A DNA stretch of 64,000 bases from Tubulanus polymorphus (lineage: Eukaryota > Animalia > Nemertea), in contig NC_134030.1 of NCBI RefSeq assembly GCF_964204645.1, positions 14,570,110-14,634,109 of the forward strand. The letters are read 5' to 3'. Of the stretch, positions 1 to 64,000 are shown in pieces. A program made the translations under genes and the position numbers. A model generated the notes under the pieces. That model was not told the origin of the DNA. It saw only the letters and a program-made list of their open reading frames with translations, and made no database searches. Each line of letters begins with the position of its first letter. Position 1 is the stretch's first letter.

Positions 1-1628
1 ATTTTGACAGTTTCAGCAACATTCAAACCGCATAAATCTCTAGTTTTCAGTTATGTAAAAATCATTTCTCAAATTTACAACAATGCGACATGAGAGCGAT
101 ATAAAAATCGGTGGTCAGTTTTTGCCGTGCGCATAGAAATCCAGGGTACTGAAATTTGAAGTTCGTTATTTTCAGAAATAATTTTCTAAAAAATCCAAAC
201 ATTTCAAGCACTGTGCGCATAAACGCCCCCTTTCAGGTGAACTTTGAAATTTTAAGATATCTTGCCTAGTTTTTTTCCTATGGCACTTTAACTGCAGCGC
301 GTGTATTGTCATTCCGAGATTCGGCGCTGTTTTCTTTGCGTGTATTTCAGTATATGGGTGTTATTTCTTCATTTTCACTACATTTGTCTCTACGGAAAAT
401 GGTTTTAATTGTTGGTACGAGTATCAGGTTTAAATATCACGTCGTTTATGCAATATAATAGGTCGAAGACATTAGAGATGTTGGGGTTTAAGGGATTTTT
501 CTGACCAGTTTTAGCAGCGAGACTGAGCGGCATTTTGATCACGCATTCGAAGTTGCGCGCGGGAAGAGAATATATGGGCCTATATTGAGATGGAAGAAGA
601 AAAGAAATATATCACTCAAAATCGAGTATGATGACCATTTAAATCAGTAGTCTATCAATAAATTTACATAAAAATCTACTGAAATTAGATGGATGGAGAA
701 GTGGTCAAAAAGCTGGACAAATGGGGTGGGGCAAATATTCAGCTACTTTCTATGAATACTTTGTATTAAGTACACACAAGATTGATTAGATTGGGAAGAA
801 AATATAGGAAAACTTTCTTGTTTTGGTGGTGAAATATCAAGTATCAAGTTCGAATGTCAGACGCACGTGATAAAAAGTAAAAAGTGACATCTACCATCAC
901 AAAAACGCAAGAAGTGTGTGGATTGCATTTACAACAAAAGAGTGATATTTTGGGTTTTCTTGGGTGCATGTACGTAAGCCTCTGCCTGCCGTAAAAGCGG
1001 CTACCATTACAGCCATTACGAACTAGCGCCGGAGAACGGAATACAGTATTAATGCCGTAATATTTAAACCTGATACTCGTACCAACAATTAAAACCATTT
1101 TCCGTAGAGACAAGTGTAGTGAAAATGAAGAAATAACACCCATATACTGAAATACACGCAAAGAAAACAGCGCCGAATCTCGGAATGACAATACACGCGC
1201 TGCAGTTAAAGTGTCATACGAAAAAAACTAGGCAAGATATCTTAAAATTTCAAAGTTCACCTGAAAGGGGGCGTTTATGCGCACAGTGCTTGAAATGTTT
1301 GGATTTTTTAGAAAATTATTTCTGAAAATAACGAACTTCAAATTTCAGTACCCTGGATTTCTATGCGCACGGCAAAAACTGACCACCGATTTTTATATCG
1401 CTCTCATGTCGCATTGTTGTAAATTTGAGAAATGATTTTTACATAACTGAAAACTAGAGATTTATGCGGTTTGAATGTTGCTGAAGTTGTCAAAATCCAT
1501 CCATGGGCAGATGAAATATGATACAATACACATCACGGATAGTTTTTAAAAAAACGAAAAAAATGACCCAACAATACGGGACAAAAGTACCCTAACAAAA
1601 TGGCGGCTAGCAACTGTAAAATGGTTTA
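1..1628. mobile_element. Non-autonomous foldback DNA transposon, copy A (left end outside window)
   Basis: 1-440 is the reverse complement of ~1058-1497. Same sequence family as 7661-9419 but in opposite orientation. Ends ...AAAATGGTTTA. No credible coding capacity. Confidence 0.8.
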
Positions 1629-1629
1629 T

Positions 1630-2165
1630 TGGTCAGTGGTGGTCAGTGATGGTCAATTCATGAATTTGCAATGATGATACCTCGGTAGTTTGAAAACAAA
1701 CATGACTTGATAAATTTCCAAAATTCGCAGTCAGGTGTTCAGACTCGGGAATATCTCAATTGGTCAGTTTCTGACCATCATGGTGTCACCATGTGGTCTA
1801 TAGCTCAAATGAAACACGTGGGACCGACGAAAGGGCCCAAAAGCGTAAGTCATTTCCTGAGTGATGTGATCCAAAAATGACCAAATCGGACAGAACAATT
1901 AAAATTTGGGAAGGCCACAGGCAGTGGTCTTTCTACGAAGCCCACGCGGTAGGCCTATACTTTGAGCGTATCATTATGAAATCTTTTTTTAAACCACCAT
2001 GTACCACATTAAGTAATAAGCATCGTTGTAAGCACTTGAAACACCCATTAACCACTTGAAACTGTCAGATCAAACATCATACCGCATCCCCGCAAAGAGG
2101 GGTAGTTCAGCAAACCGGAGCTTTCATTTGCCTATCTAGACTACCCCGCCAGTACGGGTAGCCGA
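1630..2165 (+). repeat. Dispersed repeat; homologous to ~7375-7660 joined to 9420-9671
   Basis: Direct sequence similarity. The second copy is split by the foldback element. Confidence 0.75.
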
Positions 2166-5100
2166 CATTATGAGAATGCCGGTTTGCTAGCGTATCTATT
2201 TAACACCCGTATTGCTCGGGTTAGTTTTACTATCAACGGGTGGCGCTGTATGTAAATTTCACATAAATCAAAGACTTTCGGCTATTAGCGGTACTTAAGA
2301 CCACTTGAAAACATCATAGTCAATTACGGTAGTAGTGAACATAAAAAGATACAGTACAAAGATACAGTACGGTGTACAGTTAAGGACATGATTCCATAGG
2401 ACCCATACCAGAGACATTTTGTTCAGACAAGGACTATTAGTTAAACACTAATCTTCATTTTCAGCAATTAACGATCTGGTGAATTAATTAGTGATTCGGT
2501 CTTTCGGTGGTTCGAGATAAAATGCCCGCAAAATAAGAACCTAACGAACTAGGGCTGACCACAAATTGCCCAACAGATAAATTTTCGAAACGACACAATC
2601 CAATCATGTTTGGTATCAAATGTGGCGTGGACCATGGTCTTTTAACTGACCAATGCATGACCAGTACTGACCATATAGTAAATTATTTGTTTGCAAACAA
2701 TTAAGTTGTTGGTGTCAAATAACTAGATATGATGTGGGCATTAATCTAAAAATTGTTTAACTGACCAATGCTTGACCAGTACAGACCAGTTACCAGTGCT
2801 AACCAGAACCCCCATAAGTAATTTATATGTTTTGTGAATCCTTCGTTAGTACTACTAGCTCTTACATTTGAATTTGTCGCTTGAAAAAGTCTTGTCCGAT
2901 TTTTGTTGTAGGTAGCGAGCTAACTTTGAAATTCCGCTAAAATGCATAAGATTTTTACGTAGGGTTTTGAACGAACAACGTTTCCATTTGTAATTGTAAC
3001 GTGCGCATTTGAGCCTGTAACGTGCACATTTCACTCGCGTGAACGTGCGTATCGGTACCAACATGCGAGACTTGTCAAACTTTTACGATCAAGACTTTTA
3101 AACTGAACAAAGAAGATATCATATCGTATTATATATACATGAATAGATGGAATGATAATGTAGTAGTTTTAAATGTTTCGTAGCTGCTGTCCACTGACCA
3201 CAGTTCAAAGCTAATTGCCTGATATGAAATATATTTTTGTTATAGAGATGTAGTAGATCAGTGAGAATTCAAACTTATGGTTAATTTTGAGTGATCACAA
3301 CGCTAACCAATAGAGAAAGCATTAAGGCCTAAGAAAAGATGCATTAAGTATAACATATCTTTCAATATAATGATGAAGTATTCAACTGGCCATCACAACA
3401 ATAGTTTGACTTATCTTAATGAAAAATACCGGAGTGTTAATGGGAAAACCTTGAATTCTAAACAATTCCACTCTAAATTGTTTACTTTGAAAACACAATT
3501 TGCAATTTGTGGACATGTATTTTTTTCTGCACCAAAAGCATGAAGTATATTATCTTTGCTTGTAAAAATTTGAAATTTTGGGGAAGATTTTTGGCCTCGT
3601 TAACCTGTGAACACGTCCTTCATATATTTTCTAAGACCGACCCTTGAAATAATGCTGAGAGTTTCGAGGATAATTTTGGTAGGATATAAACTTAGGCTGC
3701 TTCGTATCCGTGGAGGGTTGCTAATTATTGATTATATACACAATAATCATAAGTACCATGAGATTCGATAGAATATCGTTTTTCAATCATACGTACACGA
3801 ATTATCGCGATATAAAGATAAATAATATGTTCATATACTTTTTACGTCTTAAACTGTATATTTCTTTAGTAGTATAAATAAAGAGTGGATCAGCAGGCCA
3901 CCTGAGACCATTCCACGATATAAGGTCAGTTGCCAAAAGTTAGTAAGTTTACCAGTGGATAGTTAACATTTATAATGACAATTAAATTTTCATTGCTAAA
4001 ATAACTTTGTACTTGTTGACTCAAAAGCAGAGAATTGAAAATTAATTTAAACTATCTTTTGAGAAACGGGTCCCAGAGCTGTATCCTTTACTCCTGTAAT
4101 AGAGGATGCAATCTATTTGCGGCAAACAGCTAGTGCAAATAGCTAGAAAAGGTAACAATAGTGCATTGGCAAACTTAGAGCAAGCGTAAATTGGTTGTTT
4201 AGGTTTTTCGAAGGGGAGAATTTGTGGGAAAATTAATCATTACTGAGATATATCCGTGGCGAGCTTTTCCAGGGATTTAAAAAGTTGAGCTGTACACAAG
4301 GAATTTTGTGTAGTCCAATATCCGTGATTACCTCTGGCGTGGAGAGATACAATCTAAAACCAACCCTAGAGTCAAATATTTTACCACAATTTTTTATGAT
4401 CAATAAAAAGATTGAGTAATAGACATTCAAACAGTATTATCTAAATTCCACTCCATTTTAAACTCATTCATCTCTACACAAACTCCAACTTGTTGAACAG
4501 TCCACATTAAAATTAGGGACCACTATTCTTGCTCATCTACACACTGGCTACCAATCTAACAAAGGATTAAATTTTAGTGTTTGATGTTATAACAATAACA
4601 GACTGAATTATGGATTCGGTTTCTACTTTTTAATTGAACATTTATATCACATATTGGGCATCATTTTTACCGTCCAGTATATATGGAATAACCTATCCAT
4701 ACATCATGTTCAATTTTATATAATCTGATTTTTGAGATGTCATTCAATCAATGCATTCACATGAGGTCGTCGCTTTCAATAGCCACCACGGACTGGCTCC
4801 TTATTATTTCTTTGGCGATACCATTGGCGGACGATCCCACACGTTTCTTGCTCCAGCCCTAGAATGCTCAATATTCGTCCCGATTTGAATTTAAATTCAA
4901 AATACTCCCAAAACACACGTGTTAACTAGATTACTCTAAAACACCTTTATGTGCAAGAATCAGTGAAATTGGCGCTTTATCAGTTGTATTCATCATTCGT
5001 ACCCACGAATCTCGTGTCGTATCCTATGAATGTGGAGACCCATCCTCGTAAAGAGAATGAAAAGGCTCTGTTTCGTTCATATCATTTGATATGAGGCTAC

Positions 5101-7049
5101 GTGTCATCTTCAATTGAAATCACGTTGTTTTTTTAAAGGGTGGGCGAGAATATATTCTTATGTTTTTGTTTCTCTGAATGTTGCTATTTAAGAGTTCAAT
5201 AATTTCAATCTACCAAACAAAGGATTCTCGGTGTGTTTCGTGACATGTTTTTCCATAACCCTAGGAGAGCATTTTAGGTATTTTTTTGCATTGACCGAAA
5301 GCTGCTGTCCCTTTCTAGCAATTTGATGATATCCTTCGAAATCTAAATTCTAAAAAGGAATCAGGCATATCTTCTTGTTTGACTAAATATGAACTCAACA
5401 ACAAGTGACACTCCCTTCAAAGGCGCCAAAGTAAAATCATGTGTCGAGTGAAGATGATATTGTGTCAGAATTTCTTCAAAATCGGAGAAAATTGAATATT
5501 TTGAAAATAATCATTTTACATGTATGTTTAAATCCGTTATAACTGGAGCAATTTTCATGAAAAAACATCTATGGAATCAGCGAAATGTAACTAAGAAGAA
5601 TACTATGTTTAAAAAGTTATCAAAGACATTTGAAAAAAGTTTTCTGAATTCGTCAACTGTTAAACTAGTAACAACCAGATGTGTTCCCATTTAACCACCG
5701 ACCGCGAGCCGATTCGATGTGCGATGTGCCCTACACTGAAAATCTCAAGTGCTATACAACCGGTTTTTTAGGTGCCTCTGAATGTCGGCCGTTAAAAAAC
5801 TGAACAATTCCCATTTAGAAAGGGCCTACGTAGTTAGAGAAAATTCAAGATGTGTATATCGTGTGATACAGGCTCCATATTTCATGTGCGTTTGGAATTT
5901 AACCTTGTATATAACGAAACACGCATGTATTTATGCTATTTTAGATTTCAAAAGAGCGCAAAAGAGCGCACGAAAGTTATTCATGCATTTTTGATTTATA
6001 TGAATAAATTTCGCTTCGAAATCTTTAAATTTCTCAGGTGGATTATTCAATAAATTCACAACAGTCCATTATGGATTAGTTTGACGCCAATCGCTCTTTT
6101 AAAGATCTTTCTTACTCGAAGAACGATTTTCTTAAAAACTTTGATTATGGCGAATCTTTTATGTGTCCGATAGTTAAACCTTCGGGTATTATACTAGAAC
6201 ACAAATTTTTAAAGATATTCATAACATACTGAAGGATATCACAGTTTATACCCGAAGATATGCAGTTGGATAGATCTTTTTGTTTCGACTCGCATGCGAC
6301 AGTAAAAACGGTACTATAATAAGTGAACTTCATCATTGATATTTTCACTAATATACTTGAATTCCAAAAAAGAACTGACAATGAAAAAGGGTTACAGCTG
6401 TGACTGATATCACTCCAAATTTCAATTCCTATGAACACTTTTCATATAAAGAAAACTATTAACGAAACAGTTTTTAAAGGCGAAGAATCCGCGTTACCAT
6501 CGAATTTTCAAAACTTGAAGGAATGGTTAATGCCTCGGTGACCACTGGTCTAGTACGCGGTTTTCTGAAATAAAAGTGGGCAAGTCTAAAGAACAACTAT
6601 TGTATCACATGATTTCAAATATTAGGAACCCAATGCGTGTAATGATTTAATTAATTGGTATCGCGCAGATTGGTTGAAAGACGGGTGTTAGTCACCTTGT
6701 GATTTAATTGTTTTTCATGCATCGATTAATTAATCTTATTACAACTTATTTGTAGGCGCTTCCCGCAAACATTTTCTATTCGTTGAGTTTTCAAACGCAG
6801 TACTGTTCAGATGATTCGAGTCAGGTAGTAAAAAAGTTTATGTATTAGCATTACTATGCAGTGAAAAATAACGCACTGCGGCAAGTGAGGTGCTGTGATC
6901 CAGATGTGTAACCCATTTATGGGTAATAAATTTCCATCATGTCAACGCCATTCAAAAACCGTAGCAAAACTTTCTGCTGGTTTCTAGAAATAGCAATACG
7001 ACGACAAGCACTTTCGAATTCGACCACGATATTTGAGAAGTTTCACTTG

Positions 7050-7420
7050 GGCAGTGGTGGTCAGTGATGGTCAATTTATGAATTTCAATGGCGAATCCTT
7101 TCTAGTTTCACATCAAATGCGGTACCGGTATATCGTTCTTTCAAGAAGTTTCAATTGGTCAGTGGTGGTCAGTGATGGTCAATTTATAAATTTTTAATGG
7201 CGAATCCTTTCTTGTTTCACAACTAATGCGGTACCGGTATATCGTTCTTTCAAGAAGTTTCAATTGGTCAGTAGTGGTCAGTGATGGTCAATTTATGAAT
7301 TTTCAATGGCGAATCCTTTCTAGTTTGACACCATAACGCGGTATATCGTTTTCATATTCGAGAAGTTTGAATTGGTCATTGGTGGTCAGTGATGGTCAGT
7401 GATGAATTTGCAATGATGAT
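7050..7420 (+). repeat. ~120-bp tandem repeat (about 3 units)
   Basis: Repeated GGTCAGTGGTGGTCAGTGATGGTCAATTTAT...GGTATATCGTT units. Confidence 0.75.
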
Positions 7421-7660
7421 TCCTTAGTAGTTTGAAAACAAACATTACATGATAAATTTCCGAAATTCGAAGTCAAGTGTTCAGACTCGGGGATATCTCA
7501 ATTGGTCAGTTACTGACCATCATGGCGTCACCATTGTGGTCTATAGCTCAAATGAAACATGTGGAACCGAGCGTTCATTTCCTGGAGTGACGTGATCCAA
7601 AAATGCCCTAACTGGAAAAGGCAGTCTCTCAATTGGATGAAACCAAATCGGACAGGACAA

Positions 7661-9419
7661 TAAACCATTTTACAGTTGCTAGCCGCCATTTTGTTAGGGT
7701 ACTTTTGTCCTGTATTGTTGGGTCATTATTTTCTACTTTTTAGAAACTATTTGTGATGCGTGTTTTATCATATCTCATCTGTCCCCGGATAGATTTTGAC
7801 AGTTTTAGCAACATTTAAACCGTGTGAATCTCTAGTTTTCAGTTATGCAAAGATCATTTTTCAAATTTGCAACAATGCGACATGAGAGCGATATAAAAAT
7901 CGGTGGTCAGTTTTTGCCGCGCGCATAAAAATCCTGGGTACTGAACTTTGAAGTTCATTATTTCCAGAAATAACATTCTAAAAAATCCAAACATTTCAAG
8001 AACTGTGCGCATACACGCCCCCTTTCAAGTGAACTTTAAAATTTTAAGAAATCTTGCCTAGTTTTTATTCTATGGCTCTTTAACTGCAGCGCGTGTATTG
8101 TCATTCCGGGTTTCGGCGCTGTTTTCTATGCGTGTATTTCAGTATATGGGTGTTATTTTTTCATTCTTACTTCACTTGTTTCCACGGAAAATGGTTTTAA
8201 TTGTTGGTACGAGTATCAGGTTTAAATATTACGTCATTAATACTCCATTCTGTTCTCTTTTAACGGCGCTAGTTCGTAATGCCTGTAATGGTAGCCGCTT
8301 TTACTGCAGGCCGAGGCTTACGTACATGCACCCAAGAAAACCCCAAATATCACTATTTTGTTGTAAATGCAATCCACACACTTCTTGCGTTTTTGGTGAT
8401 GGTAGATGTCACTTTTTACTTTTAATCACCTGTGTCTGCCATTCAGACTTGATACTTGATATTTCACCACCAAAACAAGAAAACGCTTTCTTATATTTTT
8501 TTCCCCGATCTAATCAATCTTTTGTGTACTTTATAGAAAGTATTCATAGAAAGTAGCTGAATATCCCCCCATATGTCCAGCTTTTTGACCACTTCTCCAT
8601 CCATCTAATTTCAGTGGATAGTGTACATTGATTAATGGACTACTGAATTAAATGGTCATCATACTCGATTTTGAGTGTTATATTTGTTTTCTTCTTCCAT
8701 CTCAATATAGGCCTATATATTCTCTTCCCGCGTGTAACTTCGAATGGGCGCGTGATCAAAATGCCGCTCAGTCTCTGCTGCTGAATCGTGAGAAAAATCT
8801 TTAAAACCCAAAAATCTCTCATGTCTCTGAATATTGCATAAATGACGTAATATTTAAAGCTGATACTCGTACCAACAATTAAAACCATTTTCCGTGGAGA
8901 CAAGTGTAGTAAAAATGAAAAAAATAACACCGATATACTGAAATACACGCATAGAAAACAGCGCCGATACCCGGAATGACAATACACGCGCTGTAGTTAA
9001 AGAGCCATAGGATAAAAACTAGGCAAGATATCTTAAGATTTTAAAGTTCACTTGAAAGGGGGCGTTTATGCGCACAGTTCTTGAAATGTTTGGATTTTTT
9101 AGAAAATAATTTCTGAAAATAATGAACTTCAAATTTCAGTACCCTGGATTTTTATGCGTGCAGCAAAAACCGACCACCGATTTCTATATCGCTCTCATGT
9201 CGCATTGTTGCAAATTTGAAAAATGATCTTTGCATAACTGAAAACTAGAGATTCACACGGTTTGAATGTTGCAAAAACTGTCAAAATCTATCGAGGGACA
9301 GATGAGATATGATAAAACACGCATCACAAATAGTTTTTAAAAAGGAGAAACTAATGACCCAACAATACAGGACAAAAGTACCCTAACAAAATGGCGGCTA
9401 GCAACTGTAAAATGGTTTA
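7661..9419. mobile_element. Non-autonomous foldback DNA transposon, copy B (~575-bp TIRs)
   Basis: Runs TAAACCATTTT...AAAATGGTTTA; 7661-~8235 is inverted at ~8845-9419. The empty site is visible at ~1888-1915 (ACAA|TTAAAATTTGGGAAGG). Confidence 0.85.
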
Positions 9420-10097
9420 TTAAAATTTGGGAAGGTCACAGGTAGTGGTCTTTCTACGAAGCCCACGCGGTGAGCGTATTATTATGAAATCTTTTTTTAA
9501 ACCACCATGTACCACGAAGTAATCAGCATCGTTGTAAGCACTTGAAACAGCCATTAACCACTTGAAACTGTCAGATCAAACATCATACCGCATCCCCGCA
9601 AAGAGGGGTGGTTCAGCAAACCGGAGTTTTCATTGGCCTTTCTAGACTACCCCGCCAGTACGGGTAGCCGAGCAAACCGGAAAACTCATAATGGAGCAAA
9701 CCGGAAAACTCCTAATGCACAGTATAATTGTTGCGTTTATTAACGGACTCATTGGATTGAACTTCAAAACAAACGATATTTATTTAAATATTTATATTAT
9801 TTTACGATATTTAGGTGGGTTGTTATTCAATAGGCCTACGACCAATCTGTCCGGATGTTAGGCCTACGCATATACATAGGCTTACATAGGCTAGTAGCCT
9901 CTACTAGGTTAAGCGTTCGCTGTGGGGGAAAGGAGATCGTTCGCTGTGTCGCTTGAAGTGTTTATCGAGTTTTACGCGACCTTAAGGCTTTAGTATGGTG
10001 GCTGATAAGGGCCATGCGTAAAAAAAACACGTATATGCAAATGAGGGCGACATTATGACAAAATGTCAAAACTAAAATAACGCGACAAAACAATAAT

Positions 10098-10772
10098 TTT
10101 GGTTTTGTCGCCCGCGACAATTCATTATTTTGGATTTATCGCCCGCGACAATTCATTATTTTGGTTTTATCGCCCGCGACAGTTCATTAATTTGGTTTTG
10201 TCACCCGCGACAAATCAATATTTTGGTTTTGTCGCCCACGACAATTCAATATTTTGGTTTTATCGCCCGCGACAATTCATTATTTTGGTTTTATCGCCCG
10301 CGACAATTCATTATTTTGGTTTTATCGCCCGCGACAATTTATTTTTTTTGTCGCGGTTTTATCGCCTGCGACAATTCAATATTTTGGTTTTATCGCCCAC
10401 GACAATTCATTATTTTGGTTTTATCGCCCGCGACAATTCATTAGTTTGGTTTTGTCGCCCGCGACAATTCAATATTTTGGTTTTGTCCCACGCGACAATT
10501 CAATATTTTGGTTTTATCGCCTGCGACAGTTCAATATTTTGGTTTTATCGCCAGCGACAATTCATTATTTTGGTTTTATCGCCCGCGACAATTCATTATT
10601 TTGGTTTCATCGCCTGCAACAATTCATTAGTTTGGTTTTGTCGCCCGCAACAATTCAATATTTTGGTTTTGTCGCCCGCGACAATTCATTATTTTGGTTT
10701 TGTCACCCGCGACAATTCATTATTTTGGTTTTATCGCCCGCGACAATTCATTATTTTGGTTTTATAGCCCGC
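10098..10772 (+). repeat. 31-bp satellite array (TTTTGGTTTTATCGCCCGCGACAATTCATTA)n
   Basis: About 21 tandem units, interrupted by the Polinton left terminus at 10773. Confidence 0.95.
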
Positions 10773-11263
10773 AGTAATAGGGAATATGTTGTTTCAGATC
10801 AAAGGTCGAACGGTCGAGCTCATTAAAAACAAAACATTAAATTTTGGTCGCTCCACTTCGCTACCGCTCCGCTCCGCGACCAATTGATTTATTTACAATA
10901 CACACATTCATATAATCAAATATATTCAAATAATAATAATTATTCTATTATTCAACTGAAATGTACACGGTTATGAAAATATATTATAGTTTTAAATTAC
11001 TTTTAATGTTTTGTTTTTAATGAACTCGACCATTCAACCTTTAACCTGAAACAACATATTCCCTATTACTCTTAAAATATTCATATATATGAATAAAATA
11101 TAAATGAATAACTTCTAAAATCAATTTTAATAAAAAATTTAGTATTAAAATGGAAGCAAATAAGTACTACTGTCCAACATGTAATATCAATGTAGATAAA
11201 TCCCAAAAAGCAAGACACAATAAAACTAAAACACATTTAGAGAATAAATTGAAACTAGAATAT
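10773..11263 (+). repeat. Left TIR with terminal palindrome
   Basis: 10844-11263 is the reverse complement of 29528-29946 (about ten differences). 10773-10840 is also an inverted copy of ~11002-11070. Confidence 0.92.
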
Positions 11264-11401
11264 TTACAGTTATATTCAGAACAGTTAACAAAGGCAAAGA
11301 AATTTATTGAATTATGGAATAATGATCCAAATAATGAACAATACGTTGAGGAATTTGATATCAAGGAATCTAAACAACTTATCAAAAGCAGCGAGGAATG
11401 A
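11150..11401 (+). CDS. Small zinc-finger protein starting inside the left TIR
   Basis: CPTC-x12-H-x5-H (C2H2/U1-type) finger. The first ~38 codons mirror the true N-terminus of pPolB. Confidence 0.65.
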   Translation: MEANKYYCPTCNINVDKSQKARHNKTKTHLENKLKLEYLQLYSEQLTKAKKFIELWNNDPNNEQYVEEFDIKESKQLIKSSEE

Positions 11402-11478
11402 AAAAGGATGACGTTGGTCGAAGAAATTGAAGAGGATTCTAAAATATTAACCAATTTAGTAAAAAATACATATAATAA

Positions 11479-12113
11479 ATGGAACCAGAACAACCACAAA
11501 TTATCAATATTACAAATAACACTGCTGGTGTTATAAATATATATTACAAGAAGTGTTCTAAATATGAATTAGATAAATCATTAACAGAATTTAGTAAGCG
11601 TAAGATTAGCAAAGATGGTTTTCAATATTGTTGTAAAACTTGCACTAAACTATATACCAAACAATATCGAGAAGATAATATAGAACATTATAATTATTAT
11701 ATGGCAGAATATATGAGAGAAAGATATCAAACAGATCTTAATTTTAGATTAAAACAATGCTTAAGGTCTAGATTAACACAATTATTCAACAAAGAAACGC
11801 ATTCAGAAACACTATCTAATCTATTGGGTTGTTCAGATGAATTTCTCAAATCATGGATTATATTTCAATTCGATGATAAAATGAATATAGATAATTATGG
11901 TGAATACTTTCATATTGATCACGTGTTGCCGATTTCTAAATTTAACATGAATGATGAATACAATAAAAAACTTATTTGGGGTTGGAGAAATTTAAAAACA
12001 TTAATAAATCTAATAAACTAGATGTACAGTTATATTTAGATCAACTGGATAAAGCAAAGACATTTGTTGAATTATGGAACTCAACACATAATGAAAAATA
12101 CGTTGAATGTTAA
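11479..12113 (+). pseudogene. HNH endonuclease (NCLDV/PLV endonuclease VII-like type), frameshifted near 12005
   Basis: N-terminal Cys cluster and FHIDHVLPISKF...WRNLKTL motif. The expected KSNK...VEC* tail continues in another frame to 12113. Confidence 0.75.
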
Positions 12114-13189
12114 ACGCTTAGAAAACCGGTTACTCTCGATCTATGTCAAACCGCCTGTATGTAATTGTATTAGGTTGTTTACAAAAGCATCTGTCGCACG
12201 TTATATTCAGTTGAATAGGGTGTATCTCATTTGAATATTGATCGAATGTGCTATTTCAGTTGAAAAGGATTTAATCAATTATATTACAAAGGAAGGAACA
12301 TCTGTTGCACCAGACAGTGTTTAGCTAGTGAATAACTGGCAGTTATAAACGCGCAGCACATAAGCATAGGAACGTATAGGATATTCTCTCTATAAACACA
12401 ATTTTAGGAGTTTACAGTTATAAATGTAAGTACTGTTTTTGTTGTTATTAAGGCGTTGGAAAACGTTAAACATGTAAAACTTATCCTGGTAAGATGCGCC
12501 ACAAAATGGTCATGTTTAAGTGTTGTAATTAATATTTTACAACTACAACTTCAAGTTAGTTTTATTCTACGCTAGATATTTATCTTTTAGATAACTAAAT
12601 GAAGACTATTGAATCAAGAAAGTGAAGAACGATGGACGTGGAATCAGAAATAATGGATATTTCAACTCATGAGAGTGTAGCAGTTTAGCCATACTGTATA
12701 GGCTTTCAATGCATTACGTTTGCCGGAATTTCAATTGCGTCATTAAGCTGTTGTTAATGACACACAGTGACAGATGTTGTATTATACTTTATTGATTCCT
12801 GCATTCCACACATACCTTACCGCTCCTCTCTGGAGCGGCTTGGAATGTGGAAATCGATAATGATTGTAGAATAAAATATATGTGTGTTTATGAAATAGTA
12901 TTTCCACCAGTCGTTTCTTTGAATTTATTTTCAGTTTTAGGATTTATTATCAAGAATCCGAAATGACTTATCTGGACAGTTATAGTTACTGCTCCTAATA
13001 GATAGACAATAGTAGTGAGATAATCTAAATCCTAATTTAAATAAAATATAATAAAAAAACAATAACTTCAACTAGCTAGTGAATTCTATTATATTTTTAA
13101 TACTTTCTTTTCAAAAAGAGAATACTTTATATTTTGAATAGATTCAAATAGAAAATCTTTCTATATATTTTTTTCGCTTTTTTCTCTAA

Positions 13190-13696
13190 TATAATAACAA
13201 TATAGATTATGAATACTATTTAACATGTAAACACCATCTTGAACTATTGATTGCTAGCGGAAAGTGTAGAGAGTTTTTAACTAAGACTATTACTTTTCAA
13301 GAATTAGATGCTATGAAACCCGATAAAGTAATAAAATATTTTAAGATTTATGAAGAAGCTAGATTAGCTAGAATAAATGATTCTATTTCAGATGGTATAG
13401 TCAAATGTTACTCTAAGTTATGTAACCAGTTAATACCAATTGATGATGAAAATAAATTATATAATGATTTGAAAAATGACTACTTAGTTATGACTGAATT
13501 ACAAAAATGGGTTGGTTATACTTCATTTCAATTAGGATCGGTTATGACATTAATTTCTACTGGTGTCATAACATTTTCGAATATCAAGCCTATGGAATAT
13601 AAATCAGGTAAGAACGAAACAGATGACGCTGTACTACATCCAAACGGTGAAACAGAAAATGAACCAGAACAAAAATTAACTAAAATAAATGAGTGA
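13190..13696 (+). pseudogene. Conserved Polinton hypothetical protein (no ATG in the open frame upstream of 13247)
   Basis: LIASGKCREFL...KIYEEARL...LIPIDDENKLYNDLKND resembles an ORF I recall from invertebrate Mavericks. The frame is open from 13190. Confidence 0.5.
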
Positions 13697-14057
13697 TGAT
13701 GTTAAGAAAAAGGTTAGATCCGAGAAACAAATTAAATGGGCAAGAGAATTAGGTAAAAGATCTTCAGAATTAAAAAAAGCTAAGAAAAAGAAATTAACTG
13801 ATATAAATGAATCACAGAAATTATCTGATATTGATTCAAATAATAATCCATCTAAATCTTCTAATGCTGGAAGTAATTATAAATTATATATTACAATTGG
13901 ATTAGTAACAGTTATTATATTCTCTGGTGTAATATATAAATCAAAATTCAAATCCGATGATAAAGATGATTCCAATGATAATAAACCTATCATACCAGAA
14001 AATAAGTCAAATCATAAAGTCATTGAAACTAAATCTAAATTATTATTAATGGATTAA
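13689..14057 (+). CDS. Basic protein with one transmembrane helix
   Basis: K/R-rich N-terminus (RSEKQIKWARELGKR) and hydrophobic LYITIGLVTVIIFSGVIY. TAAATG start. Confidence 0.6.
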   Translation: MSDDVKKKVRSEKQIKWARELGKRSSELKKAKKKKLTDINESQKLSDIDSNNNPSKSSNAGSNYKLYITIGLVTVIIFSGVIYKSKFKSDDKDDSNDNKPIIPENKSNHKVIETKSKLLLMD

Positions 14058-14063
14058 AATAGA

Positions 14064-15188
14064 ATGAAAAAAGAACAATATTTAAGAGATTTATATTATA
14101 ACCCAGAAAGTGAAGTATCATATTCTAACGTTTCAGAATTATGGAATAAAATTAAATCTGATAATGAAAATGGTGCCGTACGGCACCCACATGGTGGTAT
14201 AAAATATAGTGAATTAAAATCATGGTTACAAAATCAACCAACATATCAAATCCACAAGAAAATGGATAAAACTTATTTAACAAGGAAATTTATGGTTTCA
14301 TATATCGATCAACAGTGGCAAGCAGATTTAATTGACACGAAGAACTTAGAAGAATACAACAAAGGATATTTCTGGATATAAAATGTTATAGATATATTCA
14401 GTAGATACGCATGGTCAATTCCAATCAAAAATAAAACTGGAATAGAAGTAAAAAATGCTTTTAAATCAATATTTAAAGAAGCTATTCCAGATAAGATACA
14501 ATTTGATGAAGGTAAGGAATTTTATAACAAACATTTCAAAAAACTATTATCTGATAACGATGTAGACTATTTTTCAACACACTCAGATAAAAAAGCATCT
14601 ATTATAGAAAGATTTAATAAAACATTGAAAACTAGAATATGGAAATATTTTACTGCTAATGAAACATATAAATATATCGATGAGTCTATAAATATATTAG
14701 ATGATTTAGTGAAAGGTTATAATAATTCTAAACATAATTCTATAAATATGAAACCTATACAAGCTAGAAAAGAAGATAATTCAGAAATAGTTTGGAATAA
14801 TTTATATGGAGCGTTTGTTACACATGATTTCGGAGAACCTAAATTTAAAATAGGACAACACGTAAGAATATCTAAATATAGAAAAACCTTTTATAAAGTT
14901 TATTTTCCTAATTTTACAGAAGAAATATTTAAGATTAAAAAGATAATATTAACTAAGCCATTTGTTTATAAATTAGAAGATCTAAAAGATGAAGAAATAT
15001 TAGGTTATTTCTATGAACAAGAATTATCACTTGTACCAAATCCAGATGAAATAGAATACAAAATAGAAAAAGTATTGAAAACAAAAACTCTTAAAGGAAA
15101 AAAGTATTCTTTGGTGAAATATAAACGATACGATGATAAATTTAATGAATGGATTTTATCTAGTAAAATTAAAAGAATAAATGAATGA
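14064..15188 (+). pseudogene. Retroviral-type (RVE) DDE integrase with C-terminal chromo-like domain; one in-frame stop at 14379-14381
   Basis: Motifs WQADL, IDIFSRYAW, IQFDEGKEF and IERFNKTLK are all in one frame across the TAA. C-terminus YKIEKVLK...LVKYKRYDDKFNEWI. Confidence 0.92.
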
Positions 15189-15792
15189 AGATTTATTTAT
15201 ATTTGAACCGCATAATATGTTAGTTACTGGTGTAACAAACTGTGGTAAAACACATTTCATATTAGATTTGTTAGAAACTATTTATAAGAATCATTTTGAT
15301 AATATAATATTATTCTGTCCTACTTATGAAATGAATAAAACATATAAAAGGGATATAGTTAAGATGAAAAAGTTTATTATATTAGATCCTAAAACAGTAA
15401 AAGAAAATTTAAATAATTGTATAAAAATAGCAATTGATACTTATAAAGGATCAAATACATTATTCATTATAGATGATTGCGCTAATTTACATGATTCAAA
15501 AGTGAGAGAAAGTGAGTTATGTTATTTAGCTTTCTCTGGGAGACATTTTGGGATAACAACATGGGTTTTAAATCAAAAATATAATTCAATTGTTAAAGAC
15601 TTTAGGGAGAATATAAGATTTCTAGTTTTATTATATAACAAAGATAGAAAATCTATGCAACAATCATTGGAAGAAAATCAAAGTATACCTACTGAATTAC
15701 ATGATGAATATATGAATAAATTAAAGAATAATAAAGGTTCAAAATTATTACTGAGATTACAATTTCCCTATGAATATAAATTTATAAAATAA
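15181..15792 (+). CDS. A32/FtsK-like DNA packaging ATPase
   Basis: Walker A GVTNCGKT, Walker B LFIIDD, and SGRHFGIT...Q motif. Confidence 0.92.
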   Translation: MNEDLFIFEPHNMLVTGVTNCGKTHFILDLLETIYKNHFDNIILFCPTYEMNKTYKRDIVKMKKFIILDPKTVKENLNNCIKIAIDTYKGSNTLFIIDDCANLHDSKVRESELCYLAFSGRHFGITTWVLNQKYNSIVKDFRENIRFLVLLYNKDRKSMQQSLEENQSIPTELHDEYMNKLKNNKGSKLLLRLQFPYEYKFIK

Positions 15793-15823
15793 CTATTTAT
15801 AATTTGGAATATTATAGAAACTA

Positions 15824-16100
15824 ATTTATATATCTATGTACTAGACGTACGTAAGAAAGTAAGATTCTTACCTTTTTACTTTCTTGGCAAGAATCTTGGA
15901 TTCTTACGTACGTCTAGTCCATAGAAATATGAATTATTAAATGAAATATATAATAATGAATAAATTATATATTAAAACTATGTTTATAATTTATGTTTAT
16001 AATTTATGTTTATAATTTATGTTTATAATTTATATTTCTTGGTAAGGATTCTTGGGTTCTTACTTTCTTACACATACGTCTAGTGCATAGATATATAAAT
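15824..16100. terminator. Structured intergenic region at the convergence of the two gene blocks
   Basis: 18-bp inverted repeat at 15840-15857/15901-15918. Longer imperfect inverted repeat at ~15824-15863/16058-16100. 13-bp tandem repeat (TTATGTTTATAAT) at ~15979-16034. Function is inferred from position only. Confidence 0.4.
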
Positions 16101-16133
16101 ATTTTTATAGATATATAAATAGTTTTATAATAA

Positions 16134-17218
16134 TTATTCTAATTTTGTTTCTAATACATTTATTAAATCATCATTGTTTATATCAAATTCATCAGAAGTC
16201 TTTGGCATATTTATTAATTCTATTTCATCCTTCATTCTACGTTCATCATCGCTTAATCCAGCTTTTATTCTTAATTTTTCAAAGTAATCATTAGAATTAT
16301 CACCATCAAAATCAAATTCAAAATCATTTAATAAATTAAATAAATCTAGGTGTCCATTATACGCTAATTTATATATTTGGTCAGGATTATCTTCTGCATA
16401 AGCTAATAATTTATCAAAAAACAACTTAAAGAATATATGATATTGTTTAGCTTCAGGATTAAAAAATATTTGATATATTTCTTTGGTTTATCTAACAATG
16501 GTAACATACCCACTTTTTTATAAACATTAATTAGATGTAATTTAGATTTATAATGAGTAATTTTATCAACAGGTTCAATTTCTTTATTACAATAATCACA
16601 TATTAATTCTTTTTCATTTTCTATGTGCCCCTTAGATTTTTTATGTTTAGAAAAATTACTTTTAGAAATATCTAAATTACAAATGTTACAATGTTTTTTA
16701 GAATCATCAATTATTTCATTATCTGTTATATCATTATCATTAGTTTCGATTGGGTTAACATTATTTATTACATTATCTGTTATATTATCTATGGTATCAT
16801 TAGTTTCAATTGGGTTAACATTATCTTTTATATTACTTACTGATATATTATAATCATTATTATTCTTTTCTTTTTCTATATGTTTCTTTGATTTCTTATG
16901 TGATGCCCAATTTTTATATGATATATATTTCTTACATACATCACAATATTTTGGATTATAATAATCTTTTTTTGATTCAATATCATATGTAGAGGGTATA
17001 TTATAAGATGTAGATGCTGTTACATCTTCTATTTTATATTCAATATCATTCTTATCTTCTATTTTAGTTTCAATATTATCTTTTATTTTACTTATTCTAT
17101 ATTTGAATTGATTAAAGTAATCTCCAAAATACTTAATGTATTCATCATAAGGTAATATATAATATATATCTGTTATCATTTCACTTGGAGTTTGTATTTC
17201 ATATATTCCACCTTCCAT
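16134..17218 (-). pseudogene. Multi-zinc-finger protein, probably one frameshifted gene (16403-17218 + 16134-16424)
   Basis: Three CxxC...HxKSKxH fingers, and overlapping ORFs on the same strand. Confidence 0.6.
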
Positions 17219-17250
17219 TTATATAATAAATATTTGTTAAAGTTAAAATT

Positions 17251-18500
17251 TTAATACATAACACTATCTAATTGTGAATTTACAATATTTAATTGCGCGT
17301 CAGATATAATATAAATGTGCATTTTAAAATTTTTGATTCCTTTATTCTTTGTCATGAATAATTGTATTCCATCTTTAGTGTTCTGTAATTTTTTTCCAGA
17401 ACCATGTAATGAATTATCCTCTGTTGTTCTAAAATCTAACCATAATGCGTATTTATTACCGGTATAATAATCAATTTGATTAATGTTACAATTTTCAGAT
17501 GATTTTACTTTTTCATTCATAAAATGTTTTCTAATTTCTGGCCATTGATCTATCATTCTCATTCCTTGACAAAATATTTTATTTGCTATTCCTTCGATAG
17601 TTATTTCTACTTTTGTTATTTCAGGATTATAATAATTATCAATATTTATTGCGCCATTAGTATATGTTGCAATGGTAAAAAATATTAATGTACCTTTAAT
17701 AGATCTTCTTGGGAAGTTAATATTCTCATTAATTATTTCATCATTTGCATTAATAGTTACAGTTTTAAATTTATCAATATAATCATATAATAATGAAAAT
17801 CCTTGATTGTATTTAGTTTGAATTATACTTGAAATATTTTCATCAGTTACTGTATCATATTCTAAACATATATTCGATAATTTATAACCCATATCTTTAA
17901 CAACGCCAGATAATACAATTTCATTTACAGGAGCAAATGTTATTTCGAATATAACATCTTCTTGAATTGCGTATTTATATAAAGGTGCATTATTATTTAT
18001 CAATTCAAAGTCTAATGGAATTTTATATTTGCTTCCATAAATCTTTTTTATCAAATTATCTGTGGCACGAGTTACTATTGCGTCATTAGCTCCTGATCTT
18101 AATTTATTTTGGTTTTCTGATTGGATGCCTTGAAATATCATATTATTTCTATTTTCTTAACCATAAACCATAAATCTTTATAATGCATAAATAAATTATA
18201 ATCATCTAATGAGAAAACTGTTTCTGGACCAATCTTTATAGTTAATTTTTTAATCAAATATCTTCCAACCTTATCAACAACATAATTATTATTATTACCG
18301 ATTACTTTTATATCGGCCGATAAATAAATACTATTTGGAACATAAAAAGTATTTTGCGTTAATCGAGGGATTCTAACGTATAAAGTTTCATCGGGATTAA
18401 TATTTGAAGGGTTATGAGTAATTATACGATGTGATCTTTCTGCTTTAATAGCATTAGATATTCTATGATTCTTCGAAGGATTTATATAACTCCCACTCAT
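17251..18500 (-). pseudogene. Major capsid protein (double jelly-roll, hexon-like), frameshift at ~18160
   Basis: ITHNPSNINPDETLYVRIPRL, GRYLIKKLTIKI, ICLEYDTV and ALWLDFRTTEDNSLHGSG match Polinton MCP motifs. An apparent short duplication (TTTATGG twice) sits at the frame break. Confidence 0.85.
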
Positions 18501-18540
18501 TTATTTAACAAAAAAATTAATTATTTATTTTTAATCATGG

Positions 18541-20001
18541 TTACTTGATATTTTTTGATATCATATTCACTAACCCAAAAATAATAGCACTTACAACTGT
18601 AATTAAAAATAAAATAATATGTTCAGCAGCAAAGTTAATAATGTTTCCTGCAGATTTCAATATAAAACCAACAATTGATGCAATAACTCCTGGTAAAGCT
18701 GCAGCAGATTTTTTAGATAGTTCCCATAAATATTTTGCTAATTTCTTTAAACCATCTTTAACTTTATCTTGTATAGAATTATTACCTGGGGGTTTATCTG
18801 GTTTATTGGGAGTAGGAGTAGATTTCAAAGCATTTGATATAGCTAAACCAATTGTTGTAAATAACATAGTTACAGCTGTTAGAATTGAAAGAATTGTTAT
18901 TCCTTCAAACTTAAATAATAATTTTATTCTATCTTTCAATGATATTTTAGAATCTGGTTTTATTAGATATCTTTTAAAAACATCTTTTAATCTATTAATA
19001 TTATAATCATATGATTTTAATAATGATTTAATTTCTTCTTTTTGTAATTCTATGTTATATTCTAAATCATCTTTTTCTTTTTCTAAACGTAATTCTTTTT
19101 GCCTATATTCTATTTCATCAATTACTTGATGATCTAAATCAGACTTTAATTGTTCTATTTCTTTATTTTTATCAGTTAATTCTTTTTCTAAAGTTCTAAT
19201 TTTAAAATCTCTTATACTTTTATCATGCGCAATTTCATCAGATGCAAGTCTTATACTAATAATTTCTCTAATTGCTTTATCAGAAAATATATATAAATCT
19301 TCTAATTCTTGATCTGTTGCATCAAGTAATCCCTTCGGTAAAAGTTTTTCAGTTTGAACTTTATTTGATTTAAGTTTACTAGTTTTGGAAGTTTTATTCT
19401 GTTCAGAAGTTGTTTCTGTTTCTGGATTATCTTTGATTGTTTCAAATAATTCATTAATTCTTTGTTTAAATACTCTTTCATTTTTAATAATTTCTTCTTG
19501 TGTTACATCTTCTATTTCATTACTATTTCTTATTATTTTAATTCTAGATAGTAATGAGTCAGACTTAAGCAAAGTTGATTCTGCTAATATTTTGTTTTGT
19601 TTTTTATAAGAGATATCAATACAATAATCATCTTTCAAACGATAATAATATTCACCATCTAAAAACTTTAATTCTTGTACTAAAAGTCTAGCGCCTCTGG
19701 CATTGATATTATATCCAGATTTTTCAAATATAGGTTTGAAATTATAAATATATTCATTATATTCTAAATTTTGTTTTACTAAATCTGGATTTTCATTTTC
19801 AGGATTTATTCTCGATCTAGTTCTTCTATCAAATTCATCTGTTGATTGACCTTTAGAACCACTATCTGCTAAATTAGAATTATATGCTGATTCATCATCA
19901 TTATCAATATTAGTTTCTACATCATTATAATCATCATCAATATATCCTTCATTAGTATTTCCCATTTCTCCCATTTCATAATCTCCACCTTCTACATCCA
20001 T
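18541..20001 (-). CDS. Coiled-coil protein with C-terminal hydrophobic helices (adintovirus 'gasdermin-X'-like membrane-active protein)
   Basis: Intact 486-aa ORF. SLKDRIKLLFKFEGITILSILTA...AAALPGVIASIVGFILKSAG...AEH resembles the recalled family. The family name is from memory. Confidence 0.6.
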   Translation of the reverse strand: MDVEGGDYEMGEMGNTNEGYIDDDYNDVETNIDNDDESAYNSNLADSGSKGQSTDEFDRRTRSRINPENENPDLVKQNLEYNEYIYNFKPIFEKSGYNINARGARLLVQELKFLDGEYYYRLKDDYCIDISYKKQNKILAESTLLKSDSLLSRIKIIRNSNEIEDVTQEEIIKNERVFKQRINELFETIKDNPETETTSEQNKTSKTSKLKSNKVQTEKLLPKGLLDATDQELEDLYIFSDKAIREIISIRLASDEIAHDKSIRDFKIRTLEKELTDKNKEIEQLKSDLDHQVIDEIEYRQKELRLEKEKDDLEYNIELQKEEIKSLLKSYDYNINRLKDVFKRYLIKPDSKISLKDRIKLLFKFEGITILSILTAVTMLFTTIGLAISNALKSTPTPNKPDKPPGNNSIQDKVKDGLKKLAKYLWELSKKSAAALPGVIASIVGFILKSAGNIINFAAEHIILFLITVVSAIIFGLVNMISKNIK

Positions 20002-20023
20002 TTACATAATAAAAAAATTAAAA

Positions 20024-22941
20024 TTAAAAATATAATATTCCTCCGATTACAATTCCTATACAAGTTATAGCTAATTTAGTATTTTCATGGGATTTATTAT
20101 CATTATCAGTTTTAATTATATCATGTTGAATAATATCAGTTTTTATATTTTCTGATGTATTATAATCTTTTATTTTAGAATCATTATTTAATTTAATATT
20201 CTTAGTTTTAGTTTCAGTTGATTGAATATGTTTTTTATTTTTTTCACCTTCCATTAATTTTGGGGCAGTAATTATCTTTTTATTTATATCATTCAATCCA
20301 AATGAATTATTTATTGTTGCAGTTTTTAGCTCCGCTGTGACCGAAGGTCAGCGGAGCTGATTGGTTAGGGGGTTCGTCGTCGTCGTCCGTCCGTCCGTCC
20401 GTCCGGTGTTCGGTGTCCGGCGTCAACTTTTTCTTTATATCCCTACTAGTCCTACAGTTCTGATGGGATCTTGATGAAACTTGGTATGAATGATCTATGG
20501 GGGAGTGCCTACAAAAGTACAGAGCCATAATTTTGATTTTGCATAAATTATGCAAATTAGGGCTATTTTTAGATTTTCACTAAAATCGCTACTCCTCCAT
20601 CGATTTTCAGCGGATTTCAATCAAACTTGGTATGAATGATCTATGGGGGAGTGCCTACAAAAGTACAGAGCCATATTTTTGATTTTGCATAAATTATGCA
20701 AATTAGGGCTATTTTTAGATTTTCACTTAAATCGCTACTTCTACTTCAGTTTTCAGTAGATATCAACCAAACTTGGTACGAATGATGTATGGGGGAGTGC
20801 CTACAAAAGTATAGAGCCATACTTTTGATTTTGCATAAATTATGCAAATTAGGGCTATTTTTAGATTTTCACTTAAATTGCTACTTCTACTCCAATTTTC
20901 AGTAGATTTCAACCAAACTTCATATGAATGTCCTATTGGGGAGTGCCTACAAAAGTATAGAGCCATATTTTTGATTTTGCATAAATTATGCAAATTAGGC
21001 CTTTTTTAGATTTTCCTTTCAACCGCTACTCCTCCAATTTTCAGCGGATTTCAAACTTAGTATGAATGTTTTTATAGGGGATTGTCTAAACCAGTATAGA
21101 GCCATATTCTAGATTATGCATAAATTTTGCAAATTAGGGATAATTTTTTTAGATTTTCACTTAAATCGCTACACCTTCTTCAGTTTTAATCAAATTTGAA
21201 TTAAACTTTTTATGAATGATCTATGGGATGATGCCTACATAAGTATAGAGGATCTTTTGCAAATTAGTTCTATTTATAGATTTATCTTGTTTAGCTCCGC
21301 TGTGACCTCTAATGGGTTAGGGGGTGAGCCGTTGTCGTGCGTTTGTTCGTTCGTTAGTGCGTCTGTCAACTTTTTCTTCAAATCGCTACTAGTCCTACAG
21401 TTTTAATCGGATCAATTCCAAATTTGGTATGAATGTTCTATGGACCAAGGCCTACAAAGTTAGAGAGCGATTTTTTATTTGTCCCCTAGGGGGCGCCCCT
21501 GGGGGGTAGAGTTTCTATTTCTTCAAATTGCTACTTGTCCTACAGTTTTAATCAGATCAATTCTAAATTTGGTGTGAACGTTCTATGGACCACGGACTAT
21601 GAAGTTACAGGGCCATTTTTTTCATTTGTCCACCAGGGGGCACCCCTGGGGGTGGAGTTTCTATTTCCTCAAATTGCTACAGCTATTAGTCCTACAGTTT
21701 GAATCAGATCAAGTCCAAATTTGGTATGAATATTCTATGGACCAATACCTACATAGTCAAGAGCCCTTTTTGGATTTGGCCAAAAGGGGGCACTCCTAGA
21801 TATGCAGCTTCCATTTCTTCAAATCACACAGCGGAGCTATTTGAGCCGATAGGCTCCTTGTAATTAGATTATTATAACCAATTATGTTTCCCATCTTTAA
21901 TACAAGATCATTAGAAATAATAAATAGATTAGGGCCTATTCAATAATTTAATCTTATATGTGATTTATCTAAATAATTTTGATATCTTACAATGTTTTCT
22001 GGAATCGATCTATTTTTATCATTATGAATAGAATCTTCAAATAAAACTTTAAATTGTTTCTGCGCATCGAATGAAGTGTTATCATTTCCAATTATTGGGG
22101 ATCTTGTTTCAACCTGTGATCCTAGAATACATATCAAATAAGTTCTAATAGATTGATTTATTCTTTGTATTCCGGCTTTAGTAAAACCTTCATTATTTTC
22201 TAAAATGAAATAAACCCAACCATTATTGTTTTCTTGTTTTAAATTATCATAAAATGTCGGTAATTTATTGAAATTTAATGTTTCTAAATCCTTAGTTTCT
22301 ATTTTACCATAACCTAATTTATTACTATAGATATTATACAAACTATTAGATGGTATGGGAAGTGCACAATATTCTGCAATCTTTTTAGGGCAAGGAAGTG
22401 ATCTTATTGTTCCAATTTTTGTTCTAAAATCAGAATTATTTATATCTATATTAAATTCACTACAATTTTTATAAAACTTTGATAAATTAATATTATTATC
22501 TAATTCTTTGAAATACCTAGATCCTGGTAAAGCACACTCTAATTCATTTAATATTATTCTGATTTGAAAGTATGTATGAAATCTAAATAAACTTTGAATT
22601 AATTTATATTTAGAATTATTCAAATGATCATTCCAACTAATTCCACAACCTGTTGTTGCACAATAAACAGCAAAATTTAATTGGTTCTGCCAATACTTCA
22701 TATTAGATTTTAATAACCATTGTTTTTCATCTTTCAATTTTTTAAAATTAATTAAATATACATGAAATATATTTTCCATCTTTGCATTAAAATTATTAGT
22801 TTCAGTAACATAAATTTCTAAATTAGTTAATGAATCTAAAACTTCATTTCTATATGTAATATCTTTATCAAAATCTATTGCTGGAATATTATATTTAATT
22901 GATTTATTATATTGGAAAGCTTTTGGAAAACTATCTGCCAT
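20024..22941 (-). pseudogene. Conserved Polinton protein with C-terminal membrane anchor, split by a HINE insertion and a TGA at 21940-21942
   Basis: WQNQLNFAVYCATTGCGIS and FRFHTYFQIR motifs. Removing ~20323-21861 restores GYNNLIKTATINNSFGLNDINKK in frame with ORF 20024-20296. Confidence 0.75.
20323..21861 (+). mobile_element. Helentron-associated (HINE/DINE-1-like) non-autonomous element inserted in the Polinton
   Basis: Starts TTTTAGCTCCGCTG..CAGCGGAGCT stem-loop, then (GTC)/(GTCC) microsatellite and ~146-bp internal tandem repeats. Ends with subterminal CAGCGGAGCTA and a GAGCC..GGCTC hairpin then CTTGT. Inserted in a T run. Confidence 0.8.
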
Positions 22942-22957
22942 TTATATAATTAAAAAA

Positions 22958-23392
22958 TTAATAATTTATTAATTCTTTTAATAATTTATCTTGTTCTTCA
23001 ACTGTTATATAGCCATTTAAACTTATTATATAATCTAGTGTATTATTTAATTTATTAATTTCTTTTATATTAGTTTTAATTTTTTCTTTATTACTTTTCA
23101 TATTTAATTTTGAACTTATACCGGTTAAAACACTTGATGATAATCCTAATACACCAATTGATATAGCTAAAGGTGTTAATGGGCTGAATATTGGTAGAAA
23201 TGTTATTACAGAACTAATTGTAACCGAACCACTTATAATCAAATAATATATAATTTTACTTTTTAAATATTTTTTCTTTTTTATCTTTAAGTCACTTTCA
23301 AATTCTAATATTTGTTTTTCTAAATATATTTTTAATTTAGTTTTATTTATATCATGAGGAATAATATCAATATTATCAACTTTATCTTCCAT
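22958..23392 (-). CDS. Two-TM/coiled-coil Polinton protein
   Basis: Intact ORF with TAAATG start and two hydrophobic segments. Confidence 0.6.
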   Translation of the reverse strand: MEDKVDNIDIIPHDINKTKLKIYLEKQILEFESDLKIKKKKYLKSKIIYYLIISGSVTISSVITFLPIFSPLTPLAISIGVLGLSSSVLTGISSKLNMKSNKEKIKTNIKEINKLNNTLDYIISLNGYITVEEQDKLLKELINY

Positions 23393-23412
23393 TTATTTAG
23401 AAAAAAGAATTA

Positions 23413-23839
23413 CTAATTAGTAAACTTATAAGCAACAAATATAACAATAACAGTTCCGCCTAAAATCCAAATTATTTCATATTTCTGTTGTTCTTTACTT
23501 GGGGTATAATAATCTGATAATTTAGGTTTGTATAGATGTAATTTTTCTTTATCGGTTACCGCGTTATATAAACTCATTGCATCATCAACTGATTGAAAAT
23601 CTCTATGTGAAATCTTCTGATCATATAATTCTTTATTGATGTAATCCATATAGTTTTGTCTTTTTTCTCTATATTCTTCTGCAGCTTTATTATATTTCTC
23701 TAACGCTAAGTTATGTCTTCTTTGTTCTCCTAATGAACTATTTTTATCAATATGTTTAAATAAATAAACACCACCAGTAAATGCCAGTAAAAGCGTTAAC
23801 AATTGCCGATCCTATAATAGTTATAATTGCAGAAGCCAT
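23413..23839 (-). pseudogene. Conserved Polinton membrane/coiled-coil protein, frameshift at ~23790
   Basis: True start MASAIITIIGSAIVNA at 23839 (TAAATG) shifts into LAFTGG...EQRRHNLALEKY...C-terminal TM. Confidence 0.7.
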
Positions 23840-23863
23840 TTATTTAGTAAAATAATTACGCAT

Positions 23864-24085
23864 TTATATGGGAGGAATATATTTTTGTTTTTCCAAATAA
23901 TCAATTGTTAAATTAGATAAAGTAACTGCTAATGTTAATTTTAAAATATCATTTATATCAAATCTATCAACATTAACACTTCCCATTTTGAATACTTTTT
24001 TTAATACCATTGAATAACCAACAGTTCCAACTGATAGTAATGCGCTATTATATAATCCAGTTATTATCCACTTATTCTCACTCAT
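23864..24085 (-). CDS. Small amphipathic/hydrophobic Polinton protein (candidate membrane-lytic peptide)
   Basis: 73 aa; VGYSMVLKKVFKM and DYLEKQKYIP resemble a recurrent small adintovirus ORF. Confidence 0.6.
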   Translation of the reverse strand: MSENKWIITGLYNSALLSVGTVGYSMVLKKVFKMGSVNVDRFDINDILKLTLAVTLSNLTIDYLEKQKYIPPI

Positions 24086-24427
24086 TTATTTATCAAAAAA
24101 ATTACTATCATCAAAATATTTAGTTATGTTAGTGATGATTAATTCAACATTTATTTCATTACTACTTTGATGATTATCATATATTTTGGATAATATGTTT
24201 TTGATATCATCAATAATTCCATCTTCATTTAATTCATAATATTCTAAAGGTGATTTAATTAAATCAATTACTTTTTCTGTATTATAATTTTCTTTATCAA
24301 TCATTGACGCATTGTTAAATGATTTACTTTTTATATCAGTAATTACATCATTTAGTTTAATTCTCATTTCTTTACCATGTTTAAAATCAAACCCAAAACA
24401 TATACTCGGTCCAACAGTTATATTCAT
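24086..24427 (-). CDS. Hypothetical protein
   Basis: Intact ORF within the gene block, TAAATG start. Confidence 0.55.
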   Translation of the reverse strand: MNITVGPSICFGFDFKHGKEMRIKLNDVITDIKSKSFNNASMIDKENYNTEKVIDLIKSPLEYYELNEDGIIDDIKNILSKIYDNHQSSNEINVELIITNITKYFDDSNFFDK

Positions 24428-24444
24428 TTATATAGTGAAAAAAA

Positions 24445-25206
24445 TTACTCTCTACATCTTATAACTAATTCATAAATTACAGGGAAATTATTTAAATCAA
24501 TTAAGTATCCATTATGATTTCTAATTTCTAATCTAAAATTATTAAAACGAGGAATGCATGGTTTGAAATCACATTCTGTTAAATTATAATTTATTTGCGT
24601 TCCATATTCTTTAACATTCTTCAATGGTAAAATGTTTAGTAAACCAGAATTACAAGTTATATCTTTAGTTGCTTCGAATGTTTTTGTAGGATCGATTAAA
24701 TTGCAATAAATATAAAAATGTGTGTAAGGTATTAAGTTTGGTGTAGTAGCGTCAATATTTGTAAAAGATCTATCTGGAAGAATTCCTAACAGTTTAGCTA
24801 TAGGTTTTTTTACCATAAATTTATGTTTTTCACTATTAGACAACCTTATCTTTATTCTATCAGATCTCTCACTTTTTAAAAATCTAATACTAAACCCAGA
24901 ACTACTACCTAATTTGTGCCAGGCTTTTCTATTAATTTCTTGTGCCAATGTATCTAAATTATATAACCCTGGTTTTAAATATATATAGACCCATTCATTT
25001 TTATTTTTATTAAAAATTAAAAAAGCTCTATGTTCAATAGTTTTATTCGATATATTGTAAAAAGAATTACATAAACTTATATTAACTAATTTAAAATCTA
25101 CACAATTCTTAAATTCTCTATCTAATTGAACTATTAAATTATGTGATTTATAATTTGTAAGCCTTCTAGAATCTACAAATATTCTGTATTCTTTTAATTC
25201 TACCAT
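24445..25206 (-). CDS. Minor capsid protein (penton, single jelly-roll)
   Basis: NSFYNIS, LKPGLYNL, AKLLGI, FYIYCNLID, LLNILP and LEIRNHNGYLIDLNN motifs. Confidence 0.85.
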   Translation of the reverse strand: MVELKEYRIFVDSRRLTNYKSHNLIVQLDREFKNCVDFKLVNISLCNSFYNISNKTIEHRAFLIFNKNKNEWVYIYLKPGLYNLDTLAQEINRKAWHKLGSSSGFSIRFLKSERSDRIKIRLSNSEKHKFMVKKPIAKLLGILPDRSFTNIDATTPNLIPYTHFYIYCNLIDPTKTFEATKDITCNSGLLNILPLKNVKEYGTQINYNLTECDFKPCIPRFNNFRLEIRNHNGYLIDLNNFPVIYELVIRCRE

Positions 25207-25223
25207 TTATTTTACATATTTTC

Positions 25224-25577
25224 TCATTCGAAATCTATTTCATGGTGCCCTTTTTCATTCTTACCTTTGTATACGAAATAGAAATCACCAGAACATAATT
25301 CTTCTAAATCTTCACTTGATAATCTATGAAATCTATCAGGCAAATATGTTCTGAATTTATATGTATTTCTTTTTAATCCTTCATATTCTAAGTGTATAAC
25401 TAATTTATCTCCATAGTTATTAGTAACTGTATCAATATTTGTAATTAGATATTTCTTATGGATTGTTAATTCTGTTAACTTTTTGAATTTATAATCTACA
25501 GATTTTACATTTGTTATATCTTTATTTCTATCTAGAAATAATTTGTTGTTCTCACTGTGTGCTTGTTTACTCTCCAT
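25224..25577 (-). CDS. Hypothetical beta-rich protein (possible OB-fold ssDNA-binding protein)
   Basis: FKKLTEL...YLITNIDTVTNNYGDKLVIHLE...YLPDRF pattern; lies directly downstream of pPolB. Confidence 0.45.
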   Translation of the reverse strand: MESKQAHSENNKLFLDRNKDITNVKSVDYKFKKLTELTIHKKYLITNIDTVTNNYGDKLVIHLEYEGLKRNTYKFRTYLPDRFHRLSSEDLEELCSGDFYFVYKGKNEKGHHEIDFE

Positions 25578-25606
25578 TTTAATAACATATTTTTATTAAA
25601 ATTTGA

Positions 25607-28600
25607 TTAACACGTTAGAATTCTTTTCATTATCTCGATCTCTTTTGTTTCTTCTCTTTTAAATTTTAAGTATTCATCTAAATTACAACCATAAGCAACT
25701 GTATGAATTCCATCATCCCGAATATATCTTTTATCATCAAATGGGTTTAGACTTATCTTTTCAATTTCTTCAATAAACATTTCATGATCTTCAGATCTTA
25801 AACATCTCATCTTATGTTTGCTAACTTCTTCATTGAATATACAATTGATGTAATCTTTGAAATGAATATTCTTTTCTACTACATTTTTGGTTATTCCTTT
25901 TAACTTTTTAGCTTCATGTTCTTTAGTTTTATATGAATACATTTTAGATCGAATACCTATGAATTCAATCATTTCTTCACCACCTAATTCATCTTTGAAT
26001 TTACCGGGAACTTTTTTATTATCATTGCTAAACAATTCATGATCTTGAGGATAGTTACTAAAATCAAAATGATGTTTTAATGTTTTTAAATCATCAGTTA
26101 TGTTATCAGTTTTTATCTTTAATATGTAACTGTCAGTATCAAAATATAATATTTCTATATGTTTTTCTCCAAAAAGTGGTTGTAATACATTATAATAGAA
26201 TTCATACATTAGTAATTTTGATAATTCTAAAACTGAAGCGCCAACATAGATTGGTTTATTAAATTTCATTGATGTTCTTCTCACCTTAACTGCGGCTAAA
26301 TTTTCATCAAATATTCTGTTACCAATGAACTTAGGATATGATTGTAAATGCCTTATCCTTTTACCATTACTGACTAACTCAATATCATTTCTATTTCTAA
26401 TATTTTCACAAGTCTTACCATAGAATGCATTATTCATTAACTTGAAGAAATCTTTCTCGAAATCAGTTTTAGCTTCAGTTCTCTGTTTGGGGTTAAAATC
26501 TATATATTTTTCTAACCACTTAGATTGACTAAACGAAATATATCTATGTACTTTTTTTAGAACCATTCCTTGATTCAAATAAAACTTTAACATTCTATAA
26601 TGTACTACATAATTATATTTATCTTCTTGAGTTACCATTAACTTTTCTGTATGAATATGATTTTCGGGTTTAATTCTTTTTTGGTAATTTGATAATTCTT
26701 CATGAGTTACAGTTTTATGTTCTGGACAGTAAGCTAGATTTCTAGATTTAAATTTAATATGTTCAGGATATTCTAAATCTACAACAAAGAAGTAACCAGT
26801 ATCTGAATCATCTGCAATATCTAGGATTCTTTTCTTCCAATCAAATTTATCATTTTTTTCATTCTGTAAAACTTCAGTTAATTCAAATACTCCATAAGGT
26901 TGTGGTTCCATCATTGCCCAACCATACAAATTATTTGCATCTATATATAATAACTTATATCCAGGGTTATCATGTACATTGAAATATCTATCACCTAATA
27001 CACCTGAAACACCTCCTCTTATAGATTTTTCAAATAATAGTAATTGATCTATATTTGTTAACAAATCCATTTTTATATTTGTAAATTTTAATCCACAATC
27101 CCATGTTAAACCTGGTGATGAATAACAATGACAAGGATCAATGTTAAAATATTTTAGGTTTACATCTCTAAACCTTTCGAATATATCGGTTAATAATAAT
27201 ACATCTGATTTTAAATATAAATATACTAATTGCCCATGATTTTCTATTTTGAAATGATTCCAAATATTCAATGTTCTATTATAGACTTCATCTTTAACAT
27301 ATTCATTTTTTAATTCATCATAGAATTGTTCTTTTAATAATTCAGTTATATTGAAATCATTATGTGATTTATAAAATGAATATGGAATTTCGCCTTTATA
27401 TCTCATTAATTGAAAATCATCATTATTTGGGTAGTGTTGCTTTAATATTTTTAATTCATCATCAACTAATGATTTTGATAAGTTATCTAATGAACTATTT
27501 AAAAATCTATATGAATCTATAAATCTTAAACACCCAAATTGGAATGATATATAATTCTCAGATGTTTTAGCTAACATTCTAAATTTATAAGTTGGTATTT
27601 TATCTTTTGATCTATTTGAATTTAATCTTTCTATTTCATTATTAATTTCTTCTATTTTATGACATAACTGTTTGATAAATAAATGTGCATCATATCCTGA
27701 TAGATTATGAAATATAACTGGTACAAAGTTAATTTTCTTAGCTTGTAAGTTACAATTCTCATGCGCAGCGCCTCTAAACTTTCCATTCAAATGATCATGG
27801 TCTCTTACTTTTTTATCTTTATAATTAAATATCTTTTCACAATAATAACATTTATCTGCAAACGCAAATGCTTCTTTATCTTCTTCTGTCATTATAATTT
27901 CTATATTTGTATTCAATAATTTACTAAATCTTATTTCATATTCAATTAATAAGTCACAAAAATGATTGATAACATTTTCATTTCTGTAATGATAATATTC
28001 ACTTTCAATTAGTTCTGGATAATCAGATTTAATATATAACCCGAAAGCTGCAGCTGATTGATGAATCTTTTTAATAGTATTTGTTTTTGGTGGTTCATCT
28101 GAAAAATCATTTTCATTAGAATTTAATTTCCTTCTTTTATAATATATTTCTTTTCTATCTTGATCAGTTAATTCTTTATTTAATGATTCAAAATCTCCAT
28201 ATATAACAAATGGTACTTTATTTTTGTAATCATATTTTTTGAATTCTAATATTTTATCTTTTTCATTTGGTAAAACTAATTTACAATAATCATGATTTTC
28301 ACATAATTGTTTATGATTTAATAATGCACTTTCATTACTGAATCTATGTAAACATTTTCTACATAGATATATTTTACGAGTGTGATCATTTTCTGATTTA
28401 AAAAATAAATCGATTTGTTTAATCCACATATAATGATTCTCATAATATAGTATATCTATAACATCATTTGAATCATAATCTTTTGATAGATATAAAGGTT
28501 CTAATGTATAATGTTTTATATTGTTACCTTTTGTATTTGGTAATTTGATTAAATCAAATACATTTATTCTTAAATTATTATCTCTTTCTATCTTTGGGAC

Positions 28601-29640
28601 GTTTTTAATTCTAACAGGATACTTATCTATCTTATAATTATTTTCAAATGGTTTATAATGAGTTAATCTACAAATATTATAAGTTGCAGGATGTAAACAA
28701 CTTATTATAGTCCATAGTAAACATTTATCATCAAAATTGTGTACATTTATTGCAGCATTAGTTTTAAATGGTAGTTTGATATAACTCGATGCTTCAATAT
28801 CTGGTTCTTTATAATATGATACATTATTTTCATCTATTGGTTTTGATTTAGTTAACTTATTATATTTTGTGTTATAAACATGTAAAGTCATAAATATTAT
28901 CTCATCAAATGTTAAACCAGATCCTTCAAAATATTTCTCTTCTATTTTAGTTTTTACTTCATTATAACATTTATCTAATTTATCATCTATATGTTGTTTA
29001 GATATAATATGTTGTGAATGAGAATTTATATTATATATTGGTTTATCTTCAGATTTTATGAATTTAACTTTAGAAGATATACTTATTTTAGGATATTCAA
29101 CAGCAGTTATTATTTTTATTATATCTTTCATATTTTCTAAATGTTTTTTATTTTCTTCTAATGTTTTTCCTTTATGAAATTTAAACTCGATAGCTGCTGG
29201 ACCAATATCACTTTTAAATGCTTCGGTTATCTCTATATCTTTTTTATTATCTAATGAATTAATATATTTTCTTACATCTTCCATGTATGGTCTTTTATTG
29301 TTTAATTTATTTTTTATGCTTTTAATTGTCTTCTGTTTCTTATTGTTATCATTATCAAAATAATCTTCACCTAAAATATCATTATTCTTATTTCTAATAT
29401 GACTTATAGATTTTAAATGTTCTTTAAAATATCTTTTATCACTGAATGATTGATTACATGTATTACATTTATATGTTTCTTTTTCATTCTTTAATTCTTC
29501 TAATTTAGTTTCTAATATATCATCTTTATATTCTAGTTTCAATTTATTCTCTAAATGTATTTAGTTTTATTGTGTCTTGCTTTTTGGGATTTATCTATAT
29601 TGATATTACATGTTGGACAGTAGTACTTATTTGCTTCCAT
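25607..29640 (-). CDS. polB: Protein-primed-type family B DNA polymerase (pPolB); true ATG at 29640 in the TIR, cut off by a 1-bp deletion near 29560
   Basis: Exonuclease motifs YGDFES, FHNLSGYD and YLKSDV. Polymerase motifs YIDANNLYGWAM, KLMNNAFYGKT and YFDTDS. Embedded EndoVII-like CYYC..VRDHDH..RGAAHENCN, and N-terminal zinc fingers. Confidence 0.96.
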
Positions 29641-29988
29641 TTTAATACTAAATGTTTTATTAAAAGTGATTTTAGAAGTTATTCATTTATATTTCATTCA
29701 TATATATGAATATTTTAAGAGTAACAGGGAATATGTTGTTTCAGGGTAAAGGTTGAATGGTCGAGTTCATTAAAAACAAAACATTAAAAGTAATTTAAAA
29801 CTATAATATATTTTCATAACCGTGTACATTTCAGTTGAATAATAGAACAATTATTATCATTTGAATATATTTGATTATATGAATGTGTGTATTGTAAATA
29901 AATCAATTGGTCGCGGAGCGGAGCGGTAGCGAAGTGGAGCGACCAATTGATTTATTTACAATACACACATTCATATAATCAAATATAT
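29528..29988 (-). repeat. Right TIR with perfect 50-bp-arm hairpin (29865-29914 / 29939-29988, 24-nt loop)
   Basis: Reverse-complement match to the left TIR plus internal self-complementarity. Confidence 0.92.
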
Positions 29989-29993
29989 ATATA

Positions 29994-30402
29994 TACGGAA
30001 GCGATAAAGGGCCTCGAGTTGTTGCGTTCAAACTCGACAAGTCGCCATATTTATGTCGATATATCGCGATATATCGCGTCAAGTCCACATGAATATGTCT
30101 ACATATCGTGACGTTTTCACAACAAATTTCGCTTTTTTGCTCATTTTCCACGGGACAAACCGTCATTTGAAGACATGTCTAAATGAGGACGCTAGTAATA
30201 TGACGACTGAGTTTTAAGTCGTCATGAATATGTCGACGTGTCGCAAGAAAAATGGTCGAGAAAACGAAATATGTCGTCAAGATGTCACAATATATCGACA
30301 TATTCATGTCGACTTGACGCGATATATCGCGGTATGTCGAAATAAATATGGCGACTTGTCAAGTTGGAACGCGACATCTCGAGGCCCCTTATCGCTTCCT
30401 TA
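29994..30402. mobile_element. IS3EU-like MITE, copy 1
   Basis: TACGGAAGCG terminus and long TIRs. The flanks do not form a TSD. Confidence 0.7.
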
Positions 30403-30483
30403 GCTTTTGAATAATTAGGCCAATTAATAACGTAATAAAGACTTATGCTTTTGCCTATTTTGAAGTCGATTAATCTGATATAG

Positions 30484-31072
30484 TACGGAAGCGATAAAGG
30501 GCCTCGAGTTGTCGCGTTCAAACTCGACAAGTCGCCATATTTATGTCGATATATCGCGATATATCGCATCAAGTCAACATAAATATGTTGACATATCGTG
30601 ACGTTTTGACGACTTGAAACTCAGTCGTCTACGGAAGCGATAAGGGGCCTCGAGATGTCGCGTTCCAACTCGACAAGTCGCCATATTTATGTCGACATAC
30701 CGCGATATATCGCGTCAAGTCGACATGAATATGTCGATATATCGTGACGTTTTGACGACATATTTCGTTTTCACGACCACTTTCCTCGCGACAAGTCGAC
30801 ATATTCATGACGACTTACAACTCAGTCGTCATATCACTGGTGTCCTCATCTTGCATTTAGACATGTCTTCAAATGACGGCTTGTCCCGTGGAAAATGGGC
30901 GAAAAAGCGAAATTTGTCGTGAAAACGTCACGATATGTCGACATATTCATGTCGACTTGACGCGATATATCGCGATATGTCGACATAAATATGACGACTT
31001 GTCAAGCTGGAACGCGACATCTCGAGGCCCTTTATCGCTTCCGTAGTCGTCATATCACTGGCGTCCTCATCT
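30484..31072. mobile_element. Truncated IS3EU-like MITE (copy 2) containing a complete nested copy 3 (30630-31045)
   Basis: Copy 3 runs TACGG...CCGTA with ~130-bp TIRs and a 6-bp TSD GTCGTC (30624-30629 / 31046-31051). Confidence 0.8.
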
Positions 31073-31099
31073 TTCAGCAACGCCAGTCACATGGAGTCG

Positions 31100-32190
31100 T
31101 ACGTGTTCTACTTTCTGCGACGCGACACGACTGTCACAACCAACCGACGCGCTCTTGCGACTGGCAGAAACTAGTCGCACGCAATCGTATTGCAACCGAC
31201 TTGCACCGAAACTTGCGGTGCAACGCGAGGATCGCATCGTGTCACAAGACCAACCTACGTCCGGATTTAAGTTACTGCGGAGCACCAGAAATATTTTTTT
31301 TTTCGTTCAAAAGACCTTTCGCTTGAAAATTCTTTCGTTGGAACAAAATTTATTTCGTTCGAACCAATAATATTCTTTACGATTGAACCAATTTGAAAAA
31401 ATCGTAAGAACAAAGTTGAACAAACTTTTTTTTGTCCAAACGAAAGTTTTTTCGTTCGAACAATCGTTCAATTGAACAGAATCTTTTTTAATTTGAACAG
31501 AATTTTCTTGTCAGAACATTAAGTTTTTCGTTCGAGCAAGTATATTGAAAAAAGTTTTTTCTCCGAACCGAAAGTATGAACTATTTCGTTCAATTGAACA
31601 GAATTGTTTTCATTCAAACATTCGTTTGAAAAAATTGTTTTCGCCCGACCAAATTTTCTTGCCGGGACTAAAAATTTTTCATTTCAACAATAAACATAGC
31701 TTTTTATTTGAACACATTTTTTGTCAGAATGAAGAAAATTTTTGGTTCAAGCAAAAAGCGTATTGTTCGATCAAACAGAATTATTTTCATTCGAACAAGA
31801 TTTTCTTGTTGGAACATTAAGTTTTTTGGTCGAACAGCGTGTTAAGGTCGATTTGGAAATTTACTCGGTCTGGTATATGTTGGATTAATGTGTATGTTAT
31901 TTGTCAGGACATTAAACAGAAGACAACTTAGGATAGACTTTGCGTGACTCCACTAGTTTGACCGACTTATTCCAAGATGAGGCGTTCCGTTGATTTTGGC
32001 TACAAGTTTTCGTTCAGAGATAACTGCTGAGCCATTTGGGCGACCTATCATTGATACTGTTTCCTAATAGCCTGTTTAGTAATGGCTGATGTTGTGCCTT
32101 ATCAAATGCTTCGTCGAAATCCACCGTTGAACAGGATTCTAAGACTGTGCAGAAAACCCGTTATCGCTGCTTTGCAGCTATATTTAATAT
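31100..32190 (+). repeat. Segment of a large composite repeat; inverted homologues at ~44990-45440, 46705-47300 and 47815-48190
   Basis: Reverse-complement matches, e.g. CCGGATTTAAGTTACTGCGGAGC and TCGCTGCTTTGCAGCTATATTT. Confidence 0.75.
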
Positions 32191-32310
32191 CTATTATGCA
32201 AGAATATTTATTGATGGTTTTACTGCAATGATTTCTTGATATTTTTTAGATTAGATGAAAGTCACAAGGAAAACGAAAGTCACAAGGAGAACGAAAGTCA
32301 CCAGGTTTAC

Positions 32311-32325
32311 GATGATGATGATGAT

Positions 32326-32366
<41 letters not shown>

Positions 32367-32367
32367 T
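32311..32367 (+). repeat. (GAT/GAC)n microsatellite
   Basis: Visible triplet run. Confidence 0.9.
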
Positions 32368-32689
32368 GTACAGAATGATCAGGTATTTGCCAATTCTCTC
32401 TACATTTATATTATCACTTACGAAAAGAAAATTTAAATTTTCCATTATTAATTTAGGTCAGTCGACATATGCTTGACGACGATGATGTTCAGAGTGATGA
32501 GGTAAAATTGCATTTGTTTTGTACGTACTTTTGATTACTCCTTAATCATTTAAAAAAATGTACAAATGAAATTTTCTTTGTTGCTTTAGGTTGGTCAAGA
32601 ATCATTTCTTTCTCCGGTACGTATTGAACAAATGATTATGAAGAATTCATTTTGTATCATGTTTAGTTATGCTCCTTAATTTGCATGCA

Positions 32690-32950
32690 GGATTCGAACC
32701 TGATAGCATCGTGATTGCCACGGTACGAAACCCTGCCACACTAGCCTGGCTGCGCAGCTTAGATGATGTCATTATTAACCAATCAAATCCTGTTTTATTT
32801 AAGCCCGGGTTTTCCTGTTTATAGTTCTTCCGTGAAATTTAAGCAATCTGATTGGTGCCGCAAATTTTGCATGTACCTACGCACCTGGTCTAGTGTGGCA
32901 GGTGTTCGTGCCGTGGCTGAGTAAAGCGATGCCATCAGGTTTCGAATCTC
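32690..32950. mobile_element. Degenerate small MITE
   Basis: Imperfect ~55-bp inverted repeats (GATTCGAACCTGAT...GCCACACTAG / CTAGTGTGGC...ATCAGGTTTCGAATC). Confidence 0.4.
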
Positions 32951-34897
32951 TGCCGAGGGAGGATGCTTAATTAGGGGCTAAAGAAACTATATTATCTACA
33001 TACCATACATAGGTTGTTAAAAAGAGTTCTCCGACCCTAGCCATGAATCGAAAAACCTTTTTTCCTTCGACAGTGAGTACATCTGCCAAAAGTACCTCAA
33101 GTAGTCAATTATGTTTGCATACACCTAAAAATGAAATATATCCTTTCAGCCGAAGCAACTTCCTGAAAAAGTTTTGAGTCCCGTTATGGTAAGTGTTTAT
33201 TGAAAACGGTTGTTAAGCAACTGTTACAATAGTCCCGCTTCACTTTGTGTGTTTTAATGATTAAATTGTACATTTTTTCACCAGATGACTGAAATTGGGG
33301 ATGGTGTCACGGTAAAGTAGTCGGCTATCGATTCATGTAACCGTAAATCGTTTAGCATCTATACGGGCGACTTGATGGTAGCTGTTTTTGGATATAAATG
33401 TCTGCAGAGTCATGTGCTTAAAGGAATTGGTCAGTCGTCGAACGGTGTTGTCATATCGCGGAAAGACGGAATCGCGGAATTTTCCAAAACGCGGAATTTC
33501 TTCATTTTTACTATAAATAGTAAACGAGTTTTCCCACGGGGATACCCACTGTCGGACAGGGCACCGGACCGATCGATGCAACGAGTTAGGTTCGAATCCC
33601 ATTATTTGCAGGCAATTTTATATGGAATTATTATATTACGATACCGTTGACTGGCTGCCACCTGTAGAAGTCAGAATCAAGTGGGGTGACAGAGACCAGG
33701 CACCTAATGACTATTTCTACTAGGCAAACTTCGGTTATCGAAGTTCATCGACTTTTTGAGAACTTCAGAAACGAATATTATCAGATACATATTGAGCACG
33801 TTCGCGGTGTCGGACCGTAGTTGTAGATGGTTGCAAACATGAAATCCTACGACCAAACAAGTACTGGTTCAAATTCCATTGAAATTATTATAATTTTACG
33901 GCCGTTTAGTACCGGTACCATTAAGATTCTTTTGATCCAAATAATCAGCATAGGAACATGTATGTTATAGCAATCACAAAGTAAACATTAAAAAAAACGA
34001 AACCATTTTATAATCTTTCATATCATTTAATTCTAAAAAATAAACCACATTCGCTTATAACAACAATGTAGAAACACAACACGCATGAACAATCCTAAGC
34101 CAGAATGAAATATACATAATGTCTATTAATTTTCGTCTGACATCGATCATTTTTGGATATTTATCTTGATCTTTTAAACACATACCTCAGATTGGTACGA
34201 TTGATAAAACACTATATCCGCCTCAGATTGGTCTTATAATAGTACGGCCAGTGAAACTGTGCAGTCTAAATAGACCACCGTGTTTATATCCATTTTAGGC
34301 TGTATTGAAGCTCTTCTTCAACTCAGAAAAAAGAGACTCCATTTTATGAAGTAGATCAATATTTTCCATGCCTGCCATTTGAAAATATTTTCAAATCATA
34401 AAAATCATGCTTCCTAGGCACGGAAACACATGATGAAACATATATTAGAAAATTCAAAAATGGCTGATCTTTCTCATTTACACATGAGAAAATTAAGAGT
34501 ATTTGGCAATGCTTCAATACAGTGTAAAATGTATATAAAAACGATGGTTTACTTAGAATGCACAGTTTCACTGATCATACTAAGACCAATTTGAAGTATG
34601 TGTGTAAAGATCAAGAGAAATATCCCAAAAAGAACGATGTCAGACGAAAACAAAAAACCACTTACATAATACAGCCGAATAATAAGCTACATGCAGTAAA
34701 AATTACAGGGAAAAATTACTAAGGAGAACAAATTTTCTTCGAGAAATTTCTCAAGGAATACTTTGCCGCGAAGAAAATGTATTTCCTTAGCAATTAATCC
34801 CGGTGAAAATGCATTACATACATATACGTTATGTCGAGTGCTATGTACTTTGTTTGTTCCGCTAACACGTAATAATGATACACTGACTGAGGCAAAT

Positions 34898-37456
34898 TCA
34901 AGTCATAACACCACTATTTAGGAATTCTTGTAATTTAAGAAAATATTCACGAGGCATACTGCCTCGTATTTCAGCGGAGACCTGCAAATCGTTGGGAGTA
35001 AAACTTGGATAACGCTTTAACACACATGATTGTCTTGGGTGGTAATAGGTATTCTGTGGTTTTTCTGACCTTACTAAATCCCCGGATTGATTGAAATACG
35101 ATCTGAAATCTAATTTCCTAATGACAAAATCTTTTGGTGGTTTCCAATCATTTTCAATGAAATCTACTCGACATCCATAGCAAGTTTTAATTCGTCCCTG
35201 TAAAAATGTTAAGAAAAAACCATTTTCACGGTTTTTTCCTGTAGGACATGAAGGAGTGGAAATATTGGACTCATCATAAGTGCGTTTCCGACGACATCGT
35301 TTTCCCTTCATGCCAGCAGCTGACAAATTCAAACCACTGGTGGCAAGCTTTGAGAGATTAGTAGCTTTTTTGCAGATTTATACCATAGAAGGAATTGCTT
35401 CAAAAATCCATTTTTTTCAGTTACTGCTATACTGTGCGAACACAAAGAATGCCATTTAATTATACTGCTGACAAGTGCACATACATTTATTATTTTTTAG
35501 ACAAAAATCAACCTGATTGTTTAGCGCTGACTGGTAACTGATAACACTAAACTTCATTAGGTTCACGTCATTACTAGGAGCAGCAGCTATTGCATTATTA
35601 TCATGCAAAAGGTTAGCGGCCTTTTGCCAAATTCCCCGTAACACAGGTTCAGATACATTTATTTGAAATTGACTTCTTGCTACTGAAGTGGTGATGGAAA
35701 TATTAGGCTCAACAGAAGAGATGTTTTTTTTTGAGGAATTGTGTAATTCGTGCATCGTGTAAGAAAGTGCCTGCTTGAAATGTTTCTGCCTTTGGGGAAT
35801 GGATAAATTCAAGGAATTTGGTACACAGAGAAGATACCTAAAGTCTTCTCTTATCTCATACAACTCAGAGGTTCCAAGGTATGCTAAATTTATGTTATCT
35901 CTTTCTGCTTGCATGAGATTATGTAATGACTCGATAAATGCACACAATCCCATTTCACGGTTTTGCGCCCATCGCCTTAACTTAGCGTTCGTACTTTCTG
36001 ATATATTGGTGTAGAATTTTTTTGGTGGCGAACCCAATCCTGAAGCTGACCTTATATTTGAAATCATTGATTCTTTAATCATTTTGCACTGATGTCTCAA
36101 GTACTCAACAAATTCGTTTAATTCATCACCATACACTGACCATGACTCTACTATTTCTTCAAATTTCTGGTCAAAAATATTTACATCTGCATCTATCAAT
36201 CCAGTACCATTGCGATCTCCGATTATCTGTTTAACAATATGACATTTCATTTCAAGTGGGAGATTAACTGATTTTAATTGATCTTTCAAATTTTGCTCGA
36301 AGTGACGTGTACATCTTAAATGAAGTGCACTGGGAAAATATTGGTGAGCAGCATCACTCAGTGCACTTTCACCATCTGTACCAAAACAGAGAATGTTATG
36401 AATATCTGGTGATATTCGACAACTGGAGTCAAACAATTATTTATAAACATCAGTAGTTTTGTTGAAATGTATCAAGACAGGTCCTGTAAATATAGGACTT
36501 TTTCCAGTACGTTTACTCACTAAATGTAAGTGCCTGTAGGTTATAGGCGTGACATCAAACTGGCCAAATTTGAAGGTAGGATCAAAAGAAATAGGGGACA
36601 TATCTATTGAGTCAGAACAAAACTTAACAATATCACTGATAGTTTCATCTGTCGAAATTACTGCTGCCAAATGAAATTACTGCTGCCAAATGAGGGTGCA
36701 CTCTCATATCTCTGATGAAATTTTTGAATTTTCCCTGCTTTGCCATATCGAGAAGAGACGAGACTTCATCATTGCTTTTTGAATGATGCTACTGTGAGCA
36801 ATATTATATGCCATTCGGCGAGTAGGAATATCAGCCAAAGATGAAATTGACATAGAACCCCCCTGAGAAGAAACAACTGACGATACTGCCTCAGATGTAC
36901 TTTGTCCAAGCATATTAGATTTTAAGACTGAACTTATACTTTCTTTTACCCGACTATAGGGCTTCCTACTCGTTTTGCTGTTCCCATGTTTGCCTACTAT
37001 TACCTCATGTTCTTCCCCTTCAAAAATATACTGTACAAACGCTTGTTTATTGACAACATTTCCAGCTTTGTCAACGATATAGCTGATCTGCTTCTTTAAG
37101 TCACTCTCCTTTTTATGTCGATAGTACGTTTTCTTTAAAAGTAACCCGGTTGATGATTTTTTCATGACATATTTCCCATCTACCAACTCGATATATCTTC
37201 TGGATGTGCTGTTGTTGATGTAAACACCAATACCGTCACATGGCCGGTCAGCCAGAGAAACGCTTTCTAAATCTACCACAAAAGACACATTCCCGGATAT
37301 ATTATATGGTACTTTCTTACATTGAAGTTCCTGTTTTGTAGTGAGCAATGCACGACAGTTCTTATCTAGGTCGCAATACTTCTCTTTGGAAAATATTGGT
37401 ATCATCGCATCATTATGCAAATGTCTGTAAGAAATTGAGAGATATGATAGATACAT
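34898..37456 (-). pseudogene. MULE DDE transposase with SWIM and C-terminal Zn finger; several frameshifts and stops
   Basis: SFDPTF (D), FGTDGESAL (D), LRCTRH (CxxH) and TNISESTN (E). SWIM CTC...CSH is split by a frameshift; CYGC...HPRQSC at the C-terminus. A 19-bp duplication lies at ~36653-36695. Confidence 0.85.
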
Positions 37457-39388
37457 ATGGTACGCTGAACGTCATGGATTTCAAATACCCAAAGCTAAAA
37501 CATTTCTCATATAGACCTATATACTTACTCAATCTCTTTACAGTTCTCTTCCATATTTCTGGAATGAGAATTCTAATTTTAGATTGGTAATAATTCACAA
37601 AACTGACATCATGTTTTTGTACTCGGCATTTGCTATATCCCGATGAAATATGATTTCAAACACTTTCATTCTTTAGATTTATTTAAGTCTGATGGACAGG
37701 AATCATGAGGAATGCAGATTGTTTACCTATTTACCAATAATGCATAAAAATCGTAATCAAAATTAAATATTTAGAAACACATGTGATACGTATTTATTTG
37801 GAAGGACTTACGTTTCTAAGCTAGTACATATATCATCTGTATCATCAGTTTCCCTTCTAACTCCGGTTGTAGGTGAGTGTGCGGATCTAAGGGAACATAT
37901 ACATAATATGATCAAGCATTTGTGTACAGTTTTGACAAAACAACCAGGGCAACTTTAAAGTGCAAAAAAATCGATACAGCAAGAACTGATATTTTTCAAC
38001 AAGAGAAAAACTTATTTTTATTGAAACTTTTAGACAGAACCATGAGACATAAAGTAGACCTTATTCTATAGCGGCACCCTTCTTAAAGAACAATTTAAGA
38101 GATGTACTTTTAGTACCTACATAACAAAGCACATTCAATATCTAAACTAAGAGGCTGTCTGTATATAGTCCTATGGCCCTCTTTGATGGTAAATAATGAT
38201 ATATGATATGATATATGATATGAATCGCCCCCTCCTCACATTTCTCGATGAAAAAACACAACAATGACAACCAATGAAAATCTAAAGAAATTCATGTACA
38301 GTGTTTCAACGTCTGGGGCAGTTGTCCGGGAGGCAATCTGAGAATGAAAGACAATACCGGGATAGTTTGAATGAATATACTCACCGATTCATTTCCTCAA
38401 TGTCCATCATAAAATCATCGAGATGTTTGTCAATATGGTGGTTTTTCAATTGTTCTCTACTGTTACAGGTGAAGCGACAAAGCTTACACTTAACCTTTTG
38501 GCATAACCTAGATATAAACGGTCCTTGGATTCATTTATCATTACACAAAACAAGCACAATAATACAATCAGTAACCTTACAATTACTGAAGTGTACAATT
38601 CGACATTGTATATAGCCATCCCCTTCAGACACATGATTGTGGCGAGAAAATCGATAATTTTGGAAAACACGGTACCTCTTTTTGGCACCGATAGATCCTT
38701 CTTTGGAACTGATAGATCTTTTTTCAGCACCAATCAATCCTTTCTCAGAACCAATAGACCGTTTCGTAAAACCAATATATGTATTATTGTCAGCATCTTC
38801 ATCATTTTCGTTAGAGGATGATGATATCACAATTGGAGAAGATCTAGCTCTAAAAATATGCATTTGCACTTAACTATTATACATATCAATAAATGCAATA
38901 ATCATGATACTTTTACAACTAGTATATTATCAGATCTTGAGCTACGTAAGCGTACCTTGAAAGTTCAGCGCTGCAACATTCATCAATATCTTGAAACAAA
39001 CATTCATCAATATCTTGAAACATGTAATCTTCCTAAGATTTTGGGATAAAATATGAATTAGTCAAAATTCATAAAAACAATCATAATCAAAACAAAAAAT
39101 TCACCTTCTAATACAATAGGAAAATACATTCAAAATAAGAAATGTTGTGTTTGTTTCACCACAAGTATATCACCCAGACATCACCAAAATAACCTCCGGA
39201 ACACAAGACCGGCATCAATTACTGTAATACATGGTACAGTTATTCCCAGAAAATTAATCAATTAAGAAATACAATTGTGCGTCATTAAATGAATTCGGTT
39301 ATAGGTAAAAAAAAGATTTTCTAATCAAAGATAGCTAATCTTGGATGACAATTAGAAAGTACAAATCTCCAGTAATTTGCTGTTTTAC

Positions 39389-40480
39389 CTCTGAAATTTC
39401 TTCATAGAATAAAAGGTACTCATCCCTTCCAAATGTGGCTAAGTCAACCCGTCGCACCTTGAAAGTATTTTTAAAAATCCATTTCAAATCTCAATCGGAG
39501 CACAGCCTTTATTGGCTTTCCAAGCATCCAGCAGTGTACGTATGTAACTTAATTCGCTTAATTGTAATTATATATTATCTATATATACTGCATTTTTAAA
39601 CATGCCGAAATAAATATTAGTATGTAACTTAATTCGCTTAATTGTAATTATATATTATCTATATATACTGCATTTTTAAACATGCCGAAATAAATATTAT
39701 TATTTAAAAGCCCATACCATGCGCAGCAAAACTAATAACAAGAAATTGATTATGTTTACATATTTTTTTTTGTACTACTACTACATTACACACAACAATC
39801 GAAACAATTCTTGTTTCACGTAACAATGTTTCCTTTGTTTTGTATCAATATGTGTTCCTACAACAATGATCAATTTCTAACATATTTCACAGATATAAAC
39901 AGAAAAATTAATTCAAGAATGAATCCAAATATATTCTCACCTCATCATCATCACAACTGTACCACGATATCCCCTTCCTGACTAAGGCAACATAATGACC
40001 AGACAAAGTATCGACTCCATGATGCTTTACGCAAGCCTTCAGACGCATATGCTTTACCTTAAAAGACAGGGATACTAGCAGTTTATACAAGCAATATAGT
40101 GGGGCTGAAATTGGTGAAAAGATTTTTTCAAAGAAAGAACCAAACGCATGAATTGCAACCTAACCAATACATATAACATGAAAGGATTCATGCAATCCAT
40201 CAAACTTACTGAATCATTTTCTTCAACTCTCAGATATTCTTCCAATTTAATCACATTATCAATTTTTCCAGCGAACATATACCTAAGCAGTACAATCAAA
40301 CAACGCAATACACATCATTTCAGGCCAATTAAATGGTAATGCATTCCGGTTGGGATTAAACATGTAATAACTCAATTAAACAAACAGGAAGCTTGTTCTT
40401 ACCTCTTCAACTGAATAACTAAGAATTTATTTATCGATTCCACAGATATCTTCTTGCTAGCCAACTGCAAACCTTTACAC
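39389..40480 (-). pseudogene. USP (peptidase C19) C-terminal exons in MULE copy 1
   Basis: Mirror of the exons at 59880-60971: FLVIQLKR, HHG..SGHYVA..WYSCDD and YLLFY. Confidence 0.8.
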
Positions 40481-42658
40481 CTATATTATTCCAATTGAAA
40501 TATATTTACAATTGTACCATATGACATGTTACATCTGGCAATTGATCATGGTAACAAAATATGTCTAGGTACCACATAATATGGAAATACTAAATCATCC
40601 TGCTATTCAACGCCCCCTGGTGTATTCAAATACTGATGGCCTTGAAAGCACTTTCATAGAACGCGACACGAGCGATAATAGGTACCGAAAAATTGAATTA
40701 TTGTATAGGCCTATGATTCAATATTCAAGGCCCCCTTCCTAGTAGTGGCAAAAACAAACAATTGGGTGATCCCGTTTCCATTCGAGGAGTAGTATCCTAT
40801 GGCAGTGCCAATTATATTCAAATATAAAGACTACAAGTTAAAAACCTGTTGTTATTATCCCAAAAACAACTTTTTTTAAACCAACGGAAAACTGATGACA
40901 CCAAGATGGCTGCCAATAGCGTGATAATTGGTGGAAAAATTAGGCATACTAGCAAATAATTTCCATGTAATCACCTGGGACAATTGTAGCGCTCACTTCG
41001 TTCAAGCAACTCCGTACTCATGTATTTTCCTATCAAGTCACTGATTGACAAACCATTTTCCTGTATAGATTAGAGACATTTATACAGGGCATTTTGTTGA
41101 GGGCATTAAATTTATAATAAGTTTTTGAATCATAATGAAAAAAAATCTTACATAATTCAAACCCAAGTCTAAAGTTGAAACATTTTCTTCCTTAACCGAT
41201 TCATATAAACAACATAAACACACGACTGGAATAAAGCAAGATCCCACATAAAATCCATACCATCACAATTATCAAAAAATCATTTTTGTTAAATTACACG
41301 TATTGTAAGAGCAAACGCTCCACTTGATGATGGAATAAGAACAATAAATAATAATTTCAATTGGCTTTATAAAACTATAAAACTTACACCTTCCAATGTT
41401 TTGTTCCCAGTTAAAGCATCTCCTCTATCCAGGCAGAGTATTCAGAATACGAAAAAACAACAACAACAACAAAAAGAAAATTACTGTCCAAACTTCGGAC
41501 TTTATATACGCAATATATTTTATGAAGGAACAACTGTATCACATACTATTTTAGATTGCAGAATCATTTGTTCATAGAATAGGAGTTTGCTTTGACAAAC
41601 GCCAATCTATATCCAATTTTAGTTAGAGTTCCAGAGCTACTTTCAAAAAAATTAACTTACAAAAATAGCTACAATGAAAGCCCGTTATAAAACTATCCTC
41701 CCAATCAAACTCAAATTCAACTGAAATACCATGCTCAATTTGTTTAAATGCTATCTTTTGCAAAGATCCAAACAGTGGCATTAACGACTACGACCGTACT
41801 TTTTAAAAGTAATTTAAATTCATACCAATAACTTTCATTCTGATCTAAAATAGACATGCAAGTTTCTTCAGCGGAGAATTACATATTTTGTTAGTAGAAC
41901 AGTTCATTGAAGAATAAAACACTAGCTGCATTAGGTGCATCTAATTGATTGGAAATCCATGGAGATTGAAACTTTTTAATCACGATTTTTTGCTAAGTTT
42001 GAAAAACTCAGAAGACATTGGAAGTCATCTGTTTTGCCAAACTTGAATTACACAGTACTATAAGTACAAATGAATGATTTACTTTTACTACTTGTTCGGC
42101 ATTTAAACAAATCATAAATTTCCCTGAAATTTAAGAAATGAGTATGTTGAACTAATAATCTGAAACACAGCAATATTCAAAATAACAAGTAAAACCTCAT
42201 GTAAAGGTAGTCGTATAGATATTCCAGCAATCAATTTTGCTTTCATTTATATGCCTGAGAAGCAAATCTTCATTATAGCATTAAACAGTTCCAGCAGAGA
42301 CTAACCACGTGACTGCATTTGAGATTCATCTGCAAATATTGGGATGATTAAATAAATCTTACCTATATTAGACCGTTAAGACGTACAGACATACGGACAA
42401 ACCAATGAATTATCAGTTTTATGCCGCATGAGATGCAATTCAAGCGGTTTCTCCATTATTTGTATCGTTAAGTTGTTGACTGGCGATATATTAAATTATC
42501 AAATACTAATTCCCGGTGTTGAAAACCTGGGTCCGGTGCCCTGTCCGACAGTGGGTATCCCCGTGGGAAAACCCGTTTACTATTTATAGTAAAAATGAAG
42601 AAATTCCGCGTTTTTAGAAAATTCCGCGATTCCGTCTTTCCGCGATATGACAACACCG

Positions 42659-43416
42659 ATAAATTAGATAGTGTTTCTGAATGCGTTTCTTTGTTGAATA
42701 ATTGTGTTAATCTAGATCTTAAGCATTGTTTCAATCTAAAATTAATATCTCTTTGATATCTTAGTCTCATATATTCTGCCATATAATAATTATAATGTTC
42801 TATAATATCTTCTCGATATTGTTTGGTATATAGTTTAGTGCAAGTTTTACAGCAATATTGAAAACCATCTTTGCTAATCTTACGCTTATTAAATTCTGTT
42901 ATAGTTAATTCACATTTAGAACACTTCTTGTAGTATATATTTATGACGCCAGTGTTATTTGTAATATTGATAGTTTGTGGTTGTTCTGATTCCATTTATT
43001 ATACATATTTTTTTACTAAATTGATTTTAGAAGTTCAATGATTTATAGCATGTATTATTTCAATCACACTTTACTAACACTTTTAATGTTTAAAAATCTA
43101 ACTCATACAAATATGAAGATTGAAATAATGTTGTAAATATATCTATGTATCTATTCTATAAGAGCTTACACTTTTATATTGAATAATCTGTCAATTTAAA
43201 TGTTATTCATTTACATGAATATTTTAAGAGCAATAGGGATAATAGGCTATCATGTTAAAGGTTGAAGGGGCGAGTGAGTAAAAAATGAAAATAATAATAA
43301 TTTACAGTTGAATTAGGAGTGTGCGCGACTAATTCAACTGTAAATTATTATTATTTTCATTTTTTACGAGCTCGACCCTTTGACCTTTGATCTGAAAGCC
43401 TATTATCCCTATTACT
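42659..43416 (-). mobile_element. Terminal fragment of a second, related Polinton (palindromic terminus plus 5' half of the HNH gene)
   Basis: 42659-42995 encodes MESEQPQ..., near-identical to the protein at 11479. Ends CCCTATTACT (5'-AGTAATAGGG). 43229-43416 is a 188-bp imperfect palindrome. Confidence 0.88.
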
Positions 43417-43419
43417 ATT

Positions 43420-43764
43420 GTCGACATACCGCGATATATCGCGTCAAGTCTACATGAATATGTCGATATATCGTGACGTTTTGACGACATATTTCGTTTT
43501 CTCAACCATTTTCCTCGCGACAAGTCGACATATTCATGACGACTTGAAACTCAGTCGTCATATTACTGGCGTCCTCATCTTACATTTAGACATGTCTTCA
43601 AATGACGGCTTGTCCCGTGGAAAATGAGCAAATAAGCGAAATTTGTCGTGAAAACGTCACGATATGTAGACATATTCATGTGGACTTGACGCGATATATC
43701 AACATAAATATGGCGACTTGTCGAGTTTGAACGCGACAACTCGAGGCCCTTTATTGCTACCGTA
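43420..43764. mobile_element. IS3EU-like MITE, copy 4 (one end cut by the Polinton terminus)
   Basis: Same family as 30630-31045; ends CCGTA. Confidence 0.7.
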
Positions 43765-43854
43765 CTATATCAGATTAATCGACTTCAAAATAGGCGAAAG
43801 CATAAGTCTTTATTACGTTATTAATTGGCCTAATTATTCAAAAGCTAATAATGT

Positions 43855-44312
43855 GGGCGACAAAACCAAAAAAATTAATTGTCACGGGCGATAAAACCAA
43901 AATAATCAATTGTCGCGGGCGATAAAACCAAAATAATCAATTGTCGCTGGCGATAAAACCAAAATATGAAATTGTCGCGGGCGACTAAACCAAAAGAATT
44001 GTCGCGGGCGATAAAACCAAAATAATGAATTGTCGCGCGCGACAAAACCAAAATATTCAATTGTCGCGGGCAACAAAACCAAACTAATAAATTGTCGCGG
44101 GCGATAAAACCAAAATAATGAATTGTTGCGGGCGATAAAACGAAAATATTGAATTGTCATGGGCGACAAAACCAAAATATTGATTTGTCGCGGGTGACAA
44201 AACCAAATTAATGAATTGTCGCGGGCGATAAAACCAAAATAATGAATTGTCGCGGGCGATAAAACCAAAATAATGAATAAAACCAAAATAATGAATAAAA
44301 CCAAATTAATGA
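43855..44312 (-). repeat. 31-bp satellite array
   Basis: Reverse complement of the 10098 unit. Confidence 0.92.
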
Positions 44313-45447
44313 ACAGCTTTTCTCCGCTATATCTCTTCGGCGTGTTTAGTTTAGGCCTACGATTCCTCGGTACACTAAAGATTGATCTTAGTAAATACAC
44401 GGTTAATTCGGTAAAGAAAAATAGGTATTGTTATACTAACTCCTTGAAACCCGCAGCCAAATCACTGGTAGTAATAAATTAGTTTTTACTCGATTTGATT
44501 CTCATGATGAGGAGAAACTCGCAGCTGATCCCCGGAACGACGATGTAGTAACACACGTCGATTCGTCGATGTTTACGGCTCGACAGTGCTTTTAAAATCT
44601 AAAGTAGTAAATTTCCAGTGTATCGGTAATATGATTTGATGAGGAAAATGGGCTATTGTTAAAATCACTGTTTGAAGACCGCGACTGAATGTGAAGTCTG
44701 CGGCAATAAATTAGTTCATTTAAACTTGAATTGATAATCGAAGTGACAGTCGGCCTGCGGGTTGATTTCGGGATGACGACTCGAAAAACATGTCGCCCCA
44801 TTGAATGGGGCTAAATTTTCGATGTTTACGGCCCGACAGCGCTTTTGTAACGATGATTCGTGAAAAAACACGCGGGCTATTTGTAGATCTCAGTGAGCTG
44901 AACGATATTATATGGATTGTATATGAAACAGCGGTAAGGTAACAAAGCCTATCTTCTTTTGGTAAAAATAGTGTGGAAGAAAATAATAAATATAGCTGCA
45001 AAGCAGCGATAACGGGTTTTCTGCACAGTCTTAGAATCCCGTTCAACGGTGGATTTCCACAAAGCATTTGATAAGGCTCAACATCAGCCATTACTAAACA
45101 GGCTATTAGGAAACAGTATCAATGATAGGTCGCCCAAATGGCTCAGCAGTTATCTCTGAACGGAAACTTGTAACCGAAGTCAACAGAACGCCTCATCTTG
45201 GAATGAGACGGTCTAACTAGTGGAGTCACGCAAAGTAGTATCCTAAGTCGTCTTCTGTTTAATGTCCTGACAAATGACATACACAGTAATCCAAAATATA
45301 CCACACCGAGTAAATTTCCGAAACGACCTCAACACGCCGTTCGACCAAAAACATTAATGTTCCCACATGAAAATCTTGTTGGAATGAAAACTATTCTGTT
45401 TGATCGAACAATAAGCTTTTTGTTTGAACCAAAACTTCATTCTAAAA

Positions 45448-46703
45448 ACTAGGGGTCCAGAGACACCATGCCCACTTGGGAAGTGGTTTCGAATGCTCAA
45501 CAATCTAACAATTTCAATATTCAACGTCCCCTGGTGACCATATACAAAAACCAATGACCTTGAAACTCACCACAATCATAAAACACGTCATTTGCTACGA
45601 TTTTGTTATTGATTGTGATAACAAAATATGCCTCGTTGCCAATTTGATATGGAAATACTAGGTTTTTCTACAATTCAACGCCCCCTGGTGACCATATTCA
45701 GACCCAATGACCTTGAAACTCGCCACAATCATAGAACATGTGATGAACTACAACTTTGCAATCGATCATGTTAACAAAATATGCCTAGGCACCAATATAA
45801 TAAGGAAATACTAAGTTATTCTACTATTCAATGCCCCTGGTGACCATATAGAATAACTAATGTCCTTAAAACAGACCACAATCATAGGCGATGTCATGAG
45901 CTACAATTTTGCAATTGATTGTAGTAACAAAATATGCATTGGTACAAATATAATAAAGAAATACTAAGATATTATATTATTCAACGCCCCCTGGTGGCCA
46001 TATCTAAAAACTAATGACCTTGAAACTCACTACAATCATAGAACACCTTATAAGCTACAACTTTCTAATTCATTGCGGTAACATGCTTAGGTATCAATAT
46101 AATGTCGAAAAACTTATTCCCACCTACGAATGAGTACCGATAACACCAAGATGGCCGCCAATTGCGTCATAATTGGTTGATCAAAAATGCCTATGTCAGC
46201 TATAAAACATCCCTTTCCAAAGAATACCCATCAGCAATTGCAATGAGAAATGGAAGACCAGTAGGAAGCTACAGGACTCAGAATTTGGGTAAAAATTTTT
46301 GACATTTTTGGGCACTAAAAAGGTCATAGGACAGCCATCTTGAGTCAGATCGACCCATTTTTTGTTATGCTCATGGGCCCTGGGGGGATTCAAATATATA
46401 CGAAAGATCAATGTAATTGATCAAAGCGTCCTCAAAATTTCCCTCAAAAAATTCAAAAACGTATAAAAAGTGCTGATTTTGGCAAAACAATGGCTGCCAG
46501 TCAGCCATCTTGATTCTGACAGGGCCAGTTTGTGGGCTGAAGATGTGTCTAGGGAAGATACATGTGTAACCCAAATAGCAAGACATTACATTGAAGCGTC
46601 TTCAAAACTTCCCAAAATAACTGGATTCCAACTACGACGGACGGATGATGGACGAAAAGAGAACGCAATAGCCCGCTAGGACTAAAGTCCCAAGTGGCCT
46701 AAA
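45448..46703 (-). mobile_element. HINE/Helentron-type element with ~160-bp internal tandem repeats
   Basis: Runs AACTAGGGGTCC...GGACTAAAGTCCCAAGTGG with (GACG) microsatellite. Homologous to 48398-49805. Confidence 0.65.
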
Positions 46704-48199
46704 GATGTGTTCGAATAAAAAGCTATGTTATTATTGAAATGAAAAACTTTTTGTCCCGGCAAAAATATTTTGTTGAGCGAAAACATTTTTTTTCGAACGA
46801 ATGTTTGAATGAAAACAATTCTGTTCTATTGAACGAAATACCTAATACATTTGGTTCGGAGAAAAGACTTTTTACAATATACTTGTTCAAACGAAAACTT
46901 AATGTTCTGACGAGAAAATTCAGTTCAAATTAAAACGATTCTGTTCGATCGAACGATTGTTCGAACGAAAAACCTTTCGTTTGGACAAAAAAAGTTTCTT
47001 CAACTTTGTTCTCACGATTTTTTTCAAATTGGTTCAATCGAACAGAATATTATTGGTCCGAACGAAATAAATTTTGTTCCGATGAAAGAATTTTCAAGCG
47101 AAAGGTCTTTTGAACGAAAAAAAGATATTTCTTGGGCTCCGCAGTAACTTAAAGCCGGACGTAGGTCGGCCTTGCGACGCGATGCGACCCTCGCGTTGCA
47201 TCGCAATTTTCAGTTGCGATATGATTGTCAGCGACTGTGTGCGACTAGTTTATGCCAGTTGCAAGAGCGCGTAGGTCAGTTGTGACAGTCGTGTCGTGTC
47301 GCATCACAGAAAGTAGTCGCAAGGGAGCGTAGGGCGATGAGTCGTTGCGACACAATCGTCGCTGGCGGTCGCAGTGAATGGTGTCGCAGTGAGTCACAAG
47401 CCGTCGCAAGGCCGACCTTTGCCCGGCTTACGTTATTAGGAATTAATAAAAAAACCAGTTTCATTTATGATGAAAAAACTCAAATGAAAAGTCTGGCTTA
47501 TAAAGCTGTCTGCTCAGGCGAAATTTTCAATCTTCATTTTTGGCAACAAAATTGATAATTGTGATTGATCGTTGCAAGTCAGAACCAGTTAATCACTAAT
47601 TAACATGCATTTTAATAAATCTGATTCCTCCTTTACACTGAACTTAGCTTTAACCTATTTGAGGCTACTAGCCTATGTAGGCCTATGTATATGCGTAGGT
47701 CTAACATCCGGACAGATTGGTCGTAGGCCTATTGAATAACAACCCTCCTAAATATCGTAAATTTTGTTATGAAGTACTTTTGACGAAAAAAGTGTGGAAA
47801 AAAATAATAATAAATATAGCTGCAAAGTAGCGATAACGGGTTTTCTGCACATTCTTAGAATCCTGTTCAACGGTGAATTTCAACAAAGCATTTGATAATG
47901 CTCAACATCAGCCATTACTAAAGAGGCTATTAGGAAACAGTATCAATGATAGGTCGCCCACATGGCTCAGCAGTTATCTCTGAACGGAAACTTGTAACCG
48001 AAATCAACGGAACGCCTCATCTTGGAATGAGACGGTGTAACTAGTGAAGTCACGCAAGGTAGTATCCTGAGTCGTCTTCTGTTTAATGTCCTGACAAATG
48101 ACATACACAGTAATCCCAAATATACCAGACCGAGTAAATTTCCAAAACGACCTTAACACACTGTTCGACCAAAAAACTTGATGTTCCGACAAAACCTTG

Positions 48200-48397
48200 G
48201 GGACAAAACCAAAATTATGAATTGTCGCGGGTGACAAAACCAAAATATTGAATTGTCACGGGCGACAAAACAAAAATAATGAATTGTCGCGGGCGATAAA
48301 ACCACAATAATGAATTGTCGCGGACGACAAAAACAAAATATTGAATTGTTGCGTGCGCCAAAACCAGAATAATGAATTGTCGCGGGTGACAAAACCA
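48200..48397 (-). repeat. 31-bp satellite array (continues at 49806 after the HINE insertion)
   Basis: Unit match. Confidence 0.9.
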
Positions 48398-49805
48398 AAC
48401 TAGGGGTCCAGGGACACCATGCTCACTTGGGAAGTGGTTTCAAATGCTCAACAATCTAACAATTTCAATACACAACGCCCTCTAGTGACCATATACAAAA
48501 ACCAATGACCTTGAAACCCACCACAATCATAGAACGTGTGAGCAGCTATGATTTTGTAATTGATTGTGATAACAAAATATCCTTCGTTACCAATTTAATA
48601 TGGAAATACTAAGTTATTCTACTATTCAACGCCCCTGGTGACCATATGCAAAACCCAATGACCTTAAAACTCACCACAATTGTAGTACATGTCATGAAAT
48701 ACAACTTTGCAATTGATCATAGTAACAAAATATGCCTAGGCACCAATCTAATAAGGAAATACTAAGCCATTCTACTATTCAACGCCCCCTGGTGACTCTA
48801 TGGAATAACTAATGTCCTTAAAACTCACCACAATCATAGACGATGTCATGATCTACAACTTTGCAATGGATCATGGTAACAAACTATGCCTAGGTACCAA
48901 TCTAATAAGGAAAAACTAAGCTTTTCTACTATTCAACGCCCCCTGGTGACTATATGGAATAACTAATGTCCTTAAAAACTCACCACAATCATAGACGATG
49001 TCATGAACTACAACTTCGCAATTGATCATGGTAACAAAATATGCCTTGGTACAAATATGATATAGCAATACTAAGTTATTGTATTATTCAACGCCCCCTG
49101 ATGGCCACATACTAAAACCAATGACCTTGAAACTCACCAAAATCATAGAACACGTTATGGGCTAAAACTTTCCAATTAAATATAGTAACACAATATGCTT
49201 AGGTATCGATTTAATGTGGAAAAACTTTTTCCCACCTACGAATGAGTACTGATGACACCAAGATGGCCGCCAATTGCGTCATAATTGGCTGATCAAAAAT
49301 ACCTGTCCCAGGTATAAAACATCCCTCTCTAAGGAATACCCATCAGCAATTGCAATGAGAAATGGCAAACCAGTAGGAAGCTACAGGACCTAGAATTCTG
49401 GCCAAAATTGACATTTTTCGGCACCAAAAAGGTCATAGGACGGCCATCTTGAGTCAGATCGACCCAATTTTCTCTATGCTGATGGGCCTTTGGTAGATTC
49501 AAATATAAACGAAAGATCAAGGTAATTGATCAAAGCGTCCTCAAAATTTCCCACGAAAACTTCGAAAATGTTTAAAAAGTGCTGATTTTGACAAACAACA
49601 ATGGCTGCCAGTCGGCCATCTTGAATCTGACAGGGCCAGTTTTCGGGCTGACGATGTGTCTAGGGTAGATACATGTATAAACCAAATCTCAAGACATTAC
49701 CTTGAAGCGTCTTCAAAACTTCCCAAAATAACTGGATTCCGTCTATGGACGGACGAAAAGTGAACACAATAGCCCGCTGGGACTAAAGTCCCAAGTGGAC
49801 TGAAA
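48398..49805 (-). mobile_element. HINE/Helentron-type element inserted in the satellite
   Basis: Same family as 45448-46703; satellite on both sides. Confidence 0.7.
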
Positions 49806-50915
49806 AAGAATTGTCGCGGGCGACAAAACCAAACTAATGAATTGTCGCGGGTGATAAAACCAAAATATTGAATTGTCGCGGGCGACAAAACCAAACTAAT
49901 GAATTGTCGCGGGCGATAAAACCAAACTAATGAATTGTTGCGGGCGATAAAACCAAAATATTGAATTGTCATGGGCGATAAAACCAAAATATTGAATTGT
50001 CGCGGGCGACAAAACCAGAAAAAAAATTGTCGCGGGCGACAAAACAAAGTATAAAACCAAAATAATGAATTGTCGCGGGCGTCAAAACCAAAAACAAGAA
50101 TTGTCGCGGGCGACAAAACCAAAATAATGAATTGTCGCTGGAGATAAAACCAAAGTAATGAATTGTCGGGGCGACAAAACCAAAATAATGAATTGTCGCG
50201 GGCGACAAAACCAAAATGGTGAATTGTCGCGGGCGAAAAAAACCAAAATAATGAATTGTCGCGGGCGATAAAACCAAAGTAATGAATTGTCGCGGGCGAT
50301 AAAACTAAAATAATGAATTGTCTCGGGCGACAAAACCAAAATAATGAATTGTCGCAGGCGATAAAACCAAAATAATGAATTGTCGCGGGCGACAAAACCA
50401 AAATATTGAATTGTCGCGGGCGACAAAACCAAACTAATGAAATGTCGCGGGCGACAAAACCAAAAAAAGAATTGTCGGGCCGACAAAACCAAAATAATGA
50501 ATTGTCGCGGGCGATAAAACCAAAATAATGAATTGTCGCGGGCGATAAAACCAAAATAATGAATTATCGCGGGCGACAAAACCAAAATGGTGAATTGTCG
50601 CGGGCGACAAATCCAAAATAATGAATTGTCGCGGGCGATAAAACCAAAATAATGAATTTTGTCAGGCGACAAAACCAAAATAATGGATTATCGCGGGCGA
50701 TAAAACCAAAATATTGAATTGTAGCGGGTGATAAAACCAAAATATTGAATTGTCGCGGGCGACAAAACCAAAATAGAAAATTGTCGCGGGCGACAAAAAC
50801 AAAATACAAAACCAAAATAATGAATTGTCGCGGGCGACAAAACCAAAACGAAGAATTGTTGTCGCGGGCGATAAAACCAAAATAATGAATTGTCGCGGGC
50901 GACAAAATCAAAATC
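49806..50915 (-). repeat. 31-bp satellite array; flank 50915-51090 is the reverse complement of ~9910-10097
   Basis: About 35 units plus a homologous unique flank. Confidence 0.92.
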
Positions 50916-51852
50916 ATTGTTTTCTCGCGTTATTTTAGTTTTGTCGTTTTGTCGTAATGTCGCCCTCATTTGCATATTCGTGTTTTTTTATCTTATCAGC
51001 CACCATACTAAAGCTTTAAGGTCGCGTAAAACTCGATAAACACTTCAAGCGACACAGCGAACGAACTCCTTTCCCCACAGCGAACGCTTACTCCGAATGT
51101 CAAGTGTGAGTGCAGCATACGGATAGGAGTGTGTTATATACTTGTATTTAGTAAATACCTTGTGGATTTGACAATTATCGGTATGTACTGTAGGAAATAT
51201 AGAGTATTGATGGTATTGATATAGAGGCCCGCGGCCGAATAAAGTAATATATTCTTTTTTTTGATACCTCGTCGACATAACAGCTTTTCTTCGCTATATC
51301 TCTTCGGCGTGTTTAGTTTAGGCCTACGACTCCCCGGTACACTTATGATTTATCTTAGTAAAAACACGGTAAATTTGGTAAAGAAAAATAGGTATTGCTA
51401 AATTAACTGCCTGACGCCCGCAGCCAAATCACTGGTAGTAATAAATTAATTTGTACTCGATTTGATTCTCAGAATGAGGAGAAACTCGCAGCTGATTCCC
51501 GGAACGACGATGTAGTGACACACGTCGATTTGTCGATGTTTACGGCTCGACAGTGCTTTTAAAATCTAAAGTAGTAAATTTCCTGTGTATCAGTAATATA
51601 ATTTGATGAGGAAAATGGGTTATTGTTGAAATTAGTTTTTAAAAACCGCGACAGAATGTGCAATCTTTCGGTAATAAATTTGTTAATTTATGCTTGAATT
51701 GATAATCGATGTGACAAGAAACGTGCGGTAGATTTCGGAAAGACGACTTAGAAAAACATGTCGGCTCTTTGAATGGGGCTCAATTTTCGATGTTTACGGC
51801 CCGACAGTGCTTTTGTAACGTTGATTCTTCAAAATTTGAAGTGTGGAACAAA

Positions 51853-54020
51853 AAATAATAATAATAATAAGAAACACGCGAATCTCAATAGGGTTTTCTG
51901 TGATGTAACAGAAAACCCTAATAATAATCACGCGGATATCAATAGGGTTTTCTGTGTAATAACAGAAAACCCTAATTATCACGCGGATATCAATAGGGTT
52001 TTCTGTGAAATAACAGAAAGCCCTAATAATAATAAGAAGAAGAAACACGCGAATCTCAATAGGGTTTTCTGTGATGTCACAGAAAACCCTAAATATAGCT
52101 GCAAAGCAGCGATAACGGGTTTCTGTCTTGCTGGATGAGGAGCGCCACCTAGGGGTCAGCTGATAACATGGCTATGTTGATTCACATGGGATACTACGCG
52201 AAAAGTTCTAATGTACCAAGGTTAGGGGATATGACACCGAGAATAACGAAGATACGGTACTTTTACCATGTTCAAGTGGCCGGTAATTTGCCGGTTAGCA
52301 TACTACCGAATTACAATCGAAAAAACTGATGCTAGAATGAGTTTTCAACATTAACGCCCCTAGTGGTTAGAATAGGAACTATTTATGTTAGGGATTCGTT
52401 GTATCTTATATCCAGGTTCATGTATATCAATTTCATAGAGACCCCTTTATCCGCTTAGTAGCTATCAATGAAAATGCATTTCCAGCAAAATGTAGGTGGC
52501 GCTCCTGGAGAACCATATAAGTTACCTACTTAAACCATACATAAATACAAGTATCTTGAAAAGGGCTACTGACCACACATTGCAACCTCGATTCTATCGC
52601 CGACGGTTAAGGACCTAGGAGCAAAAATCGATGTTTTCACATTCCCCTAGTGGCAGTTTTATGAACTAATCATGCAGGGTGGCATATTACACACATGTCT
52701 TTGTACTTATACCAAGTTTTGTGATTTTCATAATAAACAGACCGCATAAAATGCGAAAAATGGATGCTGAAATCGATTTTTCAAAATTTACGCCCCCTAG
52801 TGGTTAAAATGGGAACTAATCATACGAGGGGTTCGTTTCGTTTAGTAACCAGGTACATGTGTATCAATTTTTATAGAAATCCATTGATACCCTTAGTCGA
52901 TATAGATGAAAATGCGTATTCCAGCATATTATAGGTGGCGCTACTGGAGAACCATATGAGTTACATAGTTATACCATACATGAATAAAAGCGTCTTCGCA
53001 AGGGCTACTGATCACTCGTTGCAACCACGATCTCCAACGGTTAAGGAGCTAGGAGCAAAAATCTTATTAAAAAATTTGGGGGCCCATTTTCGAGCCCGTA
53101 GAGCCCAAACGGTTAATCGCAGATAGGGCGTGCCATTGACTTTTTTAACCTCCGGGCTGTTATGAACAACTTTCGTGCTCGCCCGAAGCTGAAAAGTCAG
53201 ACAAAAAATTCTCACAGTAACTTTTCGATGTCACAATTTTCAAATGTAAAACACCCCCTGGTGGGTGAACGGGGTCTCCAATCAAAGATCACTTCGACTT
53301 ACCTCAATGTACCTGTGTTCCGTACATCTCACGTAAGTTTCAAGTAAATCCGTTGAGCAATATTCTTGTTACTAGCGGAATTCGAAGTATTAAAGCCTAT
53401 ATATGATGCTCTAACTTGTGTTGCCGAAGCAATATATGATGCTCTTTAACATACGGCACAAACAAGGCCATAAAACTTCCTCATTTGCGTTCAGTCGAGC
53501 AATGTCCTAATTCAACAATCGATTCGTAGAAGGAAGAGATAAAACTATCACTACTGGTTACGTGTTTACTACAGATCTAGAACAACACAGCTCTATCGAT
53601 ATAAGGACACAGACACGTATTTAGGAGCCGCTGTGGGAATGACACGTAGGCAATACACATACGTCGATGGATAGTGTTTGAATCGGGCTTAAATTTCGAT
53701 GTTTAGAGGCTCACAGTGAGTAAACAGTGCATTTCTGATTAATATTATATACAGTATTTGTCAATGCAGCGTAGTACTTGTGATACCGAATGGTTTCACC
53801 GACAGTGATATAAGTTGCAGTTGTTTACATCCTTTCAGTTAAGATCCAGTGTGAAAAAGAATATAATAATAATAATAATAATAATCAGCAGGAATACAAT
53901 AGGGTTTCTGCGAAGGCAGCAGAAACCCTAATAATCAACAGAATTACAAGAGGGTTTTCGACGAAAGTCAGAAAACCCTAAAAATAAATATAGCTGCAAG
54001 CAGCGATAACGGGTTTCTGC
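51853..54020. mobile_element. Cluster of DINE-1/HINE-like termini and elements
   Basis: Repeated TAGGGTTTTCTG...CAGAAAACCCTA stem-loops next to (AAT)n, and AATATAGCTGCAA(A)GCAGCGATAACGGG ends. 52320-52640 is duplicated at 52760-53065. Confidence 0.55.
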
Positions 54021-55645
54021 CTTTCTGGATAGAATGTCGTTCAGCGATGCGAGAAAAAATTTCACCGAAATCAGTTCGTTACATTCCGTTTTTTAAAAGA
54101 GTGCCACCTAGGGGTCAACTCACAACATGGATATGTTGACACACATGTGCTACTACGCGCATGTGCTACTACGCGCAAAGTACTAATGTGCCAGGTTTTG
54201 GGGGAAATAACATCGAGAAGAACGAAGCTACGGTGTTTTTACCATTCCCTAGTGACAGTTTAAGCGCATATTCGGTTATTATTAGTTCCGACAAAAAGTC
54301 GACTAGATAAGTAAACCGAATTTGGCCCAAAGCACAAATTTGGCCTATAGGGTAAACTACCCCTTATGAAAATAAAGTGCACTATAAGTGCACTTTAAAA
54401 GTGCACTCAAAAGTGCACTGAATTGGAACAAAGTGCACTTCCCATAAAGTGCACTTTATGGGAGAGTGCACTCTTAGTGTAGAAAAAGTGCACTTTTATT
54501 AAAATGAAATGGATAGTGTACTTTCTCATCCATGTGCACTTCTCCGCACAGAAAGTGTCCTGAAAACCTCCAAAAAAGAATAATGGGATACTCAATTTCA
54601 TTTATGTTTCATTAGGCCTATTATTCGGTCTTATCAGCTACAGTTTTATTCCGACTTTTTAGATTATTTAGTTTTTTTCCTCATTGCCCCACGAATACTG
54701 CTCTTTTCTGCACTTGGAAATTGTGATTTTACATAATCTGAAATAACAAATAAGACATTGGATACAAATTATGGTACGAAATGCATGCCATCAGTTAATT
54801 TGAGTTTTGAATTTTAATTGAGTCTCAAAAAGGCTTGTACAGCATAACTTGACTAACTCGCATCAGATATTCACTTATTTCGGACAATATTCCAGTCCCC
54901 ACTAGGTAATTTCTATTCAAATGAGAGCGCATTATTCGGATTTCATCCCAGGGGATCCGAATTAAGCGAGTTCTACTGTAACTTAAATCCGTTTATACAG
55001 TCAACCCCGCATAAGTCGTCATCGAATTAGTCGTATCATCACATCTCTCGTATAATTATTCTGGTCCCGATTTTTTTCTTCTTTATACCTTATAAATTTA
55101 TGCTTATAACTCGCGACTGTACCTCAATAAGCCGACTAGAGAGCTACGCATATTCTAACAAATTACCTTGACCTGTCTTTACCTTGAGAAGCAAGATATT
55201 ATGAAATGTCACTCTGAGGTAGTAATATGTGAATGTCCCAACAAAGGAAAAGGATTATGGGGCCTCCTAAATTTCAGTGGCAGACCTATAGCAACGTCTG
55301 CTAATAAATTGATCCCCGACTCATAGATATCAGTTTGATTCTGGTGGTCAATGAATATATGGCACTAGAAAAACTCAAATTCTATAAACTAGTTACTCTC
55401 AATTACTTATACTTTATTTGGTGAGAGAAGAGGCTTCGACGACCGGTGTTGTCATATCGCGGAAAGACGGAATCGCGGAATTTTCTAAAAACGCGGAATT
55501 TCTTCATTTTTACTATAAATAGTGAACGGGTTTTCCCACGGGGATACCCACTGTCGGACAGGGCACCGGACCCAGGTTTTCAACACCGGGAATTAGTATT
55601 TGATAATTTATTATATCGCCAGTCAACAACTTAACGATACAAATC

Positions 55646-58600
55646 ATGGAGAACCTAGGCAATACGGGCGCTATTGCACTTTCGTACCCCCCTCCCAAAA
55701 ATTTTTATTTCAGCATATTTATTATCAGGGAGGTCTAGAGATTCAAAATCAGTAACTTTTGACCCAAAAAACTTATTTTTTCTAGGTTAAAATTTTGTTA
55801 TTTTGGGCCCTAAATCGCGTGTAAATTCGCCGATTCGCGACGTCAACAACGCCATATTGGATGTCAATCAAAGTTGCTAACCCTCCACTGAAATGTCATG
55901 ACATAAAAACTTTGCAAAAACCATGTTTTCAAACATAACCATCTCTGAAAATAACGCGTATGATTGCATTATTTTCATACTTAGCTATTGATTTAAAGAT
56001 GTCCTGATGAAGAAAAGTTATGTACCCAAAAACGAAATTATGTCAATTCAATTCAATTCCATTTATTGAGATATATTTATTCAGATGTTTTTAGGTGGTA
56101 ATTAGTGCGGAAACATGGCCGACCCGTCGGTTTGAATCGAGGAAATCGGCCCCAAATTATCAGAATTTTGGCTTGGAAAAATTATTATTTTTTGTCAAAA
56201 GTAATTTATTTTGACTCTACAGACCTCCCTGATAATAAATATGCTGAAATAAAAACTTTTGGGAGGGGGGTACGAAAGTGCAATAGCGCCGGCAATACGT
56301 GCTTTGCGTATCACTGCATTAACTGAAGGAATGCATATCGATGGTACGTAAACGTAGGATTTGTGATGACACCATGGGTCATTCTCCAGGACTCAGTTCC
56401 GAGTTAAGATTTGACTCTGTCTCTCTGGTCTCTTCTGGATTTAAAACATTGGAAATGAATTGATTCTAAAAGTAACCTAAAAGTAATTCAGAGTTAACTC
56501 ACAACTGTGGAACTGGATCCAGAAAAGTAATTCTTACAATTCATTAGGCCCATGGCAGGCTCTCTACTTAAATATAATGAAGGCCTTCGCCTACGAAATG
56601 AATTTTTTTTTTCGAGCAGCTAATTAAGGCTTAATTGATTAATTCAGGCAATTAATCCATCAACTTTGACTGCTGACCCATCCACGGCACAGTGACTTGC
56701 GTGTCGGGCCTGTACCACTGACCACCATTGAAGCAAAAGGCAGTGCGATGGGACGCATCACGATTTCTGCTTATGTTAGGGCCTATGAGTATGACAGGTA
56801 CCGCTAGGCTGAATCTTTTCCATGGCTTGCTTTTGATTTTAATTGGTATTTCATGCTATTAGTGTATGAAATATTCACTGAGGTTGGCCGGAAAATGAAT
56901 CTTAAGTGCTTGTTGCAATTTTAAAAATATCTATCCATCCCCCAACGTCAACAGCGCTCTGCTTTCAGCCTATATGTAGGGCCTACCTTGTGAAGTGCAT
57001 GATGTGTGACATAGTGCACATAGATGAGCATGTATTGCATCTACCCACGGTCAGGCCCACACAAGCCTGCATGCAGATGTGTCAGATATAAAATGAAAGG
57101 TTTTAATTCATAATAGAAATTTAACAATTCAAAATGTTTGGTGTTGTTTTTTTTAACGAGGCCTATGTTTTATTTCAGATGATGTATTATCAGTTCCTTT
57201 GCAACTAATGAAGAAATTACAAAGAGGTGGTGAACAACCTCTATTTCCAGAAGGGCTTGAGGATTTTTTGGAATGTAAGTATTAAGTAGGCCTATATTGT
57301 AATTGTCACGTAGCCAAGGATTTCAACTAGTGGTGTTTCTATAGTTAAAAGCTTATGCTAAAGTCTATTTCAACTTACATACCTGATAAAAGTCATACCT
57401 TATAAAAACTTTTATCAGGTATGTACCATCAAAAAGACTGGTTACGTGCTCTCAAGTCAAGTTGAAATAGACATTGAACAAGATGGTACAGTATGTGTTG
57501 GCCTACTGAGATGGTTTTTATGTTTATGTTTTATCAGCTGAAGGATTTGGAGGTGGGATCCAGCATGATGCCCATCAATTTTTACTGGCTTGTTTTCGAG
57601 ACATATCAGCAACTTGTCCGTAAGTTTTCATTTAACAAAAGAACCACGAGGACGATACAATCTATTTTGTCCCTCTCTAATGTAAAATTACCAGATCAAG
57701 TCCAATAAAGCCTGGAATATTACCTCGCTCGAAGTGTCATTATAAGAAAGAAGAAATTCAGCGACAAACCTATACAGTCCCTATATCCCTAAATACAAAG
57801 GTAATCAATGCAAACACCCAGCCCCTCGATCTCAGCCACTTTATATAAGGGTAATCCACACAGATACACAGTCCCTCGATGCCAGACAAATGATGTCATT
57901 GCTATTCAAAAACCGCTTGAATTGCATCTCATGCGGCATAAAACTGATAATTCATTGGTTTGTCCGTATGTCTGTACGTCTTAACGGTCTAATATAGGTA
58001 AGATTTATTTAATCATCCCAATATTTGCAGATGAATCTCAAATGCAGTCACGTGGTTAGTCTCTGCTGGAACTGTTTAATGCTATAATGAAGATTTGCTT
58101 CTCAGGCATATAAATGAAAGCAAAATTGATTGCTGGAATATCTATACGACTACCTTTACATGAGGTTTTACTTGTTATTTTGAATATTGCTGTGTTTCAG
58201 ATTATAAGTTCAACATACTCATTTCTTAAATTTCAGGGAAATTTATGATTTGTTTAAATGCCGAACAAGTAGTAAAAGTAAATCATTCATTTGTACTTAT
58301 AGTACTGTGTAATTCAAGTTTGGCAAAACAGATGACTTCCAATGTCTTCTGAGTTTTTCAAACTTAGCAAAAGATCGTGATTAAAAAGTTTCAATCTCCA
58401 TGGATTTCCAATCAATTAGATGCACCTAATGCAGCTAGTGTTTTATTCTTCAATGAACTGTTCTACTAACAAAATATGTAATTCTCCGCTGAAGAAACTT
58501 GCATGTCTATTTTAGATCAGAATGAAAGTTATTGGTATGAATTTAAATTACTTTTAAAAAGTACGGTCGTAGTCGTTAATGCCACTGTTTGGATCTTTGC

Positions 58601-60971
58601 AAAAGATAGCATTTAAACAAATTGAGCATGGTATTTCAGTTGAATTTGAGTTTGATTGGGAGGATAGTTTTATAACGGGCTTTCATTGTAGCTATTTTTG
58701 TAAGTTAATTTTTTTGAAAGTAGCTCTGGAACTCTAACTAAAATTGGATATAGATTGGCGTTTGTCAAAGCAAACTCCTATTCTATGAACAAATGATTCT
58801 GCAATCTAAAATAGTATGTGATACAGTTGTTCCTTCATAAAATATATTGCGTATATAAAGTCCGAAGTTTGGACAGTAATTTTCTTTTTGTTGTTGTTGT
58901 TGTTTTTTCGTATTCTGAATACTCTGCCTGGATAGAGGAGATGCTTTAACTGGGAACAAAACATGGGAAGGTGTAAGTTTTATAGTTTTATAAAGCCAAT
59001 TGAAATTATTATTTATTGTTCTTATTCCATCATCAAGTGGAGCGTTTGCTCTTACAATACGTGTAATTTAACAAAAATGATTTTTTGATAATTGTGATGG
59101 TATGGATTTTATGTGGGATCTTGCTTTATTCCAGTCGTGTGTTTATGTTGTTTATATGAATCGGTTAAGGAAGAAAATGTTTCAACTTTAGACTTGGGTT
59201 TGAATTATGTAAGATTTTTTTTCATTATGATTCAAAAACTTATTATAAATTTAATGCCCTCAACAAAATGCCCTGTATAAATGTCTCTAATCTATACAGG
59301 AAAATGGTTTGTCAATCAGTGACTTGATAGGAAAATACATGAGTACGGAGTTGCTTGAACGAAGTGAGCGCTACAATTGTCCCAGGTGATTACATGGAAA
59401 TTATTTGCTAGTATGCCTAATTTTTCCACCAATTATCACGCTATTGGCAGCCATCTTGGTGTCATCAGTTTTCCGTTGGTTTAAAAAAAGTTGTTTTTGG
59501 GATAATAACAACAGGTTTTTAACTTGTAGTCTTTATATTTGAATATAATTGGCACTGCCATAGGATACTACTCCTCGAATGGAAACGGGATCACCCAATT
59601 GTTTGTTTTTGCCACTACTAGGAAGGGGGCCTTGAATATTGAATCATAGGCCTATACAATAATTCAATTTTTCGGTACCTATTATCGCTCGTGTCGCGTT
59701 CTATGAAAGTGCTTTCAAGGCCATCAGTATTTGAATACACCAGGGGGCGTTGAATAGCAGGATGATTTAGTATTTCCATATTATGTGGTACCTAGACATA
59801 TTTTGTTACCATGATCAATTGCCAGATGTAACATGTCATATGGTACAATTGTAAATATATTTCAATTGGAATAATATAGGTGTAAAGGTTTGCAGTTGGC
59901 TAGCAAGAAGATATCTGTGGAATCGATAAATAAATTCTTAGTTATTCAGTTGAAGAGGTAAGAACAAGCTTCCTGTTTGTTTAATTGAGTTATTACATGT
60001 TTAATCCCAACCGGAATGCATTACCATTTAATTGGCCTGAAATGATGTGTATTGCGTTGTTTGATTGTACTGCTTAGGTATATGTTCGCTGGAAAAATTG
60101 ATAATGTGATTAAATTGGAAGAATATCTGAGAGTTGAAGAAAATGATTCAGTAAGTTTGATGGATTGCATGAATCCTTTCATGTTATATGTATTGGTTAG
60201 GTTGCAATTCATGCGTTTGGTTCTTTCTTTGAAAAAATCTTTTCACCAATTTCAGCCCCACTATATTGCTTGTATAAACTGCTAGTATCCCTGTCTTTTA
60301 AGGTAAAGCATATGCGTCTGAAGGCTTGCGTAAAGCATCATGGAGTCGATACTTTGTCTGGTCATTATGTTGCCTTAGTCAGGAAGGGGATATCGTGGTA
60401 CAGTTGTGATGATGATGAGGTGAGAATATATTTGGATTCATTCTTGAATTAATTTTTCTGTTTATATCTGTGAAATATGTTAGAAATTGATCATTGTTGT
60501 AGGAACACATATTGATACAAAACAAAGGAAACATTGTTACGTGAAACAAGAATTGTTTCGATTGTTGTGTGTAATGTAGTAGTAGTACAAAAAAAAATAT
60601 GTAAACATAATCAATTTCTTGTTATTAGTTTTGCTGCGCATGGTATGGGCTTTTAAATAATAATATTTATTTCGGCATGTTTAAAAATGCAGTATATATA
60701 GATAATATATAATTACAATTAAGCGAATTAAGTTACATACTAATATTTATTTCGGCATGTTTAAAAATGCAGTATATATAGATAATATATAATTACAATT
60801 AAGCGAATTAAGTTACATACGTACACTGCTGGATGCTTGGAAAGCCAATAAAGGCTGTGCTCCGATTGAGATTTGAAATGGATTTTTAAAAATACTTTCA
60901 AGGTGCGACGGGTTGACTTAGCCACATTTGGAAGGGATGAGTACCTTTTATTCTATGAAGAAATTTCAGAG
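55646..60971 (+). pseudogene. Spliced ubiquitin-specific protease (USP/C19) gene inside the MULE
   Basis: Cys box MENLGNT|CF (55646-55666 + 56300). GT-AG exons: 57179-57274; 57538-57619 (QHDAHQFLL); 58237-58277 (EIYDLF); 59880-59957 (CKG..ASKKI..FLVIQLKR); 60078-60150; 60303-60419 (HHG..SGHYVA..WYSCDD); 60903-60971 (YLLFY). Confidence 0.85.
55667..56290. mobile_element. 624-bp MITE with 9-bp TSD GGCAATACG (Mutator-type)
   Basis: TIR GGCGCTATTGCACTTTCGTACCCCCCTCCCAAAA; TSD at 55658-55666 and 56291-56299. Confidence 0.92.
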
Positions 60972-62904
60972 GTAAAACAGCAAATTACTGGAGATTTGTA
61001 CTTTCTAATTGTCATCCAAGATTAGCTATCTTTGATTAGAAAATCTTTTTTTTAACCTATAACCGAATTCATTTAATGACGCACAATTGTATTTCTTAAT
61101 TGATTAATTTTCTGGGAATAACTGTACCATGTATTACAGTAATTGATGCCGGTCTTGTGTTCCGGAGGTTATTTTGGTGATGTCTGGGTGATATACTTGT
61201 GGTGAAACAAACACAACATTTCTTATTTTGAATGTATTTTCCTATTGTATTAGAAGGTGAATTTTTTGTTTTGATTATGATTGTTTTTATGAATTTTGAC
61301 TAATTCATATTTTATCCCAAAATCTTAGGAAGATTACATGTTTCAAGATATTGATGAATGTTTGTTTCAAGATATTGATGAATGTTGCAGCGCTGAACTT
61401 TCAAGGTACGCTTACGTAGCTCAAGATCTGATAATATACTAGTTGTAAAAGTATCATGATTATTGCATTTATTGATATGTATAATAGTTAAGTGCAAATG
61501 CATATTTTTAGAGCTAGATCTTCTCCAATTGTGATATCATCATCCTCTAACGAAAATGATGAAGATGCTGACAATAATACATATATTGGTTTTACGAAAC
61601 GGTCTATTGGTTCTGAGAAAGGATTGATTGGTGCTGAAAAAAGATCTATCAGTTCCAAAGAAGGATCTATCGGTGCCAAAAAGAGGTACCGTGTTTTCCA
61701 AAATTATCGATTTTCTCGCCACAATCATGTGTCTGAAGGGGATGGCTATATACAATGTCGAATTGTACACTTCAGTAATTGTAAGGTTACTGATTGTATT
61801 ATTGTGCTTGTTTTGTGTAATGATAAATGAATCCAAGGACCGTTTATATCTAGGTTATGCCAAAAGGTTAAGTGTAAGCTTTGTCGCTTCACCTGTAACA
61901 GTAGAGAACAATTGAAAAACCACCATATTGACAAACATCTCGATGATTTTATGATGGACATTGAGGAAATGAATCGGTGAGTATATTCATTCAAACTATC
62001 CCGGTATTGTCTTTCATTCTCAGATTGCCTCCCGGACAACTGCCCCAGACGTTGAAACACTGTACATGAATTTCTTTAGATTTTCATTGGTTGTCATTGT
62101 TGTGTTTTTTCATCGAGAAATGTGAGGAGGGGGCGATTCATATCATATATCATATCATATATCATTATTTACCATCAAAGAGGGCCATAGGACTATATAC
62201 AGACAGCCTCTTAGTTTAGATATTGAATGTGCTTTGTTATGTAGGTACTAAAAGTACATCTCTTAAATTGTTCTTTAAGAAGGGTGCCGCTATAGAATAA
62301 GGTCTACTTTATGTCTCATGGTTCTGTCTAAAAGTTTCAATAAAAATAAGTTTTTCTCTTGTTGAAAAATATCAGTTCTTGCTGTATCGATTTTTTTGCA
62401 CTTTAAAGTTGCCCTGGTTGTTTTGTCAAAACTGTACACAAATGCTTGATCATATTATGTATATGTTCCCTTAGATCCGCACACTCACCTACAACCGGAG
62501 TTAGAAGGGAAACTGATGATACAGATGATATATGTACTAGCTTAGAAACGTAAGTCCTTCCAAATAAATACGTATCACATGTGTTTCTAAATATTTAATT
62601 TTGATTACGATTTTTATGCATTATTGGTAAATAGGTAAACAATCTGCATTCCTCATGATTCCTGTCCATCAGACTTAAATAAATCTAAAGAATGAAAGTG
62701 TTTGAAATCATATTTCATCGGGATATAGCAAATGCCGAGTACAAAAACATGATGTCAGTTTTGTGAATTATTACCAATCTAAAATTAAAATTCTCATTCC
62801 AGAAATATGGAAGAGAACTGTAAAGAGATTGAGTAAGTATATAGGTCTATATGAGAAATGTTTTAGCTTTGGGTATTTGAAATCCATGACGTTCAGCGTA
62901 CCAT

Positions 62905-64000
62905 ATGTATCTATCATATCTCTCAATTTCTTACAGACATTTGCATAATGATGCGATGATACCAATATTTTCCAAAGAGAAGTATTGCGACCTAGATAAG
63001 AACTGTCGTGCATTGCTCACTACAAAACAGGAACTTCAATGTAAGAAAGTACCATATAATATATCCGGGAATGTGTCTTTTGTGGTAGATTTAGAAAGCG
63101 TTTCTCTGGCTGACCGGCCATGTGACGGTATTGGTGTTTACATCAACAACAGCACATCCAGAAGATATATCGAGTTGGTAGATGGGAAATATGTCATGAA
63201 AAAATCATCAACCGGGTTACTTTTAAAGAAAACGTACTATCGACATAAAAAGGAGAGTGACTTAAAGAAGCAGATCAGCTATATCGTTGACAAAGCTGGA
63301 AATGTTGTCAATAAACAAGCGTTTGTACAGTATATTTTTGAAGGGGAAGAACATGAGGTAATAGTAGGCAAACATGGGAACAGCAAAACGAGTAGGAAGC
63401 CCTATAGTCGGGTAAAAGAAAGTATAAGTTCAGTCTTAAAATCTAATATGCTTGGACAAAGTACATCTGAGGCAGTATCGTCAGTTGTTTCTTCTCAGGG
63501 GGGTTCTATGTCAATTTCATCTTTGGCTGATATTCCTACTCGCCGAATGGCATATAATATTGCTCACAGTAGCATCATTCAAAAAGCAATGATGAAGTCT
63601 CGTCTCTTCTCGATATGGCAAAGCAGGGAAAATTCAAAAATTTCATCAGAGATATGAGAGTGCACCCTCATTTGGCAGCAGTAATTTCATTTGGCAGCAG
63701 TAATTTCGACAGATGAAACTATCAGTGATATTGTTAAGTTTTGTTCTGACCCAATAGATATGTCCCCTATTTCTTTTGATCCTACCTTCAAATTTGGCCA
63801 GTTTGATGTCACGCCTATAACCTACAGGCACTTACATTTAGTGAGTAAACGTACTGGAAAAAGTCCTATATTTACAGGACCTGTCTTGATACATTTCAAC
63901 AAAACTACTGATGTTTATAAACAATTGTTTGACTCCAGTTGTCGAATATCACCAGATATTCATAACATTCTCTGTTTTGGTACAGATGGTGAAAGTGCAC
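62905..64000 (+). pseudogene. MULE transposase 5' part, copy 2
   Basis: Near-identical to 36361-37456, but has CAA at 63922-63924 where copy 1 has TAA. Confidence 0.85.

Follow-up and report, generated by a model that had tools for sequence, protein, structure and literature searches.

A 19-kb Polinton-type element, endogenous in a eukaryotic and probably animal genome, at 10773..29988 of the window (the whole stretch of 64,000 nucleotides analysed here), carries at most of its gene starts a short signal of fixed geometry, an A/T tract followed at a set distance by TAAATG, and the signal recurs clade-wide among its relatives. Hairpins are present at convergent gene ends, and no RNA polymerase gene is detectable. 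The motif looks like a late promoter of the kind found in poxviruses and in other large DNA viruses of the cytoplasm, so a co-infecting virus of this kind, which need not be a poxvirus, probably activates the element; the ~20-base signal is probably a compact promoter read by that virus's RNA polymerase, with this Polinton clade as a virophage-like dependant. The first-pass annotation had proposed a virophage-like agent served by the polymerase of a pox-like helper, and of this the helper-served agent stands as the best explanation; a specifically pox-like helper is not established. The motif bears on the expression of animal Polintons and on their possible need for a helper. In protist virophages promoter mimicry is an accepted sign of helper dependence, and a motif of 20 bases at almost every gene allows a cheap, direct test by 5′ ends and short reporters, could tell helper-dependent from autonomous animal Polintons by sequence alone, and serves as a search image for the helper virus.

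The element and its genes

The element (no strand assigned) is a decayed copy of a multicopy family, with a read depth of mostly 300-900 in sequencing run X7, most reads 90-99% alike, and a GC content of 22-29%. Its left end, 5′-AGTAATAGGG, lies at 10773 and the outermost right end is missing. The left terminal inverted repeat (TIR; 10773..11263, + strand) is an imperfect palindrome around a 24-nt loop with an internal gap in the outer arm (predicted DNA fold −68 kcal/mol), and 420 nt of it are 97.6% identical to 29528-29946. The right TIR (29528..29988, − strand) contains a 50-bp perfect palindrome (29865-29988) around the loop sequence of the left one, and a strand switch at this palindrome is seen in reads of other copies. 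An AGT end is present both at 10773 and at 43416 (TIRs of the 5′-AG type). What had been described as a second element proved to be only a terminal fragment of a related one, running from about 43416 to 42650 (42650..43416, − strand), with a AGTAATAGGG end, a palindrome with 90-bp arms, an A-tract with TAAATG (42995) and a truncated HNH-like ORF.

The left block lies on the + strand. Its zinc-finger ORF (11150..11401; zf-U1, E 0.001, below cut-off) starts with TAAAATG inside the TIR and shares an identical N-terminus with the DNA polymerase. An HNH-like nuclease ORF (11461..12021) stands behind an A-tract candidate promoter and TAAATG (11479), the HNH match in relative L003 being weak (E 0.006), and is followed by a conserved helical protein with a C-terminal hydrophobic stretch (13190..13696), whose 5′ part is broken here and whose start in relatives is a T-tract with TAAATG. 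A small membrane protein (13671..14057) and an A32-type packaging ATPase (15163..15792; Pfam Pox_A32, E 6e-12) each have a candidate promoter with TAAATG (13689 and 15181). Between them lies an rve integrase with a chromodomain (14064..15188), which starts here with TAGAATG instead of TAAATG and is interrupted by a stop at 14379-14381; its Pfam matches (rve, E 2e-5; Chromo, E 4e-4) are both below curated cut-offs, and the L003 orthologue matches a PHROG transposase (E 2e-6).

The right block lies on the − strand. A multi-zinc-finger protein (16134..17236), split over two frames, has a candidate promoter with TAAATG (17218), and the capsid gene (17251..18518; 641 homologues) has a T7 tract with TAAATG (18500). 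The structure model of the capsid orthologue in relative L001 (73% identical, pLDDT 85) matches the double jelly-roll capsids of iridovirus, PBCV-1 and virophage, with Foldseek E-values to 1e-15. A T7 tract with TAAATG (20001) precedes a 486-aa coiled-coil/membrane protein (18541..20019), and a T6 tract with TAAATG (22941) precedes a conserved protein without known family (20024..22959; 442 aa in L001), whose gene is interrupted by a repeat insert at ~20350-21870. The 442-aa protein has no match in Pfam, PHROG or Atlas and its structure model is unusable; it could be regulatory, which we count against the helper reading. Four small genes (22958..24445; starts 23392, 23839, 24085 and 24427) each have a T-rich tract with TAAATG; three of the four contain hydrophobic stretches, and that at 23839 is split over two frames. 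The next product (24445..25224; A-tract, TAAATG at 25206) is probably a minor capsid protein, from a weak DUF5901 match (E 0.006), and a 117-aa ORF (25224..25595) has an A-tract with TAAAATG (25577), where the L001 orthologue has TAAATG. The block ends with a putative Family B DNA polymerase with an endonuclease VII domain (25607..29658; Endonuclease_7, E 3e-6), which starts at 29640 (TAAAATG) within the TIR, in a frame of 1317 codons broken near 29560. Polymerase motifs were read by eye from the translation; the frame has neither a Pfam polB match nor a PDB sequence match.

Judged from these matches and the capsid model, the element appears to share with protease-less Mavericks/Polintons (Polintoviricetes) the rve integrase, the A32 ATPase and the double jelly-roll capsid, to which a candidate Family B polymerase may be added, as well as TIRs beginning with AG, a length of ~19 kb and a multicopy state in a eukaryote genome. 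The adenain-type cysteine protease that is the criterion for Group 1 Maverick-Polintons/adintoviruses found no match among the ORFs of the window or of L001, and the 442-aa gene had no family match in any search. It differs from Mavericks/Polintons in this lack of a detected cysteine protease, in TIRs that are themselves palindromes, and in having a start-site motif common to its clade. The five Polinton/PLV surveys consulted do not use the word ‘promoter’ in their main text, and our literature search returned no report of a TAAATG start motif in Polintons.

The start-site signal

The first-pass annotation had listed exact TAAATG at 12 starts of the element and at 42995, TAAAATG at 11150, 25577 and 29640, and TAGAATG at the integrase, all of which we found again, and had left to be settled whether TAAATG is commoner at starts than at internal ATGs. 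It is commoner, at 12/16 starts versus 22/406 non-start sense ATGs, 12/262 antisense ATGs and 52/1811 ATGs outside the element. With the frequency of TAA in the upstream DNA itself (62/720) as the expectation, the binomial p is 2e-10; if 25% is assumed instead, it is still 4e-5. The starts at 11150 and 29640, as TIR copies, and those at 42995 and 11479, as 91%-identical homologues, are not independent. The observation is in fact stronger than first described, with T at −12 in all 12 TAAATG starts (41/114 non-start TAAATG sites) and A at −18 in ten of the 12 (36/114), these positions being the edges of an A/T tract at fixed distance. The T run noted upstream of many genes holds in part: a run of at least six T within −25 to −6 precedes 6/16 starts versus 4/406 other ATGs, and at half of the TAAATG starts the tract is A-rich or mixed. 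As had been stated, an abutting in-frame stop explains 24085 alone, the other tandem genes of the − strand being 16-40 nt apart.

The relatives are metagenomic loci with capsids ~50-75% identical, 20-44% GC and shuffled gene order. TAAATG marks 50/59 of their starts by automatic calling and 51/57 after curation; at 44% GC it is found at 3/4 starts versus 1/175 in the background, and at 40% GC at 3/4 versus 3/117. T(−12) occurs at 47/50 starts versus 41/114 non-start TAAATG sites and an AnTm hexamer from −18 at 33/50 versus 6/114. The signal at gene starts is real, clade-wide and of fixed geometry. Over 63 starts, 29 have a T5+ tract, 15 an A5+ tract and 19 neither, with T(−12) in 95% and G at +4 in 70%, and N-termini agree across orthologues. 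Divergent gene pairs with TAAATG at both starts have their ATGs 19, 28, 28, 30 and 72 nt apart. In five of the six curated exceptions TAAAT or TAAAAT persists but is displaced from the ATG by 2-4 nt, which fits an initiator in the DNA and does not fit a stop codon in frame. The proposed division into TAAAATG at replication genes and TAAATG at structural genes is not conserved, since the L001 and L003 integrases and the L001 orthologue of 25577 start with TAAATG; the motif extends beyond post-replicative genes, to integrase, HNH, kinase and 25577 orthologues. T- and A-tracts are swapped between orthologues, and early and late genes are not told apart by the class of tract. Counted against the helper reading, the sister branch L015/L016 has TAAATG at 0/7 starts.

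Gene ends and avoided sequences

Where the two gene blocks converge (15782..16133, no strand) there is a long hairpin (15822-15936), and an inverted copy related to it follows the stop of the other block; we regard this junction as a candidate 3′-end signal. Hairpins are found at four of five independent convergent junctions with a spacer (RNA fold, z −10.7 in the window, −6.9/−8.7 in L002/L003, −7.8 in L010 and −7.2 in L177), and that of L177 has a TAATG/CATTA pair as described for iridovirus 3′ hairpins (PMC5923455). No hairpin is found at the L005 junction (z 0.3), and the genes of two convergent pairs overlap, which counts against the helper reading.

Two sequence counts speak for the helper reading. 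Coding strands show no avoidance of AATAAA (212 versus 219 expected, in a test without a nuclear-gene control), although one subset is mildly depleted (22 versus 30, z −2.0). TTTTTNT, the early terminator of poxviruses, is avoided; TTTTT[ACG]T occurs 14 times versus 39 expected and TTTTT[ACG][ACG] 62 versus 85 (p 0.008, for one of five contrasts and in related genes), and mirror and A controls show no depletion of this kind. On the other side, A and T homopolymers are avoided in general (A7, 44 versus 125), and the T5NT depletion extends to structural genes, where pox late transcription gives no need for it.

Candidate readers of the signal

If a large DNA virus is the helper, an A/T tract from −18 to −12 followed by W-A-TAAATG would act as the compact promoter, transcription would begin in the TAAA initiator adjoining the ATG, and the mRNAs would be nearly leaderless or carry 5′-oligo(A). 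A single central tract could serve both genes across a divergent spacer of 28-30 nt, and hairpins would form the 3′ ends at convergent genes. Integrated copies would be silent until the helper, pox-like, iridovirus-like or of another Nucleocytoviricota lineage, infects, upon which the element's polymerase would replicate it and its capsid package it. There is precedent in mavirus-type elements, which bear the late motif of their helper (PMC8547959), and in Gezel-14T, which bears the early motif of its own (10.1101/2022.07.28.501842). Contigs of large DNA viruses also show the TAAA-by-ATG layout. Against a helper, none of the sampled viruses, which include no poxvirus, has the exact motif, and T(−12) at iridovirus-like starts (41/97) is near background. 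Also against it, coral polintoviruses are reported as expressed in heat-stressed and control colonies alike, and an adintovirus is transcribed in cavefish, both described with no helper named in the parts consulted (PMC11131425, PMC8502044). More tentatively, a widespread clade of protease-less Polintons endogenous in animals may consist of virophages inherited through the germline. They would be silent in the nucleus, coupled to the late transcription of pox- or iridovirus-like large DNA viruses of animals and inducible as an antiviral defence, the motif being the fingerprint of an undiscovered helper. A 2026 framework preprint states that no virions have been seen.

The likeness to the poxvirus late promoter that had been pointed out holds for the layout, with the T-rich core at part of the starts, that of vaccinia being a T-rich core, 5-7 bp and TAAAT(G/A) (PMC5294985), which the T7 tract, 6-7 nt and TAAATG at 18500, 20001, 24085 and 24427 fit. 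A poxvirus or close relative as the helper is nevertheless doubtful. In its favour, TAAATG fused to the ATG is seen at 85% of starts in the Polinton clade versus 33% in iridovirus-like and 17% in other sampled contigs, the TTTTTNT depletion is direction-specific, and many conserved genes of an aquatic poxvirus are marked TAAATG (PMC4542343). The reported entomopoxvirus-associated PLVs do occur in occlusion bodies (PMC11296320), but the main text of that paper contains none of ‘promoter’, ‘motif’ and TAAAT and is therefore taken as context only. Against a pox-specific helper, a motif scan of IMG/VR (36 loci, in a collection that may lack poxviruses) gave several iridovirus-like and no poxvirus-like loci among those inspected, and 14 distinct IMG/VR matches, several in giant-virus MAGs, share a 27-32-nt two-way TAAATG spacer between divergent ORFs. 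TAAATG also marks 97/298 starts of invertebrate-iridovirus-like contigs and 130/762 in an iridovirus-related capsid panel, the tract classes are unrelated to early and late genes, and the terminal hairpins agree with 3′ ends of iridovirus and yeast elements (PMC5923455, PMC6211774).

Host RNA polymerase II might instead read the signal as a compact core promoter rich in A and T, perhaps with an activator that the element encodes, the viral likeness being convergent or inherited; we consider this unlikely. In its favour, A/T tracts can bind TBP, the element is multicopy and integrates in the nucleus, and it has a conserved 442-aa gene without family assignment. Against it, divergent ATGs 19-30 nt apart leave hardly any room for two Pol II cores and two leaders; the 63 AATAAA in 14.3 kb of coding strand show no depletion, the convergent ends bear hairpins instead of a poly(A) signal pattern, and TATAAA, where found, lies at −6, too near to be the TATA box of that gene. 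Expression of related coral polintoviruses, for which the source consulted in part names no helper (PMC11131425), also fits a host polymerase. That the polymerase is supplied by a linear plasmid-like element in the cytoplasm, or by a sibling element of larger size, much as pGKL1 depends on pGKL2 in yeast, is improbable. We know of no such element in animals, and neither the element nor L001 contains an RNA polymerase or VLTF gene by Pfam or PHROGs, against which stand VLTF3 in some coral polintoviruses (PMC11131425) and the yeast virus-like elements, which have pPolB, TIRs, a TAAAN initiator where slippage yields 5′ poly(A), and termination at stem-loops (PMC6211774).

A role in translation, with TAA abutting the ATG for stop-restart on polycistronic RNA and the T runs as upstream terminators, is no more credible, even though genes are 0-40 nt apart, the upstream stop is often the left edge of the tract, and the G at +4 indicates selection on translation context. 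Motif and tract are kept in divergent pairs without an upstream same-strand gene, TAAAT is kept out of frame in 5/6 exceptions, and T(−12) keeps a fixed distance. Stop-start coupling and AT content both fail as explanations because TAAATG is kept across 20-44% GC and in divergent pairs 19-30 nt apart. A spurious signal, produced by AT richness and by start calls at the first ATG behind a stop, has a very small probability; the low GC of the element would favour it, and it is contradicted by starts counted against a background of 5-9%, by retention of the motif at 40-44% GC, by agreeing orthologue N-termini and by the additional fixed positions −12 and −18.

Among known systems, mavirus and the EMALEs (Cafeteria virophages) resemble the element in integrating, in rve and probably pPolB, and in a shared upstream motif taken as the late promoter of the helper (PMC8547959), and differ in protist host, TCTA motif, helper CroV and virophage-type capsid, the motif in the window element being fused to the ATG. 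Gezel-14T (PgVV) is a PLV with giant-virus-dependent transcription and a promoter motif in common with the giant virus; its motif is an early one, AAAATTGA, at five genes, and it has a tyrosine recombinase, TVpol and an algal host (10.1101/2022.07.28.501842). The entomopoxvirus-associated PLVs are likewise animal Polinton-like elements linked to a cytoplasmic large DNA virus, but are described as encoding a cysteine protease, lacking rve and having highly divergent capsids (PMC11296320). Vaccinia intermediate and late promoters share the A/T-rich core, 5-7-nt spacer and TAAAT(G) initiator at the start codon, whereas the Polinton clade, as known from its sequences, has one motif class at almost all genes, with A(−18) and T(−12) fixed and tracts of either polarity. 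The yeast pGKL1/2 elements are alike in a probable pPolB, TIRs, AT-richness, TAAAN initiator and stem-loop 3′ ends, and differ in having no capsid or integrase, a polymerase encoded by pGKL2 and another upstream motif, UCS.

The start-site motif in the element and its relatives

The start contexts reported for the element by the first-pass annotation were all correct on re-check, and TAAATG is commoner at starts than at internal ATGs: 12 of the 16 starts have TAA directly ahead of the ATG vs 22 of 406 other sense ATGs (controls: 12/262 antisense ATGs and 52/1811 outside the element), an excess over the frequency of TAA in the upstream DNA (62/720) with p = 2e-10. Runs of at least six T are also enriched (6/16 starts vs 4/406 other ATGs); the tract may be T-rich, A-rich or A-then-T. 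We also noticed a fixed register of the upstream part, missed earlier, with T 12 nt upstream (T(-12)) at all 12 TAAATG starts and A(-18) at 10 of them, vs 41/114 and 36/114, respectively, at TAAATG sites of this DNA that are not gene starts. A splice acceptor was rejected, a branch point and T tract being present but no AG ahead of the ATG, as was an upstream poly(A) signal, AATAAA being found at only 8 of the 12 window starts and missing from several divergent pairs.

A capsid search returned 641 homologues, from which a 46-row alignment led to 25 metagenome loci. The close relatives L001-L014 and the window form one 28-row clade in a quick capsid tree of the 46 rows (SH-aLRT 93). TAAATG is present at 50/59 automatically called starts of L001-L014 and L017, and at 51/57 hand-curated starts, from which 5′-open or internal starts and near-duplicates (three L003 genes, all of L014) were left out. 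The motif is kept at 44% GC (3/4 starts; background 1/175) and at 40% GC (3/4; background 3/117), and it stays with each gene across differing gene orders; T(-12) is found in 47 of 50. Divergent genes have TAAATG on both sides at ATG-ATG distances of 19, 28, 28, 30, and 72 nt, and in the 28-30-nt spacers a single central A/T tract is in register for both genes. Five of the six curated exceptions have TAAAT or TAAAAT 2-4 nt further upstream. The start-site signal is real and clade-wide. Its presence at 40% and 44% GC, persistence across gene orders, T(-12), the divergent spacers and the shifted exceptions exclude composition and in-frame stop-restart as its main cause and argue for a DNA element coupled to the gene start.

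Outside the clade a looser signal, TAAA plus 0-3 nt before the ATG, occurs in L019, L177, L178, and once in L020; the motif is found at none of the 7 starts of L015/L016, and L018 and L179, both degraded and rich in GC, lack it as well. IMG/VR scans with the element's ATPase and capsid gave no relative, and GTDB gave no match for the close group and three for the distant one. Capsid homologues (P0009, P0122-P0129; 57%) filed under several Bartonella records are likely eukaryotic contamination of those assemblies.

Comparison with large DNA viruses

The closest described match for the element's T-tract genes, by comparison with published layouts, is the vaccinia late layout, a T-rich core, 5-7 bp and TAAAT(G/A) (PMC5294985). 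The specifically pox-like signal proposed in the annotation is, however, not borne out, since the TAAATG initiator is also found in iridovirus-like contigs and two-way spacers in giant-virus MAGs. A scan of IMG/VR for the T-tract motif of the element matched 36 loci, and capsid, L1R/F9L, and DUF5850 genes mark several of these as iridovirus-like. Across 35 loci around two invertebrate-iridovirus-like genes (L142-L176), TAAATG occurs at 97/298 starts (33%), nearly always as AATAAATG, and TAAA at -5 in another 22%; this is likely a late initiator. Around related capsids (80 loci, L062-L141) it occurs at 130/762 starts. T(-12) is not fixed in either set (41/97 and 65/130), so that they have the initiator in common with the element, not the whole motif. 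Of five iridovirus-like whole records, the one searched did not exceed its control (49 vs 67). The uncultured iridovirus-related viruses of L062-L141 have in common a conserved motif ahead of the capsid gene (T/A tract, TCTTG, 5-7 nt, and W-ATAAA a few bases ahead of the ATG), which does not appear in the portions of two reviews consulted.

A two-way spacer scan gave 113 loci, 15 with ORFs on both sides (14 distinct; gaps of 27-32 nt, six at 28), and several come from giant-virus MAGs; as the search pattern itself selects such spacers, this shows their existence, not their frequency. Near-palindromic spacers of 27-32 nt between divergent TAAATG starts are seen in the giant-virus-like contigs L187, L194, L203, L222, L231, L232, L249, and others. 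Because the initiator occurs in several large-virus groups, the layout points to a Nucleocytoviricota-type polymerase of no particular family as its probable reader. The annotation's early/late split between TAAAATG and TAAATG genes fails, as orthologues switch tract type and those of the integrase, HNH, kinase, and 25577 genes have TAAATG. A near-universal single motif would be expected of a parasite joining a running late programme.

The signal appears to work like a virophage promoter system. No report of the motif in integrase-bearing Polintons was found in the literature searched, which covered main texts of freely accessible papers; the word "promoter" does not appear in the main texts of PMC11296320, PMC11161782, PMC8502044, PMC11131425, 10.64898/2026.10.13.758929, and 10.64898/2026.06.19.733378. 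TAAATG and "polinton" co-occur in virophage papers and an aphid RNA paper.

Gene ends and candidate transcription systems

A long hairpin lies at the convergence of the element's two gene blocks (z -10.7), and hairpins of unrelated sequence lie at convergent junctions of L002/L003, L010, and L177; the L005 junction has none, and two further convergent pairs overlap. The L177 stem (L177:1590-1645) is closed by TAATG/CATTA, the same pair as that reported for invertebrate iridovirus 3′ hairpins, as in IIV-6 (PMC5923455). The contig L177 comes from a distant Polinton and was filed under a bacterial MAG.

Runs of A and of T are both avoided in coding strands (A7 44 vs 125 and T6 12 vs 39 expected), far more strongly in the element and its relatives than in iridovirus-like contigs, which may reflect a slippage-prone polymerase. 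T5NT is a terminator in poxviruses. The depletion of TTTTT[ACG]T (14 vs 39) is double that of TTTTT[ACG][ACG] (62 vs 85; p 0.008), and four mirror and A-based contrasts show none of this kind. The pattern hints at a T5NT-type terminator, although the sequences are related and the depletion extends to structural genes.

We consider it reasonably probable, judging from sequence features, that the element, once integrated, is a poor template for Pol II and that a cytoplasmic large DNA virus would provide the polymerase and the factors binding the -18/-12 tract. Transcription would begin in TAAA, the RNAs would be ended by hairpins, and the element would afterwards replicate and package itself. 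That this helper is a poxvirus specifically seems doubtful. Transcription by host Pol II is likewise unlikely; AATAAA occurs in coding strands at expectation (212 vs 219 in 83 coding sequences, 58.7 kb, against synonymous shuffling as the sole control) and is mildly low in one coding subset (22 vs 30 expected). A plasmid-like or sibling element as polymerase donor is improbable, and translation coupling of neighbouring genes, to be set beside the motif at divergent pairs, slightly more so. We give hardly any credence to an artefact, the register recurring in the relatives.

The element and its flanking DNA

The element (10773-29988) is an island of 22-29% GC in repeat-rich DNA of 35-39% GC, bounded by 420-nt inverted repeats of 97.6% identity; its left end starts AGTAATAGGG at 10773 and its right end is without its outermost part. 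It codes for a probable family B polymerase that carries an endonuclease VII domain, a chromodomain-bearing rve integrase, an A32 ATPase, a double jelly-roll capsid (L001 orthologue model, pLDDT 85; Foldseek matches to iridovirus, PBCV-1, and virophage capsids), several small membrane proteins, and zinc-finger proteins. ORF searches of the window and L001 detected neither a protease nor an RNA polymerase. The L001 form of the 22941 product (442 aa) has no Atlas match, and its single-sequence model (pLDDT 32) is too poor to use; a 206-aa protein gave an Atlas lead at 0.81 and nothing further, and Rfam gave 0 matches. In L001, the closest long relative, a deoxynucleoside kinase (L001:10340-10981; Pfam dNK, E 2e-31) has the T-tract and TAAATG.

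The copy in the window is decayed: besides the genes for the integrase, capsid, and polymerase, four more are interrupted, and the 22941 gene carries an inserted array of 146-nt repeats (20350-21870). The same species has multiple copies of the family: 1.9 Gb of reads gave a depth of mostly 300-900, and the majority of these reads are 90-99% alike, which would mean at least tens of copies in any genome larger than 100 Mb. The stretch 12022-13190, some 1.1 kb, has no intact ORF but is covered at family depth and so belongs to the element. The flanks and the named homologues, including a Mactra antiquata protein at 38%, suggest an animal host.

The terminal repeats (10773-11070, 29720-29988, and 43230-43416) are long imperfect palindromes whose outer end could pair with a copy further inside. 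In two different elements, mismatches are retained at similar near-end places, and reads show the palindrome in other copies too; it could permit fold-back priming or serve as a panhandle origin. Covalently closed pox-type telomeres were rejected, as the palindromes sit within an AGT-ended TIR. A 31-nt satellite adjoins both element ends (10003-10772, 43811-44396, and 48061-50920). The segments 36361-42450 and 57910-64000 form a 6.1-kb inverted duplication, 100% identical, that is either a recent duplication or an assembly artefact. It overlaps a broken ORF pair (35459-37471) with no Pfam match at 1e-4, which by motif we take to resemble a MULE transposase.
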